Below the pieces are notes generated by a model. The model worked only from the letters and a program-made list of their open reading frames with translations, did no database searches and was not told where the DNA came from. A stretch of 64,000 nucleotides of DNA from a virus. Below, piece by piece: positions 1-64,000 of this stretch. How positions within the stretch are numbered: the first letter of the stretch is position 1; every line of letters starts with the position of its first letter. The translations under genes and the position numbers were made by a program. The stretch lies in UHGV virus genome UHGV-0170778; one strand, written 5' to 3'.

Positions 1-109
1 TTAACGCTATAAATGAATACATAAATCGTTATAATATAACACGAGACGAATTCATTGATCACATTGAAACCAAAGTAAATACGGGACATATCCCAATAAG
101 GAGAAACAA

Positions 110-1222
110 ATGAAATTCACACTAAATACAAAACCATTGTCAGATAGCTTGAATTTAGGTGTAATCAACAGCAATGTGTCTAAGTTCTACCAAAAAAGTA
201 CACTTGCTCAAATTACAGCTACTAAAACTACATTTAGAGTAAACTTAGAAGCAGCTTCTATTTTATCCGAGATTCAATTGAAAGGGTCGGGTGACGAAGA
301 TACTGAATCTGTTGCATTTGTAGATTGCTTGGTTCTGAAACAGCTTATTTCTACTATCAATACAGCTACAGTAACTTTTGAATTTACAGATTCTGGTTTG
401 ATTGTATATTCTGGTAAATCTAAGTTCACACTTCCTGAAGTAGTTGATTCTGATCTTGGCATTGAACTTGATAGGCCGGTAGATGACAATGAAGTAGAAG
501 GTAAGATTGCACTAGATAAAAACATTTGGAAATTTGTTAAAGATTATCAGCTATATGCTATTTCAATGTCTTTGATTTATCCTGTATATACAAAAGTATA
601 TGTAGGGAAAGACGGAGAAGTACTTGTAGGCGATTTTGATAATAGTTTGTTTACATATTCAAACAAAAGCAACTTAGGTTCTACTTGTTTGCTTACAGAT
701 ACAATTATCAATCTATTTGATTCTGTACCGGACGGAACAAACATCTACAAATCAGGCAAAAGTTATTATATGTCAACTGAAAGTGATGCTTATTCATTCA
801 GTGCTAAGTTTACGCCTTCTTATGAAGATGATGAAGGTGTAGGTACTTACAACGCACCTATTATTTTAGGGCTTATGTCTTCTGAACAAGATGATACTCC
901 CGTAAGAATTAAAGTATCTGATATGAATAAAGTCCTGAATCAGGCAGCACTGCTTTCAACTAGCACTGAAGATAGCATTACATTGAAATTTGACGGTTCC
1001 AGTCTTCATGTTTATGACAATAATGTTGACGCAGTAATTGAAGGAAATGGTCAATCAATTCAATATTCAGTTCCTTTCAAAACTACTATTTTGAAATCTG
1101 TCATTTCAAATGCACCAGAAGATGATGTAGCTATTTATCCTTTGTATACTGATGGATCTATCAATGGTGTTCGTTTCCAGTTCAAGGAACTTACTGTTGT
1201 TCTTGCAGGTGTGGAGGAGTAA
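110..1222 (+). CDS. dnaN: DNA polymerase III beta-type sliding clamp (DnaN-like)
   Basis: 370 aa, the DnaN size. N-terminus MKFTL resembles E. coli DnaN MKFTV. Motif LIVYSGKSKFTLPEVV resembles E. coli DnaN MLVRSGRSRFSLSTLP. AGGAG RBS 7 nt upstream. Lies beside clamp-loader genes. Confidence 0.65.
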   Translation: MKFTLNTKPLSDSLNLGVINSNVSKFYQKSTLAQITATKTTFRVNLEAASILSEIQLKGSGDEDTESVAFVDCLVLKQLISTINTATVTFEFTDSGLIVYSGKSKFTLPEVVDSDLGIELDRPVDDNEVEGKIALDKNIWKFVKDYQLYAISMSLIYPVYTKVYVGKDGEVLVGDFDNSLFTYSNKSNLGSTCLLTDTIINLFDSVPDGTNIYKSGKSYYMSTESDAYSFSAKFTPSYEDDEGVGTYNAPIILGLMSSEQDDTPVRIKVSDMNKVLNQAALLSTSTEDSITLKFDGSSLHVYDNNVDAVIEGNGQSIQYSVPFKTTILKSVISNAPEDDVAIYPLYTDGSINGVRFQFKELTVVLAGVEE

Positions 1223-2005
1223 ATGTCATTCAAAGCAATCAATCCTGATGCTTTGACGAAGTTTAATTCTGCAATATCTTCAGAGTTTATAAAAATGTAT
1301 GAAGGCTTTGTTTTATCAGACATACAAACTGATAGGATGAAGCCTTCATCTAAATCATTTGCTCCGTCAAGTATTAGATGTATGAGAAAAAGTTGGTTTC
1401 GGTTGAGAGGTAAAGAACCAGATAAGCTGAAATCTGTTGATGCTACATTAGAATTCAAAGCTAAGTTAGGTACAGCTATTCACGAAAATATACAAAGTAC
1501 ACTTTCATCTAATCTAGCAGAGAACTGGGTAGATACAAAGGATTACTTAAATAGTATACAGAATGAATGTAGCTGGCTTAAACAAGCTAAATTTGATGCG
1601 CATGGATTTGAAACTCGAGTTGAACTTTTTGAAATTCCTATCAGATTTAGTGTAGACGGAATTTTGAAACTTCAAAATGAACTATATCTACTAGAAATAA
1701 AAACATTAGATTTTGGGGATTTCAATGGTCTCACAGATATAAAGCAAAGTCATATAGATCAGGTAAAAACATATTTAACTTTATTAAATCTAGAAAATGC
1801 AATCGTTATGTATGTTGACAGACAATATGGATCTGTTAAGTGTTACAGCTATAGCATAAAGCAGTATGAACGAGATGAAATATTCAACAATATGCATCAT
1901 GTACTCAATTGTGTTGAAAGTAATATTGCACCTGACAGATTAGATTATTCTGATTACATGTGTACAAATTGTCCGTACAAGAAAAGTTGTAAGGAGTGGG
2001 GCTAA
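1223..2005 (+). CDS. PD-(D/E)XK nuclease with Cas4/RecB-like Cys cluster
   Basis: 260 aa. LLEIKTL matches the (D/E)xK core. One N-terminal Cys (IRCMRKSW) plus C-terminal CTNCPYKKSC, the pattern seen in Cas4/AddB-type Fe-S nucleases. Stop overlaps the dnaX start (TAATG). Confidence 0.55.
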   Translation: MSFKAINPDALTKFNSAISSEFIKMYEGFVLSDIQTDRMKPSSKSFAPSSIRCMRKSWFRLRGKEPDKLKSVDATLEFKAKLGTAIHENIQSTLSSNLAENWVDTKDYLNSIQNECSWLKQAKFDAHGFETRVELFEIPIRFSVDGILKLQNELYLLEIKTLDFGDFNGLTDIKQSHIDQVKTYLTLLNLENAIVMYVDRQYGSVKCYSYSIKQYERDEIFNNMHHVLNCVESNIAPDRLDYSDYMCTNCPYKKSCKEWG

Positions 2006-4365
2006 TGTCAAATAAACTTTCTTCAAAATCTCTGGCAGTAAAATATAGACCTAAAACATTTGAAGATGTAGTGGAACAGAGTGTAGTTACAGACATACTT
2101 AAAAACATTGCTACAAATTCTGATAATCTTACTCTCCGTAATTTTCTTTTGATTGGGTCTGCTGGAACAGGAAAGACTACTTGTGCAAGAATACTTGCAA
2201 ATGAATTGAATCATGGTGAGGGAGAACCTATTGAAATTGACGCAGCTTCTAACAATGGCGTAGACGCAATGCGAGGTATTGTAGATCAAGCTAAAACTTA
2301 TCCAATTGTAGGTAAGTATAAAGTGTTCATAATTGATGAATGTTTCCATAAAAATACACTTGTTGATACACCATTAGGCAAACGAAGAATTTCTGATATC
2401 AAACAAAATGATTTAGTTTACAATATGACTGGGACTGCTAGTGTTTCAAAGGTTTTGAAAAATAAAGTAAAAACTGATAACCTTGTATTAGTCTATGTTA
2501 ATGGTTCATCTATTTTAACAACAAAGGATCATCTATTCTTTACAAGTGATGGGTGGGTCAAAGCAAAAGATTTAGTTAAAGGTGATGTATTGTATGATAA
2601 CAAAACAATGCGAAGTTTGCGGCAAAATGTTTCAGTCTTATCCAAGCGACAATCGCAAAGCTTGCAGCAAGGAATGTGGGGAAATTCTTCGAGCAAAAAA
2701 CCTACAGAAATTTCTTTCAGAGAGACCAAAAACAGGATATACAAAAAAGTGTCCGATCTGTGGGAAAGTCTTTTATACACCTCAGTCAGTGAATTCGATA
2801 ACTTGTTCAAGCAAATGTTCCTATATTTACAAAAAACAACAAGGAATTTCAAAGAAGCAGACAGATATGTATGCTTCGCACAGGCAGGAATTTATTTGTC
2901 CTGTTTGCGGGAAGCATATGAACATCCGGAAGAGCGATCATCGGAAATATTGTTCAGTAGAATGTTCGGTGAAATCTCATCATATAGCCGAATTGCACCC
3001 AGATACCCAACTGCCCGCGAAGTCTTGTGTGATATGTGGAAATATGTTTATTCCGAAATCAAAACAAACGCAGACTTGCTCAAAGAGCTGCAGATATATT
3101 CTGATTGCTTCCAAAACACGAGGAAAAAAGAATCCAGAAGCGTCTGCACGGATGAAAGCTCACAACCCGATGGAAAATCCCGAAACTTTTGCGAAGATGA
3201 AAGCAACCAAGATGAAGAATGGGACATGGTCAAAGCCTTGTGTGAAGCGTGGCGGAAATGGGCATTTTACCAAGCCGCAGATACATCTTCATCAAGCATT
3301 AGGGAATGGATGGGTCTTAGAATATCCAGTGAAAACACATGTTTCAAAGCAGAACGAGATGCACTATCCTACGAATTACAAACTAGACCTTGCATTGCCG
3401 GAAAAGAAGCTTGGAGTCGAGGTGGATGGGAAAGACCACAATACGAAATCTCAACAGTTATTAGATCAGAAGAAAGTAACTTGCTTGGAGAATTTAGGGT
3501 GGACTGTGTTGAGGTTTTCAAACGAGGAAATAATGAACAACATTTCGAGCGTTATTTCAGTAATTCAGAATTATGTTCAGAAACTGTAGATATGTATGAT
3601 TTACAGATAGCAGGACATCCATCTTATTTCGTTGAAGGCGTTCTGGTTCATAATTGTCATGCCCTTAGTAACAGTTCTTGGCAAGCGTTATTGAAAGTTT
3701 TAGAAGAAGCTCCAGCTGCAAGTGTGTTCATGTTAGCTACAACAAATCCTGAAAAAATACCAGAAACAATTTTATCAAGAGTAATGACATTTCAGTTGTC
3801 TAAGATAAGTTTGTCTGGTATCTTTAATCGACTGAAGTATGTTTTAGATAAAGAAATTGAATCTGGAAGAAATATAAAATATGAAGAAGATGCAGTAAAC
3901 TTCATCGCTAAATTAGGTAATGGAGGTATGCGAGACAGCCTTACATTGCTAGATACAGCACTTTCTTATAGCAACAATATAACAATGGAGAATGTAGAAA
4001 AAAGTCTTAATCTTCCTAATTACAATGACTATTTTTCATTGCTTCAATCTATTGCAAAGAAAGACAACAAATCAATTATTGAAACAATATCTTCTGTTTA
4101 TAATTCAGGAGTTAATTTTGTAAAATGGTTTGAAGGTTTTCATTCATTTGTAATTAACATTGTTAAGTACATTAACATCCAAGATATTAACATGACAATG
4201 ATTCCAAGTACTTACTTAGATAAAATTTCTAAATATGGCCCTGCTCATTGTACAATATGCTTAAAACTGTCTAATATTCTAGTTAAACTTATTCATGAAT
4301 TAAAGTCAACAAACTATCAACAAGAAATGGCTATAACTTACTTATGTTCTGCTAAGAAAGGATAA
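2005..4365 (+). CDS. dnaX: DnaX-like clamp loader ATPase (tau/gamma family), interrupted by an intein
   Basis: KYRPKTFEDVV box, Walker A GSAGTGKTT, Walker B KVFIIDE. After the intein it resumes with CHALSNSSWQALLKVLEE, SRC-like ILSRV and sensor-2 GGMRDSLTLLD. The track start at 1996 is GTG; ATG at 2005 follows AAGGAG. Confidence 0.8.
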   Translation: MSNKLSSKSLAVKYRPKTFEDVVEQSVVTDILKNIATNSDNLTLRNFLLIGSAGTGKTTCARILANELNHGEGEPIEIDAASNNGVDAMRGIVDQAKTYPIVGKYKVFIIDECFHKNTLVDTPLGKRRISDIKQNDLVYNMTGTASVSKVLKNKVKTDNLVLVYVNGSSILTTKDHLFFTSDGWVKAKDLVKGDVLYDNKTMRSLRQNVSVLSKRQSQSLQQGMWGNSSSKKPTEISFRETKNRIYKKVSDLWESLLYTSVSEFDNLFKQMFLYLQKTTRNFKEADRYVCFAQAGIYLSCLREAYEHPEERSSEILFSRMFGEISSYSRIAPRYPTAREVLCDMWKYVYSEIKTNADLLKELQIYSDCFQNTRKKESRSVCTDESSQPDGKSRNFCEDESNQDEEWDMVKALCEAWRKWAFYQAADTSSSSIREWMGLRISSENTCFKAERDALSYELQTRPCIAGKEAWSRGGWERPQYEISTVIRSEESNLLGEFRVDCVEVFKRGNNEQHFERYFSNSELCSETVDMYDLQIAGHPSYFVEGVLVHNCHALSNSSWQALLKVLEEAPAASVFMLATTNPEKIPETILSRVMTFQLSKISLSGIFNRLKYVLDKEIESGRNIKYEEDAVNFIAKLGNGGMRDSLTLLDTALSYSNNITMENVEKSLNLPNYNDYFSLLQSIAKKDNKSIIETISSVYNSGVNFVKWFEGFHSFVINIVKYINIQDINMTMIPSTYLDKISKYGPAHCTICLKLSNILVKLIHELKSTNYQQEMAITYLCSAKKG
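2341..3654 (+). other. Intein (438 codons) inserted after the Walker B DE of DnaX
   Basis: Begins Cys (CFHKNTLVDTPLG, block A) with a TxxH block B (TTKDH). Ends VDMYDLQIAGHPSYFVEGVLVHN followed by the +1 Cys (blocks F/G). Removing it restores IIDE|CHALS, the canonical DnaX DExx box. The middle ~330 codons carry no recognisable LAGLIDADG or HNH motif in frame. Confidence 0.75.
2594..3589 (+). CDS. Zn-ribbon / Vsr(DUF559)-like homing-endonuclease-like gene nested in the +1 frame inside the intein
   Basis: +1 frame relative to dnaX/intein. Four CxxCGK...CSxxC zinc-ribbon modules. C-terminal KLGVEVDGKDHN...ENLGWTVLRF is the Vsr/DUF559-type nuclease signature. Paralogous to ORFs 34242..35939(-) and 36652..38211(+). 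Start uncertain (GTG 2582, ATG 2585 or ATG 2594; AAGGTG upstream). Confidence 0.6.
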   Translation: MITKQCEVCGKMFQSYPSDNRKACSKECGEILRAKNLQKFLSERPKTGYTKKCPICGKVFYTPQSVNSITCSSKCSYIYKKQQGISKKQTDMYASHRQEFICPVCGKHMNIRKSDHRKYCSVECSVKSHHIAELHPDTQLPAKSCVICGNMFIPKSKQTQTCSKSCRYILIASKTRGKKNPEASARMKAHNPMENPETFAKMKATKMKNGTWSKPCVKRGGNGHFTKPQIHLHQALGNGWVLEYPVKTHVSKQNEMHYPTNYKLDLALPEKKLGVEVDGKDHNTKSQQLLDQKKVTCLENLGWTVLRFSNEEIMNNISSVISVIQNYVQKL

Positions 4366-4369
4366 TTAG

Positions 4370-4930
4370 ATGCGACCTATAAAGTCTATAATAGAATCTA
4401 ATAGAGAAGATATACAAACAGCAAGAGAATTTTGTGATGATTTATATGACAAACAATTTGCTCCTTATTTCAAAGATACGCACGATCTTTTTGTTAGATT
4501 CCAAACAGATAGTAAGCCAATAACAAATGATGAGCTGTCGTCTATATTGACAATATGTCCGTTGAATATGATCAATGTTTCATCAAATCTAAGCGATCTA
4601 CGAAGACAGATGGAACTCTTCAAATTGAAGAATAAAGATATTAAAAATAATCTTTCTGGAAGTGAAAGTCTTCAAGATCTAGATGATTCAAGTTTAATTA
4701 TTGAAAATTCACTTATGATTTGTTTGTTTGACTCTGTTATAAAAAGAGTAGAAGGAGAAATTTCATACACTCGTGAATTGATCATGAGTGCAAAGAAATT
4801 ATGGGATTCTAGAATGAAAGAAAACGAACCTTCTCCTATTTCTGAAGTAGATGATAAGTTACCGGATTATACTTATCCAACTTCTGCAAAATCTAATAAA
4901 GATAATAGATCTAAATATATAATGGGGTGA
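4370..4930 (+). CDS. hypothetical protein
   Basis: 186 aa ORF packed tightly between dnaX and the recA-like gene. No recognisable motif. Confidence 0.35.
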   Translation: MRPIKSIIESNREDIQTAREFCDDLYDKQFAPYFKDTHDLFVRFQTDSKPITNDELSSILTICPLNMINVSSNLSDLRRQMELFKLKNKDIKNNLSGSESLQDLDDSSLIIENSLMICLFDSVIKRVEGEISYTRELIMSAKKLWDSRMKENEPSPISEVDDKLPDYTYPTSAKSNKDNRSKYIMG

Positions 4931-6084
4931 TACAATTGTCTACATATGCTGAAATTATCAAGAAAAAGAAAAAAGAATGGAACTGCGAAGGGCTTATGGA
5001 TGGGCACAATGCAGATCGAGGTCAAAAACTTCCTTTCTCGTCTCCTCTTATGAATTGGGCTACTTATGGGGGTATTCCTCGTAATAAGATTACTGAATTC
5101 TTCGGAGATCCGGGAGGAGGGAAGACCTCGACGGCAGTTGATGTTTGTAAGAACTGTATTGAAATTTTCAACAAAGAATACTCAGATAAAGTTGACTCAT
5201 TGAGAGAGCAAATTGCATCAGGTAACAAATCAGCTGTTTCTGAATTAGCAGATCTTGAAGATTTTGGTCCTAAAAAAGTACTTTACATTGATCTAGAACA
5301 TTCATTTGACGCTGCATGGTCAAAAACATTAGGTATTGATGAATCTGATATAGATGTAATGCAACCTCCTGATACTACCGCAGAAGAAATTATGCAAACA
5401 ATTCTAGATATAATTGAAACTGGCGAAGTAGGTATGATTGTTCTAGATTCTATTCCTTCACTTGTACCTAAGATGGAGCTAGAGAAAAACATTGGAGAAC
5501 GGACAGTATCTGCTCTTGCCGGACCTTTATCTGTATTTTGCAGAAAAGTAGTTTCTTTACTAACTAGATATCAATGTACATTGTTAATGATAAACCAAGT
5601 CAGAGACAATATGGATAATCCATATGTAGTTAATACTCCTGGAGGTAAAGCCCCTAAATTTTACTCGTCTCTTAGAATTCAGTTTAGAATTGGAGCTCCT
5701 GTAGATTTCCTCGGCATAGAACAGCCACAGAAATTTGAATCTCCTGCTGGATATCTAATAAAAGCTCAAATTGTAAAACAGAAGAGTGCACCTTGGGATA
5801 GAAAACAGGCTACTTATTATCTAATGTGCAAATCTGGAATTCGTCCAGATTTTGATTATGCTAATCTTGCAATCAACAAGTATGGGATAATCTGTAAGAA
5901 AGCAGCTTGGTTCACATTCACAGATCCACAAACAGGTGAAGTGTTAGAAAATGAATCTGGTATGCCTGTCAAAGTAAACGGACTTGCTCGTGTTTATGAT
6001 TACTTGAAAGAACATCCTGATTATTATAACAAATTGAAAGAATATATTACAAATGACATAAATGGAGCATCATCCGATGAATGA
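4927..6084 (+). CDS. RecA/UvsX-family recombinase
   Basis: Walker A FGDPGGGKTSTAVDV. MINQVRDNMDNPYVVNTPGGKAPKFYSSLRIQFR resembles RecA NQIR...GG.ALKFYASVRL. Start may be TTG 4936 (GGGGTG SD) rather than GTG 4927. Confidence 0.75.
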   Translation: MIQLSTYAEIIKKKKKEWNCEGLMDGHNADRGQKLPFSSPLMNWATYGGIPRNKITEFFGDPGGGKTSTAVDVCKNCIEIFNKEYSDKVDSLREQIASGNKSAVSELADLEDFGPKKVLYIDLEHSFDAAWSKTLGIDESDIDVMQPPDTTAEEIMQTILDIIETGEVGMIVLDSIPSLVPKMELEKNIGERTVSALAGPLSVFCRKVVSLLTRYQCTLLMINQVRDNMDNPYVVNTPGGKAPKFYSSLRIQFRIGAPVDFLGIEQPQKFESPAGYLIKAQIVKQKSAPWDRKQATYYLMCKSGIRPDFDYANLAINKYGIICKKAAWFTFTDPQTGEVLENESGMPVKVNGLARVYDYLKEHPDYYNKLKEYITNDINGASSDE

Positions 6085-6583
6085 AGTGACAAAAGATAAA
6101 AGTTCAAAACAAGAAAAAGCTGTTGCTGAATATCTAGGCGGAAATGTTGTCGTTGGTAGCGGAGCAAGGCAATTTCACCCTGGAGATGTTCTTTACGGTA
6201 GATATTTAATTGAATGCAAAACTCATATGCAAGTTCAAGATACAATCGTTTTCAAAAGATGCTTTTGGGACAAGATAAAAGACGAAGCTACTTCGCAATT
6301 CAAAGTACCTATGCTTGTCACAGATAATGGTACACAAAAGATAAAAAATACTTTTTGTATACTCCCATATAATTTTATACATCCATATTTCCGAGATGAA
6401 CTTATCTATGAAGTTTCGTTAAACATGAATATCAGAACTAATCTTATATTTCAGTTCAATGATATGAAATTAGATCTTTGCAAAGATGACGGTTTTGCAT
6501 ATTGTTATAATTTAGACTGGGGATGCGATAAAGTTTCAGTTTTGCCTTTATGTGCATTCAAACAGATATTAGAGGATGATTGA
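6077..6583 (+). CDS. putative PD-(D/E)XK nuclease (Hjc/RecU-like Holliday-junction resolvase candidate)
   Basis: GDVLYGRYLIECKTH gives D..ExK spacing typical of small resolvase-type nucleases. Sits next to the recombinase. ATG 6077 has a GGAG SD; the track start is 6062. Confidence 0.3.
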   Translation: MNEVTKDKSSKQEKAVAEYLGGNVVVGSGARQFHPGDVLYGRYLIECKTHMQVQDTIVFKRCFWDKIKDEATSQFKVPMLVTDNGTQKIKNTFCILPYNFIHPYFRDELIYEVSLNMNIRTNLIFQFNDMKLDLCKDDGFAYCYNLDWGCDKVSVLPLCAFKQILEDD

Positions 6584-7488
6584 ATATGCTTTCAATTCAA
6601 CAAGTAGGAAAAGAAATATTAGGAGATAATCCAAGTAACTTCTATGTTTTCTTAGGCAGTGAATATGGAATAAAGAAAAAGTATGTAGATCATCTATCTT
6701 TGTATTATGATGAAGTTATAGAGTTGGAGTATGTAGACGATGTTTTCAATCTTTTTAAGCAGAAGCATCTATTTGCTCCAAAACCAACACTGTATATTGT
6801 AAGATACGATAACAATTTTATTAAATCTATCAACAATAAAACAGAAGAATATATCAAGTCTTTGAAAATTGCTGGTACTATAGTTTGTATATATGAAGGT
6901 GATTCTATTGCTTCTAAGTGTAATAAGTATATTCCTGATATGTCTGTTTCTTTTGATAATATATCTGATGAATTATGTTTCAAATATTTGAAAAACGATT
7001 TCAAAGCGTTGAACGACACCGTGTTGAAATATATAGCAAAAAATTCACATGGATACTATCAAGCTAATATTATGTGTAATTCAATTGCTAATATATCCAA
7101 AGAAACTACATTACAGGACATTAAATATACATTTGATATAAACAATGAAACAACAGATGAAGAATTTAGACATAGTTTTATGAAAAAAGACTATGCTAAG
7201 TTAATAGATATGTTAGAAAGATACGAAGATTTAACTAATATTTATTATCTTATGCTCAATTCTTTGTTAGACATTGAAAAACAGCTAACATCTAGATACA
7301 AAAAAGCAAATGATTCAAATATATGGAATCTACAAGATGTTTACAACATGTTCATGAATGTATATCATGAGATAAAGAAAACAAGAAAAATTTCTTCATA
7401 TTCTATCAAATATAGTTTAGAGTATTTATTCAGCTTGCTTAATTATCAACAAATACCGTCTGTAGGTGATTTAGAATGGAATTTATAA
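6580..7488 (+). CDS. hypothetical protein; possible clamp-loader delta-like subunit
   Basis: 302 aa, immediately upstream of and overlapping an AAA+ clamp-loader subunit. Assignment rests on position only. Confidence 0.25.
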   Translation: MNMLSIQQVGKEILGDNPSNFYVFLGSEYGIKKKYVDHLSLYYDEVIELEYVDDVFNLFKQKHLFAPKPTLYIVRYDNNFIKSINNKTEEYIKSLKIAGTIVCIYEGDSIASKCNKYIPDMSVSFDNISDELCFKYLKNDFKALNDTVLKYIAKNSHGYYQANIMCNSIANISKETTLQDIKYTFDINNETTDEEFRHSFMKKDYAKLIDMLERYEDLTNIYYLMLNSLLDIEKQLTSRYKKANDSNIWNLQDVYNMFMNVYHEIKKTRKISSYSIKYSLEYLFSLLNYQQIPSVGDLEWNL

Positions 7489-8255
7489 ATCAAAAAGAAG
7501 CTATACTAGAGCTTAAAAGATATGCAGAATCTGATAAACATACTGTTCTTATTTCAGGCGTTTCTGGTTCTGGTAAATCTTATCTTGCTATGCAATACGC
7601 TAAGTTACTTAAAATTGATGATTCTGTCTTTGTAGAACCTAAAGTAAATAATTTGAAAGACGGTATTGCTCAGTGCATAGTTAACAATAAACCTATTGTT
7701 TTTTGTATTGAAAATCTAGATACTGGTGTGTCTGCAGCTTCATATTCTATACTTAAATTCATTGAAGAGCCTATGTCTACTATATACACAGTTATCACAT
7801 GTAGAAACATAAAACAGATTCCAGATACTATTTTAAGTCGTAGCTGCATGATTTCTTTGTGCCCTCCTACAAACGCAGATATTGATTTATATGCAAAGAA
7901 AACAGATTTGCTTCTGTATGAAAGACTGCATAATAAAAGTATATGGAAATGTGTTCATTCTTTCAAAGAAGTTGATGAATTATACAAATATTCTGTAGAT
8001 GAAATAGAATATATAGAGAATATAGTATCTAACATTTCTTCTAACAATAATGTGTCTTCTATTGTTTGGGCAATACAGAAATTACCTTCTGGAAAAGATG
8101 CTCCTATACATCTTGTTTTGAAGCACATTGCAGATTTAGATAATCGACAGTATATACATAAATGCTGTATTGATTGTTTGAATGACATAGATGCTAATGT
8201 TATCTCTAAAAATGCAGCAATAGCTAAATTTGTATTTGATTACAAATATGCATAA
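7476..8255 (+). CDS. AAA+ clamp-loader subunit (delta-prime/RFC-small-like)
   Basis: Walker A ISGVSGSGKSYLA, Walker-B-like IENLD, SRC motif ILSRSCMISL. Confidence 0.5.
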   Translation: MEFINQKEAILELKRYAESDKHTVLISGVSGSGKSYLAMQYAKLLKIDDSVFVEPKVNNLKDGIAQCIVNNKPIVFCIENLDTGVSAASYSILKFIEEPMSTIYTVITCRNIKQIPDTILSRSCMISLCPPTNADIDLYAKKTDLLLYERLHNKSIWKCVHSFKEVDELYKYSVDEIEYIENIVSNISSNNNVSSIVWAIQKLPSGKDAPIHLVLKHIADLDNRQYIHKCCIDCLNDIDANVISKNAAIAKFVFDYKYA

Positions 8256-8280
8256 TCGTTAATGTAATTGAGGTGTAATT

Positions 8281-9228
8281 ATGGTATATTATTATAGTGG
8301 TGGATTAACTAGAACAATGGCAGATATGTTGAAAAATGTACCTAATTTCGAGCCTATTGCTGTTCTAGTTTCTCAGCTTGATAGAAATTCAATTAAAAAG
8401 ATGTTTGAATATCAAGAAGAAGGTATAGTAAAGAAGCTATTTATTGATAGCGGTGCATATTCCGTACATACAGGAAAAGCTAAAGTAGACATTGATGAGT
8501 ATATTAGCTATGTAAATTCTATTGACGACCATATTGATGCAGTAGCTCAAGTTGATACTATTCCTGGAACATTTGGAAAGCCAAAATCTAAAGAAGATTA
8601 TGAAAACTCTTCTAAGAAATCGTGGGAGAACTTCTTGTATATGTATTACAAGATGAAGTCTCCAGAAAAGCTAATTCCTGTTTTTCATTATGGCGAGTCT
8701 TTTGACACTCTGAGAAATATGTTAGAGTGGAGAGACAAAGACGGAAATAAGCTAACTTATTTAGGTATCTCTCCCGCAAATGATAGTGCGCAGAAAGTTA
8801 AAAATGAATACATGAAAAATGTGTATGATGTTATTGCTGAATCATCTAATCCAAATGTAAGAACACATTTATTTGGAATGACATCATTAGATGCTTTATC
8901 TAAGTATCCTGCATATTCTGCAGACAGTGTATCTCATCGACTTATTGGCGGATACAATAAAATAATGGTACCTGAATTTGGTGTAATTTCACTTTCCAAG
9001 AGAAGTCGTACAACTAAATCTAAATCAAATATGAATTTCTTAGATACAGCAGACGAAATGGCTATTGCAAAATTGAAGAAATATTTAGATTCGTTAAATA
9101 TTACATTAGAGCAATGCGAAGATCATCACGCAGCAAGGTGTGTTGTTACAATGTGTACTATTGCTAAACACCTAAAAGATCATCCGTATCAGCCTACAAA
9201 TGTATGCAAGTCAAAGCGCCTTTTCTAA
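8281..9228 (+). CDS. dpdA: DpdA-like (tRNA-guanine transglycosylase-family) DNA 7-deazaguanine transglycosylase
   Basis: 315 aa. LFIDSGAYS near the N-terminus (DpdA-type DSGAF-like motif as I recall it). HLFGMTSLD TIM-barrel-like motif. C-terminal Cys/His cluster HHAARCVVTMCTIAKH. Directly upstream of a full preQ0/preQ1 biosynthesis operon. Confidence 0.5.
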   Translation: MVYYYSGGLTRTMADMLKNVPNFEPIAVLVSQLDRNSIKKMFEYQEEGIVKKLFIDSGAYSVHTGKAKVDIDEYISYVNSIDDHIDAVAQVDTIPGTFGKPKSKEDYENSSKKSWENFLYMYYKMKSPEKLIPVFHYGESFDTLRNMLEWRDKDGNKLTYLGISPANDSAQKVKNEYMKNVYDVIAESSNPNVRTHLFGMTSLDALSKYPAYSADSVSHRLIGGYNKIMVPEFGVISLSKRSRTTKSKSNMNFLDTADEMAIAKLKKYLDSLNITLEQCEDHHAARCVVTMCTIAKHLKDHPYQPTNVCKSKRLF

Positions 9229-9315
9229 AATCACCTTATATAGGGCAAGAAGTTAATATCTTCCAGTTTTGTAACTACTCTGACAGCCTGGAAGTTAAAT
9301 AATAAAAATAAGGAG

Positions 9316-10068
9316 ATGGTTGTATTGAATAACAATCTAAAGTCAAAAATTAAATCAGAGTGTAGAAATTGGAAGCTGTTGCTACAAGCAGTACCTTCAG
9401 GTGTTATGGCGATGTTCGCTGTATCAGTAATCCTCATGAATTTACTTGCAAATAAGGAAATCAATACAGGATTAAGCTGGTTAGCACTTGATTGTGGAAT
9501 TACTGTTTCGTGGCTCAGCTTTCTTTGTATGGATATGCTAACTAAACGGTTTGGTGCAAAAGCTGCTTTTCAGCTATCTATCACTGCTTGTGCTATCAAT
9601 CTTGTTGTTTGTGGTATTCTTTTTGTAGTATCCAAAATTCCTGGGAACTGGGGAGCATTCTATACATATCAAATTGATGTAGCGAATGAATCACTTAATG
9701 ATACCGTTGGAGGTACATGGTATGTTCTTTTAGGTAGTACTATTGCTTTTGTTTGCTCTTCTTTAACTAATTGTGTTTTGAATGCAGCTGTTGGTAAACT
9801 ATATAGAAAGAATAATTTTCTAGCGTACGCACTTCGTTCTTATAGTTCTACATTGATTGCACAGTTTGTTGATAACTTTATTTTTGCATTGATTGTTAGC
9901 CATACATTCTTTGGATGGAGTATGCTACAATGCGTAACTTGTGCATTTACTGGATGTATTGTAGAATTGATGTGTGAAGTAGTATTCAGTCCTATTGGAT
10001 ACAAAGTATGCAAAAAGTGGGAGTTTGACAATGTAGGATCACTCTATTTGGATATTGTAAATAGATAA
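9316..10068 (+). CDS. YhhQ/QPT-family queuosine-precursor transporter-like membrane protein
   Basis: 250 aa, strongly hydrophobic with several predicted TM helices. Sits inside the deazaguanine cluster. Start may be TTG 9325. Confidence 0.4.
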   Translation: MVVLNNNLKSKIKSECRNWKLLLQAVPSGVMAMFAVSVILMNLLANKEINTGLSWLALDCGITVSWLSFLCMDMLTKRFGAKAAFQLSITACAINLVVCGILFVVSKIPGNWGAFYTYQIDVANESLNDTVGGTWYVLLGSTIAFVCSSLTNCVLNAAVGKLYRKNNFLAYALRSYSSTLIAQFVDNFIFALIVSHTFFGWSMLQCVTCAFTGCIVELMCEVVFSPIGYKVCKKWEFDNVGSLYLDIVNR

Positions 10069-10080
10069 GGAGAATATAAT

Positions 10081-10761
10081 ATGATCAAAGTTGTAGTTAC
10101 AGGTTCTGCAAAAGGTATCGGAAAATCTCTAGTACAGAAAATCGATTTTGAATTATCTCGTCAGCCAGAAGATTATATGATTTACGGTATTGATGTAGAA
10201 AAAAGCAATTTGGATAAATGCTTAAGAAATTACACACACATCATTGCAGATGTGGGTGAAATGTATGAATTGCCTGATATCGAAGATGTAAACTATCTGG
10301 TAAACAATGCAGGTGTACAGAATAGTAAAGATGATATCAGAACTAATTTGATTGGTACTATCAATTGTACAAACAAATATGGTATTCAGCCAAGCATCCG
10401 ATCTATTGTGAATGTGTCTTCTGTAAGTGCACACAATGGAGCAGAATTCCCAGAATATGTAGCAAGTAAAGGCGGTATGCTGTCTTATACAGTTGCAGTT
10501 GCTAAGATGATTGCAAAATTTGGTGCAACTTGTAACAGCATATCTCCGGGTGGAGTAATTACTGATTTGAACAATATCGTTATGAATGATAAAGACAAAT
10601 GGGCTGCAATCATGGAAATGACTCCGCTTAAGAAATGGGCAACAAGAGAAGAAATTGCAGAATGGATTTATTTCATGCTGTTTGTGAATAAAAGTATGAC
10701 TGGACAGGATGTTTTAATTGACAACGGTGAAATGTTCAACCATACTTTCGTTTGGGACTAA
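10081..10761 (+). CDS. short-chain dehydrogenase/reductase (SDR)
   Basis: N-terminal [13 protein letters not shown] (TGxxxGIG), NNAG motif, catalytic YxxxK (YVASK). Confidence 0.65.
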
Positions 10762-10774
10762 TAAGGAGGATAAA

Positions 10775-11278
10775 ATGATCTACAAGGAACAAAAAACAGA
10801 CGGAATTACACTTTTAGGTAATCAGAATACAAAATATAAGTACGATTACGATCCGACTGTTCTAGAAAAATTTGAAAAGAAATTTGAAGATTCAAATGAA
10901 GACGAACAAGTAGTTAGCTTGGATTGTTTTGAGTTTGTGTCAAGATGTCCAATTACAGGTCAGCCGGATTTAGCAACAATTCATATTGCATATATTCCAA
11001 ACAAGTATATGGTAGAATCCAAATCATTGAAATTATACTTGTTCTCATTCCAGCAACATGGAGATTTTCATGAATCTTGTGTTCATATGATCATGCAGGA
11101 TCTTGTAGACTTGATTCATCCTAAGTATCTAGAAATCTATGGGGACTTTAATTCTCGAGGCGGGATTTCAATTCTTCCTTGGAGCTGTTATGCAGATGAA
11201 AATCACAAAGACTTGAAAAAGCAACGTCAGATTCAAGTTATGCAATATAACATGAGTCACAGACCTCGTACTTCTTGA
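10775..11278 (+). CDS. queF: NADPH-dependent 7-cyano-7-deazaguanine reductase QueF
   Basis: [13 protein letters not shown] matches the QueF E(x)3CP(x)TGQPD motif. ATG 10775 follows AAGGAGG; the track start at 10718 is TTG. Confidence 0.8.
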
Positions 11279-11362
11279 TTAACATATAGCATCAGACAGT
11301 GCTGTACACCTAGCTGATGTTAAAATATGAATATTTCAAAAACAGAAAGGAGACATAATATT

Positions 11363-12082
11363 ATGTCTAACAAAACTAATGAAAAAGCAGTTATTCTAAG
11401 TTCTGGAGGAGTTGATTCTACTACTTGCGTAGGTATTGCTGTAGAGCGTTTCGGAAAAGAAAATGTTTGCACAGTTTCAGTCTTCTATAACCAGAAACAT
11501 TCAAAAGAACTTGAATGCGCTCAGAAAGTAGCAAATCATTATGGTGTAGACCATACAGTTATTGATTTGTCAGGTACACATATTTTTGATGATAGCGAGT
11601 GTCCTTTGCTGAAAGGTAGCAATAAAAATATTCGTCATGAAAGTTATGCAGACCAAATTGCTAAAGACGGAGAAGGTATGGTAGAAACATATGTACCATT
11701 TAGAAATGGTCTTATGCTTTCTTCAGTAGCTGCATTTGCAGTTTCAAAGTATCCGGACAGCATTGTACATATTTATCTTGGCGCCCATGCAGATGATGCA
11801 GCTGGAAGTGCTTATGCAGACTGCTCTAAAGAGTTCACAGACGCAATGTACGAAGCTATTTCTATCGGTACTTATGATAAAGTAAAAGTAGAAGCTCCTC
11901 TAGTTAATATGAATAAAGCAGAGGTTGTAAAAACTGGACTTGAGCTTAATGTTCCATACAGATTGACTTGGAGCTGCTATGAAGGCGGTGATGTTCAGTG
12001 CGGTACATGCGGTACTTGTATCGACAGAAAAAATGCATTCAAGGCAAACGGAGTAGAAGATCCAGTTCCATATAAGGAGTAA
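11363..12082 (+). CDS. queC: 7-cyano-7-deazaguanine synthase QueC
   Basis: LSSGGVDSTTC PP-loop. C-terminal CGTCGTC zinc-binding Cys cluster. ATG 11363 follows AAAGGAG. Confidence 0.85.
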   Translation: MSNKTNEKAVILSSGGVDSTTCVGIAVERFGKENVCTVSVFYNQKHSKELECAQKVANHYGVDHTVIDLSGTHIFDDSECPLLKGSNKNIRHESYADQIAKDGEGMVETYVPFRNGLMLSSVAAFAVSKYPDSIVHIYLGAHADDAAGSAYADCSKEFTDAMYEAISIGTYDKVKVEAPLVNMNKAEVVKTGLELNVPYRLTWSCYEGGDVQCGTCGTCIDRKNAFKANGVEDPVPYKE

Positions 12083-12084
12083 AT

Positions 12085-12510
12085 ATGAAAGAATATGTAA
12101 CTTGGGGCAATGTAGAACGATTTGTTTTAGAGCTTGCTGATATTTCAAATAAATGTAATCGTCAATTTGATGGCGTTTACGGCCTACCTAGAGGTGGTCT
12201 TGTTATTGCTGTTATGGTTTCGCATGTACTCGATATTCCTCTTCTATCGGCACCTACTTCTAAGAGCTTGATTGTAGATGATATTTGCGATTCTGGAGAG
12301 TCATTACTTCATTATATCAAGAATACAAGTTCTGAGTACGAAGAAGCAAAAAGACCGTACATTGCAACTATATTTTGGAATGATAATGACTTAGGGATAA
12401 AACCAGATTTCTCTATGTTTAAGAAAAAAGATAGATGGATTGTGTTTCCTTGGGAAAAAGAACAACTACTCGTAGATATAGATGAAACAGAAAGGATTTG
12501 TCATGTATAA
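12085..12510 (+). CDS. Gpt-like (xanthine-guanine) phosphoribosyltransferase
   Basis: 141 aa. YVTWGNV, LPRGGLVIAV, LIVDDICDSGES and WIVFPWE parallel E. coli Gpt YIVTWDM, VSRGGLVPGA, IVIDDLVDTGGT and WIEQPWD. Confidence 0.6.
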   Translation: MKEYVTWGNVERFVLELADISNKCNRQFDGVYGLPRGGLVIAVMVSHVLDIPLLSAPTSKSLIVDDICDSGESLLHYIKNTSSEYEEAKRPYIATIFWNDNDLGIKPDFSMFKKKDRWIVFPWEKEQLLVDIDETERICHV

Positions 12511-12943
12511 ACTTAAAACTCGAATTGATTTTGAAGCAGCGCATAGACTCTATAATGTTAATACATATTCAGAAGAGTGTTCTGATAATCTTCACGGACA
12601 TTCTTATAAAGTTGATGTTGTAGTAGGAAGAGAAACTTTAAACAATGCAGATATGGTAATTGATTTCAAATTGTTGAAAGAGCGTTTACGAAAATGTATT
12701 GTAGATAAATTTGATCATTCATGCATTTTATGCATAGACGACCCTCTTGCAAAATATGTAAATAAATATTGCAAAAAAGTACATATTGTTCCAGAAAGTC
12801 CTACAGCAGAATACATGACAGCTGACTTTGCAGATAGAATTTCTTCTGAATTGATTAAAATAGACCCAGAAGTTGTTGTTCTTTCTGTATCCGTACATGA
12901 AACTGAGAATAATATAGCTACCTGGGAGAAATCTGATAAATGA
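12503..12943 (+). CDS. queD: 6-carboxy-5,6,7,8-tetrahydropterin synthase QueD
   Basis: AAHRL...CxxxHGH (NLHGHSYKVDV) zinc motif. Start ATG 12503 with AAAGGA SD. Confidence 0.8.
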   Translation: MYKLKTRIDFEAAHRLYNVNTYSEECSDNLHGHSYKVDVVVGRETLNNADMVIDFKLLKERLRKCIVDKFDHSCILCIDDPLAKYVNKYCKKVHIVPESPTAEYMTADFADRISSELIKIDPEVVVLSVSVHETENNIATWEKSDK

Positions 12944-13629
12944 AAATAAATGAAATTTTTTATAGCATTGAGGGAGAAGGCATCAGAGCTGGACATCCTT
13001 GTGTATTTATTCGAACATTCGGTTGTAATTTGAATTGTAGTTACTGTGATTCTCAGTATGCTTGCAAAGGTGATAATTACAAAGAGATGTCTATTGTAGA
13101 TATCTTAGATGAGGTAAAAAAGTATAATACTAGATATGTCACGATTACTGGTGGGGAACCATTGATTCAAGATGAAGAAGAAATGTCTTCATTGATTATG
13201 TGCTTGCTATCGTATAATTACTATGTAAATATTGAAACTAATGGTGCTGCAGATCTAGCATATTACAAAGAGATACGATGGAATGAAATTCCTCTCATTT
13301 GTGAAGGACAACTAATATTTACAATGGATTGGAAATCTGATTCTTGTGGTATGAGTAAATTCATGAATAAAGATAATCTGTCTTGTTTGACTGGATGCGA
13401 TGTACTTAAGTTTGTTGTAGGAAGCGAACAAGATCTAATTCAAATGAAAGAGCTATTGCAATCAGATAAATACCTATATAGTCGAGTTAATATATTTGTT
13501 AGCCCTGTATTTGGTGAAATTGATCCTAAATATATAGTTGAGTTTCTTAAACAAAACGGATTAGATAAAGTAAGATTGCAGCTACAGATTCACAAATTTA
13601 TTTGGGACCCGAATGAGCGAGGTGTATAA
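12940..13629 (+). CDS. queE: 7-carboxy-7-deazaguanine synthase QueE (radical SAM)
   Basis: [10 protein letters not shown] radical-SAM cluster loop and TGGEPL motif. Confidence 0.85.
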
Positions 13630-13630
13630 T

Positions 13631-14314
13631 ATGAATAATAAATTAAAAGTAACAACAAAGAAAAACGAGAATGTTACAGCTTCTTGTGCAAATGAAGAAT
13701 ACATGCAATGTATTTATGATGGGAAGCGTCATTTATCTGAGGAAAACTTCAATAAAATCAAAGAAGCAACAAAGATGATACTTGAAGCACTCGGAGAAGA
13801 TGTAAATCGAGAAGGGTTAAGAGAAACTCCTAAACGCGTTGCAAAATATTATGATGAAGTTTTTGAAGGCATTAGATATACTAATGATGAAATTGCTGAA
13901 AAGTTCAATAAATGTTTTGAGGATGTAGAAACAGGAGACCTTGTTGTTGTAGGAGATATTCCTATTTTTAGTTTCTGCGAGCATCATATGGCGCTTATTT
14001 ACAATGCAAAAGTAAGCGTAGGATATATTCCAAACGGCAAAGTAATTGGTCTCAGCAAGATTGCAAGAATTGCAGATATGGTAAGTAAGCGACTTCAGCT
14101 ACAAGAAAGAATTGGGACTGATATTGCTGAAATCTTATCTAAGATACTTGACACAGAAGATATCATTGTTGTTATTGAAGGAGAACATTCTTGTATGACA
14201 GCAAGAGGTGTCAAAAAGCCTGGGACTAGAACTCGGACAAGCGCTATTCGAGGTGCATTTGATTCAGATTCAGACCTTCGTCAAGAGTTCTACAATTTGG
14301 TTTTGTCTAAGTAA
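13631..14314 (+). CDS. folE: GTP cyclohydrolase I FolE
   Basis: FSFCEHHM active-site motif and GLSKIAR motif. ATG 13631 follows GAGGTG. Confidence 0.85.
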
Positions 14315-14357
14315 ATTCAACAAAATACAATTAAATCAACAAATACTATACAACCTT

Positions 14358-14424
14358 AAATATTGTTAGATTGTACATAAATATACATGTAATTAAGCAT
14401 TGTCGCTTATTTCTAACAATATTT
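14358..14424. promoter_or_regulatory. perfect 13-bp inverted repeat (AAATATTGTTAGA / TCTAACAATATTT) separated by 41 nt
   Basis: Lies in the 121-nt gap after folE. The right arm abuts the RBS of ORF 14436. Read directly from the sequence. Confidence 0.3.
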
Positions 14425-14435
14425 AGGGTGAATTT

Positions 14436-14696
14436 ATGATTACCAGAGAAAACATGACTACATTGATATCTGCTGCTGATGCAAAGACAACTGCAGATAC
14501 AGCATTTGAAGAACATAATGAGATGGCAGTAGCTGCTGCTATAAACGGACAAGCAAATTTAGGCGAGTATGACTGCTTATATCAAAGCTATATGTCTGAT
14601 GCGTTGATAGCTAAACTTAAAGCAAAAGGATATACAGTAGCAAAACTACCTAATTCTGTAGGACTACAATATGAAATAAGCTGGAAGAGTGCATAA
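14436..14696 (+). CDS. hypothetical protein
   Basis: 86 aa; GGGTG SD. Confidence 0.35.
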   Translation: MITRENMTTLISAADAKTTADTAFEEHNEMAVAAAINGQANLGEYDCLYQSYMSDALIAKLKAKGYTVAKLPNSVGLQYEISWKSA

Positions 14697-14698
14697 TC

Positions 14699-15094
14699 AT
14701 GCCTAAAATAGACAACTTCCGTTTTAATTTGAAAACAGTTGATGAAGTATACTCAAATGTAGTTGTATTCAACAGAAAATATATTCCATATTATATTTGG
14801 GTCAAATTTCCAATATGCATGAGATGTTCAAAAGTGGTCCAAATAGATTGTATATCTTCTAATCAATCGCAGATACAGCTTGCAGGAATAGAATATGAGA
14901 ACTGTTGGGCAAAGATACCTTACACTTCTTTGGATATATCTATTGGGCAACACACTTATAAGTTTTCTGTACTAGATAATAACTTAAATTGTATACAAGA
15001 TTTCTATTTTTCTTACATTGTTCAGTCAGATAATCCAAAAAAGGTGTATAATTACATGGACAATGACGAATGTAATTGTTCAGTCTGTAAATGA
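14699..15094 (+). CDS. hypothetical Cys-rich protein
   Basis: 131 aa; C-terminal CNCSVCK. Confidence 0.35.
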   Translation: MPKIDNFRFNLKTVDEVYSNVVVFNRKYIPYYIWVKFPICMRCSKVVQIDCISSNQSQIQLAGIEYENCWAKIPYTSLDISIGQHTYKFSVLDNNLNCIQDFYFSYIVQSDNPKKVYNYMDNDECNCSVCK

Positions 15095-15822
15095 AATTGA
15101 GGAAAGTTAACATGACACAAAGTAAAGATAAAATTTCAATTTTTAATTCTCATTCGTTCAAGAGATCTCCATACAAAGCAAAAATCATTTCTGCAATACA
15201 AAATCCAGTCAATAAGGAACTGTTATTTCAACTTAAAGATTATATTGACTTTGATTCTATTCCTGATAAATATAAATCAAAGAATAAACAAGTAACAGAC
15301 TCTGATAAGGATTTGATTAAAGAAGGTAAGAATAAAGAAACGTCAAATAAAGACGGAGTACATTCTACTGAACCAAGAGTAAATTTCAAAGAGAAGACGG
15401 ATTCAGAAGAAAAAGTAGATGATGCAAGCTCTGATGGTGCAGAAGATGTAGAACCAAAAAGCAAAAACGATAATGTAACTAGTTCGATTTCTATCAAAGC
15501 ACAAACAGTCTTGAATTCAGCATCATGTTGTGATGCAAACAAACTTCAGTCAGATGTCATTTTGGCTACATTGAATTCAATTGATAACACATCAGGTGTT
15601 TACAGAGTTACTTGTGTTGATCCTAATGAAGTATGGATATATTACAAAGACGATATAAACTTAAACAATGTTATGCCTAATGTTATTGATATCCTTGCTT
15701 CTTCTGGTTTCTATTATCTTACATTCAATCGACTTGCAAGAACTCAGAATGCAATTGTTTTTGAATTTGATCCGGCAAATGTAATAATCGGTGATGGAAA
15801 TGGGAAGACGGAAGAAGAATAA
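15091..15822 (+). CDS. hypothetical protein with low-complexity K/D/E-rich linker
   Basis: 243 aa; overlapping stop/start. Confidence 0.35.
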   Translation: MKLRKVNMTQSKDKISIFNSHSFKRSPYKAKIISAIQNPVNKELLFQLKDYIDFDSIPDKYKSKNKQVTDSDKDLIKEGKNKETSNKDGVHSTEPRVNFKEKTDSEEKVDDASSDGAEDVEPKSKNDNVTSSISIKAQTVLNSASCCDANKLQSDVILATLNSIDNTSGVYRVTCVDPNEVWIYYKDDINLNNVMPNVIDILASSGFYYLTFNRLARTQNAIVFEFDPANVIIGDGNGKTEEE

Positions 15823-16138
15823 CTTACCTATAACAGAAGATTTAGATTTCCATTATTTATTAACATTGATGCCTGCATTATCGAATAAAAAAGAATTTGC
15901 TTGGTTACCAGAGCTTTTTTCTATAATTGGATATGAAAGCTTGATAAATCTTTGCAAGTATGCAGGAGGAGAAACAATAACTATACCTACACTCGATGAG
16001 TTGTCAGATAGTTTATGTGCTCTCCAATATTTCTACGAAATAAACATAAAGAAAAGTAACATAGAATATTATCTACCTGAGTATATAAAACCTTTATACA
16101 ACAAGATAAAGGATGAATATAATGCTCAAAACAGTTGA
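15791..16138 (+). CDS. hypothetical protein
   Basis: 115 aa ORF. Confidence 0.3.
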   Translation: MMEMGRRKKNNLPITEDLDFHYLLTLMPALSNKKEFAWLPELFSIIGYESLINLCKYAGGETITIPTLDELSDSLCALQYFYEINIKKSNIEYYLPEYIKPLYNKIKDEYNAQNS

Positions 16139-16334
16139 AGAATATATAGAGAATTTAGAAGATATTCCATTTTCGTTGTTTTATAAACAATATATAATGG
16201 AAGTTCAAGATGAAAACATAGACAAAGAAGTTTCATATTTGATGCATTCGAGTCAATTGAATGTGTTAAATGTATCTGCATTGATAGATGAAACAGCTAA
16301 GGCGGTGAAATACACAAATGGTGAACTCCAGTGA
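16113..16334 (+). CDS. hypothetical protein
   Basis: 73 aa ORF. Confidence 0.3.
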   Translation: MNIMLKTVEEYIENLEDIPFSLFYKQYIMEVQDENIDKEVSYLMHSSQLNVLNVSALIDETAKAVKYTNGELQ

Positions 16335-16617
16335 TATTCAATTAGCTTACATAGATCTATATAAGAATATAAGAAAATATATATGGGATTTAGATTCAGT
16401 TGAGTTAATTGCTAAGATAGAAGATGAATCAAACAAAAGTTTTCCAGATGTCGGAAATTTGAATCATTTGTTAGATCAGCTAAAACAAATTTCAAAAGAA
16501 AATGAAATTGATAAAGAATTATTAAATTCTATTGATGATTTCAAACATATTATATCCGATGTAACTTCAGATGATATATACACATCTATAATTTCATTTA
16601 AGGAGATAATTCAATGA
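16318..16617 (+). CDS. hypothetical protein
   Basis: 99 aa ORF. Confidence 0.3.
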   Translation: MVNSSDIQLAYIDLYKNIRKYIWDLDSVELIAKIEDESNKSFPDVGNLNHLLDQLKQISKENEIDKELLNSIDDFKHIISDVTSDDIYTSIISFKEIIQ

Positions 16618-16826
16618 AAATTACAAAGAACAGCAAGATAGTTGCAAATGTAGAAGATGATAAGAAAGAACTAGTTGACATAGCTATTAAAGAAGCAAAA
16701 GACCATTTAGATAAAGCTAAAGATTCGTTATTATATATCATAAAGCATTCTGATGATAAAGAAACATTAGATAAAGCGAAACATGTTCTCAGCGAATTAC
16801 TGCCACTTAAGTTTGTGTTAGACTGA
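16614..16826 (+). CDS. hypothetical protein
   Basis: 70 aa ORF. Confidence 0.3.
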   Translation: MKITKNSKIVANVEDDKKELVDIAIKEAKDHLDKAKDSLLYIIKHSDDKETLDKAKHVLSELLPLKFVLD

Positions 16827-16837
16827 TTTATTAAAAT

Positions 16838-17374
16838 ATGGAAGATATCAAAACTTTTGATTATTCTGAAAACGGGTACAATAACGACCCATTATATAGG
16901 AAACAAAAAGAAGGCGTCTCCAAAATGAGGGCGTCTCTTTTGGCGTCCTCAGATAATAGTTCTATGATGGGAGCTATACAGGATATAACTGTAATGCGAA
17001 TATATCATCAGCTTGCTAGAATAATAAGATATACAGAGCTAATAGATAAACTTGAAGATAAACTGTATGAAGGGATAAATTTCGCCTTAGATACAACAGA
17101 TGCGTCGGATCCAAGTGTTTGGCTTATGCTGATGAAGACTCAAAAACAACTACAAGAGACTATGATTGAGTCTCAGAAACTAATCGACCCGTACATAACT
17201 ATGCTTCAAAACAGCGAAAAGTTTGTGAATGCAGTACAAACAGTAGAACCTGCAGAATCAGACATAATTGATGCTAGAAAACGTGACAATATAAGAATTG
17301 CAGCAAGATCTGTTTTGAACGAGTTAGATCAATTAGAATCTAGTCAAGACGAAACGAGCGATTCAGATGACTGA
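16838..17374 (+). CDS. hypothetical protein (possible small terminase subunit, by position only)
   Basis: 178 aa with acidic C-terminus, directly upstream of and overlapping terL. Confidence 0.25.
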   Translation: MEDIKTFDYSENGYNNDPLYRKQKEGVSKMRASLLASSDNSSMMGAIQDITVMRIYHQLARIIRYTELIDKLEDKLYEGINFALDTTDASDPSVWLMLMKTQKQLQETMIESQKLIDPYITMLQNSEKFVNAVQTVEPAESDIIDARKRDNIRIAARSVLNELDQLESSQDETSDSDD

Positions 17375-19292
17375 AACTGAGCAGATAGTAGACAGAATAA
17401 AGAAAATATATTCGTCCTCTACTAATGATCAAAAGAAGTATCTACGACAGATACTTGAAGAGTTAAGTGAATTTGGATATTCTGAAACATATCATAATAT
17501 ATGGTTAGCTGATTACAAAGAGATTCCAGTCGATAAGGAAACTTTCTTATGCGACCCAGAATACTTAGGTTCGTCTAATAATAATGGCAAATCAATATAT
17601 CCTGCTTGGCGAGATGTAATGGATGAGTTAGACCGAACAGGCAATCAATATTATGAAATTGTTTTTACTGGTGCAACTCGTACAGGCAAAACAAGTACAG
17701 CGGTTTCTGATGCTTCATATAATCTTTATAAACTAATGTGTTTAAGAGATCCACAGACTTATTTCGGATTGAAAAAAGTTTCTAGAATATCTGTATTTTT
17801 CTTCAATCTTACACAAACATTAGCAAGAGGTGTAGCTTTCAAAGAATTTATATCAACGCTTAATTCAAGTCCTTGGTTCCATAAACATGGACATTTCACA
17901 AAAAGTGAATCTAACCCTACATATGTTCCTGAAGGTGAACAAATAGAAATAACATATGGTTCTGATGCATCACACGCACTCGGGAAAGCCACATATCTCG
18001 TTATTTTCGACGAGTGCAACTTTGCACAGGCAGGAATCAAAGATGTAAACAAAGCAAAAGCCAGAATGAAAGAAAAGTACGATACACTTGTTGCTCGTGT
18101 AACTGGTACATTTGTGAAACAGGGTGAAGTATTTGGTAAAATCTATGTAATTAGTTCCAAACGAAGTGATTCAGACTTCATGGAAGAGTATGTTGAAGCA
18201 CAGCGACAAGCTGGAAATAAGCATATGTATATATTTGATAAGCCACAATGGGAAGTTTGGCCGCCTTCTAAATACACTTCATCAGAAAAGTTTCCAATTG
18301 CTCTAGGTGGCAAGAAACTGAAGAGTTTTGTAGTCCCAGATGACCAAAACAATGAAAATGGAATAGCAGAACTGAAAAAGCAAGGATATGAAATATTAAA
18401 TGTTCCTTTAGATAACAAAACGAGATTTCTTTCTGATTTCGATGTAGCTTTGAGGGACATAGCAGGAATTACTGTTCAAGGTTCTATGACATTTATATCT
18501 CAAGAAGTATTGGATGAAAATATAACAAAAGAAAGAAAGAATCCATTCTACACTGATATAGTTCAAATAGGCACAAAAGATGATTATTCGCTTGAAGAGT
18601 TCTTCCATATTGAAGAGGTAGACAATAGGTACAAGAAATACCCAATGTATATACATCTTGACTTGTCGTTGAATACAGATAAAACAGGTATATCTGGTAT
18701 ATGTCAATCTGGTAGAAAAGATATTGATATGCCTGACAATAAAACAATGTCACAGCCGACATTTACACATATATTTTCAGTTAGTTTAGAAGCACCTAGA
18801 GGCGATAAAATACCATATGATAAAATAACTAGATTTATATGCTGGCTACGAAATCAAGGATTCTATATAGCTGGAATAAGTCGAGATCAATTTCAAAGTG
18901 AGTATATGGGCCAGCTGCTAGAGGCACAGGGGTTTAATGTAGATAAATTATCGCTTGATAGAACACCTGACGGATATATGGCATTTAGGTCTATATTGTT
19001 AGAACATAGAATTGATTTACTTAATGTAGATTTATTGAATCATGAATTAACAAGGTTAGAAAGAGATGCAGTGACAGGTAAGGTAGATCATAGAGTCGGA
19101 GAAAGCAAGGATATGTCAGATTCAGTTGCAGGTTCTGTCTGGAATGCAACTTTGAAAAATGCACCTATTCCTGTATCTAGAAAGTCTGTTGCTTCTGCAA
19201 TAGGTAAAGTTAATTCTGTTGGAAGTGCTAGCAGGTATGGAGGTGCTTGTTCTCCAAATACCTTTTCTAGTATATACAAAAATTATAGATAG
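17367..19292 (+). CDS. terL: terminase large subunit
   Basis: 641 aa. Walker A FTGATRTGKTS. C-terminal nuclease region with Asp-rich motifs (IHLDLSLNTDKTG). Confidence 0.75.
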   Translation: MTETEQIVDRIKKIYSSSTNDQKKYLRQILEELSEFGYSETYHNIWLADYKEIPVDKETFLCDPEYLGSSNNNGKSIYPAWRDVMDELDRTGNQYYEIVFTGATRTGKTSTAVSDASYNLYKLMCLRDPQTYFGLKKVSRISVFFFNLTQTLARGVAFKEFISTLNSSPWFHKHGHFTKSESNPTYVPEGEQIEITYGSDASHALGKATYLVIFDECNFAQAGIKDVNKAKARMKEKYDTLVARVTGTFVKQGEVFGKIYVISSKRSDSDFMEEYVEAQRQAGNKHMYIFDKPQWEVWPPSKYTSSEKFPIALGGKKLKSFVVPDDQNNENGIAELKKQGYEILNVPLDNKTRFLSDFDVALRDIAGITVQGSMTFISQEVLDENITKERKNPFYTDIVQIGTKDDYSLEEFFHIEEVDNRYKKYPMYIHLDLSLNTDKTGISGICQSGRKDIDMPDNKTMSQPTFTHIFSVSLEAPRGDKIPYDKITRFICWLRNQGFYIAGISRDQFQSEYMGQLLEAQGFNVDKLSLDRTPDGYMAFRSILLEHRIDLLNVDLLNHELTRLERDAVTGKVDHRVGESKDMSDSVAGSVWNATLKNAPIPVSRKSVASAIGKVNSVGSASRYGGACSPNTFSSIYKNYR

Positions 19293-19305
19293 TGAGGTAA
19301 AATTT

Positions 19306-20922
19306 ATGAATTTAAGAAACCGTCTTAATCCAGGAACATTCATAGTACCTATCCCTATTGGAGCTATGATAACACTAACATACAATGAAGATGGAAATTT
19401 GTCTAGATGTATGTTAGGATGTGTTGGCGAAGATGTAGACAAAAGGATTGAGATATCAACTAATTTAGGAAACGACTTTTGTTTGTCTTTGATTAACGCA
19501 GGAACAGTTCCAGCAACAATTCCTTTGAAAGACGAAATTGTAAATGTAACAGGTGTTCTTTCTTTCAAATTAGAATCATTTGAAAATTTGCTTGGCAGTT
19601 TTCTAGACAATCAGAAATTGATTGTAAAGAAATATATTGATACTCCATATAAGTTCACCTTCTATGCTACATCTATGAAATCTACCTCAATGTTCCTTAG
19701 AGGTGGGTACAACATTCAGAATTGGTTGAAACTTTCTAAGTTCAATACACTTCCTAATGGGCTGTGCCCTGTTAATTCTGATCAATTTGGTCTTGATGAA
19801 TTTTTGCATCACATTAAATATCCTTTTGGGAAAGATGATATGATGGCTATTGCTATATTTGATAGCGTAGATAGTATTAAATATTACTGCGAAAATATTC
19901 ATCAATATCGAGTATGTGATTTGAAAGATGTATATGACGATATGGGATACTTATATTGCAATGTATACATGAAAGATGATGATTCAAAAATTGTAAAACG
20001 ACTTCCTTACGACTATTATATATCTAGTAACATTAAGCTGAAATCTAATATATGTATAAGAGATGATGATACATTCTTTGCTTACGGTACGTCTAAATGT
20101 AAAGATAAAGATATTCAGAACGAGGAGATTATAAGATGCAAGTATTGTGGTAATCTGTTCAATGCTGTAACTGAAGGGTGCAGATGTACAAATGAAGATT
20201 GCCCTTCAAGATTGCCTCAACGGATTAAACAATTCATGAATGTGATGCATATTCCTGAAGTAAGCAAATACAATATTCGAGATTTAGTGAATGAAGGATC
20301 ACTTTTATCTTTGCCAGATATATTTACATTAGATGAATATAAATACATAGAAGTCAATACTTCTCTAAAGAAGCTCGTTAGAGCAATTGTTCCAATAGAC
20401 TATATCAGATCTAACAAAGAAATAGATCAGCTTGTAGATTGTTGTCAGAATAACTCAGTTACGTTTTTACATTATCTTAAACATTTAGATAGAGTCGCAT
20501 TTGATTTGAATGTTGTTATGACAGAAGAGATGAATAAACTTATCAAATGGTTAGACAATGATTGCAATTTCTCTGATATTAACACTCTTTTGTCTATACC
20601 AAACATTATTGTAGAAAATTGCTGTAGACGATTTGATGGAGCTCCTATATTTAGAGGACAAACAGTTGTTATCACAGGTACTTTTATTCATGGTAGTCAT
20701 TCAGACATCAATGCAGTTGTAAGTAGCTATGACGCAAAGGTATCTGATAAACTAGATATTTCAAATATTGACAATATAAATTGTGTAGTTGTAGGTAGCT
20801 TAAATAAAAACACAGACAGTACAATTGTTTCTAATGCTAATTCAGCTGGAATTCCAATTTATACAGAGAAAGATTTCTTCCTTAAATATGGAATAGATGA
20901 CGATTTGAAGAACCTTAAATAA
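19306..20922 (+). CDS. protein with LigA-type Zn-finger/HhH/BRCT C-terminal module and unknown N-terminal domain
   Basis: CKYCGNLFNAVTEGCRCTNEDCPSRLPQRIKQF...LVNEGSL..PDIFTL parallels E. coli LigA CPVCGS..EGEAVARCTGGLIC...LKHF...LVEK...PADLFKL. C-terminal GQTVVITG...VVVG...AGIPIYTEKDF parallels the LigA BRCT GKTVVLTG...LVIAG...LGIEVIDEAE. No KxDG adenylation motif found. ATG 19306 with GAGG SD; the track start 19219 overlaps terL. Confidence 0.45.
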   Translation: MNLRNRLNPGTFIVPIPIGAMITLTYNEDGNLSRCMLGCVGEDVDKRIEISTNLGNDFCLSLINAGTVPATIPLKDEIVNVTGVLSFKLESFENLLGSFLDNQKLIVKKYIDTPYKFTFYATSMKSTSMFLRGGYNIQNWLKLSKFNTLPNGLCPVNSDQFGLDEFLHHIKYPFGKDDMMAIAIFDSVDSIKYYCENIHQYRVCDLKDVYDDMGYLYCNVYMKDDDSKIVKRLPYDYYISSNIKLKSNICIRDDDTFFAYGTSKCKDKDIQNEEIIRCKYCGNLFNAVTEGCRCTNEDCPSRLPQRIKQFMNVMHIPEVSKYNIRDLVNEGSLLSLPDIFTLDEYKYIEVNTSLKKLVRAIVPIDYIRSNKEIDQLVDCCQNNSVTFLHYLKHLDRVAFDLNVVMTEEMNKLIKWLDNDCNFSDINTLLSIPNIIVENCCRRFDGAPIFRGQTVVITGTFIHGSHSDINAVVSSYDAKVSDKLDISNIDNINCVVVGSLNKNTDSTIVSNANSAGIPIYTEKDFFLKYGIDDDLKNLK

Positions 20923-20953
20923 GGAAAGAAGAACTAAATGAAAGGAGCAAATT

Positions 20954-22459
20954 TTGGCTAATTGGTTGAAGCGTCTTTTGCCAAATAGACGCAAAAAAGA
21001 ATATGATTTGATGTCTTATTTGAAGTACCTTGCAACAGGGTCATTTTACAAGATGTCAGATGTCAGATCTGAATCTGATGCATTGAATATAAAAAATCAA
21101 ATAGATATAATGAGAGCACTTGCTGCTGATTCTCAAATCAACACAGCTCTTTCTTATTATGCTACAGATGCAACAACTACAAATTCTTCTGGGCAGATAA
21201 TATGGGCTACCTCAGAACGAAAGGAAATAGCAGATGTAATAAATCAACTATTCAAAGCTTGGAATATAAATTCTTATGCTCGTGACCATATACTTGAGCT
21301 AGCAACAATAGGAAATCTGTATATTCCAACAACATTGATGTATAAAGATCATTCATTGAGAATGAGAGAAAGAGTGGTTCTAGATAACAACACTATTCCA
21401 GATTCTGATTTCAATATAATCCCATCTACTAAGATAAGCCCAGATGCTATTCTTCATTTATATTATGAGGGTGAATCTAGAGGGTATATATACAAACCAG
21501 ATTCAGAAAACGAGTGGAATTCAGATATACAGAATCTTCCAGAAGATGCAGTTATTCATTTTTCTTTAGGTGGATTGTTAGGTGATTATACTATCAATTG
21601 TTATGATAAAGATAACAATGAAATAACTTATGATATAATGTTTGCAGAGCCTTTGATGGCCAAAGCAGTTCAGCCTACACAAACATTAAGTCTATTAGAA
21701 GACGCTGTTGTATTATCTTCTCTGTCAAAGACAATTAGGTTCATAAATGTAGACTGTGGAAATAATAACTTAGATGAGACAGAAATAGCACAAACATTGA
21801 CAGACATTAAAAATGCAATTGAGCAGAATATGTCCATCAATACTAATAGTGGCGATGTTCAGAGTTATGTTAATCCTCAAAGTCCAAATAATTTGATCTA
21901 TCTTCCAAAGATTGATGGTGCAGATCCAATAAGTATAACAGATTTGAATATGCAGACAGATCAAGAAGGAGATTCTAAACTATTAGATTATTACATGGAT
22001 AAAAAATTGTCAGTTTTAGGTGTACCTAAAGAGGCAATGAACTTCTCTAGTAATGAAGGTCTTGGTGGCGCTGGTTCTGTTATGTCTCAGAGATCTGCTC
22101 TTTATGCAAACTCTTTGAATCGTCTTATGACAGCATATATGCAAGGATGGACAAATGCGCTAAATACATACTTTATAAACCGTGGTATGTCAGGATTTGT
22201 AGATAACTTTGAATTGCATATGAATCCAATCATAACTCAGCAGTCTACTATTCAATTTGAAAGACGAGATTCTGCACTAAGTCAAGCTCAAGCTGTTGTA
22301 GATCTTTTCAAAGATGCTGGTATTGATAACAGAAAAGAATTAGGAATTGCACTGTCTGAGATATTGTCTGAAGTATTTCCGCAGATGGGGTCGTCTGCTA
22401 CCGGATGGAATATAGATCTAAGCGAAAGCGAGGAGGGTGGACTAAATGACACAGTTTGA
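20954..22459 (+). CDS. putative portal protein (by size and position only)
   Basis: 501 aa ORF downstream of terL in the head-morphogenesis position. No diagnostic motif recognised. Confidence 0.3.
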   Translation: MANWLKRLLPNRRKKEYDLMSYLKYLATGSFYKMSDVRSESDALNIKNQIDIMRALAADSQINTALSYYATDATTTNSSGQIIWATSERKEIADVINQLFKAWNINSYARDHILELATIGNLYIPTTLMYKDHSLRMRERVVLDNNTIPDSDFNIIPSTKISPDAILHLYYEGESRGYIYKPDSENEWNSDIQNLPEDAVIHFSLGGLLGDYTINCYDKDNNEITYDIMFAEPLMAKAVQPTQTLSLLEDAVVLSSLSKTIRFINVDCGNNNLDETEIAQTLTDIKNAIEQNMSINTNSGDVQSYVNPQSPNNLIYLPKIDGADPISITDLNMQTDQEGDSKLLDYYMDKKLSVLGVPKEAMNFSSNEGLGGAGSVMSQRSALYANSLNRLMTAYMQGWTNALNTYFINRGMSGFVDNFELHMNPIITQQSTIQFERRDSALSQAQAVVDLFKDAGIDNRKELGIALSEILSEVFPQMGSSATGWNIDLSESEEGGLNDTV

Positions 22460-22799
22460 TAAAGATGAATGGATGAATACATTCTTCAAAGAATTGAAAA
22501 CATATAATTCAACTAACTTCCGTACTTTATGCAGAGTTGATCTTTTAGAAGGTAGTCCTATTGCACACAAAGCTTTCAGCAGTGTTGTTACTAGATTCTT
22601 CATATTCTGTGAAAAGCATCCAGAGCTTTCAGCTACAGATGTTCGTATGCTTTACTTTGCATTGAGAATTGATATGATATCTAAATACTTTGCAGATTAT
22701 CCAGAATCTGATATGATTCAGCTGCAAGCGTTTCAGAATGAATTGAAGAAGTATGTTAGAGCAACAAGAAAACACACTGAGGTTTCTAATTATGAATAA
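22446..22799 (+). CDS. hypothetical protein
   Basis: 117 aa ORF. Confidence 0.3.
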   Translation: MTQFDKDEWMNTFFKELKTYNSTNFRTLCRVDLLEGSPIAHKAFSSVVTRFFIFCEKHPELSATDVRMLYFALRIDMISKYFADYPESDMIQLQAFQNELKKYVRATRKHTEVSNYE

Positions 22800-23406
22800 A
22801 GAGCTTAGATATGAAATATCAGATTGGCATCAATTAAGCAAATGTCTGTCTAATAACACAACAAAAACACACATAGAAGTGAGTGACATTGTAAACAATT
22901 GTGTATTGACAGGTATTAAAATATCTTTAATTCATGAGGATTTCGGTGCTTTATTTACATGTGTTCTTAATGCAAAAGGAAACATGATTTCAGAAACAGC
23001 TCCGAATATTGTTTATCAATTAGATGCACAAACAATATTAGATGAATTATATAAATACGGATACGTCATAACTTACAAAGCAGGTAAAAGTATATCCACA
23101 AAACAGCTCAATTATTTGATGACATTGAGAAAACTACATTTTGATAAACTAAGAATATTAAGTGTTTATGATGTAGATAGATTCGGGCATAATATACATA
23201 CGCAGTATATTGTTGCTTTCAATTCAAATAAAAACAAATATTGGCTCAATAATGCTTATTCATGTAGTAGAAATGAATTCAGCGAGTCAATATATAACGG
23301 AAGCGCTTGTAATATTTCTGGTATAAGCAAGAAGGAGAATTATGACTGGTCTTGGCTTTATAATTTTGTCGCAAATATTGATGATATTCTTTCTGATAAC
23401 GGATGA
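22792..23406 (+). CDS. hypothetical protein
   Basis: ATG 22792 (MNKELRYEI) is the likely start; the track start is 22753. Confidence 0.3.
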   Translation: MNKELRYEISDWHQLSKCLSNNTTKTHIEVSDIVNNCVLTGIKISLIHEDFGALFTCVLNAKGNMISETAPNIVYQLDAQTILDELYKYGYVITYKAGKSISTKQLNYLMTLRKLHFDKLRILSVYDVDRFGHNIHTQYIVAFNSNKNKYWLNNAYSCSRNEFSESIYNGSACNISGISKKENYDWSWLYNFVANIDDILSDNG

Positions 23407-23421
23407 TACAGGTGAAAACGA

Positions 23422-23967
23422 ATGATTTCTAATTTAATTGGAAAAGACATAGAACAGTATAGAATATATTATGACGAAGCACTTGCAGCTCAAGGAATAC
23501 CTTGTAAGTATCAATATCCTAATTTAGCAGAAACAAACAATCAAGGAGAGTCTGTAGTAGATAGCTATTCTGAGTATATAGATACATTTATATTCTTTGA
23601 TGGTTCTCCTAAGATAAAAACATTCAAAAGATATGGTTGGGTTGTGGAAAACAATTCCGACCTACCTTTTTTGATACATTGCAGTTTTAACTTGCCTGAG
23701 CTACAAAGAGATTGTTTATTTCATGTTTCTGGACAATACACTAACATGCCAGATAGAATATTTAGAGTAACTGAACTTACTTGTGATTTGCAAGCTCCTG
23801 ATCATATGATTGCTCAAGTAGTTCCTGTATATGGAAATGAAAGTAAAGATGTAGTAGGACGAACAGAGAAAGAAATTGAAACTACTTTCAACAAAAGCAA
23901 TCATTTTATAAAACAACCTGTAGATTACAGAGGCGATTACAGAAGTGAGCTTAAAGGAGATAGGTAA
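23422..23967 (+). CDS. hypothetical protein (neck/connector candidate by position)
   Basis: 181 aa, between the portal-like ORF and the sheath. Confidence 0.3.
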   Translation: MISNLIGKDIEQYRIYYDEALAAQGIPCKYQYPNLAETNNQGESVVDSYSEYIDTFIFFDGSPKIKTFKRYGWVVENNSDLPFLIHCSFNLPELQRDCLFHVSGQYTNMPDRIFRVTELTCDLQAPDHMIAQVVPVYGNESKDVVGRTEKEIETTFNKSNHFIKQPVDYRGDYRSELKGDR

Positions 23968-24569
23968 TGTTATATAAGTATGATAATGCAATAGTTGATG
24001 ATTTGAAGAGGAGCTTCAATCCAGAAAATGTACCAAATCCAGTTGTCAGCGTTGTATCTCCGGATCAAATTATTGGACTTGCTGCTCAATTACAGAATGA
24101 TTCTATCAAACTTCCTATTGTTGCATTAACAAGAAACCAAGAACAGATAGATTCAAGCCGTACTAACTTTACATCAATGCACAGAGGTGTAGCTACTGTA
24201 ATTGATAATGAAACAAATGAATTGTATCATGAAAAAGTAATTCCTATCACTTTATCATATAACTTAACTATTATAACTTCCAATACTGCAGATATGGACG
24301 AGATGATAAGAGAATTGATGTTTAAGTATATTAACATGTATTTTCTAACAATCAAACTACCTTATGAATCTAACAGAAAAATAAGATTTGGTGTTTCTCT
24401 TTCAAAGGATAGTGAAATAGATAGGACAAGCGGTGTGAGTGAATATCTAAGTAAAGGAAAACTTTATCAAAGTATACTTACATTGAATTGCGAGGGTGCT
24501 GTTTTAGTTTCATATACTCCAGTCAAGCTAAAAAGATTAGAATATGAAATAGATCCAATATCTAAGTGA
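23967..24569 (+). CDS. hypothetical protein (neck/tail-terminator candidate by position)
   Basis: 200 aa, directly upstream of the sheath. Confidence 0.3.
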   Translation: MLYKYDNAIVDDLKRSFNPENVPNPVVSVVSPDQIIGLAAQLQNDSIKLPIVALTRNQEQIDSSRTNFTSMHRGVATVIDNETNELYHEKVIPITLSYNLTIITSNTADMDEMIRELMFKYINMYFLTIKLPYESNRKIRFGVSLSKDSEIDRTSGVSEYLSKGKLYQSILTLNCEGAVLVSYTPVKLKRLEYEIDPISK

Positions 24570-24606
24570 AATCTAGAACCTTAAATAAAATCAAAGGAGA
24601 TTTAGT

Positions 24607-24834
24607 ATGAGATATTTGAATCTAAACAATTATTCTAGATCCTTTTACGGTGTAGAGTTTCATCCTTATGAAGAACACGATGTACCAGGATACATAAATG
24701 CAGACGGTTTCTTTCGTGTTGCGGATGTATCTAAGGAACCTCCTAAGATAGATAAACAACTTCCTAAAGATGTAACTGTAAAAAAGCTCGAAAAGAGTCA
24801 AACCAAATTAAAATCTAAACAGGAGGAAAAGTAA
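24607..24834 (+). CDS. hypothetical protein
   Basis: 75 aa, Lys-rich C-terminus. Confidence 0.3.
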   Translation: MRYLNLNNYSRSFYGVEFHPYEEHDVPGYINADGFFRVADVSKEPPKIDKQLPKDVTVKKLEKSQTKLKSKQEEK

Positions 24835-26829
24835 ATGGCTAAAATAGTCATAAATGAAATTTCACAAAACTATACATACAACATTGGTTCATCTTCTTTT
24901 GCAACTGTTGCATTTCCGATTACAGCTGCTTGGGGACCTGCTTTTGTTGACGAAGAGACTTCTTTCTTTCAGCCTGCATCAAAGGCAGCTGGAAAAACAA
25001 TAGACGATGCATTAGAAAATACTGCATTTATTAGATTCCCTGCAACTCAAGCAGGTCTAGAGGCATTTGTTTCTACTTATCGTGGACCAGAAACAAATTA
25101 TAGAATGACAAAAGATTATTCTTACTACATTGCAATGACTCTGCTTACTGCAGGATATGATGTTCTGGTGTGTCGTGTTTGCCCAGGAACGAAAGCAGAG
25201 GTTTGGTATGATTCAGATAAGCATTCATCTTCTGCAGTAGCTCCCACAAATGGATTGCATATATCTGCAAAATATCCTGGTAGTTTTGGTAATCAACTTT
25301 CTGTAGTTGTTAAAGAAGTGTCTAAAGGTACTGTATCTGTAACTACTGGAGAAGAAGCTCATCAGAAAACAGAAACTAAAGCTGCTCCTGAGGCCTATTG
25401 GAACTTGATTGTATATGCAGAAGATTCATCAGGTACAAGAACAGCAGTTGAGAATCTCTCATTTGTATGTGACGAAACTGATTCAACAGATACATTGCTT
25501 TATGTAGATGAAGTTTCTTCTTCTTTTATAGATATAACTAAAATAGGCAATATAAATGATGAGTTAATGCAGAGTAAAATGAGCACCATTGAACTGTCTG
25601 GCGGAGATGATTATGCAAAGGTCGATGGTTCAGCTACTTCTTCAACTTTATTAGCTGAAGCTGTAAAATACGCAACATATAGATACACTGCTGCATTAGG
25701 TACAGAGATCGGAGCAAATAGTAAATATGTTAAAGCTCTTACAGCTGTAGATGGGTCTAAGACAGATAAATCTAAAGCAAAAGCAATTCGACACAATGAG
25801 TGGGTATATTGTGCAGCTTACACAGTATATGATTTGTTGACAGACAGATTGTCCTACAATCCAAATAGAATTGTTTCTCCTGGTTGGGATGATCAGTGGT
25901 TTGAGTTTTTCGGAAGTAAAGTAGATGAATCTACTGGAATTACAGAAATTTCTCCTTTACATAAGAAATTGATGTATGTAGGATATTACAGCCGTTGCGG
26001 AACTGCATTGATCGACATCCCTCGTTCAGAGCCTAGAAAATTTGTATATAATGATAAAGTAGGCTCTGAAGGATATGCGCAGATGCTTTCAGCGTCCGGT
26101 ACAGCTACAAATGTAGGCATTGAAGGATCTACAGTAGTTGTAGCAGGACTTACAGACAATCTGTATGATACACATTCTGCTTTGTTTGCTCCTTGGGGAC
26201 AATATAAATACGTAGGAACAGGAAAGCAAAACGCTGCTGCTCCGTCATTCTTAGCATTGATGATCCAGAGAGCAATGATTCTAAATCAGTCACTTCAGTA
26301 TGAATGGGCTTTACCTACAAACAGACAGCATAATCTAAAAATCGGCAAACTTGATTACATTGTTAACAACAAACTTCTAAATGAGTGGCAGTCATTAGAA
26401 GGTGTAGGCGTAAATGTAATCACAGATATTCCAGGTTCAGGTACAACATTATGGGGCAACTCTACTCTATATGATGTTCCACCTGCAACATATCAAGCAC
26501 TTGCAAACCTTTCAACTCGTTATCTAGTAAACGCAGTAGAAGATGTAGCTTTCAGATGTGGTATGCAGATTACATTCCGCTACAATAACCAAGAAGCTTA
26601 CAGTTCATTCTATGCAGGATGTACTCCAATTCTAGACACTATGAAGAATGTAGGTGCAATTGAAGATTATTACATTGAGATGTCTGCTGACATTGATAAA
26701 TTATCTTCAGTCAATGCAAATACAGTTGTAGGTAAAATCTATCTAGTCGTAAACGGCGTAATCAATGATATCTACATCGACCTTATCGCATTGCCACAAG
26801 GTACAGATCTGAGTCAGTATAGAAGCTAA
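24835..26829 (+). CDS. tail sheath protein (T4 gp18-like)
   Basis: 664 aa. N-terminal ITAAWGPAF matches gp18 GKFQWGPAF. C-terminal TLWGNSTLYDVPPATYQALANLSTRYLVNAVEDVAFRCGMQITFRYNNQEAYSSF parallels gp18 VLYGDKTATSVPSPFDRINVRRLFNMLKTNIGRSSKYRLFELNNAFTRSSF. AGGAGG RBS. Confidence 0.8.
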   Translation: MAKIVINEISQNYTYNIGSSSFATVAFPITAAWGPAFVDEETSFFQPASKAAGKTIDDALENTAFIRFPATQAGLEAFVSTYRGPETNYRMTKDYSYYIAMTLLTAGYDVLVCRVCPGTKAEVWYDSDKHSSSAVAPTNGLHISAKYPGSFGNQLSVVVKEVSKGTVSVTTGEEAHQKTETKAAPEAYWNLIVYAEDSSGTRTAVENLSFVCDETDSTDTLLYVDEVSSSFIDITKIGNINDELMQSKMSTIELSGGDDYAKVDGSATSSTLLAEAVKYATYRYTAALGTEIGANSKYVKALTAVDGSKTDKSKAKAIRHNEWVYCAAYTVYDLLTDRLSYNPNRIVSPGWDDQWFEFFGSKVDESTGITEISPLHKKLMYVGYYSRCGTALIDIPRSEPRKFVYNDKVGSEGYAQMLSASGTATNVGIEGSTVVVAGLTDNLYDTHSALFAPWGQYKYVGTGKQNAAAPSFLALMIQRAMILNQSLQYEWALPTNRQHNLKIGKLDYIVNNKLLNEWQSLEGVGVNVITDIPGSGTTLWGNSTLYDVPPATYQALANLSTRYLVNAVEDVAFRCGMQITFRYNNQEAYSSFYAGCTPILDTMKNVGAIEDYYIEMSADIDKLSSVNANTVVGKIYLVVNGVINDIYIDLIALPQGTDLSQYRS

Positions 26830-26834
26830 TTCGT

Positions 26835-26917
26835 TATATATGTTGAAGAGGGACACCGACGGCCATCGTTGCTTTGCTTCCTTGACAAGTTAAGCTAACC
26901 TCTTCAACATACATATA
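26835..26917 (+). other. long imperfect hairpin (16-17 bp stem, ~47-nt GC-richer loop) downstream of the sheath gene
   Basis: ATATATGTTGAAGAGG ... CCTCTTCAACATACATATAT. Possible terminator or structured RNA. Confidence 0.3.
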
Positions 26918-26938
26918 TATTAGATTATAGGAGATATT

Positions 26939-27271
26939 ATGAAAATATACGCAAAGCAAGTAAATTCAGATTATCAACTTTTGTATCAACTTTTCTTAGA
27001 TGCACTAGAAGATAAAGTTCGTTCTTATGGTAAAGACATCTTAGATGATATGTTGTCTCCGATTGATCAGTACAACAATTCATTTATAGTAAAAGATGGA
27101 AGATACATACATGTAATTGAGGTAAAACGAGAAGATGGTAGTAGGTTTATCTTAAAGTACTATAAAGAAGACGAATTGAAATATATTGATTATTACAAGT
27201 CAGCAGAAAAGGCAGCTATTGCATGGTACTCAAAAATTGTGTATCCAGAAATATCTAAAAATAGATATTGA
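26939..27271 (+). CDS. hypothetical protein
   Basis: 110 aa; N-terminus MKIY. Confidence 0.35.
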   Translation: MKIYAKQVNSDYQLLYQLFLDALEDKVRSYGKDILDDMLSPIDQYNNSFIVKDGRYIHVIEVKREDGSRFILKYYKEDELKYIDYYKSAEKAAIAWYSKIVYPEISKNRY

Positions 27272-27300
27272 TATGTGTAGACAATAGAAAGTTATGATAT

Positions 27301-27837
27301 ATGGTAATAAACAAAATATTAACTAAAATAAAAATATATGATGTAAATGAATTTGCTCACAAAGTGTATGAGAATTATGAATATTTTAATAAGCTTTGTA
27401 GACAATTAGCGGATGCTTTAGGGTACATGGTAGATGCTAATATCAGATATTCGGACAGTTCTATTGAATTTATACAAGATGACGCAGGAGGGCACCTAAT
27501 CATTAGTATAAATGTTAAATACATTTCAGGGAACAAATATCTGGAGAATTCCACCTATTATAAAGACACAGAGTGTTATGTGGAAAGGATAGGCGATACT
27601 TTTAAGATAATATTCCCATTTGTAAGAATGAATGTAGTACCTGAAAACATACCTCATAGCCAAATTCGAAACTTTAATTTTTTTGTAAATTATTTTGTAG
27701 AGAGTTTTCTTTATTGCTATTTGGGATATAGTTCTTTTACTTTTGATATCTATGACGCATTAGAATCACGTTATGCAGATATTGATCAAAGACGACGAGA
27801 GATAATTAGTTATAAAAATAGATTTATGGAGGAATAA
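27301..27837 (+). CDS. hypothetical protein
   Basis: 178 aa. Confidence 0.35.
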   Translation: MVINKILTKIKIYDVNEFAHKVYENYEYFNKLCRQLADALGYMVDANIRYSDSSIEFIQDDAGGHLIISINVKYISGNKYLENSTYYKDTECYVERIGDTFKIIFPFVRMNVVPENIPHSQIRNFNFFVNYFVESFLYCYLGYSSFTFDIYDALESRYADIDQRRREIISYKNRFMEE

Positions 27838-27839
27838 AA

Positions 27840-28226
27840 ATGAAAATATATATTAAATGTAATAGTTCTGACTTTAAGATTTCTTATAGAGGAAATTACA
27901 ATCTGGATAACAAGCTAGTAAGTAAAGATAAATTCATAAATGATATGAAGAATTTCTTTGCACGTGTTTTACCTGATTTTGGAATCTATTCTGTTATAAT
28001 CAGCAATGCAAAATTGGATATGAATATAACAGACACAGATGTAAAAGGTTTTAATTTTGAAGAAGATGACAGATTAGGTATTTCGTTCAATATTTCTGCA
28101 AACGGTCAAAAATTGAACGTTTCTACAGAATATGTATATGTTGATGATGAATTTGTAAATGCAGATGATATATATGACAGAACAGATGAAGCTCAAGAGA
28201 TAGGAGAATTATTGTCTGGTGAATAA
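27840..28226 (+). CDS. hypothetical protein
   Basis: 128 aa. The MKIYIKCNSSDFKISY N-terminus resembles ORF 58300 (MKIYVRCSNDVEDY). Confidence 0.35.
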   Translation: MKIYIKCNSSDFKISYRGNYNLDNKLVSKDKFINDMKNFFARVLPDFGIYSVIISNAKLDMNITDTDVKGFNFEEDDRLGISFNISANGQKLNVSTEYVYVDDEFVNADDIYDRTDEAQEIGELLSGE

Positions 28227-28276
28227 ATAAATCAAAAAGAGCTATTGTAGCTAAATAAAATAAAGGATTACGCAAA

Positions 28277-28459
28277 ATGAAAATATATACATCTAGATGG
28301 GTAGATAAACCTGGGGAGATGTTAGATTTAGGTAATAAATTAGCTGATTTATTTGTTACTACTAATATACATGAATATCTCAGTGAAGATGAAATGGATC
28401 AGATAGCAGAAGTTTCAGATATGCTAAAAGATGTTGCTAAGTTGATGAAAGAAAAATAA
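28277..28459 (+). CDS. hypothetical protein
   Basis: 60 aa; N-terminus MKIY. Confidence 0.3.
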   Translation: MKIYTSRWVDKPGEMLDLGNKLADLFVTTNIHEYLSEDEMDQIAEVSDMLKDVAKLMKEK

Positions 28460-28485
28460 TTTAGTGTATATAGCCGAATAGCCCA

Positions 28486-28520
28486 AGCAGCAAGACTTTG
28501 ATCTTGCTGCTGTTTCTATA
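28486..28520 (+). terminator. rho-independent terminator (cassette copy 1)
   Basis: AAGCAGCAAGA-CTTTGA-TCTTGCTGCT stem-loop followed by a T-rich run. Confidence 0.55.
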
Positions 28521-28549
28521 TTAAAACATTAAGAAACTATTAAGATCTA

Positions 28550-28578
28550 TTGAAATTAGGTCAATATTTCGTTATAAT
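28550..28578 (+). promoter_or_regulatory. sigma-A-type promoter TTGAAA-17-TATAAT (cassette copy 1)
   Basis: Exact 17-nt spacing, about 50 nt upstream of ORF 28629. Confidence 0.55.
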
Positions 28579-28628
28579 ATGTATGTGTAAAGTAGATAAA
28601 TTGATACACACAGGGAGAAAAATACAAA

Positions 28629-29495
28629 ATGGATACAAATGTTGACTATGAGAATCTGAAAGAAATTACAGTAAACACACAAGAAGAATTAAACAGAATA
28701 CCGCTTGATTTCAAAGGAAGAATTTATGTAGAGTTTGGTACTTATGATAATCCAGCTATTGTTGAGAATGAGTATAGTTTAAGGGTTGTTGCTAGAAAAG
28801 GTTCATGTATAGAAGCTAGAAAAGACGCATATGTTGAGGCTGAAGATAAATCAATGGTTATTGCTCGAGAGGAGTCCAATGCAGTTGCGAATGATAATTC
28901 AAGCATTGAGGCTCGAGATAATTCAAAAGTTTATGCATATAATACTTCAAGAATTGTTGCTTGGGGTCGTTCAAGAGTTTTCTCTGAGGATGATGCAATC
29001 ATTGAAGCTCGAGAGCATTCGACAGTTAAAGCTTGGAAGAGGTCAATCATCGCTGCATATGATAGGTCAACCGTCATTGCTTACAATAAGTCTAGTGTTG
29101 TTGCTTGGGGTAAGTCAAAAGTTCATTCTGAGAATAGATGCAGCGTTGAGACTCATGATCAGTCAAAGGTGACTGCGTTAGGGTATTCAAAAGTTGAGGC
29201 ATATGATCAGTCAACTGTTCAAGCTTATCAACAGTCAGACGTTGTGTCCTATGATAATTCAGTTGTTGTTGCTAAAGAGTCAGCAATCGTTAATTCTTAT
29301 GATAATTCAATCGTTGTTGCTAATGGGCATTCAAGCGTAGAGGCTGAAGGAAAATCATTAGTTACTGCTCATAACAATTCTAGCGTTGTTGCTCGTGACA
29401 ATTCAGACGTTACGGCTATGGATGATTCAACTGTTGAGTCCTATGATAATTCAACTGTTGAGCTTCGCGATAATGCACAGCTGGTCAATGCGTAA
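28629..29495 (+). CDS. decapeptide tandem-repeat protein (predicted beta-solenoid)
   Basis: 288 aa. About 20 consecutive 10-residue units of the pattern x-S-x-V-x-A-x-(D/N/G)-x-S, for example YDNSVVVAKE, SAIVNSYDNS, IVVANGHSSV. GGGAG RBS. Confidence 0.6.
   Translation: MDTNVDYENLKEITVNTQEELNRIPLDFKGRIYVEFGTYDNPAIVENEYSLRVVARKGSCIEARKDAYVEAEDKSMVIAREESNAVANDNSSIEARDNSKVYAYNTSRIVAWGRSRVFSEDDAIIEAREHSTVKAWKRSIIAAYDRSTVIAYNKSSVVAWGKSKVHSENRCSVETHDQSKVTALGYSKVEAYDQSTVQAYQQSDVVSYDNSVVVAKESAIVNSYDNSIVVANGHSSVEAEGKSLVTAHNNSSVVARDNSDVTAMDDSTVESYDNSTVELRDNAQLVNA
28860..29485 (+). repeat. about 20 degenerate in-frame 30-bp tandem repeats, coding
   Basis: The GATAATTCAA(N)GTTGTTGCT(N)... period of 30 nt is visible directly. 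Boundaries approximate. Confidence 0.6.
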
Positions 29496-29542
29496 AGTTT
29501 GTAGGTAAATATATAAGCAGTCAGGACATTATATTTAACAAA

Positions 29543-29577
29543 AGCAGCAAGAAATTGATCTTGCTGCTATTTTTATG
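29543..29577 (+). terminator. rho-independent terminator (cassette copy 2)
   Basis: AGCAGCAAGA-AATTGA-TCTTGCTGCT followed by ATTTTTAT. Confidence 0.6.
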
Positions 29578-29607
29578 TCCAAAATATTAAAAAACTATTA
29601 AGAACAC

Positions 29608-29636
29608 TTGAATTTATATCAATATTTCGTTATAAT
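29608..29636 (+). promoter_or_regulatory. sigma-A-type promoter TTGAAT-17-TATAAT (cassette copy 2)
   Basis: Identical over ~110 nt to copy 3 at 38761-38860. Confidence 0.6.
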
Positions 29637-29670
29637 ATATGTGTAATAAAAGATAGCGGAGGTTAATATT

Positions 29671-29865
29671 ATGTCTACTCTAAAAGAATTATATAAAACA
29701 GAGAAGGGTTTCGACAAAGGTGCAACTCTTTCAGTTTATGAATACTCAGACGGAAGTATACATTATACTTTTCGTGATAGACTTGGAAAACCTTCTAATG
29801 TAGATGGTCACAATGAAGCAGAATTTCTGATTGAAACTTTTAATATGCAGAAACAGAATGCATGA
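29671..29865 (+). CDS. hypothetical protein
   Basis: 64 aa; GGAGG RBS. Confidence 0.4.
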   Translation: MSTLKELYKTEKGFDKGATLSVYEYSDGSIHYTFRDRLGKPSNVDGHNEAEFLIETFNMQKQNA

Positions 29866-29894
29866 AGATTGATTTTTGGAAAGGAGAAAGCACA

Positions 29895-30098
29895 ATGCCA
29901 AGAGTATTGACAGTGGACGGTAGTGTAAAAATCGGAGCATACAGTTTTCCTGATAGGAAAAAGCCCTGTATATGTGTCGAGAAAGGAAACGCTTGTGTTG
30001 TGTACGGCTCTTTCATTGATATTGACCGTGCAAAAGAATTTATGGATGAACTCGCAGCTCTTGTGGGTGCGAGGAATGATAAGGAGGACGAAGAATGA
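29895..30098 (+). CDS. hypothetical protein
   Basis: ATG 29895 follows AAGGAG; the track start is 29862. Confidence 0.35.
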   Translation: MPRVLTVDGSVKIGAYSFPDRKKPCICVEKGNACVVYGSFIDIDRAKEFMDELAALVGARNDKEDEE

Positions 30099-30265
30099 CA
30101 AACTACGAGCGAATAAAAAATATGAGCATTGATGAAATGGCGAACGCCATAAAAAAAGGCCATTTCGGAGACCCGTGTGAGCATTGTTCTTTAAGAAACG
30201 AACCATGTGCATTCTTATGTGTTAAGGGTATTTTAATGTGGCTTAATAGTGGGTTGAAGGAATGA
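30095..30265 (+). CDS. small Cys-containing protein, paralog of ORF 30262
   Basis: 56 aa, below the track cutoff. MTNYERIKNMSIDEMANAI...CEHC...C versus MTNFERIKNMSVDEMASEI...CKEC...C in the next ORF. AGGAGG RBS. Confidence 0.45.
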   Translation: MTNYERIKNMSIDEMANAIKKGHFGDPCEHCSLRNEPCAFLCVKGILMWLNSGLKE

Positions 30266-30453
30266 CGAATTTTGAGCGAATCAAAAATATGAGTGTTGAT
30301 GAAATGGCATCCGAGATTGATAGAATTTCTCATTATTTATGTGATGATTACGGAGGTTACGGATGTAAAGAATGTCCATTTAATTTTTTAGAAAATCGAA
30401 ATTGTAATGCAACAGAATTTGCAAACTGGCTCAATAGTGAGGTAAAAGAATGA
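30262..30453 (+). CDS. small Cys-containing protein, tandem paralog of ORF 30095
   Basis: 63 aa; overlapping stop/start ATGA. Confidence 0.45.
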   Translation: MTNFERIKNMSVDEMASEIDRISHYLCDDYGGYGCKECPFNFLENRNCNATEFANWLNSEVKE

Positions 30454-30821
30454 TAAATAAAACAATGTATGAAAAAGAAAAAGAAATTACTGACAAAATA
30501 GATGCAAAAGAAGCAATAAAAATGTTTCAAAATCTTATATTTGCAGAAAATCATAGAATTGCAGAAAACCATTGTAGAAAACTTGCAATAAAAGCCCTTG
30601 AAAAGCAAACACCACAAAAGCCTATCAAAGAAACGGTAAATCGTGGTATATCAGCATCGGGCGAATATGACATTGATTTTAATTATCTTTGTCCAAATTG
30701 CACGACTGTTGTTGGTGACTATGAAACCAATGATTTTTTTATAAATTTTGCCCCGAGTGTGGTCAAGCATTGGATTGGGGTAAGAGGCCTATTAATTATG
30801 AAATTTATTTTCAAAATCTAA
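30450..30821 (+). CDS. hypothetical protein with CPNC zinc-ribbon-like motif
   Basis: 123 aa. Confidence 0.35.
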   Translation: MINKTMYEKEKEITDKIDAKEAIKMFQNLIFAENHRIAENHCRKLAIKALEKQTPQKPIKETVNRGISASGEYDIDFNYLCPNCTTVVGDYETNDFFINFAPSVVKHWIGVRGLLIMKFIFKI

Positions 30822-30996
30822 CCGCTCTAATGAACAGGTATAACGACGATAATGAAAATTGCATTACATGCAAAGATTGTCTAAATTACGGGCCTTGTGC
30901 AGCCCCATTTAAGTGTGACGATAATACTAGCGTGTATTTCTGTGATGAATTTGTAAACAAAAATTGCAGTGATATTGAGTTAAAGGAGAAAACAAA

Positions 30997-31218
30997 ATGA
31001 GTAATCTCACGCTTAACAACGGCTGGATTAGTGTAAATGACAGACTACCGGACACAAGTAGATATGTGATTGCGTGTTCCGATTTACAAGACGTATTCGA
31101 ATGTTGGTATCGCACCATAGACAAATGTTGGGTAAGACACGGCCATATAGTTGTTGAAAACATTACGCATTGGCGAGAACTACCTGACCCGCCGATAATG
31201 GAGGAGAGCAAAGAATGA
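30997..31218 (+). CDS. DUF551-like phage protein (paralog A)
   Basis: NGWISVNDRLPD...VIACSD...ITHWRELPDPP. Family name is from memory. Confidence 0.45.
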   Translation: MSNLTLNNGWISVNDRLPDTSRYVIACSDLQDVFECWYRTIDKCWVRHGHIVVENITHWRELPDPPIMEESKE

Positions 31219-31540
31219 CTTGTAAAGATTGTCCACATTTTGATGTGTGCAAAATGTATGGTGCATTCCATACAAAGACACGCTGGAAATCATCGGCAAC
31301 ATCCACGATAATCCCGAATTGTTGAAAGGAATAAAAAATGTTTAACTATAAAAAAGCCATACAGAGATATAGAGTTGCTAAAATTTTTGGATTACCTTTT
31401 AAGTTACGCATTAAAGTGTTTTTCAGGGGCAAAGGAACTCCAAAAGAAAATTTTGAAAAAAAGATAATTAATCATAAAAAAGGAGAGCAGGAATGACAGA
31501 TGAAGATGAAATCAATATTGACATCGATTGCTTATAAGCA

Positions 31541-31849
31541 ATGCTTATATATGCAAAACTGGAAAGGAGTAGAAGAATGAACTTAAATTTTGCTGACATT
31601 ATTAAAGACACAAAACTTATTAACCGTTTCTTAAAATGCCACGATGACAGCATTTTAACAGATAACGGTTGGATTAGTGTAAACGACAAACTTCCAAATA
31701 ACGATGAAGACGTAATTGCGCTGTCTGATTCTGGAGATTCACTTGTCTGTCGATATAATAATGATATGAAGCGTTGGGAAAAGTACGGTTTTACATTAGA
31801 TATGAATTTTATTTATTGGAGAGAACTGTACAAATACAGAAAGGATTAA
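31541..31849 (+). CDS. DUF551-like phage protein (paralog B)
   Basis: DNGWISVNDKLPNNDEDVIALSD...FIYWRELYKY, paralogous to ORF 30997. Confidence 0.45.
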   Translation: MLIYAKLERSRRMNLNFADIIKDTKLINRFLKCHDDSILTDNGWISVNDKLPNNDEDVIALSDSGDSLVCRYNNDMKRWEKYGFTLDMNFIYWRELYKYRKD

Positions 31850-31853
31850 GTCA

Positions 31854-32228
31854 ATGACCAACAAAGAAAGAAAACAGACCGGTCTGTTGCATTCAGCAGA
31901 TGAACTGAAACGGCTCATTTTAGAACACCAAGAGTTGCCGATTTTGGTACTTGCCGGAGATAATGCGAACACTGGCGACTATGGCTTTATGAGTTGTAGC
32001 CGTGTACGCGCACAAGAAGGCGAGTTTCTTGATTGTAAGCAGAAAATCGACGCATGCAAGTGCTACACAGATAGGGATGACTTTGAAGACGATGTGGCAG
32101 ATTTTTTGGCTGGTGAAGAACAGTATAGAGATTTGCCGGACGATGAATTTAATGCCCTCGTTGAGCAAACAGTCAATGAGTACGATGATTTTTGGAAGCC
32201 ATGCATTCTATTGCATGTAGACAATTGA
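31854..32228 (+). CDS. hypothetical acidic protein
   Basis: 124 aa. Confidence 0.35.
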   Translation: MTNKERKQTGLLHSADELKRLILEHQELPILVLAGDNANTGDYGFMSCSRVRAQEGEFLDCKQKIDACKCYTDRDDFEDDVADFLAGEEQYRDLPDDEFNALVEQTVNEYDDFWKPCILLHVDN

Positions 32229-32397
32229 GGAGGATTAACTATGATGCTCTCATGTAATCGATTTGCGTTTATTCCACATTTGTGTCTTGAATGCAAACGT
32301 TATATTTGGCTTGAGGGATATAGAAGAGCTGAAGTTTGGAAAAAATCTGTAGATATGAACATCAAAGAAAATATTTGCAAAAGTTGTCTAGAAAAAT

Positions 32398-32610
32398 TTG
32401 ATGTTGGGATTGATAAATGAAAGGAGAAAAATGGCTGACAAATTTGTTATTTGCAATAACGAAGACGAAATAAGATCGAATGAATCATGTTATGGTAATC
32501 AAACATTTGAAATTTCGGCAAAAGATCTTATAGCTCTTTTTGAAGGAAAGACACTTGCTGCAATGGTAAATGATGAATACGGTATATTTATTGAAATAGA
32601 GCCAACTTAG
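32398..32610 (+). CDS. hypothetical protein
   Basis: 70 aa; GGAG RBS. Confidence 0.35.
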   Translation: MMLGLINERRKMADKFVICNNEDEIRSNESCYGNQTFEISAKDLIALFEGKTLAAMVNDEYGIFIEIEPT

Positions 32611-32816
32611 AATCTCAAGGAGAATCAAGCATGAAATTTATAGAGGTAGAAGAATGAAAGCAGGAGCACATAGAAAAAAGTATAAGTATATACCGCCTGA
32701 AAAGAGAGTAAGCAAAAAAGAGCAAGAAAGGATAATGCGTAGGGAGCTTCGTAAAGCTATGCGAAAAGCAAGTCCGTTTTATGCTTGGGTTGAAGATAAT
32801 TGTGAAAGGTATTTTG

Positions 32817-33032
32817 ATGATGAAGTGTGAAAATTGTATTCATTTTGAGCTTTGTCCTGTGTGGGACAAGGATAACAATCGCCCTTATAAAGACGGCTAT
32901 AGTTATTTCTGTCAAAATTACAGTAGATTCATAGATAAATCGCAAATAATCAAGTTACCTATGAAGACAACAGATAAACTGAAAGAAGAATTAACAAAAT
33001 ACTGTTACGAAAGGTGTGTTGATGAGTTATGA
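32817..33032 (+). CDS. small CxxC protein (MKCENCIHFELC family)
   Basis: ATG 32817 follows a GAAAGG SD. Related to MTCKDC(Y/P)H(Y/F)xVCK ORFs at 31216 and 33029. Confidence 0.35.
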   Translation: MMKCENCIHFELCPVWDKDNNRPYKDGYSYFCQNYSRFIDKSQIIKLPMKTTDKLKEELTKYCYERCVDEL

Positions 33033-33430
33033 CTTGCAAAGATTGTTACCACTATGGTGTATGCAAATTTTATAATAAGAATTTACCAGAAGAATATGAC
33101 CATATTGAGTGGCAATGCGACAGTTTCAAGGACAAATCATGCATTGTTGAATTGCCCTGTAAGGCTGGGGAAACAGTATATTGTCTTGATGACATTGTAG
33201 ATAATGAATTATGTGCTGACTGTGAACACTATTATGAGGGTGGTATGGGTGATTATCCGAGTTGTCAAAAAACTCGTTATGGTTTTAGACCTGCAAAATG
33301 TATCGAAATTATCGAGATAGTCGCAGATAATGATTTCGTGTTGAAATATTACAACGAGTTTGGTGAAAAAATATTTCTCACCAAAGAGGAAGCAGAAGCA
33401 AAACTGAAGGAGTTGAACGGAAATGAATAA
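33029..33430 (+). CDS. small CxxC protein (MTCKDCYHYGVCK family)
   Basis: 133 aa with three CxxC pairs. Paralog of the 31216..31326 mini-ORF MTCKDCPHFDVCK. Confidence 0.4.
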   Translation: MTCKDCYHYGVCKFYNKNLPEEYDHIEWQCDSFKDKSCIVELPCKAGETVYCLDDIVDNELCADCEHYYEGGMGDYPSCQKTRYGFRPAKCIEIIEIVADNDFVLKYYNEFGEKIFLTKEEAEAKLKELNGNE

Positions 33431-33629
33431 AGAATTAGCAAGATATTTTGTGAAATTGATTGCGGAAGATTTGCAATTTTCATTCAATGGGATGGGTATT
33501 CCAAGTTATCTTTGTGAATGGTTAGAAAATCAGTTAATACAAGAAAATTATGATGAAGTCGAAGAATTTATAAAGAAAAGATATGACGAACGCGAAAGCA
33601 CAAGAAAGAAAACACGTGATGAAACTTAA
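33423..33629 (+). CDS. hypothetical protein
   Basis: 68 aa. Confidence 0.3.
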   Translation: MNKELARYFVKLIAEDLQFSFNGMGIPSYLCEWLENQLIQENYDEVEEFIKKRYDERESTRKKTRDET

Positions 33630-33667
33630 AATTATTGATAGCTTAAAATCAAGGAGGTAAGTTAGCT

Positions 33668-34129
33668 TTGGAAATAGATGAAATGAAATATTTCCTTAGT
33701 AATGAACTAAGTGAACTTTCAGATATAACAGGGATGTACTTTGATATTCAGTCAGTTGTATATCGAGAAAATTTACATATATGCATTCAAAAATTAAAGT
33801 TAAGGGCATTTCATCAAGATATCTGCTTTGAATGTAAACTAGACATAAACAATGCAATAGCACACTTTGCTTCTTTGATAGCTATGTGCTATGTTATAGA
33901 TGGTGAATATTTATATGAAACAGACAGCTTACTTTATGCTAACCAATTCAAAGCACAAAAATTCGTCATCGAAGTTGTAGATAAGTTCAATGAAATATAC
34001 AACAACTGCAAAGATGTAGAAAAGAGCATAAACGCACTTGAAGCATTTTATGAAACAAACTATGAAGTAAACACACAGGTTGACGATGAAAGATCATTTA
34101 GTATGAGTAAGGATAATAGTGAACTATGA
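33668..34129 (+). CDS. hypothetical protein
   Basis: 153 aa; GGAGG RBS. Confidence 0.35.
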   Translation: MEIDEMKYFLSNELSELSDITGMYFDIQSVVYRENLHICIQKLKLRAFHQDICFECKLDINNAIAHFASLIAMCYVIDGEYLYETDSLLYANQFKAQKFVIEVVDKFNEIYNNCKDVEKSINALEAFYETNYEVNTQVDDERSFSMSKDNSEL

Positions 34130-34241
34130 CACATTAGATGCGTTGTTGTACAGAGTATGTCTACTATATTGCAATGCAAGACTAAAGTATTCATATATGT
34201 ACATAGAAATGACCAGGTAAATTACCTGTTCTGTATTTTTG

Positions 34242-35939
34242 TTATTTTACATATGCATAAACAGCTTGACCACAATCATAAACAGGTAACCATCCGTGAT
34301 CAATCATCAATTCTTCATTTGAGGTTCCTTTTCCGTAATCTGTGTTGAAAAGTTGATCGTATCCTCGTTGACGTAAGAGATTTGCAGTTATTTTATTATT
34401 CTCCAACGACCATATTTCTTGAGGAGGTGTATTCTTAACAAAATGCATACCTAATTTGCTATAAACAGATCCGTCAAATTTAGATAAATCACAATAGGAA
34501 ATTATATTGTTCAGATGATAATGAGAGACGGCGTATTTGAAGAGTTTTGAAGCCCCGCCAGTAATTTTATATCTACTGTTTGAGCAAAGTCGAAGAAGTT
34601 CATATTGATAGTTTCTATTATATCTAGAATTACCAAAAGTCATCACTTCAACAAGTTCTCCTTTATACATCAATCCTACTCGAATATTCTGTCCTTTACA
34701 TGTATTCTGGATATGATACTTACATAAGAATTCGTCGCATTCTTTCTTACCTATCTCTACAATTTTGCAGTTACGGGCATATATAACTTCTTTCTTTGTC
34801 AATAGCTGGATGACTTTGTCCCAGTTATCCCAATCAAAGATATGAATACATCTGAATCCGTTTTCTTTAGCAATATTAGTCTTCTCTAAATGGTAACCTT
34901 TATCTACAGTAACATTCCAATGGTTTCCAACAATGTTGTGAGTATAAGTAGGATCAATTTCTATTAGAATGTTAGTGTCAAGTATGTGTAAGTCGTAAAA
35001 TTTTCCACTTAGATAAAATTCTAACTCTCCGTTTTCATTTGCTGCTTTTACAGCATCTAAAAATTTCAAATTTGTTTTAGATATCCTGTTTTTTCTGCAC
35101 TGAGCGTCATTTGTCAAGCAGCCATAAGGAACTCCGTATTTCTTCATACATGTTTCTTGTATTTTCATTTGAATTGTTTCAGATTTTGAAGGGTTATCTA
35201 CTCCTAAGTGTTCGATCCAAGTCTGCTTTGCTTTTTCGTCTATTTCGTCAGGCCAAAAAGACCCATAGTTCGCTATTCTATGTTCCATAGCTATTTTATT
35301 TATTGATTCCACCTGCATTGGATTTTCTTTTCCATATCGTTCCATCATTGTTTGTTTTGCTTTTTCTGTAAATTGATCTATTTTAGATGGATTAGCTTTG
35401 CCATACTTTGCCTCCATAGTTGCTTTGTATTTATCATATAACTGTTTACTCTGTAAAGTAGTAGGAGCACCGTATCGTTCAGTCATAGTTTTCATTGATT
35501 TTTTCTTTATTTCTGGATCGCTCAATGCCCAGTCAACACCAAATTTCTTCTGGTTAGATGCTTTTGCTTTTTCATAAAATTGATCTGATTGCAAAGCAAA
35601 TTCAACACCATACTTATCTTTCATAGATTTTCTGTGATGAGCTTGAACTTCTTTGTTTTGCATAGGATGATCTACACCATATTTTTCTCTACATCTCATC
35701 TTTCGTAATTGAGCTTTACATTCTTTGGAACACGGAGGAGGCTGTTGTCTTGAATTCCATATCATTTGTTTACCACAAACAGGGCAAGGAACATAATGAT
35801 CGTCATTACATATTTTAGTAGAACTTCTTTCTGGCATAAATATTTTGCCACATATAACACATTTCTTCGGACTCTTTGGAACACCTTTAGGCATATAATA
35901 AATCTCACTTTCAATATTATTATTAAATATAAGGTACAT
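34242..35939 (-). CDS. Zn-ribbon / Vsr-like homing-endonuclease-like protein with extra C-terminal domain
   Basis: The only convincing minus-strand gene in the window. N-terminal CVICGK...CPVCGK zinc ribbons and repeated KYG(V)..P.Q modules. Nuclease core ILIEIDPTYTHN...GFRCIHIFDWD. A ~190-aa C-terminal domain (ARNCKIVEI...YHIQNTCKGQ...LLRLCS) is shared with ORF 36652. Confidence 0.55.
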   Translation of the reverse strand: MYLIFNNNIESEIYYMPKGVPKSPKKCVICGKIFMPERSSTKICNDDHYVPCPVCGKQMIWNSRQQPPPCSKECKAQLRKMRCREKYGVDHPMQNKEVQAHHRKSMKDKYGVEFALQSDQFYEKAKASNQKKFGVDWALSDPEIKKKSMKTMTERYGAPTTLQSKQLYDKYKATMEAKYGKANPSKIDQFTEKAKQTMMERYGKENPMQVESINKIAMEHRIANYGSFWPDEIDEKAKQTWIEHLGVDNPSKSETIQMKIQETCMKKYGVPYGCLTNDAQCRKNRISKTNLKFLDAVKAANENGELEFYLSGKFYDLHILDTNILIEIDPTYTHNIVGNHWNVTVDKGYHLEKTNIAKENGFRCIHIFDWDNWDKVIQLLTKKEVIYARNCKIVEIGKKECDEFLCKYHIQNTCKGQNIRVGLMYKGELVEVMTFGNSRYNRNYQYELLRLCSNSRYKITGGASKLFKYAVSHYHLNNIISYCDLSKFDGSVYSKLGMHFVKNTPPQEIWSLENNKITANLLRQRGYDQLFNTDYGKGTSNEELMIDHGWLPVYDCGQAVYAYVK

Positions 35940-36022
35940 ATAATATAACGAAATTCAAAAACGAATTGAAACCTTATATACTCATAGAACAACAAAGTTA
36001 AAAATATAAAGGAGATTTATAT

Positions 36023-36568
36023 ATGTTTACACCATTAGCAATGGGAACAAATCACATGTTAGGCGTAGATTCTTATGTCCCCCTAACAACAAACAACTTT
36101 GAAATTCGAGTGTATAACATGGATGGAAGTGTACCAACAGAATTCTCAGAATTGTTAACATTGAGCACTGATGAAATTGGAGCTATCCAGGAAGAAGAAG
36201 ATCAGATCGTTGTACATTATGGAAATGGTCTAATCAAATTCCCGAGTAAAGTATCTTTCAACGATGTAGACTGGACATTGAATTGCTATTGCTCTCCTAA
36301 TGTTTATGAAAATCTTCGTGCTTGGAGAAAAATGGTTTATGATCCTGATACAGAGAGAATGGGTCTTCCTACGGAGTATATGAAGCAAGTCTATTTCATT
36401 AGATATGATGGCCAAGGAAATTGCAGAGATGTAATTAAGTGTCCAGGCTGCTGGCCAGGAGCTCTCAATAATGGTTCCATGAACCAGACTGGTGGTGAAC
36501 TAGTTAAAGTAAGTTTGCCGCTAGTTATTTCCAGAGTCATCTACTTGAAACCTGAAGATTTTCAGTAA
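36023..36568 (+). CDS. tail tube protein (T4 gp19-like)
   Basis: 181 aa. FEIRVYNMDG, SFNDVDWTLNCY and IKCPGCWPG...ELVKVSLPLVISRVIY parallel gp19 FQVEISYLGQ, FDDWTVTVMN and IKGLWPTN...EVTLALDY. Confidence 0.6.
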   Translation: MFTPLAMGTNHMLGVDSYVPLTTNNFEIRVYNMDGSVPTEFSELLTLSTDEIGAIQEEEDQIVVHYGNGLIKFPSKVSFNDVDWTLNCYCSPNVYENLRAWRKMVYDPDTERMGLPTEYMKQVYFIRYDGQGNCRDVIKCPGCWPGALNNGSMNQTGGELVKVSLPLVISRVIYLKPEDFQ

Positions 36569-36651
36569 TTGAAGTCAAAATTTACAGTCAAGGCAAGCTA
36601 AGGAACATAACCTTTTATCTATTCGTTATATAGATAGGAGGTTATGTTTTT

Positions 36652-38211
36652 ATGATCAAAAAATGTAAGATATGCGGAAAAGAGTTTGAAGCATATGGTA
36701 CTTCTGAATATTGCCCAGGCCCTCACTATAAAAAATGTGCTGTTTGTGGTAAAGAGTTTGAATGGGATAGATTGCATCCTAAGAAATGTTGTTCGAGGAA
36801 ATGTGCAGCAGCTCTTCGACTTTCTACTATATCATCAGAAACAAGAATATGCGAACTTTGTGGGAAAGAATTTCATCCTAATAATAGTACGCAAAAATAC
36901 TGTAAAGATGATCATTACAGACCTTGTCCTGTGTGTGGGAAACCAATTAAAATAACTGAAGACACAAGCATTACTTCTTGTTGTTCTGTTGAATGTAGTA
37001 ATGAGCTTAGAAAGAGGACATGTATTGATAAATATGGAGTTCCTATTGTATCTCAGAATGACGAAATACGACAGAAATTGAGTCAAGCTTCAATAGAATC
37101 AGAAAATAAGAGAAAAGAAACATGTATCAAACGATATGGAGTTGAATTCGCTTCTAAATATTCTGAGGTTAGAAGAAAAATATCGAATACAGTTAAAAGC
37201 AAAGAATGTCAAAGTAGAATTAGAAATACGACACAACACAAGTATGGAGTTCCGTTCGTAATGCAATGCGAAGAAGGATTATCTAGATATAGAAAAACAA
37301 TAGAATCTAAATATGGAGTTCCATATTTTTGTATGACAGATAAATGCAAAGACTCGCAAGGGAAAGTAATTTCGACTCTAAATAAAAGTTTTGGAAACTT
37401 ATTGAGTCAAAATAACATACCATATACATTTGAATACAAGATAGAGAATAGATCGTATGATATTTGCGTCCCTGGATCAAAAACACTGATCGAAATTGAT
37501 CCTACATATACTCATAATGTTATTGGAAATTGTTGGGGACCTGGCTTAGAGATCAATTATCATATAGAGAAGACAAAATTAGCAAATGAATATGGATTCA
37601 GGTGTATTCATATTTGGGATTGGGATGATTGGGATAAGATAATAAATATCATCAGGCCAAAATCCGTCATATATGCTAGAAAATGTAAAATAAGTGTGAT
37701 TGATCGAAAAACAGCAGAATCTTTTGAAATTGATAATCATTTACAAGGCGCTGTAAAAGGACAATCTATTTGCTTAGGTCTATTTTATTGCAATGATCTA
37801 GTACAGGTCATGACTTTCGGTAAACCTAGGTACAATAAAAACTACGATTGGGAACTGCTTAGACTCTGTTCCATTTCTGATTATGCAGTTGTAGGCGGAG
37901 CAGAGAAGCTATGGAAATATTTCATAAGTAGACATGTATCAGATTCAGTTATTTCTTATTGTGATTTGTCTAAATTCAAAGGAGATGTTTACACGAGATT
38001 AGGTATGTCCTTAGACTTTGTAAACGAACCCAATAAAATATGGTCTAAGAAATCTGAAATGATAACCAATAACTTACTCCTTCAACGAGGGTACGATCAA
38101 TTATTCAATACAAATTATGGAAAGGGGACCTCAAACGAAGAATTGATGCTGGAACACGGATGGTTGCCGGTTTATGATTGTGGTCAAGCAAGATATACAT
38201 GGAGTAATTGA
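36652..38211 (+). CDS. Zn-ribbon / Vsr-like homing-endonuclease-like protein with extra C-terminal domain (paralog of 34242..35939)
   Basis: CKICGK, CAVCGK, CELCGK, CPVCGK ribbons. RYGVEFASKYSEVRRK-type repeats. LIEIDPTYTHN...GFRCIHIWDWDDWDKI nuclease core. C-terminal domain collinear with the minus-strand paralog. Confidence 0.55.
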   Translation: MIKKCKICGKEFEAYGTSEYCPGPHYKKCAVCGKEFEWDRLHPKKCCSRKCAAALRLSTISSETRICELCGKEFHPNNSTQKYCKDDHYRPCPVCGKPIKITEDTSITSCCSVECSNELRKRTCIDKYGVPIVSQNDEIRQKLSQASIESENKRKETCIKRYGVEFASKYSEVRRKISNTVKSKECQSRIRNTTQHKYGVPFVMQCEEGLSRYRKTIESKYGVPYFCMTDKCKDSQGKVISTLNKSFGNLLSQNNIPYTFEYKIENRSYDICVPGSKTLIEIDPTYTHNVIGNCWGPGLEINYHIEKTKLANEYGFRCIHIWDWDDWDKIINIIRPKSVIYARKCKISVIDRKTAESFEIDNHLQGAVKGQSICLGLFYCNDLVQVMTFGKPRYNKNYDWELLRLCSISDYAVVGGAEKLWKYFISRHVSDSVISYCDLSKFKGDVYTRLGMSLDFVNEPNKIWSKKSEMITNNLLLQRGYDQLFNTNYGKGTSNEELMLEHGWLPVYDCGQARYTWSN

Positions 38212-38363
38212 TTGTAAATTGCATACTAGTATGATATTTTGAATATGTATGCATGAAATTTAATTCAATGATATGTATAATATATAATACAGTAATTAAA
38301 TAAAAATAGTCATCTAAATATAACCTTATTTACGTGTAAATAAATATTATTAAGGAGTTTATC

Positions 38364-38732
38364 ATGAAAATCAAACGTACTAAAGTCAATTGTTCAACTG
38401 ATTCTGACGGATATATGTTTATCGATGAGCTTGAAAGACTTGTTAAAGAGGAATATGGTGACAAAACAGAATTTTATTCTGAACCTTCTGCACAAGGAGA
38501 TTATACAGGGTACGATATGATTCAAGTCATTTTACCTCATGATATATATGATGTTGAAGAAGACTATATCTTTAACTTTTCTTTCAAACTTAAGGAGGAA
38601 GATTCAGTTATACAAGATGTAGGATATTTAGATGCAGCTAAACATTACTTCGATATTATCAAAGATGAAATTGATGAATCCAGAAAATATTATACAGATG
38701 AGTATGATGATGAATACGATGAGTATGCCTAA
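38364..38732 (+). CDS. hypothetical acidic protein
   Basis: 122 aa, D/E/Y-rich C-terminus. Confidence 0.35.
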   Translation: MKIKRTKVNCSTDSDGYMFIDELERLVKEEYGDKTEFYSEPSAQGDYTGYDMIQVILPHDIYDVEEDYIFNFSFKLKEEDSVIQDVGYLDAAKHYFDIIKDEIDESRKYYTDEYDDEYDEYA

Positions 38733-38745
38733 TTAAAATCAAAAC

Positions 38746-38777
38746 GCAGCAAGATCAAATTCTTGCTGCTATTTTTA
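38746..38777 (+). terminator. rho-independent terminator (cassette copy 3)
   Basis: GCAGCAAGA-TCAAAT-TCTTGCTGC followed by TATTTTTAT. Confidence 0.6.
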
Positions 38778-38809
38778 TGTCCAAAATATTAAAAAACTAT
38801 TAAGAACAC

Positions 38810-38838
38810 TTGAATTTATATCAATATTTCGTTATAAT
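38810..38838 (+). promoter_or_regulatory. sigma-A-type promoter TTGAAT-17-TATAAT (cassette copy 3)
   Basis: Identical to copy 2. Confidence 0.6.
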
Positions 38839-38917
38839 ATATGTGTAATAAAAGATAAATAGATGTAATGAGGTGTCACAAAGAACTACAAACCTACCAA
38901 TACAGAAAGGTGTTTAT

Positions 38918-39071
38918 TATGAAGTATTATGTAATATCTTATGAAAACGGAGAAACAAGATACGGTGAATTTGCAGACTATATGAGTGCGTTAAATTATG
39001 CAGAAAGCCGTAACGGAGGTTATGAATTTACGATTGAAGAATATGACAGCGAAGATGATTACTTTTGCTAA
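38918..39071 (+). CDS. hypothetical small acidic protein
   Basis: 51 aa, GAAAGGTG SD; the track start is 38868. Confidence 0.3.
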
Positions 39072-39089
39072 TTGAAAGGAGTATTACAC

Positions 39090-39902
39090 ATGACTAAAAC
39101 AGAATTGAGAGAGGTACTCGATTTGCATCAGAAATGGCTGAATCTTGAAGACGATGGAGTCAGAGCTAATCTGCATGATTGTGATCTAAGTGGTGCTGAC
39201 TTGCAAGGTGTAGATTTAAGTAGGGCTAACCTGCTGAGAGCAAATCTACACGGAGCTGATTTACGAGGAGCATATTTAGGTGGGTGTAACTTGTATGAAG
39301 CTGATCTCAGTTGCGCAGATATGCAAGGAGCTATCTTTCACAATGCTAACTTTACAGGAGCTAACCTTCGAGAATCAAATCTAAGCGGTTCTGATATGTT
39401 TTTAGCTAACTTGAAGAGAGCAAATTTGCAAAAAGCTAATTTAGTAGAAGCAGACCTATTTCAAGCTAACTTGAAGAGAGCAAATTTGCGTGAATCTGAC
39501 TTGCGTGAAGCTAACCTAGTAGGGGCTGACTTACGGGGAGCAGATTTGCGTAGTGCAAGAAATGTACCTTTCATTCCTCTCATTTGTCCGGAAAAGGGTG
39601 AATTTACTTCTTTCATTAGATGTGGTGACTATATTGTAGAACTTTTGATTCCAGCTGACGCTAAACGGTTTTCTGCAACCACAAGAAGATGCTGGGCAAA
39701 TTATGCTAAAGTTCTGTCAATCACAACATTGTCTGGAGACCCTGTCGAAACGATTAGTGTAACAGATACTGAAGTTTCTCCAAACATTGTATACACAGTC
39801 GGAGAATTTGTATATCCGAATTACTTTAGTGATGACCGGTGGGACGAATATTACGGTGGTATCTATTTTTTCATCAATCGACAAGAAGCTGTAAACCATT
39901 GA
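39090..39902 (+). CDS. pentapeptide-repeat protein (Qnr/MfpA-like fold)
   Basis: About 28 consecutive A(D/N)LxX pentapeptides (ANLHDCDLSGADLQGVDLSRANLLRANLHGADLRGAYLGGCNLYEADLSCADMQGA...), followed by a ~120-aa non-repeat C-terminal domain. ATG 39090 follows AAAGGAG. Confidence 0.8.
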   Translation: MTKTELREVLDLHQKWLNLEDDGVRANLHDCDLSGADLQGVDLSRANLLRANLHGADLRGAYLGGCNLYEADLSCADMQGAIFHNANFTGANLRESNLSGSDMFLANLKRANLQKANLVEADLFQANLKRANLRESDLREANLVGADLRGADLRSARNVPFIPLICPEKGEFTSFIRCGDYIVELLIPADAKRFSATTRRCWANYAKVLSITTLSGDPVETISVTDTEVSPNIVYTVGEFVYPNYFSDDRWDEYYGGIYFFINRQEAVNH

Positions 39903-39921
39903 CGAAAAGGAGAAAATAGAT

Positions 39922-40110
39922 ATGAATAAGGAATATCGTTATGGTATGCTACACAGACCTTACGGTATTGGATGTCAACCTAGTAAAGGTCTAATTCTCG
40001 CTTACGGTGAATATCCAAACTTCGGCAAGAAGTATTTCAGTGTATTAGTATACGACAGAAAATTGACTAAGAAAGAAATTGACGAATATGAACTGGAGGA
40101 AATCAAATGA
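39922..40110 (+). CDS. hypothetical protein
   Basis: 62 aa; AAAGGAG RBS. Confidence 0.35.
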   Translation: MNKEYRYGMLHRPYGIGCQPSKGLILAYGEYPNFGKKYFSVLVYDRKLTKKEIDEYELEEIK

Positions 40111-40292
40111 GAGTGGAGTATGTCGTTAATAACTATACATTAAGAGCTAAAGTAAAAACAACTCCTAAACATAAACTAGTCGATGTAGATCGAATTGATC
40201 GCAACCACACGAAGCTCATCTACCGAAATCTAACTCAGCAAGAAAAAGAATTCACTGATAAAGTTCTTGCTAAAAAAGGTAAAGTAGAATAA
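40107..40292 (+). CDS. hypothetical protein
   Basis: 61 aa. Confidence 0.3.
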   Translation: MRVEYVVNNYTLRAKVKTTPKHKLVDVDRIDRNHTKLIYRNLTQQEKEFTDKVLAKKGKVE

Positions 40293-40337
40293 TATCAAAA
40301 ACAAATTACCTTTTATATTATACAGAAAGAAACAATT

Positions 40338-40778
40338 ATGAAAATGTATTTGAAATCCTCTAGATCTAATGGTCAAATAGGTATTTGGTGGTACACAGAT
40401 AATAAAGATATATGGGCCAAATTAAAACCTACAGATCAAGGGTATCTAGACGGTTTATATTATCAGTACGACAATACAACAAATCATCTGAATGCTTGGA
40501 GACAAGTAGTATCAGATAATGTTGAAAACAGAGAAGAAGCAAACACAATCATTGCTAAAGGTTACAAGTCATTAGAACGAGGAAGAGTAATCTACAACAC
40601 AGCAACACAATGCTATGAAGTAATTTGTAGTAAAGAACTTGTAAACGATAAAGAGTTCAGAGATAAATTAGTTGATGTATTCAATTTATCTGGTAATAGG
40701 GTAGAATTCAATGCTCTTTCTCATTACTATAAATCAGAGTTGACTGGAAACCCTGCTTTAGATTCATTTGAATATTAA
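40338..40778 (+). CDS. hypothetical protein
   Basis: 146 aa. Confidence 0.35.
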   Translation: MKMYLKSSRSNGQIGIWWYTDNKDIWAKLKPTDQGYLDGLYYQYDNTTNHLNAWRQVVSDNVENREEANTIIAKGYKSLERGRVIYNTATQCYEVICSKELVNDKEFRDKLVDVFNLSGNRVEFNALSHYYKSELTGNPALDSFEY

Positions 40779-40847
40779 GTTTGAACATATACAAATTTAA
40801 TATTAAATTAAATATATAAATTCTAAAACCGTTAGGAGAAAAACAAA

Positions 40848-41633
40848 ATGCCAGTATCAGAAAAAATTCAGCTTCTAGGAAAAGGAATGTACAAAGACAT
40901 TCCAGATGAGCTGACACTAAACGCAATCCCAACATCTGCTGAACTTGATTATGTAGGTGGAGATGATTTTGACAAAACAATGATTGAAAAAATCTTCCCA
41001 CAAGCGATTACAGAAGACATTAACTTCAGCGAACTACTTCAAATAGATTATCAGTGGATCTGTAGATGTTTAAGAATTCTAAATTATGGTCCATATCATA
41101 CAACAAATAACATCATGTGTTCAGCTTGTGGAGAAGTATCCTCCGGAGAATATCAAGTAGACCTAAGAACAGTAAATTGTGTTCCAATCCCTGCTGGAAC
41201 AAAGAATGAATTCCAGTTAACAAAAGAAAGCTTCATCGACTTCGACGGAGAAATCACATTCAAGATGTTAACAATGAAAGAGCTCTTTGCATCACAGCAA
41301 GATAAGACATTTGCAAACAAAGATGGATCCATCAACAAACAGCTTTCCAGAATCTGTTATATGATTAAGTCATTCAAAGGAAAAACAGGTATGCTTCCAC
41401 TTGAAGTAAAAACACTTATCAACAAGAAGCTATCACCTGCTGATTTCGTAATCTTGAGAAACAAGATGGATGAGATGACTGACTTCGGTCTAAGAGCAGG
41501 AGGAACATGTACTTGTCCAAAATGCGGAAATACAACAGCAGCATATCTTGCTCTAGTAGATGAAAGATTTTTTCGCCCGACCGTGGGAGATCTCTACGCA
41601 TGGAGAGACGATCCAGATCGCAGGAAAGACTAA
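40848..41633 (+). CDS. putative tail assembly chaperone (G-like) with C4 zinc ribbon
   Basis: 261 aa between the tube and tape-measure genes. CSACGE...CTCPKCGN. Its 3' end overlaps a +1-frame ORF, 41560..41832. Confidence 0.4.
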   Translation: MPVSEKIQLLGKGMYKDIPDELTLNAIPTSAELDYVGGDDFDKTMIEKIFPQAITEDINFSELLQIDYQWICRCLRILNYGPYHTTNNIMCSACGEVSSGEYQVDLRTVNCVPIPAGTKNEFQLTKESFIDFDGEITFKMLTMKELFASQQDKTFANKDGSINKQLSRICYMIKSFKGKTGMLPLEVKTLINKKLSPADFVILRNKMDEMTDFGLRAGGTCTCPKCGNTTAAYLALVDERFFRPTVGDLYAWRDDPDRRKD

Positions 41634-41832
41634 AACATTCGCAGAAGTAAGACAACAACAATACGAAAACATAGTAGACGAAACATTATTCATAGCAAGA
41701 GCATCAGAAGGTGCAGTATCAGCTGATTGGATAATGACACAACCAATATTTATCAGAAAGAAATATGTAGAATCGTTTACAGAAGAATTGAAACAGCGAG
41801 AAGCTGAAATGAAGAAAGTAAAAAACAAATAA
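41560..41832 (+). CDS. +1-frame extension ORF (candidate frameshift product, GT-like)
   Basis: Overlaps the end of ORF 40848 by 74 nt in the +1 frame. Lies directly before the tape-measure gene. Confidence 0.35.
   Translation: MKDFFARPWEISTHGETIQIAGKTKTFAEVRQQQYENIVDETLFIARASEGAVSADWIMTQPIFIRKKYVESFTEELKQREAEMKKVKNK
41565..41576 (+). other. candidate programmed frameshift site AGA-TTT-TTT-CGC
   Basis: In frame 0 it reads R-F-F-R. A +1 slip of tRNA-Phe from UUU to UUC enters the 41560 frame, just before the rare CGC codon. Confidence 0.35.
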
Positions 41833-41844
41833 AAGACGGCGTCT

Positions 41845-41895
41845 GGGTAGGATAAACTTCTAAGGGTTGCGGGGAGTTGTCCTACCCTTTTATAT
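41845..41895 (+). terminator. putative terminator
   Basis: GGGTAGGA...TCCTACCC stem followed by TTTTATATT, between the chaperone and the tape measure. Confidence 0.4.
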
Positions 41896-41930
41896 TGTAT
41901 ATAAGAAACAAAACATCTAGGAGTGATAAT

Positions 41931-44909
41931 ATGGCAGACAGAAATCCAGATGCTAATATATTACAGAATGAATTCAAAGTAAAGTCCGATGACGGCAATG
42001 AAACAACTGCAAGACGGAAAGGGGCTAATCCTAAGAATTCAGAAGAATATTTGAAAGCAATATATGATCTACTTAAAGATTCTACTAGATCATCACAATC
42101 ATCTGCAAAAAGAAAGCAGAGTGATATTGATGTAGATAACATATTTAGAAATAAACATGCTTTCAAAAATTCTGGAAAAGGTGTACTTGACGGATTTGAA
42201 GATGCACTTAAAGAACAAATACTAGGAGATAACTTCAAAAAAGAAGTGAGTAAATCTTTAAGTGGATTTGCAGATTCATTAGGCGTAAGTGTAAAGGACT
42301 TGCCGAATGGTATTGGACAGAAACTAGGCAAAGATCTATTTACAGAGTTAGGTAAATCAAAAGCCGGAGCAAAAGTAGCTAATACATTTACAAAAGCAGG
42401 TAGTCAAGCAGCCTCTGCAATTACTGGAGGATTAAGTACTGCAACTAAAGTAATTAAAGACGGAGGGTCTGTTTTATCTGCAGGTGTAAAAGGATTAGGA
42501 ACTGCTGCAGCTGCTGTTGGTCCTGAATTATTAGCTATAGGTGCTGCAGCTTCTGTTGTAACAGTTGCTTTGCTTGCTATAGATCCTGCGCTAGAAGGGT
42601 TTGTAAATTACGCAAAAACAGCTCTCAAGACGATGAATAGAGACAATGATCAGCGAAAGAAAAATACAGAGCTGATGAAAAAGCGTCTTGAAGCTGATGT
42701 TAATACGCTTGTTGAACAACCATTTGCAATACTAAAGCAATCAGCACAAGAAGTATATGATGCTTGGGACAAAAATGTAAGACTGATCAATGCAACTCAA
42801 GGGTATAACAAATCAGACTTACAGAACTTGATGTCTAATTATGCTTCTAGACTTCGTTCAGAAGGATTAGATAATGTAATAAGCGGTACAAGTATCATTG
42901 ATAATTTAGCTTCCGTTCTACAATCTGGGCTATCTGGAAGAGTAGCAGAAGAATTTGCATACTTAGCTACAAAGCTGAATGCAGAGATACCAACACAAGA
43001 CTTTTTCAATTATGCAGATACATATGCTTCACTTGCTGCTAATGCTATAAAGAATGGTGCATCTCAATCAGAAGCAATCAGTTATGCAAACTCACAGCTA
43101 GAACAATTTGCTAGTGATATACTTTATGCTTCAAGACAGCTGTCAGGTGGGTTCAGTACAGGACTTAAGAACGCAAGTACATTATTTGAACAGTCTACTA
43201 AAATAGCAACAGCTGCTAAAACAGGTAATGCGTCACAGATAGCTGGAGTACTTACATCTGTTTCTGCAATAGTAGGAGCAGTAGCACCTGATCTTACAGA
43301 TTCAATAACATCTGCTATATATGATACAGCAACAGGTGGAAACACCTCACAGATAGTTGCATTAAGATCGCTTGCAGGCATAAATGCATCTAATACAGAA
43401 TTCTTACAACAGCTTGCAAGAGACCCACAAGGTGTATTTTCAACACTATTTTCCAATCTAGCAAATCTCCAGAATATGTCCAAGAGCAACTATATGGAGG
43501 TTGCAGAAGGTTTATCCGATGTATTTGGAATTTCGTCTGAAGCATTTCAACGAATAGATTTCAATTACTTAGCAAAAGCTATATCTCAGATGAATTTGAA
43601 CAATGCTTCTTTATCTGAGAACTTAGAGCATCTAGCTTCGGGACAAACAACTACAACAACTGAACAGCTTAAGATGCAACAGATAAACAAGTATTTGATA
43701 GATGAAGGTCTGTCTTATGTACTTGATAATGAAGCAACACGAGCTATTCAAGAGCATATGTGGGATGAACAGCTTGCAAGACAAATGACTGAAGCTGAAT
43801 ACGCTGTTAACTTGCAAGGGTCTGCACTTGACTACTTAGAAAGTATTGTCCATACTATATCTAATTTGCTCAAGTTATTGAATCCGTATTATGCTATAGC
43901 AAACGGTGTATCTAATCTTGCAAAAACTGCAATAGCAGCTAACAAGCAAAGAGATGCTGTGAAAACTCTTCTGAAAGCATCGAATGTAGGGTCTGCAAAT
44001 GCAAGAACATTCTATAATCTAAGCACTCCAGGTATAGATGCTGGATTAACATCTGGGTTGATCAGCATGATGTATGGATTAAAATTATCTTCAGGTAGTT
44101 CTTCGTCCTTACAAAGAAGAGTCAAATCTGTATATGGGTGGGGTACCTTAAGCAAATCACAAGCAGCAGCAATACAAGGACATATAGCATCACCTTATAC
44201 ATTCACAGACACATCTGTAGCAAGTGGGACATCATTATCATCTTCTGCTGCAAGTTCTGCACGAGTAGAAAAAATGCTTGCTACTATGGAGTCCATGGCA
44301 AGTGCACAGAATAAAGATAAATCATACAAGTACTCTTATTCGGATTGGGCTAAAACAGCAAGACGATATGGTATATCTAATTTAGATGAAGCATTAGAAG
44401 CTGCTGGATATTCTACATCAGATGTAAAATATCAATATGAACAATATCAAACATTATCTGCAGCAAAGCAGCAGCAAGAAAGACTCGAGAAAGAAGAAGA
44501 AACTTGGGACATGTTATTAACAAATGTACCTGATATTGATACATTGATAAAAAATAGTATAGTCCCTAAGTTAGAGTCAATAGGTATTGATCTTAATAAG
44601 TTCTTGACACAATGGATAAACTACTATGTGAAACATACAGCATACTTAGAAGCAACTAGATATAAGAGTTCTGATTATGATAAGATACGGAAAAAAGAAA
44701 AGAAGGGTTCAGATTCTATAGTTGCTAAACTTGCAAATACATTAACAAGTAACTTAGTAGATATAAAAGACCCAACAGTTCAGACAAATGTTTTACTTGC
44801 AGAGATGCTGAAAGTGTTAACTACCATAATGCAACAGAACAATAACAAAACAACAAGCACAGAACTTGCAGATTCTTTGAAAGGTCTGTCATTAGGGTTG
44901 CTTAAATAA
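41931..44909 (+). CDS. tail tape measure protein
   Basis: 992 aa, A/S/G/T/L-rich with long predicted helical segments. Position after the chaperone with frameshift. ATG 41931 follows GGAGTG; the track start 41877 is non-ATG. Confidence 0.6.
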   Translation: MADRNPDANILQNEFKVKSDDGNETTARRKGANPKNSEEYLKAIYDLLKDSTRSSQSSAKRKQSDIDVDNIFRNKHAFKNSGKGVLDGFEDALKEQILGDNFKKEVSKSLSGFADSLGVSVKDLPNGIGQKLGKDLFTELGKSKAGAKVANTFTKAGSQAASAITGGLSTATKVIKDGGSVLSAGVKGLGTAAAAVGPELLAIGAAASVVTVALLAIDPALEGFVNYAKTALKTMNRDNDQRKKNTELMKKRLEADVNTLVEQPFAILKQSAQEVYDAWDKNVRLINATQGYNKSDLQNLMSNYASRLRSEGLDNVISGTSIIDNLASVLQSGLSGRVAEEFAYLATKLNAEIPTQDFFNYADTYASLAANAIKNGASQSEAISYANSQLEQFASDILYASRQLSGGFSTGLKNASTLFEQSTKIATAAKTGNASQIAGVLTSVSAIVGAVAPDLTDSITSAIYDTATGGNTSQIVALRSLAGINASNTEFLQQLARDPQGVFSTLFSNLANLQNMSKSNYMEVAEGLSDVFGISSEAFQRIDFNYLAKAISQMNLNNASLSENLEHLASGQTTTTTEQLKMQQINKYLIDEGLSYVLDNEATRAIQEHMWDEQLARQMTEAEYAVNLQGSALDYLESIVHTISNLLKLLNPYYAIANGVSNLAKTAIAANKQRDAVKTLLKASNVGSANARTFYNLSTPGIDAGLTSGLISMMYGLKLSSGSSSSLQRRVKSVYGWGTLSKSQAAAIQGHIASPYTFTDTSVASGTSLSSSAASSARVEKMLATMESMASAQNKDKSYKYSYSDWAKTARRYGISNLDEALEAAGYSTSDVKYQYEQYQTLSAAKQQQERLEKEEETWDMLLTNVPDIDTLIKNSIVPKLESIGIDLNKFLTQWINYYVKHTAYLEATRYKSSDYDKIRKKEKKGSDSIVAKLANTLTSNLVDIKDPTVQTNVLLAEMLKVLTTIMQQNNNKTTSTELADSLKGLSLGLLK

Positions 44910-44963
44910 CACCTATTATATACATGACCGTTACAGAAACATTCTATACAGAGGAGTTAATCA

Positions 44964-47603
44964 ATGAACTTCAAAACATTTAGTGTAAATACTACTAATA
45001 TATTCCCTATTGCTAACACCACAAAAGGTGGGCAGCTTGTAACAGAATTCAATCTAAAATCAAGAGAAAGTGTTGCAACAGACCCTAATGTGAAATATAC
45101 ATACGGTCCGTCATATACACATGGACAAGATGATTTTGCAATAGGGACAGCAACAGACTCTGAAACAGGAGCAAGCATATCTACAACAGTATTACAGATA
45201 AGTCCAGGAAGATGTGTTCTAAATGGACATTTTGTAGAAAACTTAGTCGATATGCAAATTGATATTGTTCAAGCAAACGCGCAAGCAAAGAAATTAGGGC
45301 AGTCACTTATTCAAGGAGTATGCTGCGTAGGGCTTAAAGCAATGTATAGCACAGAAGTAAACATTGCAGGCAGCTTGCAAGCAGAGAACAATGATACAGA
45401 TTTATATGAAGGCGTTCAGGTAGTTATTCTTCCTGTTGCAGAATTCAAACTTCCATCAGATGTACCTGATAACCAAAATGAAGTAACAGCTCATCTTAAA
45501 CTAGGTACATTCACATACAACAATGGAATCATAAAATCATCTATATCACAGAACACAGATAAGATAAAAAATATTGACGGTTCTCGCATATACAATATTG
45601 ATTCATTGTTATCAAAACAATATATTTCTAAAGCAAACTTAGATCCGCATAAGCTGTATACATTCGCAACAAAGAATGTGGATGATTCAAGTGACTTACA
45701 AGACACTTGGTGCGATTCTACAGATTCATTGATGGTTTGGGACTCTTCTCCGCAAGAAGAAAAACTAACCAAAACATCTGATAATCCGAAAGAAGCGTCA
45801 TTTAAGATTGATAGCTCAACAGAACAGATAAAACTTGTTGTTCCTCATAAACAAATAGACGGTATGAGAAATACACATGGAGAAGCAACATATTATGTTC
45901 CCAAAACATTGAACATACCTGTTGCAGATTATGACAATTCTACTCCGGGTACAGTTAGTTCTTCGTTTATAAAAACAATAAAGAAAATAGAAGATAAAGT
46001 TAAAAATCTATACAGCAATAACAAGGAAAAAGTAACCCAAGGAAATCTAATTGGTGTTATAAATGTATTAGATGCAGATAACTCATTGCCTACAATCAAT
46101 AAATCATGGGCAATTGGTGATTATATCTTAGTAGTACAAGACACATTAGTTGGATCTTCTGCAGATTCAGAAAGAGATCCTTCTACAATGTATATAGTTA
46201 CACCTGGATATGTTAAAACAGTTAAATATATTGCAGATCCTTCTTCATTGTCAGGTATGTGTGTTGGAACAGTTTCAGGTACAGATCCTGGAGAGACAAC
46301 AAACACACCTAGTTACTTCGATTTCAGCATAGAAGAGTACAGAGGTATTCCAAATAAAGATTACTTAGTTTATGTATATGTTAATCCAGAAACCAATGCA
46401 AGCACTAAGTTTTATTATCAAATTGCAACCTCTTCTGGAAATGATTGGAGCGAGCCTATTATGCTTACTGCTTCAATTCCTTATGCAACAGAAGATCTAG
46501 TTGGTGGATTCAAAAATGTACCGGATGATGCAATAGACGAAGGATATATCAAGATTGACGAAAACGGACATCTAGTTCTAATTGACTACAGTCTACTTCG
46601 TTCTGGTACACTTGCATATCAGCTTGGAGAAGATTACACATCTCCTTCAGGAATTACAAATGAAGCAATACAAGATGAACTAAACGATTATGTAAACGAT
46701 AGAGTTGCATTTGCTAACTTAGAACAACGAGCGAAAAAAGGTTCTTCTGCAAATGTAATTGATATTACTTTGAACTTAAGCAAAGAAGAGGAAGAATCAA
46801 CAATAACAATACAGAATATTGATTCTAGATTCAATACTTGTGTTTACCTCCATATAGCAGGAACAGAAGTTGACAGTAATACTATTATAAACATAGTAAA
46901 TTGTGAGAAGATAAGAATAGATAGTAACATTGGTGGAGTTAACGGAAACAAGCCTAGAATAAATCTTTATAATTCTTGTTTATACTATGATTCAGGTGTA
47001 CTTAGTACATTGAATAGCATTTCAGGATTGAGCTTGTGGTATGAAAAGTATGAAAACACAGATCCTGATATTCTAGTAAACAACATGACTGTACAAGCTG
47101 TAAATAGTCCTATCATTGCTGAATCAACAGATTTCTGGGCAACAGACACTCCAAATGATAACCATTTTAGATATGCTTTACAAAGTGTAACATATGGAAA
47201 AGATGGCAACATAATTGGATTTGGTATATACATAAATAACTCAACTACATCGAACATTATGGACGGTAGGTCTATATATGTATCTGATTTTACTATTCCT
47301 CAAGGGTCTGCTCTAACATATCCAGAAAACAGAGTAACTAACAAATTGAAGATATCTGGAGCATTTGTAACATCTTATGCAACAACACTTGAAGACGGAA
47401 CAACAGGATATCAAGTAATTGAAACAATGTTCTCTGCAGTAACTGGTACATATGACGGAGAGTCTATTGAGAAGGGAGTTATTTCGTTCAGCGTAAATGC
47501 AAATAAAGTGTATGGTACAGTTTATGGTATAACTCCAGGAGATCCAATAGATGCTTGGGACTCTGGTGCATATCATGTATTTACAGGAGGAGCATTGAAC
47601 TAA
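44964..47603 (+). CDS. large tail/baseplate structural protein (hypothetical)
   Basis: 879 aa immediately after the tape measure. Confidence 0.35.
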   Translation: MNFKTFSVNTTNIFPIANTTKGGQLVTEFNLKSRESVATDPNVKYTYGPSYTHGQDDFAIGTATDSETGASISTTVLQISPGRCVLNGHFVENLVDMQIDIVQANAQAKKLGQSLIQGVCCVGLKAMYSTEVNIAGSLQAENNDTDLYEGVQVVILPVAEFKLPSDVPDNQNEVTAHLKLGTFTYNNGIIKSSISQNTDKIKNIDGSRIYNIDSLLSKQYISKANLDPHKLYTFATKNVDDSSDLQDTWCDSTDSLMVWDSSPQEEKLTKTSDNPKEASFKIDSSTEQIKLVVPHKQIDGMRNTHGEATYYVPKTLNIPVADYDNSTPGTVSSSFIKTIKKIEDKVKNLYSNNKEKVTQGNLIGVINVLDADNSLPTINKSWAIGDYILVVQDTLVGSSADSERDPSTMYIVTPGYVKTVKYIADPSSLSGMCVGTVSGTDPGETTNTPSYFDFSIEEYRGIPNKDYLVYVYVNPETNASTKFYYQIATSSGNDWSEPIMLTASIPYATEDLVGGFKNVPDDAIDEGYIKIDENGHLVLIDYSLLRSGTLAYQLGEDYTSPSGITNEAIQDELNDYVNDRVAFANLEQRAKKGSSANVIDITLNLSKEEEESTITIQNIDSRFNTCVYLHIAGTEVDSNTIINIVNCEKIRIDSNIGGVNGNKPRINLYNSCLYYDSGVLSTLNSISGLSLWYEKYENTDPDILVNNMTVQAVNSPIIAESTDFWATDTPNDNHFRYALQSVTYGKDGNIIGFGIYINNSTTSNIMDGRSIYVSDFTIPQGSALTYPENRVTNKLKISGAFVTSYATTLEDGTTGYQVIETMFSAVTGTYDGESIEKGVISFSVNANKVYGTVYGITPGDPIDAWDSGAYHVFTGGALN

Positions 47604-47604
47604 G

Positions 47605-48159
47605 ATGTCATTTACAAAAGATTTAGTTAAGATACATCTGATAAATGAAGGTTACTTACCTAACTATCCATACCATCTAATATCAGATGAGGAAATGTGT
47701 GATGCATTTATACATGAAGATGAAGGGTACTTTTTTGATGAGTACCCTCTTCTCTCTGATAAAGAAGAAACATCTAACGCATATAAAGATTTAGTAAATG
47801 TAATCAAATATTTCATAGCCGAATTGAAGTTATCAAAACAGGACAGTTATGAACTTCCAGATTGGATATACTCTTATATGTTAGGAAAAGTAATAAGTGT
47901 AAATTCGGACATACTTGATATACACGATTTGATCTATCCATTAGGTGTAGATAATATAGAGGATATATTTGATGCAAAATGTGAAGATAGATGTTTAGAA
48001 ATAAGTAAACTTCAAGTATCTGTTATGGAAACATATAAATTGAAAGACTCTTCTGGAAACTATATCATAGGAGCCAATGGTAATCCATTAACAAATAGAC
48101 CTCCTACGATATTTGGAGAACCTCATATAATAAAGTATATAAGAGTAAATATCCTTTAA
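47605..48159 (+). CDS. hypothetical tail protein
   Basis: 184 aa. Confidence 0.3.
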   Translation: MSFTKDLVKIHLINEGYLPNYPYHLISDEEMCDAFIHEDEGYFFDEYPLLSDKEETSNAYKDLVNVIKYFIAELKLSKQDSYELPDWIYSYMLGKVISVNSDILDIHDLIYPLGVDNIEDIFDAKCEDRCLEISKLQVSVMETYKLKDSSGNYIIGANGNPLTNRPPTIFGEPHIIKYIRVNIL

Positions 48160-48177
48160 GAAAGGCAGAGATAATGT

Positions 48178-49191
48178 ATGCAATTTTTATCTATATCTGA
48201 TAACACTACATTATCACAATTAAATAGTTTAGTAGGGCATGAAAATACAGATGCTATATTGAATGTTAATGGGTTGAAACGAGCTCCAAAAGTAGGAAAA
48301 CAACTTGTTGATAAAGCTAATAGTATAATAAATTCAGAAGATGTTAAACCTGTAAATTGGCAGAAAAAATTATCTGTCCTTAATACATTTACAGGTGATT
48401 CTGATATATATGAATATGCATCATTGTTAGGTTCCGATGGTTGGAAAGTATTATCTACTATAAACACATTTCCAAGTATGTTAAGGATACCGGAGTCTAT
48501 AACACTTCCAGATAACTTCCAGATACTAGGAAATAATCAGCCTGTGTCTAGAGATGTATATGAAAAAGTAAGAAGTTATTTGATAGAAGAGCCTCATGAA
48601 ATAGATCCAAAAGTATTCAACACATTTCAAAATGTTTCTAATTCTAGTATACTCGGATATGATGTAGGTAAAAATCCAATTGACTGGTTCAACCTACCTT
48701 GGGGTAAAATATCATTATATTCCTCCATAAATAATGAATATGTAGATTTCCCAGTATATCCAGAAACTATTAGTGATGGTGTAAGCGCTACATATGATAC
48801 AATGCCTGATATGATTTATCAATATGAACCATGGCAAACATATCAAAGTTCAGGCCCTCGCACAATAACATATGAATTTCATATGCATAGAGATATGTGG
48901 TCAGGTAATCATAATGATGGTAGATGTTATGATTTAGTTAATTTCTGTAAAGCTCAGTGTTATGCAGAATACAGTGGTGCTGCAGTGAATACATCTACAT
49001 GTACAATGTATATATCTGGTAAATCTCATCTTTCTGGTATTGTTACACAAGTAGAAGAAGATTGGGGAGGCCCATTGGGGCATGATGGATGGTACTTAGA
49101 ACTAACACTTAGAATAACAATGACAGAAGTATCTCAGAAAGCATTGAATTATCAAAGTGTAAGAAATGAAAGGACAACATATTCAATATGA
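48178..49191 (+). CDS. tail protein with N-terminal LysM-like motif
   Basis: DNTTLSQLNSLVGHENTDAILNVNGLKRAPKVGKQLV resembles the LysM pattern. Confidence 0.35.
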   Translation: MQFLSISDNTTLSQLNSLVGHENTDAILNVNGLKRAPKVGKQLVDKANSIINSEDVKPVNWQKKLSVLNTFTGDSDIYEYASLLGSDGWKVLSTINTFPSMLRIPESITLPDNFQILGNNQPVSRDVYEKVRSYLIEEPHEIDPKVFNTFQNVSNSSILGYDVGKNPIDWFNLPWGKISLYSSINNEYVDFPVYPETISDGVSATYDTMPDMIYQYEPWQTYQSSGPRTITYEFHMHRDMWSGNHNDGRCYDLVNFCKAQCYAEYSGAAVNTSTCTMYISGKSHLSGIVTQVEEDWGGPLGHDGWYLELTLRITMTEVSQKALNYQSVRNERTTYSI

Positions 49192-49625
49192 GTTATGTAA
49201 AGCCTATATACTATAACACATTAGATCCTTACATTCAAATTGAACATGAAGGTATTCAATATACAACATGCAGGGATTTTAATCATATAAGCAGATACAA
49301 AGGGCTTCGTCAAATAATACACTGTCCAGATACATCAAGATACATATCGCTAGAAACACCTAATTCCATTTCTATAAATGATCTTGATTTCGATTACTAT
49401 GAGGTTCCAAAATCAGAAGAAAACAGATTAGATATAATTGCAAATAAATTCTTAGGATCTCCACAATATAGTTGGGTCATAAGTTACATAAACGGTATAG
49501 AAGACGGTTTTACAGTAAGAGAAGGACAGAAGATAAAGATAATCAGAAGTTTTACAGATCTATTCAATAAAGGTGAGATACTCGCAACAATATCTGCACT
49601 TACATTGAATTTAGGGTCTGAGTAA
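49188..49625 (+). CDS. tail protein with LysM-like domain
   Basis: YEVPKSEENRLDIIANKFLGSPQYSWVISYINGIEDGFTVREGQKIKI matches the LysM consensus Y.V..GD.L..IA..Y.....L...N........GQ.L.IP. Confidence 0.4.
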   Translation: MSYVKPIYYNTLDPYIQIEHEGIQYTTCRDFNHISRYKGLRQIIHCPDTSRYISLETPNSISINDLDFDYYEVPKSEENRLDIIANKFLGSPQYSWVISYINGIEDGFTVREGQKIKIIRSFTDLFNKGEILATISALTLNLGSE

Positions 49626-49648
49626 ATATAGATGAAAGGAGATTAGGT

Positions 49649-51103
49649 ATGAAGAAACAACCATTTGTTACATTTGTTTTAGCTGGTGTGTCTCTCACAG
49701 ACTTCGGCTGGAAAATACCTTCTCCGTTTTCTTCTCTAGAATTAACAAACAGTGAAATATCTTCAATGACAAGCTGGACATTAAATTGTATGGTATCAGG
49801 AGATTCAGATAAACAAGTAAATGTAGCTTCATTTGAAGCATTGCTTTATAGCGCAGCACAAGCAGCATCTTCTAATCCAAATACAGCTGGTATTCCTGTT
49901 TCTTTCAATTTTGGATGGTTAGATGATGACGGAAATGTAGTCGAGTATCTATCATACCAAGGATTTTCAATAAACTTTGATGTAAGTGTGTCTGGTAGAT
50001 ATATGAACTACACCATGAAAGGATACGCTTCTACTGTTGTTCAAAGTAGTATGCCTGTACTTAGAATACCTGCAATAACAGGAATAGTCCAACCGTCTGC
50101 TATAGTAGAATCTCTTGCAAAGTCAATAAAAGCAACTTCATATTATCAATTAGACATTGATCACAATGACGCTCCAACACTTGTTAATCACAATGCACTT
50201 ACAACATCATTTAACAGATATGTTAGAGGTACATTCGCACCTACAGATGATTATGATAACTTCCCTGGACTTTTACCATTAAGTAAATCATACAGTGGGT
50301 CAAGAGATGCAGCTGGGTTGAAATATCCTTTCAAGAAATTAAGTCAAGTGATGAATAATTTGAAATCAAGTCCTCTTTCTAATTTCTTGAAACAAAGCAA
50401 TACAGATACTACACCACAATGTTCATCATTTTCTTATTGGGTAGATGAACCGACAATGAATAAGCCAGGTGTAATACATTACAAAAGTAATGCTAATCTG
50501 TTAACAAAACAGAGCGGTCAAGTATTACAATATGGTACAGCAGATACAAATGTATTATCAATTTCAGGTTCATATAATGGTGTAGCATATAATATGACTG
50601 ATATGAATTTCACTCAACTTGGTTTTGCTGTAGATGGTAGCGGTAATACAATTATGAAAGGCGCCGAAGTTGTTAATAGCTGGAGTTCATCTCTTGCAGA
50701 TACATTCCAGACATCTAACATAATCAATGATGTAAATGCACTTGCATCTCAGTTCAGCGGAGATTTCTCTGTTGAAATTCCAGGTTCACTTAAAGTATAT
50801 GAAGTAGCTCAACCTATATCTTTAATCGTACTTTCAGGAAATACATTATCTCCTATATCAGGGATATACAATATTGTATCTGTAACACATAGGCTGTCAA
50901 ATACATTTATCACAACATTAAAGATACAAAGACTTGTAATGAGTTCTGCAAATACAACAGCAAGCTATCAAGGAATATATGTATCTGGTTCAAGCAAATA
51001 TCCTAGAAGCTCGTTTACTCCTACATCTAATATAAAATCACCTTATTCTGTAGATCTAGGCATAATGTATCCAACATTCGAGCACATGCAAATTTCGTTA
51101 TAA
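49649..51103 (+). CDS. hypothetical tail/baseplate protein
   Basis: 484 aa. Confidence 0.3.
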   Translation: MKKQPFVTFVLAGVSLTDFGWKIPSPFSSLELTNSEISSMTSWTLNCMVSGDSDKQVNVASFEALLYSAAQAASSNPNTAGIPVSFNFGWLDDDGNVVEYLSYQGFSINFDVSVSGRYMNYTMKGYASTVVQSSMPVLRIPAITGIVQPSAIVESLAKSIKATSYYQLDIDHNDAPTLVNHNALTTSFNRYVRGTFAPTDDYDNFPGLLPLSKSYSGSRDAAGLKYPFKKLSQVMNNLKSSPLSNFLKQSNTDTTPQCSSFSYWVDEPTMNKPGVIHYKSNANLLTKQSGQVLQYGTADTNVLSISGSYNGVAYNMTDMNFTQLGFAVDGSGNTIMKGAEVVNSWSSSLADTFQTSNIINDVNALASQFSGDFSVEIPGSLKVYEVAQPISLIVLSGNTLSPISGIYNIVSVTHRLSNTFITTLKIQRLVMSSANTTASYQGIYVSGSSKYPRSSFTPTSNIKSPYSVDLGIMYPTFEHMQISL

Positions 51104-51108
51104 ATAAT

Positions 51109-51651
51109 ATGGAACAAAATATATTTAAGACCATTAAATATTCACCACTAACAAAATCAAAATTAAATATATTGATACCATATATAGACGACAATATATC
51201 TGATCTATATAAAAAGTATAAAATATACAACACTGGTGTTTATGCTAATTCAGATTCGACAAAGAATGTTTACAGCGTAGCTTCCGGTGTTGTTCTATTT
51301 ATAGTTAAGTCATATGATAATAAATTAGCAATCACAATACAATTTGACGCAGATGTTTGTTTTATATACTCAGGGATAACAAAAACAAACCTTTCAGAGA
51401 ATGATGTAGTAAACCAAGGTCAGTTAATAGGTCAATATTCTGATAAATTTCATTTTCAGTATTTGAAAAGAAACTATATTTCTACTAACAACCAAAATAT
51501 AAATGTTGGGACATCATATATCTATAACATGAGTTATTTTCAACTTGATCCTATTGATTTTGTAGAAGGTAAAAAAGATCTAGATAAAGAAAGCATAATA
51601 AGTGAATCAGAAATAAACCCTCTTTTAGAAACAGATTTCGGTGAAGGATAA
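51109..51651 (+). CDS. hypothetical protein
   Basis: 180 aa. Confidence 0.3.
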   Translation: MEQNIFKTIKYSPLTKSKLNILIPYIDDNISDLYKKYKIYNTGVYANSDSTKNVYSVASGVVLFIVKSYDNKLAITIQFDADVCFIYSGITKTNLSENDVVNQGQLIGQYSDKFHFQYLKRNYISTNNQNINVGTSYIYNMSYFQLDPIDFVEGKKDLDKESIISESEINPLLETDFGEG

Positions 51652-52787
51652 TGGCAGCATACAAAGTAGTTATAGGTCCAAAAACATTTACACTTAGAAT
51701 AGATACAGATGGTGCAAGCAAGAATTATGGATCTACAAGTCATCAAAGTCAAACATCATTTACATTCAATGGTAAATCAATAGCAGCAGATAAAGTTCCT
51801 TTCATAGTTAAACCTATATCTGATAAAAGTACGAAAATGGGGCAATGCGCTGTTTTAATTGATAACAATAAACATACTAACACTTATTGTATAATAGGCG
51901 ACGCTGGTCCATCTGCTAATGGATGGGGCGAGGTTTCACTTAAAACTGCGTGGAACTTAGGTTACTCTGAAAAACAAGCAAATGGATCAAGAGGACCTCA
52001 TTCTAATTTTACAATTATTGTATTTACAGATAGTGTACCTAAATGGGACAGTAAAAAAGATCTTAATTCTCAAATAGAGGAAGAATGCAAGAAACGATGT
52101 GAAACATATAAACAAGTAGTACAGACTTACACAGCTAAATCTGCACATAATGCTTCATCAGGAGAATCGTATGATCCTTCTATAGTTGTTACTACAGGCA
52201 CATATAAAGAATCACAACAACTTGTTAATCTAGATGTGATCAAACAGTATCTGATAACAATAAATAGAAATACAGATGTTAGTAAGTTGAATTTCAGTAA
52301 GCTCAAAAAAGAAGATGTTGTTGGTGCAATGGTAGAAGCTGGATACTATATGAATTCAAAACGACATATAGCTTCTAGGTTTAGAAATCCAAGTATTGAC
52401 CTACAAGTAAAAACATTAAATAGAAACAATATTCTTTACGGACTGTATACATACTCAAGAGCTAATTCAGTTGTAGAAGCTAAGAAAGAGCTAGAACAGT
52501 TAGAATATGTATTAGACCAATATCCACCAATCCTTGGAATCTGGGTCAGAATTCAGCTTCACGGAAAAACAAAAGCAATAAATGATAAAATATTAGATGA
52601 ATACAGATCTAAACTAGTTGAATACGGATTGAAATCCAAGATCGGTATAATAGCAACTAAATCTGAATTAAATAATATACACTGGAAAAATCACAAGAAC
52701 AATTGGTTCCTTTGGTATATAGATAAAGTAAAAAACATAGACACAGTAGATGATCAACTATTGACACCTACATTTTTTGATATTTAA
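51651..52787 (+). CDS. hypothetical tail-associated protein
   Basis: 378 aa, upstream of the tail lysin. Confidence 0.3.
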   Translation: MAAYKVVIGPKTFTLRIDTDGASKNYGSTSHQSQTSFTFNGKSIAADKVPFIVKPISDKSTKMGQCAVLIDNNKHTNTYCIIGDAGPSANGWGEVSLKTAWNLGYSEKQANGSRGPHSNFTIIVFTDSVPKWDSKKDLNSQIEEECKKRCETYKQVVQTYTAKSAHNASSGESYDPSIVVTTGTYKESQQLVNLDVIKQYLITINRNTDVSKLNFSKLKKEDVVGAMVEAGYYMNSKRHIASRFRNPSIDLQVKTLNRNNILYGLYTYSRANSVVEAKKELEQLEYVLDQYPPILGIWVRIQLHGKTKAINDKILDEYRSKLVEYGLKSKIGIIATKSELNNIHWKNHKNNWFLWYIDKVKNIDTVDDQLLTPTFFDI

Positions 52788-52789
52788 TT

Positions 52790-54394
52790 ATGGGAAAGTA
52801 TAGATCACCATTTGGAAGAAAAGTTAGAGTATCAACACCATTTCATAAACCTGGTAGCTGGGCTGCTGGGTTTCATACTGGTGTGGATCTTGTGCCGATA
52901 GATGGATCCAAACATCCTCCGTTGTACGCGATAGCTAATTGTACTATACTCAATTCGTCTGGTGGAAGTTCTTATGGAAATCATATCATAGCAAGAACAA
53001 CAGACAATCGTGTTTTCTTAATGGCACATATGCGAGACAAACCGCTTGTTAAACCTGGACAAAAAGTGTATGCAGGACAACAAGTAGGGTACATGGGCAA
53101 TACTGGTAACTCTTTTGGTGAGCATTTACATATTGAAGTAGAAACATCAACTAAATGGGCATACAACTCTCATTTAGTTAATCCATTAGATTACATAGAT
53201 ATAAATAAATTTTCTAATTCAGGTTGCTCTTCAACTTCTATAATCGATACTTTCATAAAAGAAGCTGAATCGCACAAAGGACAACAAGGCGATTGGGTTT
53301 GGAAACGAATGGGTCGTCCTGTAGGAGAAGCATGGTGTGCTTCTTTTATATGTGCGTGTGCGGATAAAGTAGGAAAACTATTAAACTATGTAATATACAA
53401 CAGTCCCTCTGTTCGTAGAATGGTAACAGAAGGGCAGAAGAAGAAATATGGGAAGTACTTAAAAGGACCTATGTATGGAAATTCTCCTACACCTCAAAAA
53501 GGAGACTTGATTACATTTGATGAAGGGTTCAATACTTCTGGATATGATCACATAGGGATAGTAATCAAAGTATCTAAATCTAGAGTATTCACAATTGAAG
53601 GTAATGTAGGTGGAAGAGGTAGTAGATACAATCATGTTGACTATAGAGATTATTCAAGAACAAACAAGATGATATCTGGGTACTATCGTCCGGATTGGTC
53701 TAAGGTAGACGAATCATATACAACAGAGGAAGATGAATCTGTTGTAGAGCTCGCTCCTTTGTATGATCATCTAAATGATAGAAATGATATGACACTTAGA
53801 GAGGTAGGGTACATATATAACAACCAACCTTCTATAAAACAAAGTAATGTAGGGCTTGTTGTTATAAATTATACAGATATGCTTTACAACATTTTTGAAG
53901 TTGTAGCAAGACAAGGTACACAGAATAACAATAATCCACAGTACAGCACAGCAAGTTTATCTGCAGGTCCAAAAAATACAATAAATTTCTTAGTTGACAA
54001 AGGATTGAATACAGCAGCAGCTGTTGGAATAGCAGCAAATATAAAACACGAAAGTAGTTTCAATACAGCGTCAATAGGTGATAATGGAACATCTTTTGGA
54101 ATATGTCAGTGGCATCTAGATCGTGGGGATAACATGAAAAAGATGGCTGGCAAGAATTGGAAAACAAATTTAACAGGTCAATTAAATTATTTATGGTATG
54201 AATTAACAAATAGCTACAAATATTCTGTACTTAGTCCTTTGCGTTCTGTTTCTAATACATTATCAGGAGCTAAAAAAGCAGCAGATATATTTGTACGACA
54301 TTTTGAAGTTCCTGCAAACATAGACTATCAGTCAGAGCAAAGACAGAAGACTGCAACAAAATATTGGGGCAAATTGAAACAATATCTACAGTAA
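52790..54394 (+). CDS. tail-associated multidomain peptidoglycan hydrolase (M23 peptidase + CHAP-like + lytic-transglycosylase-like)
   Basis: M23: GFHTGVDL (HxGxD) and GEHLHIEV (HxH). CHAP-like Cys/His: GEAWCASFICAC...DHIGIVIKV. Transglycosylase-like: HESSFNTASIGDNGTSFGICQWH (ES..N...G.SFG..Q). Confidence 0.7.
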   Translation: MGKYRSPFGRKVRVSTPFHKPGSWAAGFHTGVDLVPIDGSKHPPLYAIANCTILNSSGGSSYGNHIIARTTDNRVFLMAHMRDKPLVKPGQKVYAGQQVGYMGNTGNSFGEHLHIEVETSTKWAYNSHLVNPLDYIDINKFSNSGCSSTSIIDTFIKEAESHKGQQGDWVWKRMGRPVGEAWCASFICACADKVGKLLNYVIYNSPSVRRMVTEGQKKKYGKYLKGPMYGNSPTPQKGDLITFDEGFNTSGYDHIGIVIKVSKSRVFTIEGNVGGRGSRYNHVDYRDYSRTNKMISGYYRPDWSKVDESYTTEEDESVVELAPLYDHLNDRNDMTLREVGYIYNNQPSIKQSNVGLVVINYTDMLYNIFEVVARQGTQNNNNPQYSTASLSAGPKNTINFLVDKGLNTAAAVGIAANIKHESSFNTASIGDNGTSFGICQWHLDRGDNMKKMAGKNWKTNLTGQLNYLWYELTNSYKYSVLSPLRSVSNTLSGAKKAADIFVRHFEVPANIDYQSEQRQKTATKYWGKLKQYLQ

Positions 54395-54403
54395 GGTGAT
54401 AAT

Positions 54404-54703
54404 ATGATAACATATGGATATGCAAAAGATTATTACTACACAGACGCAGGAACGCTCATGGTCAAAGTTAGAATTCCATCTATTCATGGTGCTTACAGTC
54501 AAGCTGATTACAAAGGTAAAACAATTCGTAATTATGTGGTAGATAGTGATCTTCCTTATTATCCTTCACTTTTGTTACAGCATTTGCCTACTGACGGAGA
54601 TGTTGTAGCATTGATGTCATCTAATAATAGTAAAAATAATCTGCTTGTTATTGGATTAACAGGCGGGTCATATAATTCAGGTAATACAAATCTAGAGGAT
54701 TAA
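54404..54703 (+). CDS. hypothetical protein
   Basis: 99 aa. Confidence 0.3.
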   Translation: MITYGYAKDYYYTDAGTLMVKVRIPSIHGAYSQADYKGKTIRNYVVDSDLPYYPSLLLQHLPTDGDVVALMSSNNSKNNLLVIGLTGGSYNSGNTNLED

Positions 54704-54705
54704 AT

Positions 54706-55137
54706 ATGTCAACTTCTTCACTTGCTTTTCCAAATTTAATAGATGTTGCTAGAAACAAAGTATCTGTTTTAGAAAATGACGCATCTGTAGTAAACAGAAC
54801 CCGTCTACTTATACTTACAGAGCCGAATGAATTATACAATTCATTAGATTTCGGTGTAGGTCTAAAACAGTATTTGTGGCAATACAATACAAAGAATGTC
54901 AAAGCAATAATTCAAGATAGAATCATTGCACAGCTTAGGAAATATGAACCTTGTTGTGTTCCAGACCAAACAGTATTTTCTGACGGCCTTATTTCTGACA
55001 GCGAATATGACTCAATGTATGTAAAAGAACAAGATAAATTGAAGATGACAGTAGGATTGAAAACATCATATAGCGACAATGTTTCTATTGATCTATCCGA
55101 TGTTTATACTTTGATCAACGGAGGTAAATCTAATTGA
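54706..55137 (+). CDS. putative baseplate wedge protein (gp25/W-like, by size and order)
   Basis: 143 aa directly upstream of a ~640-aa ORF, matching the conserved W-J order of myovirus baseplates. Confidence 0.3.
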   Translation: MSTSSLAFPNLIDVARNKVSVLENDASVVNRTRLLILTEPNELYNSLDFGVGLKQYLWQYNTKNVKAIIQDRIIAQLRKYEPCCVPDQTVFSDGLISDSEYDSMYVKEQDKLKMTVGLKTSYSDNVSIDLSDVYTLINGGKSN

Positions 55138-57053
55138 AAACATCTGAATATTATCAGAACGGAATGATAAAATATACATCTAGAGATTATGAATCAATAA
55201 TGGAGGAGTTTTGGGAACTTGTTCCTAAATTGACAGATCTTTGGAAACCAGAAGCAGATGCAGATCCAGGAGTAGTGCTTGGAAAATATCTAGCTTCTAT
55301 TGCAAGTATGCTTGGAGTTAATTTAGATTGGTTAGCAAATGAACTTTTTGCTCCGTCTGTTACTCAGAGAAAAAATGCAGAAAAACTATTCGATTTAATT
55401 GGATATAACTTAGTGTGGTACACAGCAGCAAAAACCGAAGTTACTTTCAAAAACAACACAACACAAGATTTAACATTAAACTTTTCATTTAATGGGAATA
55501 ACTTTGCTACACTTAATGCGTACACAGATATAACACAACAACCTAGAGTAATAACTTATAATATAATTCCATTCACTAATGTGTATGGAGCAAAAGACAC
55601 AAGGAGTAAAAGAGAAACAACTACTGATAATGTTGACATCTTCACGAAATCAGATAAAGTTCGTCTTGCTCCTGGAGGAAGTGTAACTCGTGTAGCTGTA
55701 GAAGGTGAGCTAAGGCAAGTAAGTGTTTCTGTAGCAGACATCAAGAGTAACAACTATATAATCAATCTACCATCTCAGCATGTAGATACAACAGCAATTT
55801 GGGTTGTAGCTAAACCTTCGTTATCAGAATCATCAGAATATTTGAAAACACAATGGATACAAGTAGACTCTCCTTCAGAATTCATTGTACCAGAACCTAG
55901 ATTTGCAGTAACATATGATTCATATTCAAATGCAAGAATTCAAGTATCTAATTATCTCAATCAGCTTGAAAATTATGATAACAACTGGATAATGGTATAT
56001 TGGTTAGATTGTTCAGGTGTTATTGGGAGCGTAGGTAAAAATGTATTAAGCAATTACCTAGAAGCTGCTACAGATGGTGACACAACAGTAAGCGATTCAT
56101 CTGGAGACATTACAATTTCTAATCTTTCCAATACTGTAGAACTTCCACACACTCATACAGTAACAGGAAAGAGTCCAGAAACAGCAAAAGAAGCATATTA
56201 TAATAGTAGAAATTATATAAACACATTTGATTCTTTAGTCACTTTACCAGATTTCAATAGATTTTTGAATAGAGAAGCAGGAGTCGATTGTGGATTAGTT
56301 ATAGATTGCCAAAAGGCATTAGAAATTAACTTAGCTATCTACAACGATAAGAATCTAACAGATACTCAGAAATCTAAGATGTATATTACAAACAATGATT
56401 TCCCAGCATCTGGAGATACAGTGCTGGATTGGGGCAAAGTGCTTAATTTAGGATTTGATCCTACAGATCCACAGAAATTTGTATTTGCAGCAAATTTCAA
56501 AAAATATACAGCGATGTGTTATGCTATACATAATGATTTCCAGAATAGCGATTTTGGACAAAGTCAAACATCTAATGCACAAATAAGAAATGTAAGAAAA
56601 TTCATTCAATATAAACCACCTATAATGTTCATTGATAATGTAGTTGCAGATTATAAACCTCTACAAGCAATGACAGTAGAATTAGAATTTGGATATGTTA
56701 GAGTATTTCCTTGGTACTGTGTAGGTACTATAACACCTTATTCTCCTGTTGATAGTATGAATGCAGAGAACATAATCAATAAAGTAAAAGAAGATTTAGC
56801 TCTTTACTTTTCTCCTGCTAATCGACAAATAGGGCAGAAACCTACTTTGATGGAAGTAGTAGATGTAATAGAAAAAGCAGATGATAGAATTCGTCATTTT
56901 GATCCAGGTGCTCCTGGAACTAAGAATTATGGAATAGTATGGGACAAATGTGATATAGAATACTTCAACCCAATTTCATTTGCTCAATATGAAACATTAG
57001 ATAATTCTACATTGAATATTCGAATCAATCCTGATTATTTGATTGAAAGCTAA
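55134..57053 (+). CDS. putative baseplate J-like (gp6-like) protein
   Basis: 639 aa. Assignment by position and size. Confidence 0.3.
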   Translation: MKTSEYYQNGMIKYTSRDYESIMEEFWELVPKLTDLWKPEADADPGVVLGKYLASIASMLGVNLDWLANELFAPSVTQRKNAEKLFDLIGYNLVWYTAAKTEVTFKNNTTQDLTLNFSFNGNNFATLNAYTDITQQPRVITYNIIPFTNVYGAKDTRSKRETTTDNVDIFTKSDKVRLAPGGSVTRVAVEGELRQVSVSVADIKSNNYIINLPSQHVDTTAIWVVAKPSLSESSEYLKTQWIQVDSPSEFIVPEPRFAVTYDSYSNARIQVSNYLNQLENYDNNWIMVYWLDCSGVIGSVGKNVLSNYLEAATDGDTTVSDSSGDITISNLSNTVELPHTHTVTGKSPETAKEAYYNSRNYINTFDSLVTLPDFNRFLNREAGVDCGLVIDCQKALEINLAIYNDKNLTDTQKSKMYITNNDFPASGDTVLDWGKVLNLGFDPTDPQKFVFAANFKKYTAMCYAIHNDFQNSDFGQSQTSNAQIRNVRKFIQYKPPIMFIDNVVADYKPLQAMTVELEFGYVRVFPWYCVGTITPYSPVDSMNAENIINKVKEDLALYFSPANRQIGQKPTLMEVVDVIEKADDRIRHFDPGAPGTKNYGIVWDKCDIEYFNPISFAQYETLDNSTLNIRINPDYLIES

Positions 57054-57064
57054 TTGGAGGTACA

Positions 57065-58303
57065 ATGATGGATTTCAAAGATATATCTGTACCAGAAATA
57101 TATAAATCAAGTCAAGATTTTAGATTCTTCCTTGACTGGTTCAATACTGCATTAACTAAGATAAAATATGACACAGAGAATTTATCTGACATATATGACC
57201 CATTGAGATGCCCAGACAACTTAGTCTGGGCTCTTGCTGATACTATGGGATACAAATTTGATGATAGATTACCTATATCTTTCAATAGACTTGTGCTTCT
57301 TTACTTTATGAGCATGATTCGTAACAAAGGAAGTAATGACGGGGTAACACTTGCAGCAGAAATCAATCTAGCCCAATTCAAATTATTGATGAATGCGTCA
57401 GGATATACAGATGAAAATGGTGATGTTCATCAACCTAAAAACATATTATATAGTAGACTTGATGATACTTCTATACCTGTAAATGCTGTATATGTTACTT
57501 CTAATGTTGAAGAAGGATATATCGACATAGTATACTTTTCAACAAATATACCAAAAGATGCATGTATCGAATATGTAAGACCATTAGGTATGTATTGTTT
57601 CCAACATGCAGGAGTTAGAATGGATACTAGAACAAAAATATCTATTGATTCTAGATTAACTAATATAAATGATATACTTACAAATTCTGGAATAGTCAAG
57701 ATGAACTTTGGTCCTACCTACTTGACACACTATACAAGAAGAGATTATGCTTCATTGCAGAAAATGGAAGTGATCACAGACAATGATAAACAGCATGCAC
57801 AGCCTTCCGAAAAAAGAGATAATACTATGTATCCTGCAAATGAATATGTAAATATTACAGCATTGAAAAAACTTGGAAATCCTGGATATAGAACAATCTA
57901 TTCATTACAACTAAGTAACAATGAAGAAGTGATGAAGGCTTTGATAGATCCAATATTCAGTTTAGGTCAAGGTCCTTTAGATGTAACTGTTGAATATGCT
58001 GATGATTATCTAAAATATCCATATAAAGATAAATATGCAAATGCAACTCCAAACGAAGATACAGCTAAAGCACATAATTTAAGATATGATTTGGAAAGAG
58101 AAACTTCTATCACATCAAATGTATACACTGATGATAACCCGAAATTGAGACCAGAAACACAGCCTGCTGTTAATCCTATGATGGCATCTATTGGAGATTC
58201 AATAGCCTTAAATTCGGATAATACACTTTATACTGATGTAGATAAAACTACTGGAGAAATCAAACAGGTTAGTAGCACAGACAAGAAAGGCAAGAATTCA
58301 TGA
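57065..58303 (+). CDS. hypothetical baseplate/tail protein
   Basis: 412 aa. Confidence 0.3.
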   Translation: MMDFKDISVPEIYKSSQDFRFFLDWFNTALTKIKYDTENLSDIYDPLRCPDNLVWALADTMGYKFDDRLPISFNRLVLLYFMSMIRNKGSNDGVTLAAEINLAQFKLLMNASGYTDENGDVHQPKNILYSRLDDTSIPVNAVYVTSNVEEGYIDIVYFSTNIPKDACIEYVRPLGMYCFQHAGVRMDTRTKISIDSRLTNINDILTNSGIVKMNFGPTYLTHYTRRDYASLQKMEVITDNDKQHAQPSEKRDNTMYPANEYVNITALKKLGNPGYRTIYSLQLSNNEEVMKALIDPIFSLGQGPLDVTVEYADDYLKYPYKDKYANATPNEDTAKAHNLRYDLERETSITSNVYTDDNPKLRPETQPAVNPMMASIGDSIALNSDNTLYTDVDKTTGEIKQVSSTDKKGKNS

Positions 58304-58821
58304 AGATATATGTAAGATGCTCTAATGATGTAGAAGATTATAGAGACTGTGTTATAGAAAAATTAGACACAGGATATTCTGTATATGACAGTTCTGGAAA
58401 CGAATTAACTTCTGGATTAGAAGATATATATGAAGCAAAAGATTATGTAGATGCATTGAACAAAGACGATATTGATTTCAATAAGTATTTATCTGAAGAT
58501 GTAAATACTATCAAAGTATTGTATCGATCATTTTCAGACGACCAAAAGCAAGCATTTGATGAATATATGACATATTATTTGTATGCCGATTTCTTGAGAT
58601 ATTGTAGCATATCTCTAGATGAGGACAACGCTATTCAGCAAAATGTTTTATTCAAAAAACAACCAGTATCTATTGATTCAATACATAACGCATACAATCA
58701 ATTCCTAAAGGTGACTAAACATAAATCGTTCAAATTCTATAAAATACTTGTTAACACTGAAAGAACAGATATGTCTGAAAAGTATAAAATACATTTTGAA
58801 CATAGATATGTACAACCTTAA
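58300..58821 (+). CDS. hypothetical protein
   Basis: 173 aa; the N-terminus resembles ORF 27840. Confidence 0.3.
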   Translation: MKIYVRCSNDVEDYRDCVIEKLDTGYSVYDSSGNELTSGLEDIYEAKDYVDALNKDDIDFNKYLSEDVNTIKVLYRSFSDDQKQAFDEYMTYYLYADFLRYCSISLDEDNAIQQNVLFKKQPVSIDSIHNAYNQFLKVTKHKSFKFYKILVNTERTDMSEKYKIHFEHRYVQP

Positions 58822-58849
58822 TTATTTGTAGAGAGAAGGTACTTAGTTT

Positions 58850-59155
58850 ATGGCAAATACACCTAAATCTTTAGATGACATAGTTCCTATTGCTCAAGGA
58901 CCTGCTACTGCAATAGCGCCTGGATCAGAAGAAGAAAAGAAAGACCAACAAACAGGATATACTAATCCTAATCTTCACAGACGAATTGTCGAAGGAGAAG
59001 ATGTTTCTAATGAAGATAAATCATTTGAATTATCTGGATATTCTGGATCTTCTATATCTGTTTCATATAAATTAGGGGTACACGGAACTAATTCATATAG
59101 AACAACAGATTATGTAGTACATGATGAAAATTCTACTACATCTGAAATTCCGTAA
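58850..59155 (+). CDS. hypothetical protein
   Basis: 101 aa. Confidence 0.3.
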   Translation: MANTPKSLDDIVPIAQGPATAIAPGSEEEKKDQQTGYTNPNLHRRIVEGEDVSNEDKSFELSGYSGSSISVSYKLGVHGTNSYRTTDYVVHDENSTTSEIP

Positions 59156-59173
59156 TGTCTAAGTAGGTATATT

Positions 59174-59413
59174 ATGAACAATACAGGTCAGAAACATAAG
59201 AAATATGTTTTCAATATTTATCAATATGGTAGATTGATTGATACATTAGTGTTCAATGATTTTGGTGCAGCAAAACAATACTATTATAGAACATGGGCTC
59301 ATTATGATGTAGCTACTGTACCAATAGTAGATGGAAAAGAGCTAACTCTAACAGAAGCTGATAGATTATTTGAATACGCTAGATATTTATGGGAGTATAA
59401 AAGTGTCCAATAG
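59174..59413 (+). CDS. hypothetical protein
   Basis: 79 aa. Confidence 0.3.
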   Translation: MNNTGQKHKKYVFNIYQYGRLIDTLVFNDFGAAKQYYYRTWAHYDVATVPIVDGKELTLTEADRLFEYARYLWEYKSVQ

Positions 59414-60536
59414 TTTAACACCTAACAAAAATTTAGGTATCAAACACAATGTAACATTTAGAGTAATAGATGAACGAACTGGAAATGTTGTTCAAACATA
59501 TCAAGGGCATAATTCAGCAACAAACTCATTGTTGTATGGAATAGCTCATTATCTAAAAGGTGATGGAGTTCTTAATCAAGGTGCTCATATGCTAAGTTCA
59601 TTTGTTCCTAGATATATAAGTTTAGGCACAATGGGACTTTCTAGTCAAGAAGAAGACGAAAATCATTTGCCTGTAGGTATTGGTGGTACCCCTAATCCAG
59701 ATGACCCAAATGATGAAGAAAACAGATTTGTTAATTACATGTCACATAGACCTGGATACGGTGCTGACGGATATGACATAAATCTAAATAATGGTCGAGA
59801 TGTTTTTGGATTAGGTAAACCGTTTTCAAAAACTGATAATGTAATATCTGGTACAACAGAAACATTGAAACTAGGAGATATAAACAACGATGGAGTAGTA
59901 GATGTGAATGATCTGCTTCTTCTAGTTGATTATATGTGTGATAAAGTAACATTATCTGAAAAACAATTGAAATGTGCAGACATTGATAAGGACGGACATA
60001 TTGATTGTGAAGATGTTCAATTGCTTCGCCAAGCTATTGATAATAAAACAGATCTAGGTACAATTGAATATACAAACACAACTTATCAAACAATAAATTG
60101 TGAGTTGATATCTAATTCATTTCCTCGTCAGCTCATTTCGTATAGAGAAATAATACCAGAAACAAAAGCAGAACAGCCTCAAACAATTGATGTTGTATAC
60201 AGTGCAATGATATCAACAGGGGCACTATCACAATTCAGAGATCCTGGTAAAGATTATATATTTATAACAGAAGCAGGTTTATGGTCAAGTGATGAATATA
60301 CTGATGGTGCAGATAACGGACTTTTAGCTGGATATCGGCTTGTTCCTACAAATGATAACTATTGGGATATGACCGAACCGTCAAATAGAATGCAGCTTAA
60401 GCGTTCAATCCTGAGAGTAGGAATAAATCAAGTAGTTCAAGTTATTTGGAAAATACAAATAGGGTCAATTGATGATATACTTGATTACTATCATGTAAAT
60501 ACAATATCTGATACAGGAAGTGAAACAGATGTATAA
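59403..60536 (+). CDS. structural/fibre-like protein with internal type-I dockerin-like module
   Basis: GDINNDGVVDVNDLLLLVDYMCDK followed by CADIDKDGHIDCEDVQLLRQAID. These are two ~22-residue segments, each with a Ca-loop DxNxDGxVD and a DLLLL-type helix, as in cellulosomal dockerins. Probable GTG start at 59403 (GGGAG SD); the track start 59370 is TTG. Confidence 0.55.
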   Translation: MSNSLTPNKNLGIKHNVTFRVIDERTGNVVQTYQGHNSATNSLLYGIAHYLKGDGVLNQGAHMLSSFVPRYISLGTMGLSSQEEDENHLPVGIGGTPNPDDPNDEENRFVNYMSHRPGYGADGYDINLNNGRDVFGLGKPFSKTDNVISGTTETLKLGDINNDGVVDVNDLLLLVDYMCDKVTLSEKQLKCADIDKDGHIDCEDVQLLRQAIDNKTDLGTIEYTNTTYQTINCELISNSFPRQLISYREIIPETKAEQPQTIDVVYSAMISTGALSQFRDPGKDYIFITEAGLWSSDEYTDGADNGLLAGYRLVPTNDNYWDMTEPSNRMQLKRSILRVGINQVVQVIWKIQIGSIDDILDYYHVNTISDTGSETDV

Positions 60537-60774
60537 CGATGATTTCAGTTATTACAGAGACAAACTAACAACAATGAGTAATTACATATTGGACTGTGCA
60601 GGATGGATGGATAGATTAGCAACATATGAGGATATCTATCAATCCGATATTGACGCATTAGAAGATATTGTACAAGACATTGTTGATGGCGTTAGTCGTC
60701 TAGAAAATGAAATAAAAGCAATACGAAAATTTAGTTTAAGGAGAAGTCTCGATGAAACGAAAAGTAACGATTAA
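60520..60774 (+). CDS. hypothetical protein
   Basis: 84 aa. Confidence 0.3.
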   Translation: MKQMYNDDFSYYRDKLTTMSNYILDCAGWMDRLATYEDIYQSDIDALEDIVQDIVDGVSRLENEIKAIRKFSLRRSLDETKSND

Positions 60775-61099
60775 AGCAAATAACAGCTCAGATAGATTAG
60801 AAAATCCAGCATATTCAAAATTAAATTCTGAGTGCCAGTCAGCTGGGTACAGACTTGATTATGCTGTATGGATTAAAAATAGACTGTTTCTGAGCATAAT
60901 TCCTGTAGCTAATTACGCAACGGAGCTTACCTTAGATAGGAAAGAACCTAACACTGTCAGAGCACAGACAACTGCATATGGTTCACTATCTCTGGACAAA
61001 TACAAAGATTTTGCAGACCAAGTAGCTAAAACTGCTCATCTACTTAGAGTTTTAGAAGAGTTTGATTTTGACAAATTGCCTCATGAGGACGAGGAGTAA
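60752..61099 (+). CDS. hypothetical protein
   Basis: 115 aa. Confidence 0.3.
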   Translation: MKRKVTIKANNSSDRLENPAYSKLNSECQSAGYRLDYAVWIKNRLFLSIIPVANYATELTLDRKEPNTVRAQTTAYGSLSLDKYKDFADQVAKTAHLLRVLEEFDFDKLPHEDEE

Positions 61100-61102
61100 T
61101 AA

Positions 61103-61462
61103 ATGGAACAATACATTTTTACACCATCTAGTGTTCTAGATTTGTTAACACAGATAGATGAACTTAAAGATTATGATATTGGTCTAACAGAGACATTTGA
61201 CAATCAGTTTAGGTTGACTATTGGAGATTCTGTATATGATATAAATTCAGAAAATACTGATATTGTAAGTATAGATGACTCTGCGTTAAACAACATTGTT
61301 GGACTGAATGAAGATACTTATGAAGATCTTCAAGAGTCTGGAAGTGTTGAAATTGAAAACAAAGATGTAGATATAACATCTGGCATCATAAAAGAAGCAC
61401 TTAAAACTTTGCTTGTAGGCGGTATGGTTCGCTTAACAGGTAAACTCCTAAGGAACAAATGA
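61103..61462 (+). CDS. hypothetical protein
   Basis: 119 aa, acidic. Confidence 0.3.
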   Translation: MEQYIFTPSSVLDLLTQIDELKDYDIGLTETFDNQFRLTIGDSVYDINSENTDIVSIDDSALNNIVGLNEDTYEDLQESGSVEIENKDVDITSGIIKEALKTLLVGGMVRLTGKLLRNK

Positions 61463-61477
61463 TGGAGGGTATACAAT

Positions 61478-62803
61478 ATGGCAAAGAATAATTCTATATT
61501 AGGCACATTCAGCGGTGAATGCGCCGATTCTGCTATTACTAACTTGAATGGGATGGACATTAGCAGAGAAGTATTTGAAAAACTATTTGAGTCTGATGAA
61601 TATAAAAAAGCATTAGAGTGTAAACAGTACATCGGATTTTTAGGACATCCAGAAGACCCTGATTGTCAAGATTACAAAGATGCTTGCATTACAATGACAG
61701 ATTGCAGAATTGATGATGACGGCAAAGTTTATGGTGATTTTGATCTAATTGACACACCTACAGGACGAGTTGTAAAGGCATTTATCGACGCAGGTGTAAA
61801 GTTTGGCATTTCTATCAGAGGTGCAGGCGACTTAATTGGAAATTCAGTAGACCCAGATACTTTTGTATTTAGAGGCTTTGACTTAGTTTCATTTCCTGCT
61901 TATCCAGACGCTATTCCTACATTTACAGAAATAGCAGCTTCAACAGATATGCAAAAACGAAAGAAATATCAGAAAGTATGCAAGTCACTTAAAGATAACC
62001 TATCTTCTATTACAAGTTCCTCTGCAATAGATGTAATGAAGTCTCAATTTGCTCCACAGTCTGATGAATATAAATCACTTCAAGATAGAGAAGATGAACT
62101 TTCTAAAAATTCTGTAGTTGATATAGATGACGATATGGAAGAAATCTATGCAGAAAAAGTTCGTGACTTAGTAGATGCTTATGTAGAAGAGCACGAAAAA
62201 GCAGAGTCTGCTCTATCCGAACTTGATAGAGTTAGAAAAAGATCAAAGGATGAGCTTGATCAGTCTCAGAGAGTATCTAACCGCATAAAAAGAATTGCAA
62301 GTTCTCAGCTTGCTTCTGTTAAACAAGAAGTTGTAAAAGCAAATAAACAGATAGATTCTTTGAAATCTAAAATAATTGCAACCAGAAATGCCAACCTTAT
62401 ATACGAACAAGAGATAGAGAAACAGAAGAAAAAGATTTCTGAACAGACACAGATTATTTCTAGTTTGAAGGCTTATCGCTCTGAAACCGTCTTAGCGAAA
62501 AAAGAACTTCAGTCTAGAACATCTAACTTAGATGCAGAGAATAAGAAGTTGATGTCAGAAAAAGCATCTCTTGAAAAGGTAATCGCAAGTTACCAAGACG
62601 CATTTGCTAGCTTATATGCGTTAAACATCGGTGCTAATCTAAATGATTCTGTTACAGTAACTGCTTCAACAAGTGTACAAGAGTTAAAATCTATGATAAA
62701 CAAATGTTCACATGGTAAGCAGATTTCGAAATCAAATTCAGTATATGCTTCAGCTTCAATAGAAGATGTAGCAGATAATGACGAAAATTTGATTTGTCTA
62801 TGA
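61478..62803 (+). CDS. putative prohead protease / scaffolding protein
   Basis: 441 aa. A ~170-aa globular N-terminal domain is followed by ~250 aa of coiled-coil-like, K/E/Q-rich sequence. It sits immediately upstream of the major capsid gene. Confidence 0.35.
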   Translation: MAKNNSILGTFSGECADSAITNLNGMDISREVFEKLFESDEYKKALECKQYIGFLGHPEDPDCQDYKDACITMTDCRIDDDGKVYGDFDLIDTPTGRVVKAFIDAGVKFGISIRGAGDLIGNSVDPDTFVFRGFDLVSFPAYPDAIPTFTEIAASTDMQKRKKYQKVCKSLKDNLSSITSSSAIDVMKSQFAPQSDEYKSLQDREDELSKNSVVDIDDDMEEIYAEKVRDLVDAYVEEHEKAESALSELDRVRKRSKDELDQSQRVSNRIKRIASSQLASVKQEVVKANKQIDSLKSKIIATRNANLIYEQEIEKQKKKISEQTQIISSLKAYRSETVLAKKELQSRTSNLDAENKKLMSEKASLEKVIASYQDAFASLYALNIGANLNDSVTVTASTSVQELKSMINKCSHGKQISKSNSVYASASIEDVADNDENLICL

Positions 62804-62850
62804 TTCTATCTTCAATAAAATTTTAATATATTTATAGGAGTGTAAATAAA

Positions 62851-64000
62851 ATGGCTATCAAAAGAACAAGCTATGCGCCTACACAGCGCACTCGTAGACC
62901 TGTTACTGCCAGCCAGAGCATTACCTCCGGTGCTACTCGTCGTCAGTCAGCTCCTTCTAAGGTGATGGCTAACATGCAGCAGCTTTCTCCGGAGAAGCGC
63001 GCCTTTGCTCGTCAGCTGATTTCTAATACTCAGCGTCAGTCAAAGATTATGGCAGCTACAAACACATCAAACATCATGGCTAAGCCCGAGTTCATGGACC
63101 TTCTGCCTCTGTTCGTTCAGAAGCTGATTGTTGCTGATGTATTCGGTACTGTAGCAATGAGATCTCGTCAGCAGATTATCCCTTATTTCAAGGTAACTGC
63201 TGAGAACACAAAGGGCGAGACTCAGGCTAACACAATCCTGAACAGCCCGATGGTAAACCGTCAGGGTAGAGATGCAAATTATTCTAGCAATATTGTTAAG
63301 AATGAGATTGTTGCTTCTGCTACTGGTTCTTTCCAGACTGCAAACCTGATGTATACTCCAGTACTTCCTGGTTCTGTTACTGTTTCTGCTAATCTTGCAG
63401 CTGGTGTTAAGAAGTATTTCGATGACCGTACTGGTAAATTAGTAGATGCTGAGGGTAGAGACAAAGGCACTATTGAATATGCAACTGGTAAAATCAACTT
63501 GACTACTCCTGAAACACTTGCCTCTGGTGATTCTGTTACCGCTACTTACATGTATGATAATGAGACTGTAGGTCCTCATCCGACTTCCGACACTACTCTT
63601 GACCATGGTCAGTATGGTGCTCGTATGGGCAAGTTGTCACTTCAGTTAGATGAATTCGACATGAAAGCTACTGCTCATCAGCTTGCTTGCTATTGGAGTG
63701 TTTACTCTGCATTTGCTGCTCAGAATGAGTATGGTGCTTCTGTTGCTGATATGGCTCGTGAAGCTGCTATGTCTGAGATCACTGCTGAGATTAACACAGA
63801 AGGCTTCCAGCTGTTGAAGAATGCTTCAATGTATCAGCCTCAGTTCAACTGGGATGCAGCTCCTGTACTGTCTGGCTCTGTTGTTCCTTCTGATTACTTG
63901 AACATGTTCAAGCTGAAGCTGAACCAGGCTGCTGCTAGTGTATATCAGGCAACTAACCTTGCTCGTCCGAACAGACTTGTAGTTGGTACTAACGCTGCTG
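62851..64000 (+). CDS. major capsid protein, T4 gp23-like (partial; continues past the window end)
   Basis: Not in the ORF track because there is no stop within the window. ATG 62851 follows GGAGTG. PLFVQKLIVADVFGTVAMRSRQQIIPYF parallels gp23 P.LIAFDIVGVQPM..P.GQIFAL. Arg-rich N-terminal propeptide-like region. Confidence 0.6.
   Translation, partial: MAIKRTSYAPTQRTRRPVTASQSITSGATRRQSAPSKVMANMQQLSPEKRAFARQLISNTQRQSKIMAATNTSNIMAKPEFMDLLPLFVQKLIVADVFGTVAMRSRQQIIPYFKVTAENTKGETQANTILNSPMVNRQGRDANYSSNIVKNEIVASATGSFQTANLMYTPVLPGSVTVSANLAAGVKKYFDDRTGKLVDAEGRDKGTIEYATGKINLTTPETLASGDSVTATYMYDNETVGPHPTSDTTLDHGQYGARMGKLSLQLDEFDMKATAHQLACYWSVYSAFAAQNEYGASVADMAREAAMSEITAEINTEGFQLLKNASMYQPQFNWDAAPVLSGSVVPSDYLNMFKLKLNQAAASVYQATNLARPNRLVVGTNAA

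What the first reader, a model, noticed from the sequence alone, without database searches (positions are those of the whole stretch)
2341..3654. Intein in DnaX with a complete homing-endonuclease-like gene nested in the +1 frame
The intein has canonical Hint blocks (C1...TTKDH...VDMYDLQIAGHPSYF...VHN|C) and splits the Walker B DE of DnaX. Its central ~330 in-frame codons show no LAGLIDADG or HNH motif. The +1 frame of the same DNA (about 2594..3589) instead encodes a four-zinc-ribbon plus Vsr/DUF559-type (LGVEVDG..H...GW.VLRF) endonuclease, with its own AAGGTG SD. The intein frame stays stop-free across roughly 1 kb of AT-rich DNA. That is extremely unlikely without selection, so both frames appear to be maintained as dual coding. 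The arrangement suggests a mini-intein invaded by a free-standing homing endonuclease gene of the family found at 34242 and 36652, or an intein that outsourced its endonuclease.
Basis: partly seen in the sequence, partly recalled or inferred. Interest (0 to 1): 0.85.

Follow-up and report, generated by a model that had tools for sequence, protein, structure and literature searches.

The report
Intein with overprinted homing endonuclease gene
A self-splicing intein in a phage clamp-loader (DnaX-like) gene carries a working-looking Vsr-type homing endonuclease gene in the +1 reading frame, and the same arrangement turns up in about 200 other phage and prophage ATPase genes, so it is a real and conserved design, although the general idea has recently been described for other inteins.

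Summary
The DnaX-like gene (2005..4365) contains a class-1 intein (2341..3654) placed right after the Walker B Asp-Glu. A 331-codon gene (ATG 2594, stop 3587..3589, SD AAGGTG 2579..2584) lies in the +1 frame. It encodes four zinc ribbons plus a Vsr/DUF559 (EDxHD-type) nuclease.

The host frame has 0 stops across the overlap, against 19.4±2.9 expected after synonymous permutation. The third frame has 26.

This is not a one-off. In 164 of 165 viral and metagenomic loci with related endonuclease genes, and in 38 bacterial genome or MAG loci, the gene sits in the same +1 frame inside a DE|CF…HN|C intein. The hosts are DnaX-like, DEAD/DEAH and SNF2-like ATPases. One is the cultured Vibrio phage CP-T1, where the nested gene is unannotated.

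Selection is asymmetric. The endonuclease frame is under purifying selection. The host-frame middle is only kept stop-free: it is no more conserved than a non-coding frame, has low AlphaFold confidence and has no homologs.

Out-of-frame endonucleases in inteins were reported in 2025–2026 preprints and in 1998. I rate this a new variant of a known kind.

The parts
2005..4365 (+). DnaX-like clamp-loader ATPase precursor gene. The likely start is ATG 2005, with SD AAGGAG at 1991-1996, overlapping the upstream stop in TAATG. The ORF listing reports the ORF from GTG 1996.
   Evidence: Pfam DNA_pol3_delta2 1.3e-14, DNAX_ATPase_lid 8.4e-10, AAA 3.9e-9.
2005..2340 (+). N-extein, with P-loop GSAGTGKT and Walker B ..KVFIIDE.
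   Evidence: Translation. Intein-free relatives read FIIDE[C/V/A/S]H continuously.
2341..3654 (+). Class-1 intein, 438 aa (Cys1 … His-Asn), in the host frame.
   Evidence: Pfam Intein_splicing 5.5e-11, PT-HINT 1.3e-7. The junctions DE|CF and HN|C are shared with about 100 related loci.
2341..2616 (+). N-terminal Hint lobe (intein aa 1 to about 92; blocks A and B, TTKDH).
   Evidence: AlphaFold pLDDT 92-97 for aa 1-90. Foldseek best match is the gp41-1 intein 6qaz, E=1.4e-6, 32% identity.
2617..3480 (+). Host-frame translated spacer (intein aa about 93-380). It is stop-free but not conserved as protein, and the model has low confidence.
   Evidence: No Pfam or PDB hit. pLDDT is mostly below 50 for aa 98-364. 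Host-frame identity equals that of a non-coding frame. 13 synonymous/57 non-synonymous codon changes vs L086.
3481..3654 (+). C-terminal Hint lobe (intein aa about 381-438). It includes strand RVDCVEVF (3496..3519) and blocks F/G, VDMYDLQIAGHPSYFVEGVLVHN.
   Evidence: pLDDT 85-95. No nucleotide differences from L086 over 3587..3654.
2573..2575 (+). TAG stop in the endonuclease (+1) frame, 21 nt upstream of its ATG. It delimits a separate cistron.
   Evidence: The family median distance is 18 nt.
2579..2584 (+). Shine-Dalgarno-like AAGGTG for the nested gene. In the host frame it encodes part of ..VKGD...
   Evidence: Sequence. Many relatives have strong SD motifs such as AAGGAGG.
2594..3589 (+). 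Nested homing-endonuclease gene in the +1 frame (331 aa plus TAG stop).
2609..3094 (+). Four CxxC…C…C zinc-ribbon modules of the endonuclease (Cys 6/9/25/29, 53/56/72/76, 103/106/121/125, 145/148/162/166). This is the presumed DNA-binding region.
   Evidence: Translation. Pfam DUF2116/NinG. PHROG 1271. C145/C148/C162/C166 are nearly invariant in the family.
3365..3586 (+). Vsr-like/EDxHD catalytic core of the endonuclease (aa 258-331; YKLDLA…LGVEVDGKDH…D..K…LGWTVLRF).
3496..3589 (+). Stretch where two confidently modelled segments overlap: the endonuclease C-terminus (LGWTVLRFSNEE…QKL*) and the first strand and loop of the C-terminal Hint lobe.
   Evidence: In the family, host-frame RVDxVE[IV] is encoded by the same bases as LGWTVLRF.
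3655..4365 (+). C-extein (CHALSNSSWQALLKVLEE…), starting with the +1 Cys.
   Evidence: Six differences from L086, all synonymous.

Best explanation
This is a mobile intein in which splicing and homing are encoded by two overlapping cistrons on the same strand.

Translation of the DnaX-like mRNA in the host frame gives a precursor. Its intein consists of an N-terminal Hint lobe (about 92 aa), a roughly 290-aa sequence-unconstrained spacer, and a C-terminal Hint lobe (about 58 aa). The two lobes fold together and excise the whole 438-aa insert, joining ..IIDE to CHALS.. to restore the Walker B region.

Separately, ribosomes start at SD AAGGTG/ATG 2594 in the +1 frame. They make a free-standing 331-aa enzyme with four zinc ribbons and a Vsr-like/EDxHD nuclease. 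This enzyme presumably cuts intein-less alleles near the Walker B codons and drives copying of the whole element.

Because DnaX is presumably essential, any stop in the host frame is lethal. The endonuclease gene therefore never uses a T-ending codon before a codon that starts with AA, AG or GA. This constraint can be met by synonymous choice alone, which may explain why the +1 arrangement is the one seen.

Shown: the anatomy, the selection on both frames, the conservation of the architecture and its patchy distribution. Inferred: splicing, internal initiation, nuclease activity and the target site.
For: Anatomy and domain matches.

Stop avoidance:
- 0 observed against 19.4±2.9 expected in the window.
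- Across 144 distinct family members, 0 of 10,930 codons that precede an AA/AG/GA-starting codon end in T, against 25.8% in other contexts.
- The free-standing zinc-ribbon endonuclease-like genes in this window have 62 and 66 stops in that frame.
- Ordinary chromosomal DUF559 genes are mostly interrupted there, with 1-6 stops in about 80 codons.

Conserved architecture:
- 164 of 165 viral and metagenomic loci.
- 38 genome or MAG loci.
- Hand-checked cases: L001, L002, L016 and Vibrio phage CP-T1 gp10.
- The nested gene is always +1 relative to the host, with DE|CF and HN|C or SN|C junctions.

Asymmetric selection.

A separate cistron: there is a stop 21 nt upstream in the endonuclease frame (family median 18 nt), plus an SD.

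Mobility:
- At least 17 related DnaX genes lack the intein.
- One (L186) has a 199-aa endonuclease-less mini-intein at the same site.
- Five carry the full element.
Against: There is no experimental evidence for splicing, for internal initiation or for nuclease activity or specificity.

SD detection across the family was crude: 76 of 144 with a naive start choice.

No RNA structure regulating the internal start was detected (z=+1.06).

The loci were sampled by similarity to this endonuclease (the best 80 per scan). '164 of 165' therefore describes this clade, not all Vsr-like endonucleases. One relative (L039) is free-standing. A few copies look interrupted while the host frame stays open (L083, L198, L229, L235).

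In the last 33 endonuclease codons, the host frame is no more conserved than the non-coding frame. Constraint on both frames in that stretch therefore rests on the structure models alone.
Confidence: 0.85

Rival explanations
1. The endonuclease domain is really in-frame with the intein, either through a sequencing or assembly artefact or through programmed ribosomal frameshifting. A single Hint-endonuclease-Hint polypeptide would then be made, as in canonical inteins.
For: Canonical inteins carry their endonuclease in frame at exactly this position between the Hint lobes. The nested ORF starts and ends within a few codons of the lobe boundaries.
Against: Two compensating indels would leave the host frame between them unselected, with about 19-34 stops expected. 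It has none here and none in about 200 independent assemblies, including finished cultured-phage genomes. The endonuclease frame has a stop 21 nt upstream of its ATG (family median 18 nt) and its own SD. It also ends with a stop inside Hint block F, so returning to the host frame would need a second shift. No slippery motif is evident in 2573-2594.
Confidence: 0.03
2. The host-frame middle region is itself a functional protein domain, for example a regulator of splicing or a partner of the endonuclease. This would be true two-protein dual coding.
For: The host frame is translated by necessity. AlphaFold draws long helices in it.
Against: The middle has no Pfam or PDB similarity and low pLDDT. 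Its amino-acid identity between relatives equals that of the stop-laden third frame: 22.8% against 22.7% over 2317 pairs. Changes against the nearest relative are 13 synonymous and 57 non-synonymous. Spacer length varies widely, with inteins of 265-481 aa. A mini-intein at the same site lacks the region.
Confidence: 0.05
3. The nested ORF is a decaying remnant of an endonuclease gene that once invaded. It is no longer expressed, and the element persists only by vertical descent.
For: Some family members appear interrupted while the host frame stays open (L083, L198, L229, L235). Homing cycles predict such decay.
Against: The window copy is intact with all family-invariant catalytic residues. 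The endonuclease frame shows purifying selection: 54 of 81 differences from L086 fall at its third codon positions. The element is patchily distributed among close DnaX relatives.
Confidence: 0.07

Closest known systems
Cyanobacterial dnaX intein with an out-of-frame LAGLIDADG homing endonuclease (Phillips, DeSimone & Gogarten, bioRxiv 10.64898/2026.09.14.751524; idea traced there to Gorbalenya 1998)
   Same: It is an intein in a DnaX clamp-loader gene. The in-frame middle is low-confidence or disordered. An overlapping same-strand ORF with an SD encodes the endonuclease. Purifying selection acts in the endonuclease frame with relaxed constraint in the host frame. Intein-free and mini-intein alleles coexist.
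   Different: That endonuclease is LAGLIDADG in a '+2 ORF', in bacterial chromosomes. Here it is a zinc-ribbon plus Vsr-like/EDxHD enzyme in the +1 frame, in phages. The Hint domain is closest to gp41-1 rather than to the cyanobacterial DnaX mini-intein (7cfv ranks 21st). I did not establish whether the insertion site is the same.
Non-canonical actinobacteriophage inteins (Gosselin, Arsenault & Gogarten, bioRxiv 10.1101/2025.01.02.630785)
   Same: These are inteins whose endonuclease is encoded outside the intein frame. The in-frame region has no recognisable fold. The proposed origin is invasion of an intein by a free-standing endonuclease gene. Automatic annotation misses them.
   Different: There the VSR-like endonuclease is on the antisense strand, and the same-strand out-of-frame case is endonuclease VII-like in frame 3. 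The hosts are DNA polymerase, minor capsid, terminase and thymidylate synthase. Here a Vsr-like gene lies on the same strand in the +1 frame, in Walker B sites of DnaX-like and SF2/SNF2 ATPases.
'Fractured genes': split inteins with a free-standing Vsr-like or GIY-YIG endonuclease gene between the halves (Dassa et al. 2009, PMC2677866)
   Same: The endonuclease family is the same (Vsr-like). The Hint lineage is related: the best structural match is the gp41-1 intein, 32% identity. The endonuclease gene sits between the N and C Hint parts on the same strand, and its 3' end overlaps the C-terminal intein part (6-69 bp in 15 of their loci). These elements occur mainly in phages.
   Different: In fractured genes the host frame terminates after the N-intein, 27-51 nt of non-coding DNA follows, and the C part restarts with its own Met, so splicing is in trans. 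Here the host frame runs uninterrupted through the endonuclease gene, so splicing is in cis. That paper stated that Vsr-like domains were not known in inteins.
I-Bth0305I / EDxHD homing endonuclease family (Taylor et al. 2011, PMC3239194; PDB 3r3p)
   Different: I-Bth0305I is encoded in a group I intron of a phage recA gene, not in an intein. The N-terminal DNA-binding regions were not compared.

Membership tests
Class 1 intein (Hint/Intein_splicing) | N-terminal Cys/Ser nucleophile, block B TxxH, C-terminal His-Asn and a +1 Cys/Ser/Thr | tested here: met
   Cys1 (2341), TTKDH, VHN (3646-3654) and +1 Cys (3655). C1, H64, H437 and N438 are invariant across 30 homologs.
Class 1 intein (Hint/Intein_splicing) | Hint fold recognisable by profile and by structure | tested here: met
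   Pfam Intein_splicing 5.5e-11, above the gathering score. The model's two lobes have pLDDT above 90 and match the gp41-1, DnaB and RecA inteins.
Class 1 intein (Hint/Intein_splicing) | In-frame insertion that restores a conserved host motif on removal | tested here: met
   Removal gives FIIDE-CHALS. Intein-free relatives read FIIDECHSLS, FIIDEVHALS and similar.
Class 1 intein (Hint/Intein_splicing) | Protein splicing activity | not testable with these tools
   This needs expression of the precursor.
Vsr-like / EDxHD (DUF559) homing endonucleases | Vsr-type nuclease fold with conserved acidic and His catalytic residues | tested here: met
Vsr-like / EDxHD (DUF559) homing endonucleases | Association with a self-splicing element and patchy distribution among homologous host genes | tested here: met
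   The gene is nested in an intein. The element is present in 5, replaced by a mini-intein in 1, and absent in at least 17 related DnaX genes.
Vsr-like / EDxHD (DUF559) homing endonucleases | Site-specific cleavage of the empty allele | not testable with these tools
   No biochemical data are available.
Inteins with an out-of-frame (overprinted) endonuclease gene | The host frame is open across the endonuclease ORF beyond chance, and the endonuclease is in another frame with its own start and stop | tested here: met
Inteins with an out-of-frame (overprinted) endonuclease gene | Purifying selection in the endonuclease frame and relaxed selection in the host frame over the overlap | tested here: met
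Fractured gene / split intein (Dassa 2009) | The host gene is broken into two ORFs, with a stop after the N-intein and a new start for the C-intein | tested here: not met
   The host frame is continuous from 2005 to 4365, and likewise in 164 of 165 related loci.
Endonuclease family of the genes at 34242..35939(-) and 36652..38211(+) | Shared catalytic or core domains (DUF7487, PHROG 3339/559) | tested here: not met
   The nested gene has DUF559 and matches neither DUF7487 nor PHROG 3339. Only the zinc-ribbon N-terminus (PHROG 1271; 31% over 122 aa, E=6e-6) is shared.

The most novel reading that the evidence does not exclude
The window exemplifies a large clade of Walker-B-site inteins that has not been described as such. 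They occur in DnaX-like clamp loaders, in DEAD/DEAH and SNF2-like helicases and in giant ATPase ORFs, in phages and prophages of many bacterial phyla. In this clade a Vsr-like/EDxHD endonuclease gene is always overprinted in the +1 frame. The arrangement would be a long-lived, stable solution kept up by a simple synonymous-codon rule, not a transient intermediate. It would also be the cis-splicing counterpart, and plausibly the ancestor, of the 'fractured gene' gp41-1-type split inteins, because one host-frame stop plus a restart codon would convert one into the other.
Probability: 0.55. Interest if true: 0.7.

Novelty: new variant of a known kind. Interest (0 to 1): 0.62.

Why it matters
Where endonuclease-containing inteins come from is still argued. 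The 'splicing first, endonuclease invades later' model predicts intermediate forms. This clade adds a well-populated third state next to canonical in-frame inteins and fractured or split ones. Its Hint domain is closest to gp41-1, and its endonuclease family is the one found in fractured genes.

It is also a clean natural example of overprinting in which one frame must only stay open. That requirement leaves an absolute codon signature: no T-ending codon before AA, AG or GA in 10,930 contexts. The signature could be used to find more such elements.

On the practical side, these genes are mis-annotated. CP-T1 gp10 is listed as 'putative helicase' with the nested gene uncalled. Gene callers also tend to report either the endonuclease or a truncated host.

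The inteins tolerate about 300 aa of arbitrary insert. The endonucleases combine modular zinc-ribbon arrays with a compact nuclease. Both properties may interest protein engineers.

Tried and rejected
- **Megablast against GenBank phages:** the DnaX locus had no match, so there is no close cultured relative. The RecA-like neighbour is at most 37% identical to Clostridium and Streptococcus phage proteins.
- **First viral-contig scan with the single endonuclease sequence:** it found nothing. An alignment-based scan was needed.
- **In-frame endonuclease in the host-frame middle:** I looked with Pfam at E≤10 and with PDB sequences at E≤10. Nothing matched.
- **RNA hairpin sequestering the internal SD/ATG,** as reported for some free-standing endonuclease genes: the fold is not better than shuffles (z=+1.06).
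- **Extra host-frame constraint in the last 33 endonuclease codons,** where the C-terminal Hint lobe begins: host-frame identity (36.6%) did not exceed the non-coding frame (37.5%). I do not claim sequence-level double constraint there.
- **Chance or general codon bias of DUF559 genes as the reason for the open frame:** rejected using in-window genes and 41 chromosomal DUF559 genes as controls.
- **SD statistics across the family:** these used a naive 'first ATG' rule and are only indicative.
- **Host classification by C-extein motifs:** this is approximate. Pfam confirmed only six representative hosts.
Full report
**1. What is in the window**

A continuous ORF runs from 1996 (GTG), or more likely from ATG 2005, to 4365. 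ATG 2005 is preceded by AAGGAG at 1991-1996 and overlaps the upstream stop in TAATG. The product matches DNA_pol3_delta2 (1.3e-14), the DnaX ATPase lid (8.4e-10) and AAA (3.9e-9), so it is a DnaX-like clamp-loader ATPase.

An insert of 438 codons lies between ..KVFIIDE and CHALS... It starts with Cys (TGT 2341), contains TTKDH, and ends VDMYDLQIAGHPSYFVEGVLVHN (to 3654). Cys 3655 follows. Pfam Intein_splicing matches at 5.5e-11. The alignment jumps from the N-terminal to the C-terminal part without using any profile columns in between. The intein therefore sits immediately after the Walker B Asp-Glu, not inside it.

The 330 middle codons in the host frame match nothing in Pfam at E≤10 apart from one 0.28 chance-level hit. 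They match nothing among PDB sequences.

**2. The nested gene**

In the +1 frame an ORF runs from 2582 (GTG) or 2594 (ATG) to the TAG at 3587-3589. ATG 2594 is the probable start for two reasons. AAGGTG at 2579-2584 lies 9 nt upstream. The N-terminus MITKQCEVCGK also resembles that of other zinc-ribbon endonuclease genes. A TAG at 2573 closes this frame 21 nt upstream of the ATG.

The 331-aa product has three parts:
- Four CxxC…C…C ribbons (Pfam DUF2116/NinG-type; PHROG 1271).
- A helical NPM…RGGNG region.
- A C-terminal DUF559 domain (3.3e-13).

**3. Is the open host frame more than chance?**

Over the 337 overlapping codons the host frame has 0 stops, the nested frame has only its own stop, and the third frame has 26. 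Ordinary genes of this window carry 0.108 stops per codon in the equivalent frame.

I kept the nested protein fixed and permuted its own synonymous codons. The host frame then gets 19.4±2.9 stops, and never fewer than 8 in 20,000 trials. Drawing codons from the genome's usage gives 34±4. The reciprocal test, keeping the host translation, predicts 7.0±1.8 stops in the nested frame against 0 observed.

The two free-standing zinc-ribbon endonuclease-like genes in the window have 62 and 66 stops in the corresponding frame.

**4. It is a conserved architecture, not a local accident**

The closest protein relatives of the nested gene, P0001 (50% identity) and P0002 (36%), lie on contigs L001 and L002. 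In both, a DnaX-like ORF with DE|CF…HN|C junctions reads straight through the endonuclease gene, which is again +1.

I aligned 25 relatives (A1) and scanned two collections. This gave 80 viral loci and 80 metagenomic loci, which makes 165 loci together with the five encoding contigs L001-L005.
- In 164 of the 165 the frame one base upstream of the endonuclease frame has no stop across the gene and extends far on both sides. The other same-strand frame has 1-38 stops, at least 3 in all but the interrupted copy L083.
- The host-frame translation just after the endonuclease stop is an intein C-terminus in nearly all of them. Among distinct junctions the counts are HN|C 94, SN|C 30 and HN|S 8.
- The N-junction is DE|CF in 99.

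Hosts are roughly one third each DnaX-like, DEAD/DEAH (ResIII) helicases and SNF2-like helicases, by a motif-based count. They include ORFs longer than 8 kb. Pfam confirmed the host type and the Intein_splicing domain for the four representative hosts tested.

A scan of bacterial and archaeal genomes added 38 nested cases. These include isolates such as Azospirillum canadense DS2, Longilinea arvoryzae KOME-1 and Roseicella sp. The same scan returned 41 ordinary chromosomal DUF559 genes that are not nested; most carry 1-6 stops in that frame within about 80 codons. They serve as a negative control.

GenBank phages also carry the arrangement. There are 37 Vibrio phages (CP-T1, phage 24, Rostov M3 and the Nahant collection), two Corynebacterium phages and one Pseudomonas phage. 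In CP-T1 the 993-aa gp10 'putative helicase' contains the intein. A 249-aa +1-frame endonuclease gene inside it is not annotated.

**5. The codon rule**

With the endonuclease at +1, a host-frame stop needs an endonuclease codon ending in T followed by a codon beginning AA, AG or GA. Every amino acid has a codon that does not end in T, so the host frame can be kept open by synonymous choice alone. This follows from the genetic code.

Across 144 distinct family members, 0 of 10,930 codons in that context end in T. In other contexts 25.8% of 26,675 do. Synonymous permutation predicts 11.5 stops per gene on average, over a GC range of 28-68%.

**6. Which frame is conserved as protein?**

L086 comes from a near-identical phage and aligns without gaps. 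Flanking genes differ by 0.8-5.4%, almost only at third codon positions.

Within 2594-3586 there are 81 differences:
- 54 fall on endonuclease codon position 3, which is host position 1.
- In the endonuclease frame this is 45 synonymous and 27 non-synonymous codon changes.
- In the host frame it is 13 synonymous and 57 non-synonymous.
- Protein identity is 92% in the endonuclease frame and 83% in the host frame.
- None of the changes makes a host-frame stop.

Over 2317 pairs of family members, mean identity in the spacer part is 44.8% in the endonuclease frame. It is 22.8% in the host frame and 22.7% in the stop-laden third frame. The host-frame spacer is therefore translated, but its sequence is not under selection beyond staying open.

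AlphaFold agrees. The intein model has pLDDT 92-97 for aa 1-90 and 85-95 for aa about 380-438. It is mostly below 50 for aa 98-364. The structured lobes match mini-inteins, best of all gp41-1 (6qaz, E=1.4e-6, 32% identity).

The strand RVDCVEVF (aa 386-393, nt 3496-3519) is modelled confidently as part of the C-terminal lobe. It is encoded by the same bases as the endonuclease motif LGWTVLRF. About 94 nt (3496-3589) thus encode two structured segments. However, host-frame conservation there did not exceed the non-coding control.

**7. Mobility**

A scan with the spliced extein found 31 related DnaX loci at 37-71% identity.
- At least 17 lack any intein at Walker B (FIIDE[C/V/A/S]H).
- L186 has a 199-aa mini-intein at the same site with the same N-terminus (CFHKNTLV..) and no endonuclease ORF.
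- L187-L191 carry the full nested element.
- One relative of the endonuclease (L039) is free-standing, just upstream of a helicase gene.

**8. Mechanism**

The best-supported reading is a two-cistron mobile intein. The host frame yields a cis-splicing precursor with a long arbitrary linker between the Hint lobes. Internal initiation yields a separate Vsr-like endonuclease that targets empty Walker-B sites.

I considered three rivals and rate all of them unlikely for the reasons in the rival section:
- an artefact or frameshift fusion;
- a functional host-frame domain;
- a dead remnant.

Splicing, internal initiation, cleavage and target site remain inferences.

**9. Relation to the literature**

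Dassa et al. 2009 (PMC2677866) described Vsr-like endonuclease genes between the halves of split inteins ('fractured genes'). In those loci the host frame ends and restarts. The authors noted that Vsr-like domains were not known in inteins.

Gosselin et al. (bioRxiv 10.1101/2025.01.02.630785) reported actinophage inteins with antisense VSR-like, antisense LAGLIDADG and same-strand frame-3 endonuclease-VII-like genes. They proposed invasion by free-standing endonuclease genes.

Phillips et al. (bioRxiv 10.64898/2026.09.14.751524) showed that the cyanobacterial dnaX intein encodes a LAGLIDADG enzyme in a '+2 ORF'. They found the same asymmetric selection and a disordered in-frame region, and they remarked that few broadly distributed examples are documented.

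Full-text searches found no report of a same-strand +1 Vsr-like gene inside contiguous inteins, nor of this Walker-B clade. The library does not hold most subscription-journal papers.

I therefore rate the kind as known and this case as a new variant: a different nuclease family and frame, different hosts, and a much wider distribution.

**10.

The intein, the nested endonuclease and the selected open frame are right. 'Dual coding' needs the asymmetry qualifier. The proposed kinship with the genes at 34242 and 36652 is limited to zinc-ribbon modules. The union of intein and endonuclease is ancient rather than a local event.

Noticed in passing
L086 about 780..2017, the stretch with no counterpart in the window; window site about 2170..2178 (GGAAAGACT, P-loop GKT): The nearest relative of this phage (flanking DNA 95.6-96.7% identical) has a second, canonical LAGLIDADG intein in the same DnaX gene. 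It is inserted in the P-loop (GTGK|AQPL…THN|TTCARIL) and has LLGALIGDG and LLQGLFDTDG motifs. The window lacks it. L183-L187 carry related P-loop inteins. This is a presence/absence polymorphism between near-identical genomes.
   Followed up: partly
window 34242..35939 (-) and 36652..38211 (+): These are two large free-standing endonuclease-like genes of 565 and 519 aa. Each has zinc-ribbon N-termini, DUF7487 repeats and a PHROG 3339/559 'homing endonuclease' C-terminal region with an IEIDPTYTHN motif. They flank a 181-aa gene (36023..36568). They share only the zinc-ribbon modules with the nested gene.
   Followed up: partly
L166 (Vibrio phage CP-T1, JQ177061.1) host 1537..4518, nested 2420..3169: In this cultured phage, gp10 is annotated simply as 'putative helicase'. 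It contains a DE|CFPAGT…VVVHN|CHH intein with an unannotated 249-aa +1-frame Vsr-like gene. It would be a tractable experimental model for the whole class.
   Followed up: partly
L186 3187..3783: A 199-aa mini-intein sits at the same DnaX Walker-B site, with the same N-terminus (CFHKNTLVNT) and C-terminus (VDMYDLEIDGYPSYYVDGVMVHN). It has no endonuclease ORF, and both other frames are full of stops. It is either the pre-invasion state or a product of endonuclease loss.
   Followed up: partly
L039 4001..4633: This was the only relative among 165 loci that is not nested. It is a free-standing 210-aa Vsr-like gene whose 3' end overlaps the start of a helicase gene (4617..5768) that has no intein.
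   Followed up: partly
L083 about 4001..4609; L198 about 3501..4277; L229; L235: The endonuclease frame appears interrupted: the stop-free stretch is only 45-336 nt although the tblastn match is longer. The host frame remains open. These are possibly decaying endonuclease genes inside inteins that still splice.
   Followed up: no
L028, L075, L113, L130, L131 (whole loci, 8.6-9.0 kb): The host reading frames are open across the entire fetched locus, more than 2,800 codons. These are giant ATPase/helicase-type proteins that carry the same nested element (C-extein motifs such as HN|SYKNL.., SN|CYKNLYFHTKM..). The identity of these giant proteins was not determined.
   Followed up: no
window 2005 and neighbourhood 110..7488: The intein-bearing gene lies in a replication and recombination module. 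It includes a 370-aa ORF at 110..1222, a 260-aa ORF at 1223..2005 with a Cys-rich C-terminus, and a RecA/UvsX-like gene at 4927..6084 (at most 37% identical to Clostridium and Streptococcus phage proteins). The phage has no close cultured relative. Related contigs are 120-170 kb.
   Followed up: partly

Follow-up and report, generated by a model that had tools for sequence, protein, structure and literature searches.

The nine genes at positions 8281–14314 of UHGV-0170778, within the 64,000-nt stretch analysed here (the window), are best explained as a phage-encoded, DpdA-dependent 7-deazaguanine DNA modification system of the type carried by Streptococcus phage Dp-1, in which DpdA probably inserts a preQ1-type base into phage DNA. 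The gene set for substituting a 7-deazaguanine base for guanine is complete, and phages are known to use such substitution against restriction. The genes are tightly packed on the + strand in the order DpdA, YhhQ/Vut_1 transporter, short-chain dehydrogenase/reductase (SDR), QueF, QueC, phosphoribosyltransferase (PRTase), QueD, QueE and FolE, and the limits of the cluster are those of its outer ORFs, the DpdA-like ORF starting at 8281 and the FolE ORF ending at 14314. The initial annotation had named seven of the nine correctly but overlooked the SDR (10081–10761) and the PRTase (12085–12510). The phage is myovirus-like, and its replication module and structural genes flank the cluster on either side. 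The source is a large gut or rumen phage with a genome of ~110–150 kb, of which the window represents about half. The analysis shows what the genes encode, the TGT fold of DpdA, the conservation of its catalytic residues and the genomic associations, and the profile and homology E-values for the cluster genes are far beyond chance.

The first gene (8281–9228) encodes a DpdA-type (DpdA1-like) DNA guanine transglycosylase of 315 aa. A DpdA-like protein of the TGT family had been proposed at this position, and the profile searches agree: the product matches phrog_887, the phage DpdA PHROG, at 1.2e-44, whereas the tRNA-TGT models PF01702 and TIGR TGT do not match it. The protein had no match in Pfam, NCBIfam or PADLOC, and the conserved Zn-Cys motif is absent from it. 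Its tblastn identities are 43.5% to Dp-1 gp7, 38% to the protein of Bacillus phage Flasso and, over 220 aa, 34% to phiSM DpdA1, and its homologues by PHROG and tblastn include DpdAs of phages with measured DNA modification (Dp-1, phiSM and CAjan). An AF2 model of the protein (pLDDT 91.2) has the TGT fold, the best 50 Foldseek PDB matches all being TGT or arcTGT (E from 8e-9). None of the residues D56, D92, H136, H196 and D215 varies among phage DpdAs; the counterparts of bDpdA Asp95, Asp130, His181 and Asp256 are likewise invariant, and all three catalytic aspartates are kept. Counting against insertion of a preQ1-type base by this enzyme, its relative phiSM DpdA1 was inactive in E. coli (PMC10516641).

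The assignments made for FolE, QueD, QueE and QueC were borne out by Pfam, NCBIfam and PHROG profiles. FolE (13613–14314), a GTP cyclohydrolase I, matches PF01227 (224.9 bits) and NF006826 (236 bits; cutoff 162). QueD (12482–12943, with an alternative start at ATG 12503), a 6-carboxytetrahydropterin synthase, matches PF01242 (92.5 bits), phrog_2389 (2.3e-28) and, under the cutoff of 89.25, TIGR03367 (72.8 bits). QueE (12940–13629), the radical-SAM 7-carboxy-7-deazaguanine synthase, is of the Clostridial type, with a TIGR03963 score of 242 bits that falls slightly below the cutoff of 260, a PF04055 match and the CxxxCxxC motif in the form CNLNCSYC. QueC (11327–12082), the preQ0 synthase, matches PF06508 (189 bits) and TIGR00364 (172 bits; cutoff 150.3).

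QueF (10775–11278) scored 129.7 bits with TIGR03139 (cutoff 86.9) and 171 bits against B. subtilis QueF (4F8B), and the motif on which its identification had been based is real (RCPITGQPD). Alignment to 4F8B shows that the catalytic Cys, the 13-residue NADPH motif and HGDFHE are conserved; the protein is a bona fide unimodular NADPH-dependent nitrile reductase acting on preQ0. The ORF opens at TTG 10718, which had been taken as the start codon; ATG 10775 is most likely the true start, because in the protein read from this ATG the alignment with B. subtilis QueF sets in at residue 4. Two of the three phage QueFs tested elsewhere complemented an E. coli queF deletion (PMC10516641), and by analogy with them the window QueF would act before rather than after insertion of the base.

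The closest described system is that of Dp-1, in whose DNA dPreQ1 makes up ~1.7% of G, dG+ and dPreQ0 being undetectable (Hutinet et al. 2019, PMC6884629). Dp-1 gp1–gp7 (QueF, QueC, QueD, QueE, FolE, QueT and DpdA) comprise the same five biosynthetic genes, a precursor transporter and DpdA, likewise co-directional, with identities, beyond that of DpdA, of 53% for QueF, 46% for QueC and 41% for FolE; the predicted product, dPreQ1, is common to both. The two clusters differ in gene order (DpdA comes first in the window), in the transporter (YhhQ/Vut_1 rather than QueT) and in the SDR and PRTase, which Dp-1 lacks. The phages differ as well, Dp-1 being a 56-kb pneumococcal siphovirus and the window phage a myovirus-like phage of gut or rumen metagenomes with a genome of ~110–150 kb. 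Since dPreQ1 was measured in a phage with the same core set, the preQ1-type modification proposed in the initial annotation from the presence of QueF is supported, as it is by phage QueF complementation and by the insertion of preQ1 by a phage DpdA2 (PMC10516641); equally, this kind of system is already known, and the preQ1-type reading is no new prediction. That DNA is the target, preQ1 the inserted base and anti-restriction the role we infer from these characterised relatives. GTP would be converted to the free base preQ0 by FolE, QueD, QueE and QueC, and preQ0 to preQ1 by QueF with NADPH; after replication, the DpdA1-like transglycosylase would swap guanines in the double-stranded phage DNA for preQ1, and the resulting 2'-deoxy-preQ1 would block host restriction enzymes.

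Between DpdA and QueF lie two genes that form a module of their own. The upstream one (9316–10068) encodes the YhhQ-like permease noted previously, a YhhQ/COG1738 protein that matches PF02592 Vut_1 (81.2 bits) and, below that model's cutoff, TIGR00697 'queuosine precursor transporter' (1.1e-9); it is predicted to import 7-deazaguanine precursors. The downstream one (10081–10761) encodes a classical SDR of a distinct subfamily, with matches to PF13561 and PF00106, the motifs TGxxxGIG and NNAG, an N-S-Y-K tetrad and, where beta2 ends, an invariant Asp; its structural relatives were generic SDRs only. More than 120 homologues (54–99% identity) were found. Among 80 sampled gut or rumen Clostridia species, tblastn places YhhQ beside the SDR in 76 loci and Pfam adds another, so that the pair is chromosomal in 77/80; it has no third conserved neighbour. 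Of 34 viral loci that carry the SDR, 27 retain the pair and 23 have DpdA or que genes nearby, and the viral arrangements include rearranged orders and minimal DpdA-YhhQ-SDR clusters. We conclude that YhhQ-SDR is a conserved two-gene module, present also in many phage DpdA/que clusters from metagenomes. This module, like the association of the PRTase with phage 7-deazaguanine genes described below, is new relative to the literature searched, in which neither the SDR nor the PRTase has been assigned a role.

A YhhQ-family importer is also a component of bacterial queuosine-precursor salvage (YhhQ/COG1738, QueT/QrtT; QueK/QueL queuine salvage), and no SDR was found in any salvage route described in the literature searched. 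YhhQ would bring in extracellular 7-deazaguanine precursors, and the SDR might, more tentatively, turn what is imported into a form that can serve as substrate. Speculatively, we favour a route in which queuine or queuosine is oxidised with NAD+ and preQ1 is then released by beta-elimination, which would give the SDR a hypothetical lyase-like role. Against such a role, the structural relatives of the SDR are only generic ones and no preQ1 riboswitch was found before the pair. Because the SDR lies 3' of a BioY-family protein in one bacterial locus and of an NMT1-type ABC transporter in another, it is chiefly the phage contexts that tie it to queuosine precursors.

The SDR also bears on whether dPreQ1 is the final base. 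It had been suggested that the base is possibly further modified, and virion DNA could contain mdPreQ1 or fdPreQ1, for which the enzyme would be encoded beyond the window, or else a novel derivative made with the SDR. Cellulophaga phage phiSM, which shares with the window a DpdA1-type transglycosylase, QueF and the preQ0 pathway, makes both dPreQ1 and mdPreQ1 with its DpdA1/QueF/DpdM system (Cui et al. 2023, PMC10516641), and a sister contig of the window (DpdA 82% identical) carries, between YhhQ and the SDR, a gene for a 258-aa CxxCxxCC protein that aligns with phiSM DpdM (1e-4). DpdM-like genes occur in 7 of the 34 SDR-bearing viral loci and DpdA3 with DpdN in two; the part of the genome beyond the window could encode a modifier of the DpdM or DpdN type, and the SDR is without an assigned function. 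However, no DpdM or DpdN homologue was found anywhere in the window; Dp-1, whose core genes are the same, stops at dPreQ1 (PMC6884629); and bacterial YhhQ-SDR pairs are found with no DpdA, an argument for the SDR working on a free base rather than on DNA. Further modification therefore appears rather unlikely.

DpdA might instead insert preQ0, with QueF then reducing it on DNA or with the DNA mainly carrying dPreQ0. The DpdAs first tested inserted preQ0 (PMC10516641), as has every DpdA1 tested so far, and the closest relatives of the window PRTase sit in DpdA-QueC-PRT-QueD-QueE-FolE cassettes without QueF, so the ancestor of the cluster was probably of the preQ0 type. Systems of this kind are known from Enterobacteria phage 9g, Escherichia phage CAjan and the Queuovirinae, which combine DpdA1 with the preQ0 pathway as the window does but lack QueF and produce dPreQ0 or dG+ by QueC or Gat-QueC; their DpdAs are only ~25% identical to that of the window. 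The window QueF retains all features of a free-base NADPH reductase and has no QueF-L character, phage QueFs reduce the free base preQ0 in vivo, VH7D DpdA2 prefers preQ1 (PMC10516641), and in Dp-1 DNA dPreQ1 was present while dPreQ0 was undetectable (PMC6884629). We thus regard preQ0 insertion as improbable.

The second overlooked gene (12085–12510) encodes a small type-I purine PRTase of 141 aa (Gpt/archaeal 6-oxopurine PRT-like), with matches to PF00156, to PRK09177 xanthine PRT (2.5e-9) and, best in the PDB, to 1VDM, the P. horikoshii purine PRT (1e-12). Its purine-PRT motifs are intact, RGG, DDxxDxG and WxVxPWE being invariant. At least 66 of 80 viral loci have the gene, alongside phage que genes, at most 5 kb from FolE, and in 49 the two are within 400 nt of each other; in phage VpKK5 they are fused and in PaMx25 they share an open frame, both phages belonging to the Queuovirinae (VpKK5 is not placed in a genus). 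The clusters of relatives also contain a guanine-deaminase-like gene, another consumer of guanine. The enzyme may recycle the guanine released by DpdA, a role about which we are evenly divided: with PRPP it would convert guanine to GMP, removing the product of a reversible exchange and refilling the GTP pool that FolE uses. 7-Deazaguanine bases could be alternative substrates.

Such substrates would be used if modification were at least partly pre-replicative, the PRTase making a 7-deazaguanine nucleotide that the polymerase incorporates after its reduction and phosphorylation. ToyH and TubC provide parallels for a PRTase acting so in deazapurine antibiotic pathways. The family is enriched in clusters with DpdA3 (30/80 loci) and occurs in phiST and immuto_2-6A, both with 100% of G replaced, and complete replacement is more easily explained by nucleotide pools. 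The DpdA3/DpdN-type phage system has the full FolE-to-QueF pathway with a PRTase (34% identical) directly upstream of folE; its DpdA3 has no detectable similarity to the window DpdA, and its formyltransferase DpdN is among the genes missing from the window. Nevertheless, DpdA is still encoded at every such locus, the PRT domain has the GTP-consuming FolE, not the last biosynthetic step, as its fusion partner or neighbour, and a guanine deaminase takes its place in relatives. The Asp by which HGPRTs contact purine N7 is also invariant in the PRTase. Post-replicative insertion has, moreover, been argued by Cui et al. (PMC10516641), and we consider the pre-replicative route very improbable.

That the cluster serves queuosine modification of host or phage tRNA, and so translation control, as the historical annotation of the Dp-1 genes (queuosine biosynthesis, tRNA modification) and the presumed service of the bacterial YhhQ-SDR pair in tRNA-Q salvage might suggest, is scarcely credible, given that the transglycosylase groups with phage DNA-modifying DpdAs and not with bTGT, that no tRNA genes were found in the window and no queA, queG or queH among the window ORFs scanned, and that Dp-1 DNA is demonstrably modified (PMC6884629).

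DNA modification by a DpdA also has a bacterial parallel in the Dpd restriction-modification island (DpdA/DpdB/DpdC; Gedara et al. 2023, PMC10164549), whose TGT-fold DNA transglycosylase has the same three aspartates and histidine but places preQ0 at low frequency as a self-mark and not as phage counter-defence. PADLOC gave no match for the SDR or PRTase either, and QueC matched generic QueC/QatC only. The ParB-like gene that sits with DpdM beside phiSM dpdA served as a DpdB-type probe and had no relative in the window. QueF itself is encoded on ~490 stretches in IMG/VR.

The 7-deazaguanine cluster occupies positions 8281-14314 and comprises nine ORFs, all on the + strand, most of them with intergenic gaps of 2 to 87 nt; three of the gene pairs overlap, by 4 to 29 nt. 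The pathway to preQ0 is complete, with FolE (PF01227, 224.9 bits; NF006826, 236 bits), QueD (PF01242, 92.5 bits), QueE (TIGR03963, 242 bits) and QueC (TIGR00364, 172 bits) scoring above or near the curated Pfam and NCBIfam cutoffs. Together with QueF (+ strand; TIGR03139, 129.7 bits against a cutoff of 86.9) and a YhhQ homologue of the Vut_1 family (PF02592, 81.2 bits), curated HMMs back six of the seven genes named in the initial annotation. All seven are present, but two further genes in the same interval had been overlooked: a classical short-chain dehydrogenase/reductase (SDR, 10081-10761) between YhhQ and QueF, and a PRTase of 141 aa (12085-12510) between QueC and QueD.

The remaining gene (8281-9228) had been taken for a TGT/DpdA-family protein, and this reading was borne out. 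It matched phrog_887 (1.2e-44), whose members are phage 'queuine tRNA-ribosyltransferase'/DpdA proteins, whereas no Pfam or NCBIfam model, including the tRNA-TGT models PF01702 and TIGR00430, matched at E<=0.01. In tblastn searches 164 phage records were matched, headed by Bacillus phage Flasso (38%), Streptococcus phage Dp-1 gp7 (43.5%), MS1 and Cellulophaga phage phiSM (34%), with the CAjan/Seurat group next at ~25%. PADLOC gave no match, and a sequence search of the PDB found nothing with either the single query or a 35-sequence profile. Since these sequence searches and those of Pfam and NCBIfam came back empty, a comparison of folds was needed. An AlphaFold2 model built from 35 homologues (pLDDT 91.2, pTM 0.88) was compared with the PDB using Foldseek, and the top 50 matches were all tRNA-guanine transglycosylases of bacterial, archaeal or eukaryotic origin (E 8e-9 to 1e-6, probability 1.0). 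Residues D56 (in FIDSGA, the DSGA motif), D92, H136, H196 and D215 (SADS) are invariant in the 35 close homologues, as well as across eight diverse phage DpdAs including those of Dp-1, Flasso, phiSM, Vibrio phage VpKK5 and Pseudomonas phage PaMx25. In Salmonella bDpdA, Asp95 is the general acid/base, Asp130 and His181 recognize the base and Asp256 is the nucleophile (PMC10164549); mapped by motif rather than by structural superposition, D56, D92, H136/H196 and D215 would correspond to this catalytic set. No Cys is invariant in the family alignment, indicating that the zinc site of TGT (CxCxxC...H) is absent. A bacterial TGT was rejected on account of this missing C-terminal Zn site and the lack of a PF01702 or TIGR00430 match. 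A bacterial Dpd restriction-modification system (DpdA/B/C) was likewise rejected, since DpdA had no PADLOC match and no homologue of the phiSM ParB-like protein was found in the 64-kb window. DpdA3 homologues were not found there either. We conclude that ORF 8281-9228 is a DpdA and, among the phage DpdAs compared, closest to the members named DpdA1.

QueF aligns with B. subtilis QueF (4F8B) at 171 bits, and since that alignment begins at residue 4 of the version initiated by the ATG at 10775, this is the likely start. A true QueF is distinguished from QueF-L by the catalytic Cys and the NADPH motif E(S/L)K(S/A)hK(L/Y)(Y/F/W) (PMC10516641). The phage protein retains the thioimide-forming Cys (RCPITGQPD), the NADPH motif (ESKSLKLY) and HGDFHE, alongside which the string [18 protein letters not shown] is present; by these criteria it is a nitrile reductase, not a QueF-L amidinotransferase. 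QueF is widespread among viruses, with 490 encoding stretches in IMG/VR, the best 80 of which were kept.

The initial annotation had predicted a preQ1-type DNA modification, and the authenticity of QueF and the analogy with Dp-1 support it. The Dp-1 genes are ordered QueF-QueC-QueD-QueE-FolE-QueT-DpdA, and Dp-1 DNA contains 3,389 dPreQ1 (2'-deoxy-preQ1) per 10^6 nucleotides, with dG+ and dPreQ0 undetectable (PMC6884629). In an E. coli strain lacking queF, complementation was seen with QueF from phiSM and from VH7D but not from HVTV-1, and the DpdA2 of VH7D prefers preQ1 over preQ0 for insertion (PMC10516641). Taken with dPreQ1 in Dp-1, these findings make a preQ1-type modification the standard reading for such a gene set. 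That DpdA accepts preQ1 is inferred from Dp-1, its closest characterized relative. The system belongs to the Dp-1/phiSM class, with unusual accessory genes. It adds one more phage in which guanine is predicted to be exchanged for a 7-deazaguanine that evades restriction, and widens the family to large myovirus-like phages of gut or rumen Clostridia. The dPreQ1 prediction will not surprise a specialist; what is new relative to the literature searched are two concrete leads, the conserved YhhQ-SDR module and a nearly ubiquitous PRTase.

Neither DpdM (the DUF3109/YkgJ-like preQ1 methyltransferase) nor DpdN (a PF00551 formyltransferase) was found in the 64-kb window, which covers only about half of the phage genome; tblastn with phiSM DpdM, a DpdM-like protein of the sister contig L012 and DpdN of Flavobacterium phage immuto_2-6A gave no match with an E-value below about 1. 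In L012, whose DpdA is 82% identical, a 258-aa CxxCxxCC protein (L012 9192-9968) is encoded between YhhQ and SDR and matches phiSM DpdM by blastp (1e-4). DpdM-like genes occur in 7 of 34 related viral loci, and sister phages with such a gene may carry mdPreQ1. The CxxCxxCC protein was also seen in loci L108, L110, L114, L118 and L130-L132, sometimes between YhhQ and SDR.

The YhhQ-SDR pair (9316-10761, +) proved to be conserved well beyond this phage. The SDR scores above the cutoffs of PF00106 and PF13561 and has the TGxxxGxG and NNAG motifs and the catalytic N-S-Y-K tetrad; in an alignment of 19 sequences [13 protein letters not shown]89, S114, Y126 and K130 are invariant. So is Asp38, located where beta2 ends. 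An Asp at this position indicates NAD(H) in SDR enzymes, which suggests NAD(H) as the coenzyme. More than 120 homologues were found at 54-99% identity, many on contigs of 100-185 kb. Copies of SDR and of DpdA that are almost the same as those of the window (98-99% identity) are present on ENA and Logan metagenome contigs no longer than 58 kb. Bacteria were scanned with a single genome for each species and the 80 best loci were retained, almost all of them from MAGs of gut or rumen Clostridia; in 76 the gene immediately preceding SDR encodes a YhhQ homologue, and in a 77th a divergent Vut_1 protein. In the three exceptions the upstream gene encodes a BioY-family protein (L077), an NMT1-type ABC transporter (L095) or another SDR. 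All-against-all clustering of the neighbours in these 80 loci revealed no third conserved partner, so that in 77 of the 80 species sampled YhhQ and SDR form a module of their own. Among 34 IMG/VR loci, YhhQ adjoins SDR in 27, and in 23 there are DpdA, DpdA3 or que genes no more than 8 kb away. The viral loci include rearranged gene orders, an inserted DpdM-like gene and minimal DpdA-YhhQ-SDR clusters; that SDR persists through these changes speaks for a role linked with the transporter and with the supply of 7-deazaguanines.

As to what that function might be, a pterin reductase feeding QueD was dropped, since an SDR profile searched against the PDB found only generic FabG and dehydrogenase relatives and did not single out pteridine or sepiapterin reductases. 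Neither a preQ1 riboswitch nor one of another class turned up when the window, four phage loci and 11 YhhQ-SDR loci of bacteria were scanned with Rfam. We propose that SDR could turn an imported compound of the queuosine family, such as queuine or queuosine, into preQ1. It is chemically plausible that a hypothetical oxidation of the cyclopentenediol of queuine by SDR would allow the amine to leave by beta-elimination. Such a step would offer an NAD-dependent route in place of the radical-SAM queuine lyase, yielding preQ1 for TGT in gut Clostridia and for DpdA in the phages of these bacteria. Our literature search found nothing linking an SDR to YhhQ or to 7-deazaguanines, and an earlier mention is possible.

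The second overlooked gene (12085-12510, +) scores 31.5 bits with PF00156 (cutoff 26.3), and its best PDB matches are the P. horikoshii purine PRT 1VDM (1e-12) and S. solfataricus GpT-2. The PPi loop (PRGG), the PRPP loop VDDICDSGES (DDxxDxG) and a C-terminal WxVxPWE are invariant in the family, and on these sequence features the protein is predicted to be a type I purine phosphoribosyltransferase. A homologue lies directly upstream of folE in immuto_2-6A, and another is present in Cellulophaga phage phiST. In VpKK5 the PRT forms the N-terminal domain of the 300-aa 'FolE' gp32 (L098 4917-5819), and in PaMx25 it shares an open frame with folE (L004 5950-6792), gp38 being annotated in another frame; the 'hypothetical protein' gp38 is probably a wrong-frame call, with folE starting further upstream. 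Relatives occur in 442 IMG/VR stretches. Within 5 kb of the PRTase in the best 80 of these, FolE was found in 66 loci (within 400 nt in 49), QueE in 62, QueD in 57, QueC in 44 and a DpdA1-like gene in 12. Its nearest relatives, at 43-57% identity, belong to DpdA-QueC-PRT-QueD-QueE-FolE cassettes that lack QueF, so the cluster described here can be read as such a cassette into which YhhQ, SDR and QueF came as a module behind DpdA. Small purine PRTases come close to being core genes of phage 7-deazaguanine clusters. The gene is not mentioned in Hutinet 2019 (PMC6884629) or Cui 2023 (PMC10516641), and our literature search found no link of an SDR, a PRTase or a guanine deaminase to DpdA systems, an earlier mention being possible.

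Because FolE uses GTP and DpdA frees one guanine per exchange, salvage of guanine to GMP is the favoured role of the PRTase. Conversion of guanine to GMP would both feed the pathway and withdraw a product of the reversible DpdA exchange. A different role, that of a ToyH-like enzyme making 7-deazaguanine nucleotides for pre-replicative incorporation, draws on the frequency of the PRTase in DpdA3 clusters: DpdA3 lies within 5 kb in 30 of the best 80 loci (L221-L300), and eight of these 30 also have DpdN. DpdA3 phages replace all their G (PMC10516641), and this enrichment hints at pre-replicative use, a role that we regard as improbable next to guanine salvage. In two phage loci a gene directly after SDR encodes a guanine-deaminase-like protein of the CDA fold (L120 8677-9147 and L105 8723-9217), whose best PDB match is B. 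subtilis GuaD (1WKQ, 4.5e-33). Judged by this homology, it is a second, independent candidate guanine-consuming enzyme in SDR clusters, perhaps clearing the guanine that DpdA sets free. Guanine salvage by the PRTase, with a guanine deaminase taking its place in some phages, would remove the guanine expelled by DpdA, closing a cycle from guanine through GTP to 7-deazaguanine and driving the exchange forward.

We put forward, tentatively, and more as a possibility than an expectation, that 7-deazaguanine metabolism includes two widely conserved and unrecognized components, a YhhQ-coupled SDR salvage step and a dedicated guanine-removing PRTase. At least 77 of the bacterial species sampled encode the SDR together with YhhQ, as do dozens of phage modification clusters. 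If the proposed roles are true, they would fill a gap in the salvage of queuosine precursors in the gut microbiome and explain how phages keep up guanine replacement at a high level.

The cluster lies between a replication module (sliding clamp, intein-containing clamp loader, UvsX-like recombinase and small clamp-loader subunits) and structural genes that include terminase, portal, tail sheath and a T4-like prohead protease. In the IMG/VR relatives, on contigs of 108-149 kb, DpdA always follows the clamp-loader genes and the accessory content differs. DpdA stands alone at this site in L005, L006 and L008, is part of QueF-DpdA-HNH-QueC in L007 and of QueF-DpdA-QueC-YhhQ-SDR in L009, and is joined by the full gene set in the window and L012. 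The three 'DpdA-only' phages each have YhhQ-SDR at another place on their contig, joined to QueF-QueC-QueD-QueE-FolE in two (L101 and L103) and by itself in the third (L105). When the cluster was compared with 50,697 phage records in a distant nucleotide search, only short matches of 67-73% came up, indicating a phage without a close sequenced isolate. No tRNA genes were found in the window. Promoter and terminator scans gave counts no higher than in shuffled sequences and are therefore uninformative.

Several other genes of the window deserve mention. The clamp-loader large subunit (1996-4365, +, 789 aa) has an insertion of ~430 aa between the AAA and delta-prime domains that contains Intein_splicing (PF14890) and Hint domains and looks like an intein; the L012 orthologue, of 345 aa, is without it. 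The sole large minus-strand gene (34242-35939) encodes an HNH/homing-endonuclease-like protein with DUF7487 at a local inversion of GC and AT skew, and a second DUF7487 protein is encoded just downstream (36652-38211, +). A pentapeptide-repeat protein (39072-39902, +; PF00805, 2.3e-44) with a C-terminal DUF5758 may be a DNA mimic. A cell-wall hydrolase with Peptidase_M23, CHAP and phage tail lysozyme domains (52790-54394, +) is probably a tail-associated lysin and points to a Gram-positive host. Finally, the protein encoded at 59370-60536 (+) contains a type I dockerin domain (PF00404, 3.9e-10), a hint that the host produces cellulosomes, as Ruminococcus or another of the fibrolytic Clostridia would; this agrees with the bacterial SDR homologues coming from rumen and gut.

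What the first reader, a model, noticed from the sequence alone, without database searches (positions are those of the whole stretch)
12085..12510. Gpt-like phosphoribosyltransferase embedded between queC and queD
A 141-aa protein with the Gpt motifs (LPRGGLVIAV, IVDDICDSGES, WIVFPWE) sits inside the deazaguanine operon with overlapping stops and starts. A purine PRTase is not part of the canonical preQ0/preQ1 pathway. It could phosphoribosylate 7-deazaguanine bases, either a salvage route to a modified nucleotide or a detoxification route, or it could supply guanine nucleotides for FolE. The tight operon coupling suggests a functional link to the modification pathway.
Basis: inference. Interest (0 to 1): 0.6.

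Follow-up and report, generated by a model that had tools for sequence, protein, structure and literature searches.

The report
Loop-less purine phosphoribosyltransferase in deazaguanine cluster
A small purine-salvage-type enzyme sits inside a phage operon that swaps guanine in DNA for 7-deazaguanine; it recurs across many such phages and most likely recycles guanine into the GTP that feeds the pathway, although a direct role in making deazaguanine nucleotides is not excluded.

Summary
The ORF at 12085-12510 is real. It encodes a 141-aa type I purine phosphoribosyltransferase (PRT) between queC and queD, in the cluster dpdA-yhhQ-SDR-queF-queC-PRT-queD-queE-folE. Its closest relatives are archaeal purine PRTs (1vdm, Sulfolobus GpT-2) and bacterial Gpt. 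The PPi loop, the PRPP motif and the base-stacking Trp are all kept, but about 22 residues (a strand plus flexible loop II) are missing.

The gene is not an oddity of this phage:
- 74 of 77 loop-less viral homologues have que genes within 10 kb.
- FolE is the nearest pathway gene in 48 of 71 architectures.
- The PRT is fused to FolE in Queuovirinae.
- A homologue occurs in all three phage groups known to replace guanine completely (CP220, phiST, immuto).

Five syntenic relatives of this phage carry dpdA, with or without queF, queC and yhhQ. None has folE, queD or queE, and none has the PRT.

Best reading (about 0.5): guanine + PRPP gives GMP, which resupplies GTP for FolE and clears the guanine that DpdA releases.

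Main rival (about 0.25): a TubE/ToyH-like deazapurine PRT that starts a nucleotide-level route.

The papers I could search do not mention this gene. I rate it a new variant of a known kind, of moderate to high interest.

The parts
12085..12510 (+). Loop-less type I purine phosphoribosyltransferase (PRT), 141 aa
   Evidence: ORF. PF00156. PHROG 8995. PDB 1vdm E 1e-12, and E 4e-24 with the family profile. AF2 pLDDT 88. Foldseek matches to 6-oxopurine PRTs at TM 0.65-0.72.
12074..12079 (+). AAGGAG Shine-Dalgarno for the PRT, lying in the last codons of queC, 5 nt before the ATG
   Evidence: Read directly from the sequence.
12187..12198 (+). PPi-binding loop P35-R36-G37-G38 (aligns with Gpt S36-R37-G38-G39)
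   Evidence: R36, G37 and G38 are invariant in alignments A1 and A2. Aligned to Gpt and XGPRT.
12244..12255 (+). Junction (residues 54-57) where other purine PRTs carry a core strand plus flexible loop II; about 22 residues are absent here
   Evidence: 22-column gap against E. coli Gpt. 22-residue insertion in Yersinia XGPRT relative to the family profile; 1vdm residues 54-74 are unmatched. The AF2 model has no strand pair between helix 37-49 and strand 61-68.
12268..12303 (+). PRPP-binding motif L62-IVDDICDSGES-73 (aligns with Gpt D88, D89, D92, T93-T96)
   Evidence: D65, I67, C68, D69 and G71 are invariant, and D66 nearly so, over 37 sequences down to 35% identity.
12436..12456 (+). C-terminal hood W118-IVFPWE-124; W118 aligns with the base-stacking Trp134 of Gpt
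   Evidence: W118, W123 and E124 are invariant. Aligned. The role of Trp134 is recalled from the E. coli XGPRT structure papers.
8281..9228 (+). DpdA-type DNA guanine transglycosylase (9g/Queuovirinae type)
   Evidence: PHROG 887 E 1e-44. phmmer to VpKK5 DpdA E about 1e-12, no hit to immuto DpdA3.
9316..10068 (+). YhhQ/Vut_1 queuosine-precursor transporter
   Evidence: PF02592 E 1e-22. The TIGR00697 match is below its cut-off.
10081..10761 (+). SDR-family oxidoreductase of unknown role
   Evidence: PF13561 and PF00106. Also found next to yhhQ in relative L258, which lacks folE and queD.
10775..11278 (+). QueF (preQ0 reductase, unimodular type)
   Evidence: TIGR03139 at 130 bits, above its 86.9 cut-off.
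11327..12082 (+). QueC (gene callers start it at 11363)
   Evidence: PF06508 E 1e-55; TIGR00364 at 172 bits, above 150.3.
12503..12943 (+). QueD (the longest ORF starts at 12482)
   Evidence: PF01242 E 2.5e-26. Start taken.
12940..13629 (+). QueE (radical SAM, Clostridial type)
   Evidence: TIGR03963 E 5.5e-72.
13613..14314 (+). FolE, GTP cyclohydrolase I (gene callers start it at 13631)
   Evidence: PF01227 E 6e-67. Start taken.

Best explanation
The gene encodes a minimal, loop-less purine phosphoribosyltransferase that is a recurrent accessory part of phage 7-deazaguanine DNA-modification clusters. Most likely it takes free guanine, which DpdA releases one-for-one each time it swaps a DNA guanine for preQ0/preQ1, and converts it with PRPP to GMP. 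Host Gmk and Ndk would then make GTP, the substrate that FolE consumes one-for-one to build each deazaguanine. This closes a guanine cycle in which guanine acts as a carrier and PRPP is the net input. It also removes DpdA's leaving group, which would otherwise compete for re-insertion. Shown here: the fold and family, the conserved catalytic motifs, the loss of loop II, the association with the pathway, and the specific association with FolE and the GTP-to-CDG block. Inferred: the substrate (guanine), catalytic competence without loop II, and the flux logic.
For: (1) Family. Every PDB match of the protein and of its family profile is a purine PRT: 1vdm, Sulfolobus GpT-1/GpT-2, E. coli, Yersinia and H. 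pylori XGPRT, and HGPRTs.
(2) The PPi loop (RGG), the acidic pair with the third Asp (D65, D66, D69) and the stacking Trp (W118) stay invariant down to 35% identity. This holds across phages whose end products differ: preQ1 here, preQ0 in Queuovirinae, fdPreQ1 in immuto. That points to a shared ligand.
(3) The same motifs occur in cellular homologues with no que genes nearby. These include long-loop forms in Ca. Actinomarina and Thermoprotei (63 of 65 without que genes). They also include loop-less forms in DPANN/CPR-type contigs next to SMC, RNase D and HAD genes. The loop-less form is therefore probably an ordinary, active salvage enzyme.
(4) Association. 74 of 77 loop-less viral copies have que genes within 10 kb. 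About 0.8% of GenBank phage records encode FolE (406 of 50,697), yet the PRT hits fall in FolE-encoding phage groups.
(5) Link to FolE. FolE is the nearest pathway gene in 48 of 71 non-redundant architectures, against 2 for DpdA. N-terminal PRT-FolE fusions occur in L002 (VpKK5), L041, L065, L081, L107 and L110. In Brevundimonas phage StAshley the cluster is split and the PRT stays with FolE.
(6) Natural experiment. Five syntenic relatives of this phage (DpdA 58-73% identical, same backbone) carry only dpdA, or queF-dpdA-queC, or queF-dpdA-queC-yhhQ-SDR. None has the PRT, QueD, QueE or FolE. The PRT is gained and lost with the GTP-consuming block, not with DpdA, QueC or QueF.
Against: - No biochemical data exist for any member of the family.
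- Flexible loop II, which closes the active site in well-studied 6-oxopurine PRTs, is missing, so full activity is assumed rather than shown.
- The residue aligned with the O6-binding Lys115 of Gpt is Asn99 in this protein, though it is Lys in most relatives.
- GMP is not FolE's direct substrate, so the fusion to FolE is not a fusion of consecutive steps.
- Relatives with only DpdA also release guanine yet lack the PRT. The 'clear the leaving group' half of the idea is therefore weaker than the 'resupply GTP' half.
- TubE, a proven CDG:PRPP transferase, appears to belong to the same GpT-2-like group.
- In 33-34 marine loci, and in 48 of 49 immuto-type loci, a MazG-like NTP pyrophosphohydrolase travels with PRT and FolE. 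That looks like manipulation of the nucleotide pool.
- Most hosts already have Gpt or Hpt.
Confidence: 0.5

Rival explanations
1. Deazapurine phosphoribosyltransferase, like TubE or ToyH. The enzyme joins CDG, preQ0 or preQ1 to PRPP to give a 7-deazaguanine ribonucleotide. Kinases and ribonucleotide reductase then convert this to a deaza-dGTP that the polymerase incorporates. This would be a pre-replicative route alongside, or instead of, DpdA base exchange.
For: TubE is a proven CDG-specific PRPP transferase encoded in a FolE/QueD/QueE cluster, and ToyH is its proposed preQ0 counterpart. The TubE paper aligned TubE with Sulfolobus 4Z1O (GpT-2), one of the closest solved relatives of this protein. 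PRT homologues occur in all three phage groups with complete replacement of G: CP220-type Campylobacter phages (15 records), phiST and immuto. Other known cases of complete base replacement, as I recall them, work through the nucleotide pool. A conserved FolE/PRT/MazG-like triad occurs in marine DpdA3-type loci. In phiST and StAshley the PRT lies among RNR and dNMP-kinase genes. Losing loop II would open the N7/C8 edge of the base pocket to a C7 substituent (inference).
Against: The PRT co-occurs with DpdA rather than replacing it: 57 of 84 loci have DpdA in the fetched flanks, and 49 of 49 immuto-type loci do. A PRT acting on the free base would compete with DpdA for its substrate. In this phage lineage, relatives that still have QueC, QueF and DpdA, and so still handle the end product, lack the PRT. 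The PRT is adjacent or fused to FolE, the first enzyme of the pathway, not to the last one. The Asp that faces N7 in 6-oxopurine PRTs is invariant although end products range from carboxylate to nitrile to amine. The motifs are indistinguishable from those of cellular homologues with no que context. This window's DpdA is of the 9g/Queuovirinae type, which published work describes as acting post-replicatively (PMC6884629, PMC10516641).
Confidence: 0.25
2. Non-catalytic or regulatory PRT-fold protein. It binds PRPP, guanine or a guanine nucleotide and modulates or scaffolds FolE, as PyrR and PurR use the same fold for sensing. The loss of the catalytic loop reflects the loss of transferase activity.
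For: Loop II plus a core strand is deleted. The PRT is repeatedly fused to the N-terminus of FolE and is its tight neighbour. Stand-alone marine copies carry a conserved C-terminal tail (..DS.TIQDY..) that aligns with the PRT-FolE linker of the fusions.
Against: Every residue class needed for chemistry stays invariant over deep divergence: the RGG PPi loop, the DD pair, the third Asp, the phosphate-binding SG.T and the stacking Trp. Loop-less copies in DPANN/CPR-type contigs sit with no FolE nearby, as expected for working salvage enzymes. In this window, PRT and FolE are separated by queD and queE.
Confidence: 0.1
3. Generic auxiliary nucleotide-salvage gene with no special tie to the modification pathway, placed in the operon by chance.
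For: Phages often carry nucleotide-metabolism genes. In phiST and PA5oct-like jumbo phages the PRT lies far from the que genes.
Against: 74 of 77 loop-less viral copies have que genes within 10 kb, against a base rate of about 0.8% of phage records with FolE. There are fusions to FolE. The order queC-PRT-queD-queE-folE is kept in lineages whose PRTs are only 45-58% identical. Syntenic relatives without the de novo block lack the PRT.
Confidence: 0.05

Closest known systems
Archaeal-type purine PRTs: Pyrococcus horikoshii PH0095 (PDB 1vdm) and Sulfolobus solfataricus HGXPRT GpT-2 (4z1o, 4zfn, 5bqo)
   Same: These are the best sequence and structure matches: 1vdm at E 1e-12 for the single sequence, 4e-24 for the family profile, and Foldseek TM about 0.68 with 32% identity. 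They share the small size, the RGG loop, the xVDDxxDTG motif and the C-terminal WIVFPWE hood.
   Different: The solved enzymes have 20-26 extra residues between helix 2 and the PRPP-motif strand (1vdm 54-74, 4z1o 59-84). The phage family lacks these. The solved enzymes are housekeeping salvage enzymes and are not linked to que genes.
Bacterial xanthine-guanine PRT, Gpt (E. coli 1NUL, 1A95-1A98)
   Same: Same fold (TM 0.65-0.69) and a collinear alignment over the whole length. R37, D88, D89, D92 and W134 of Gpt align with R36, D65, D66, D69 and W118.
   Different: About 20% identity. The NCBIfam PRK09177 score is 36.9 bits against a 138-bit cut-off. The 22-residue strand and loop II are absent. 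Lys115 of Gpt is Asn99 here.
TubE (tubercidin) and ToyH (toyocamycin) deazapurine PRPP transferases of Streptomyces
   Same: A PRT encoded inside a FolE/QueD/QueE(/QueC) cluster. TubE uses CDG plus PRPP (PMC6112128). Its authors aligned it with the Sulfolobus GpT-2 structure.
   Different: TubE is 194 aa. I could not obtain its sequence, so no direct comparison was made. Those pathways have no DpdA and make free nucleoside antibiotics, not DNA.
PRT-FolE fusion proteins of Queuovirinae and relatives (VpKK5 orf32, PaMx25/NP1/JG054 'GTP cyclohydrolase', MMDA13)
   Same: The N-terminal roughly 125 aa are a homologous loop-less PRT domain with the same motifs.
   Different: Fused to FolE rather than free-standing. 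Annotated only as GTP cyclohydrolase. The papers I searched do not mention the extra domain.

Membership tests
Type I phosphoribosyltransferase (Pfam PF00156) | PRPP-binding motif: hydrophobic strand, two acidic residues, then D-[ST]-G-x-[ST] | tested here: met
   LIVDDICDSGES at residues 62-73. Pfam score is above the gathering cut-off. The motif is invariant in A1 and A2.
Type I phosphoribosyltransferase (Pfam PF00156) | PPi-binding loop after the first core strand (xRGG) | tested here: met
   P35-R36-G37-G38 is invariant and aligns with SRGG of XGPRT.
Type I phosphoribosyltransferase (Pfam PF00156) | Flexible catalytic loop II (a beta-hairpin between the PPi-loop helix and the PRPP-motif strand) | tested here: not met
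   About 22 residues are absent relative to Gpt, XGPRT, 1vdm and 4z1o, and the AF2 model has no hairpin there. The loop is not part of the Pfam definition, so this marks a variant and does not exclude the protein from the superfamily.
Type I phosphoribosyltransferase (Pfam PF00156) | Rossmann-like alpha/beta core fold | tested here: met
   AF2 pLDDT 88 and pTM 0.80. 311 Foldseek PDB matches at E<=1e-3; all 50 listed top matches are PRTs.
Bacterial xanthine-guanine PRT (Gpt; NCBIfam PRK09177 equivalog) | Score at or above the curated equivalog cut-off | tested here: not met
   36.9 bits against a 138-bit cut-off.
Bacterial xanthine-guanine PRT (Gpt; NCBIfam PRK09177 equivalog) | Base-pocket residues: stacking Trp134 and O6-binding Lys115 (roles recalled from the E. 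coli XGPRT structures) | tested here: inconclusive
   The Trp is kept (W118). The Lys position is Asn99 in this protein but Lys in most relatives.
Archaeal-type 6-oxopurine PRT (1vdm / GpT-2 group) | Closest sequence and structure relationship, with the WIVFPWE-type hood | tested here: met
   Top hits. Cellular VDDICD[ST]G homologues occur in Thermoprotei and Ca. Actinomarina.
Archaeal-type 6-oxopurine PRT (1vdm / GpT-2 group) | PRPP-dependent conversion of guanine, hypoxanthine or xanthine to the nucleotide | not testable with these tools
   Needs an enzyme assay.
Deazapurine PRPP transferases (TubE / ToyH) | Encoded within a GTP-to-CDG/preQ0 biosynthetic cluster | tested here: met
   Lies between queC and queD, with queE and folE downstream.
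Deazapurine PRPP transferases (TubE / ToyH) | Sequence orthology to TubE or ToyH | not tested
The only information is that TubE's authors aligned it with 4Z1O.
Deazapurine PRPP transferases (TubE / ToyH) | Activity on CDG or preQ0 plus PRPP | not testable with these tools
   Needs an enzyme assay.
Phage 7-deazaguanine DNA-modification cluster (DpdA system) | DpdA transglycosylase together with FolE, QueD, QueE and QueC (plus QueF for preQ1) | tested here: met
   All are present at 8281-14314. The PRT is not a listed component in the papers searched.

The most novel reading that the evidence does not exclude
The loop-less PRT is a 7-deazaguanine (CDG, preQ0 or preQ1) phosphoribosyltransferase that opens a nucleotide-level, pre-replicative route to deazaguanine DNA. 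In the DpdA3-type phages it would work with the co-conserved MazG-like pyrophosphohydrolase, which would clear dGTP. This would explain complete guanine replacement in CP220, phiST and immuto, and would challenge the current view that all phage deazaguanine insertion is post-replicative.
Probability: 0.22. Interest if true: 0.85.

Novelty: new variant of a known kind. Interest (0 to 1): 0.6.

Why it matters
Published descriptions of phage 7-deazaguanine DNA modification list FolE, QueC, QueD, QueE, QueF, the DpdA subfamilies and the tailoring enzymes DpdL, DpdM and DpdN. The three key papers I could search never mention a phosphoribosyltransferase. Yet this gene is a fixture of many such clusters, is fused to FolE in a whole phage subfamily, and is present in every lineage known to replace guanine completely.

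If it recycles guanine, it shows that these phages run a closed guanine-carrier cycle. That would explain how very high replacement levels can be afforded and driven to completion. If instead it makes deazaguanine nucleotides, it reopens the question of whether complete replacement is pre-replicative or post-replicative.

Either way, one enzyme assay would settle a concrete question. The loop-less PRT is also an unusually small scaffold for making nucleotide analogues.

Tried and rejected
- **Megablast** of the cluster against GenBank phages found nothing, so no close cultured relative exists.
- **PADLOC** gave only a 13.7-bit match to the PRPP motif. I rejected a role as a defence or anti-defence PRTase effector.
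- **BH4-type trio.** I considered that the SDR next to queF might form a tetrahydrobiopterin-type trio with FolE and QueD. I rejected this because relative L258 has the SDR with yhhQ but has no folE or queD.
- **Synonymous-only variation.** Sister contigs show only synonymous differences in the gene. I discarded this as evidence of selection, because the look-up retrieves only identical proteins by construction.
- **QueF profile.** My iterated QueF profile drifted onto FolE, a T-fold homologue. I did not use its counts.
- **Campylobacter phage paper.** The 2019 J Virol paper on Campylobacter phage DNA could not be retrieved. I cannot say whether it discusses the CP220 PRT.
- **TubE and ToyH sequences** could not be obtained, so there is no direct comparison.
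- **Nucleotide-pool genes in the window.** I searched the window for MazG, dNMP kinase, RNR, ThyA and PolA homologues using seeds from other phages and found none. The window covers only about half of a roughly 120-kb genome.
- **Cellular-genome scan.** Its counts describe that motif class only.
- **Independence of loci.** The viral loci are not phylogenetically independent. I de-duplicated architectures for only.
Full report
**1. The observation**

The ORF at 12085-12510 (+) is real and encodes 141 aa with the three quoted motifs. It lies in a co-directional cluster:
- DpdA 8281-9228
- YhhQ/Vut_1 9316-10068
- an SDR 10081-10761
- QueF 10775-11278
- QueC to 12082
- the PRT 12085-12510
- QueD 12503-12943
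- QueE 12940-13629
- FolE to 14314

Upstream is a replication module: sliding clamp, Cas4-like nuclease, clamp loaders, UvsX-like recombinase and RuvC. Downstream are small ORFs and the terminase.

The queC stop and the PRT start are 2 nt apart, with an AAGGAG 5 nt upstream of the ATG. PRT and queD overlap by 8 nt (ATGTATAA) at the start that gene callers chose in five sister contigs. An identical protein is on record in 60 blocks of public assemblies, on contigs up to about 120 kb. No cultured phage is close at the DNA level.

**2. What the protein is**

Family matches:
- Pfam PF00156 is matched above its cut-off.
- PHROG 8995 is 'phosphoribosyl transferase'.
- The NCBIfam model for bacterial xanthine PRT scores 36.9 bits against a 138-bit cut-off. 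'Gpt' is therefore a resemblance, not a membership.
- By sequence, the nearest solved structures are the P. horikoshii purine PRT 1vdm (E 1e-12; 4e-24 with a family profile), Sulfolobus GpT-1 and GpT-2, and then bacterial XGPRTs. All 34 profile hits are purine PRTs.
- An AlphaFold2 model is confident (pLDDT 88, pTM 0.80). By Foldseek it matches the same enzymes at TM 0.65-0.72.

Conservation was checked in two alignments: 58 close relatives (A1) and 37 diverse relatives down to 35% identity (A2). The invariant positions are W7, R36-G37-G38, D65, I67-C68-D69, G71, P107, W118 and W123-E124, and D66 is nearly invariant. By alignment these correspond to the PPi loop, the ribose-binding acidic pair, the third Asp of the PRPP motif, the phosphate-binding turn and the base-stacking Trp of E. 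coli Gpt. The residue roles are recalled from the XGPRT structure papers.

The unusual feature is a deletion. The roughly 22 residues that form a core strand plus flexible loop II in Gpt, XGPRT, 1vdm and 4z1o have no counterpart here. The model shows no hairpin at that position. The position of Gpt Lys115 is Asn99 in this protein and Lys in most relatives.

**3. The gene is a recurrent part of phage deazaguanine clusters**

- A scan of IMG/VR found 308 viral stretches encoding a relative, and 80 loci were fetched.
- Iterated profiles applied to these loci and to GenBank loci detected FolE in 72, QueE in 70, QueC in 61, QueD in 59 and DpdA in 57 of 84 loci, many of which are truncated.
- I classified copies by the spacing between the RGG motif and the DD motif. 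77 viral copies are loop-less, and 74 of those have a que gene within 10 kb.
- In GenBank phages, FolE is found in 406 of 50,697 records. tblastn with three PRT queries hits only FolE-encoding groups:
  - Queuovirinae-like Pseudomonas, Stenotrophomonas, Xanthomonas, Vibrio and Sphingomonas phages
  - the immuto Flavobacterium phages
  - Cellulophaga phiST and its relatives
  - Brevundimonas phages
  - a Synechococcus phage
  - PA5oct-like jumbo phages
  - 15 Campylobacter Firehammervirus-type records, including CP220
- Two short 'phage' fragments in the hit lists look like host gpt.

**4. Within the pathway, the PRT goes with FolE and the GTP-to-CDG block**

- FolE is the nearest pathway gene to the PRT in 48 of 71 non-redundant architectures. 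The other counts are QueE 10, QueC 9, QueD 2 and DpdA 2.
- The PRT is the N-terminal domain of the 'GTP cyclohydrolase' in VpKK5 and many Pseudomonas and Stenotrophomonas phages. It is also fused in loci L041, L065, L081, L107 and L110.
- In Brevundimonas phage StAshley the cluster is split. QueC-QueD-QueE-hypothetical-DpdA lies upstream of the polymerase, while FolE-PRT sits after RNR and a dNMP kinase.
- The most telling case comes from five IMG/VR contigs that share this phage's backbone gene for gene, with DpdA 58-73% identical. They differ only in the cassette after the clamp loader:
  - three carry DpdA alone;
  - one carries QueF-DpdA-QueC;
  - one carries QueF-DpdA-QueC-YhhQ-SDR;
  - none has the PRT, QueD, QueE or FolE.
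- The window has all of these genes, with PRT-QueD-QueE-FolE as a contiguous block. The PRT is therefore gained and lost with the steps that consume GTP, not with the steps that finish or insert the base.

**5. Cellular relatives**

It found three kinds of homologue:
- Long-loop homologues in Ca. Actinomarina and Thermoprotei. 63 of 65 have no que gene nearby, and they appear to be housekeeping enzymes.
- Ten loop-less copies. Four are que-linked, and these are probably viral or prophage DNA.
- Six more loop-less copies on contigs assigned to DPANN archaea, Patescibacteria and a Clostridia MAG, with cellular-looking neighbours: SMC, and an RNase D-like gene plus HAD that are syntenic in two MAGs.

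The motifs of these copies cannot be told apart from those of the phage copies. I infer that the loop-less form is a working purine salvage enzyme that phages recruited. This rests on MAG binning being correct.

**6. Mechanism**

Established pathway knowledge gives the stoichiometry. FolE consumes one GTP for each deazaguanine made. DpdA releases one free guanine for each base inserted.

A guanine PRT would close this into a cycle: guanine plus PRPP gives GMP, host kinases give GTP, and GTP feeds FolE. PRPP would be the net carbon input. Removing guanine would also favour complete exchange. This reading fits:
- the purine-PRT family assignment;
- the invariant pocket across phages with different end products;
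- the adjacency and fusion to FolE;
- the gain-and-loss pattern in section 4.

I put it at about 0.5. The 'resupply GTP' half is better supported than the 'clear the leaving group' half, because relatives with only DpdA lack the gene.

**7. The main rival**

TubE is a proven CDG:PRPP transferase in the tubercidin cluster, and ToyH is its proposed preQ0 counterpart. TubE's authors aligned it with the Sulfolobus GpT-2 structure, one of the closest solved relatives of this protein.

Hutinet et al. 2023 report complete replacement of G in phiST (dDG) and immuto (fdPreQ1), and cite the same for CP220 (dADG). They attribute it to DpdA3, whose activity they could not reconstitute. All three lineages carry a PRT homologue.

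Of 57 PRT loci with a detectable DpdA, 39 are of the immuto (DpdA3) type. In a reverse scan, 49 of 49 immuto-type DpdA loci with adequate flanks carry the PRT, and 48 carry a MazG-like (PF01503-superfamily) NTP pyrophosphohydrolase. The fixed order is PRT-FolE-MazG-DpdA. This scan samples one lineage only. The triad looks like a module for manipulating the nucleotide pool.

Against this rival, for the present locus:
- The PRT coexists with DpdA and would compete with it for the free base.
- Relatives that still process and insert the end product lack the PRT.
- The N7-facing Asp is invariant whatever the C7 substituent of the end product.
- This DpdA is of the 9g/Queuovirinae type.

I put the rival at about 0.25. 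The regulatory reading gets about 0.1 and the 'unrelated salvage gene' reading about 0.05.

**8. Literature and novelty**

Full-text searches combining phosphoribosyl(transferase) with deazaguanine, preQ0, DpdA, phage, Campylobacter or Firehammervirus found no paper that discusses this gene. The three central papers contain no occurrence of 'phosphoribosyl'. GenBank annotators do label the gene 'phosphoribosyltransferase'. One Campylobacter phage record adds 'queuosine biosynthesis protein', so the association has at least been noticed informally.

I classify the finding as a new variant of a known kind: a loop-less purine PRT dedicated to a DNA-modification pathway. Interest is about 0.6. It adds an unlisted, widely conserved component to a well-studied system and gives a one-assay test that bears on the open question of pre-replicative versus post-replicative insertion.

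Noticed in passing
window 1996-4365 (+): The clamp-loader ORF is 789 aa and carries an intein. Pfam Intein_splicing and HINT domains match roughly residues 116-553, between the AAA and DNA_pol3_delta2/lid parts. The syntenic relatives have a gene of about 357 aa with no insert.
   Followed up: partly
window 8281-14314 versus L254-L258 (about 9900-13200 in each): The slot after the clamp-loader genes is a variable cassette in this phage lineage. It holds DpdA alone in three contigs, QueF-DpdA-QueC in one, QueF-DpdA-QueC-YhhQ-SDR in one, and the full nine-gene set in the window. This is a graded series from salvage-dependent to fully de novo deazaguanine modification.
   Followed up: partly
window 10081-10761 (+); L258:12399-13133: An SDR-family oxidoreductase lies next to yhhQ inside the cluster and recurs with yhhQ in a relative that lacks folE and queD. 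No SDR is part of the known preQ0/preQ1 pathway, and its role is unknown.
   Followed up: partly
L001, L015-L080 and L174-L253 (for example L033:9295-11175): Marine and freshwater immuto-like phages keep a triad of FolE, PRT and a MazG-like (PF01503-superfamily) NTP pyrophosphohydrolase next to a DpdA3-type transglycosylase. The triad is present in 33-34 of the first 80 viral loci and in 48 of 49 immuto-type loci with adequate flanks.
   Followed up: partly
L002:5917-6819 (Vibrio phage VpKK5 orf32); also L041, L065, L081, L107, L110: Proteins annotated simply as 'GTP cyclohydrolase' in Queuovirinae-like phages are two-domain fusions: a loop-less PRT at the N-terminus and FolE at the C-terminus.
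   Followed up: yes
L016, L033, L047, L066 and others (C-termini of stand-alone marine PRTs): Stand-alone marine PRTs end in a conserved tail (..[DE]DS.[TA]IQDY..). It aligns with the linker and N-terminal FolE helix of the fusion proteins. This hints at gene fission or a FolE-docking peptide. The window protein's own 17-residue tail (125-141) is predicted with low confidence and is absent from most close relatives.
   Followed up: no
L087, L089, L091-L093 (MAG contigs assigned to Parvarchaeota, Patescibacteria and Woesearchaeota-type archaea): Loop-less PRTs with the same motifs occur in DPANN/CPR-type contigs beside cellular genes: SMC, and RNase D-like plus HAD that are syntenic in two MAGs. 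No que genes are nearby. This may be the cellular source of the phage family.
   Followed up: partly
L169:11284-12426 (sister contig, terminase region; corresponds to window 17367-19292): In one sister contig the large terminase gene is called as two pieces (302 aa and 364 aa), and the second piece carries a weak NUMOD3 homing-endonuclease match. The window and the other sisters have an intact 641-aa gene.
   Followed up: no
L084:9989-14085 (phiST) and L085:3650-8465 (StAshley): The long-loop PRTs of phiST and the Brevundimonas phages sit among ribonucleotide reductase and (putative) dNMP-kinase genes rather than next to QueD, QueE or DpdA.
   Followed up: no
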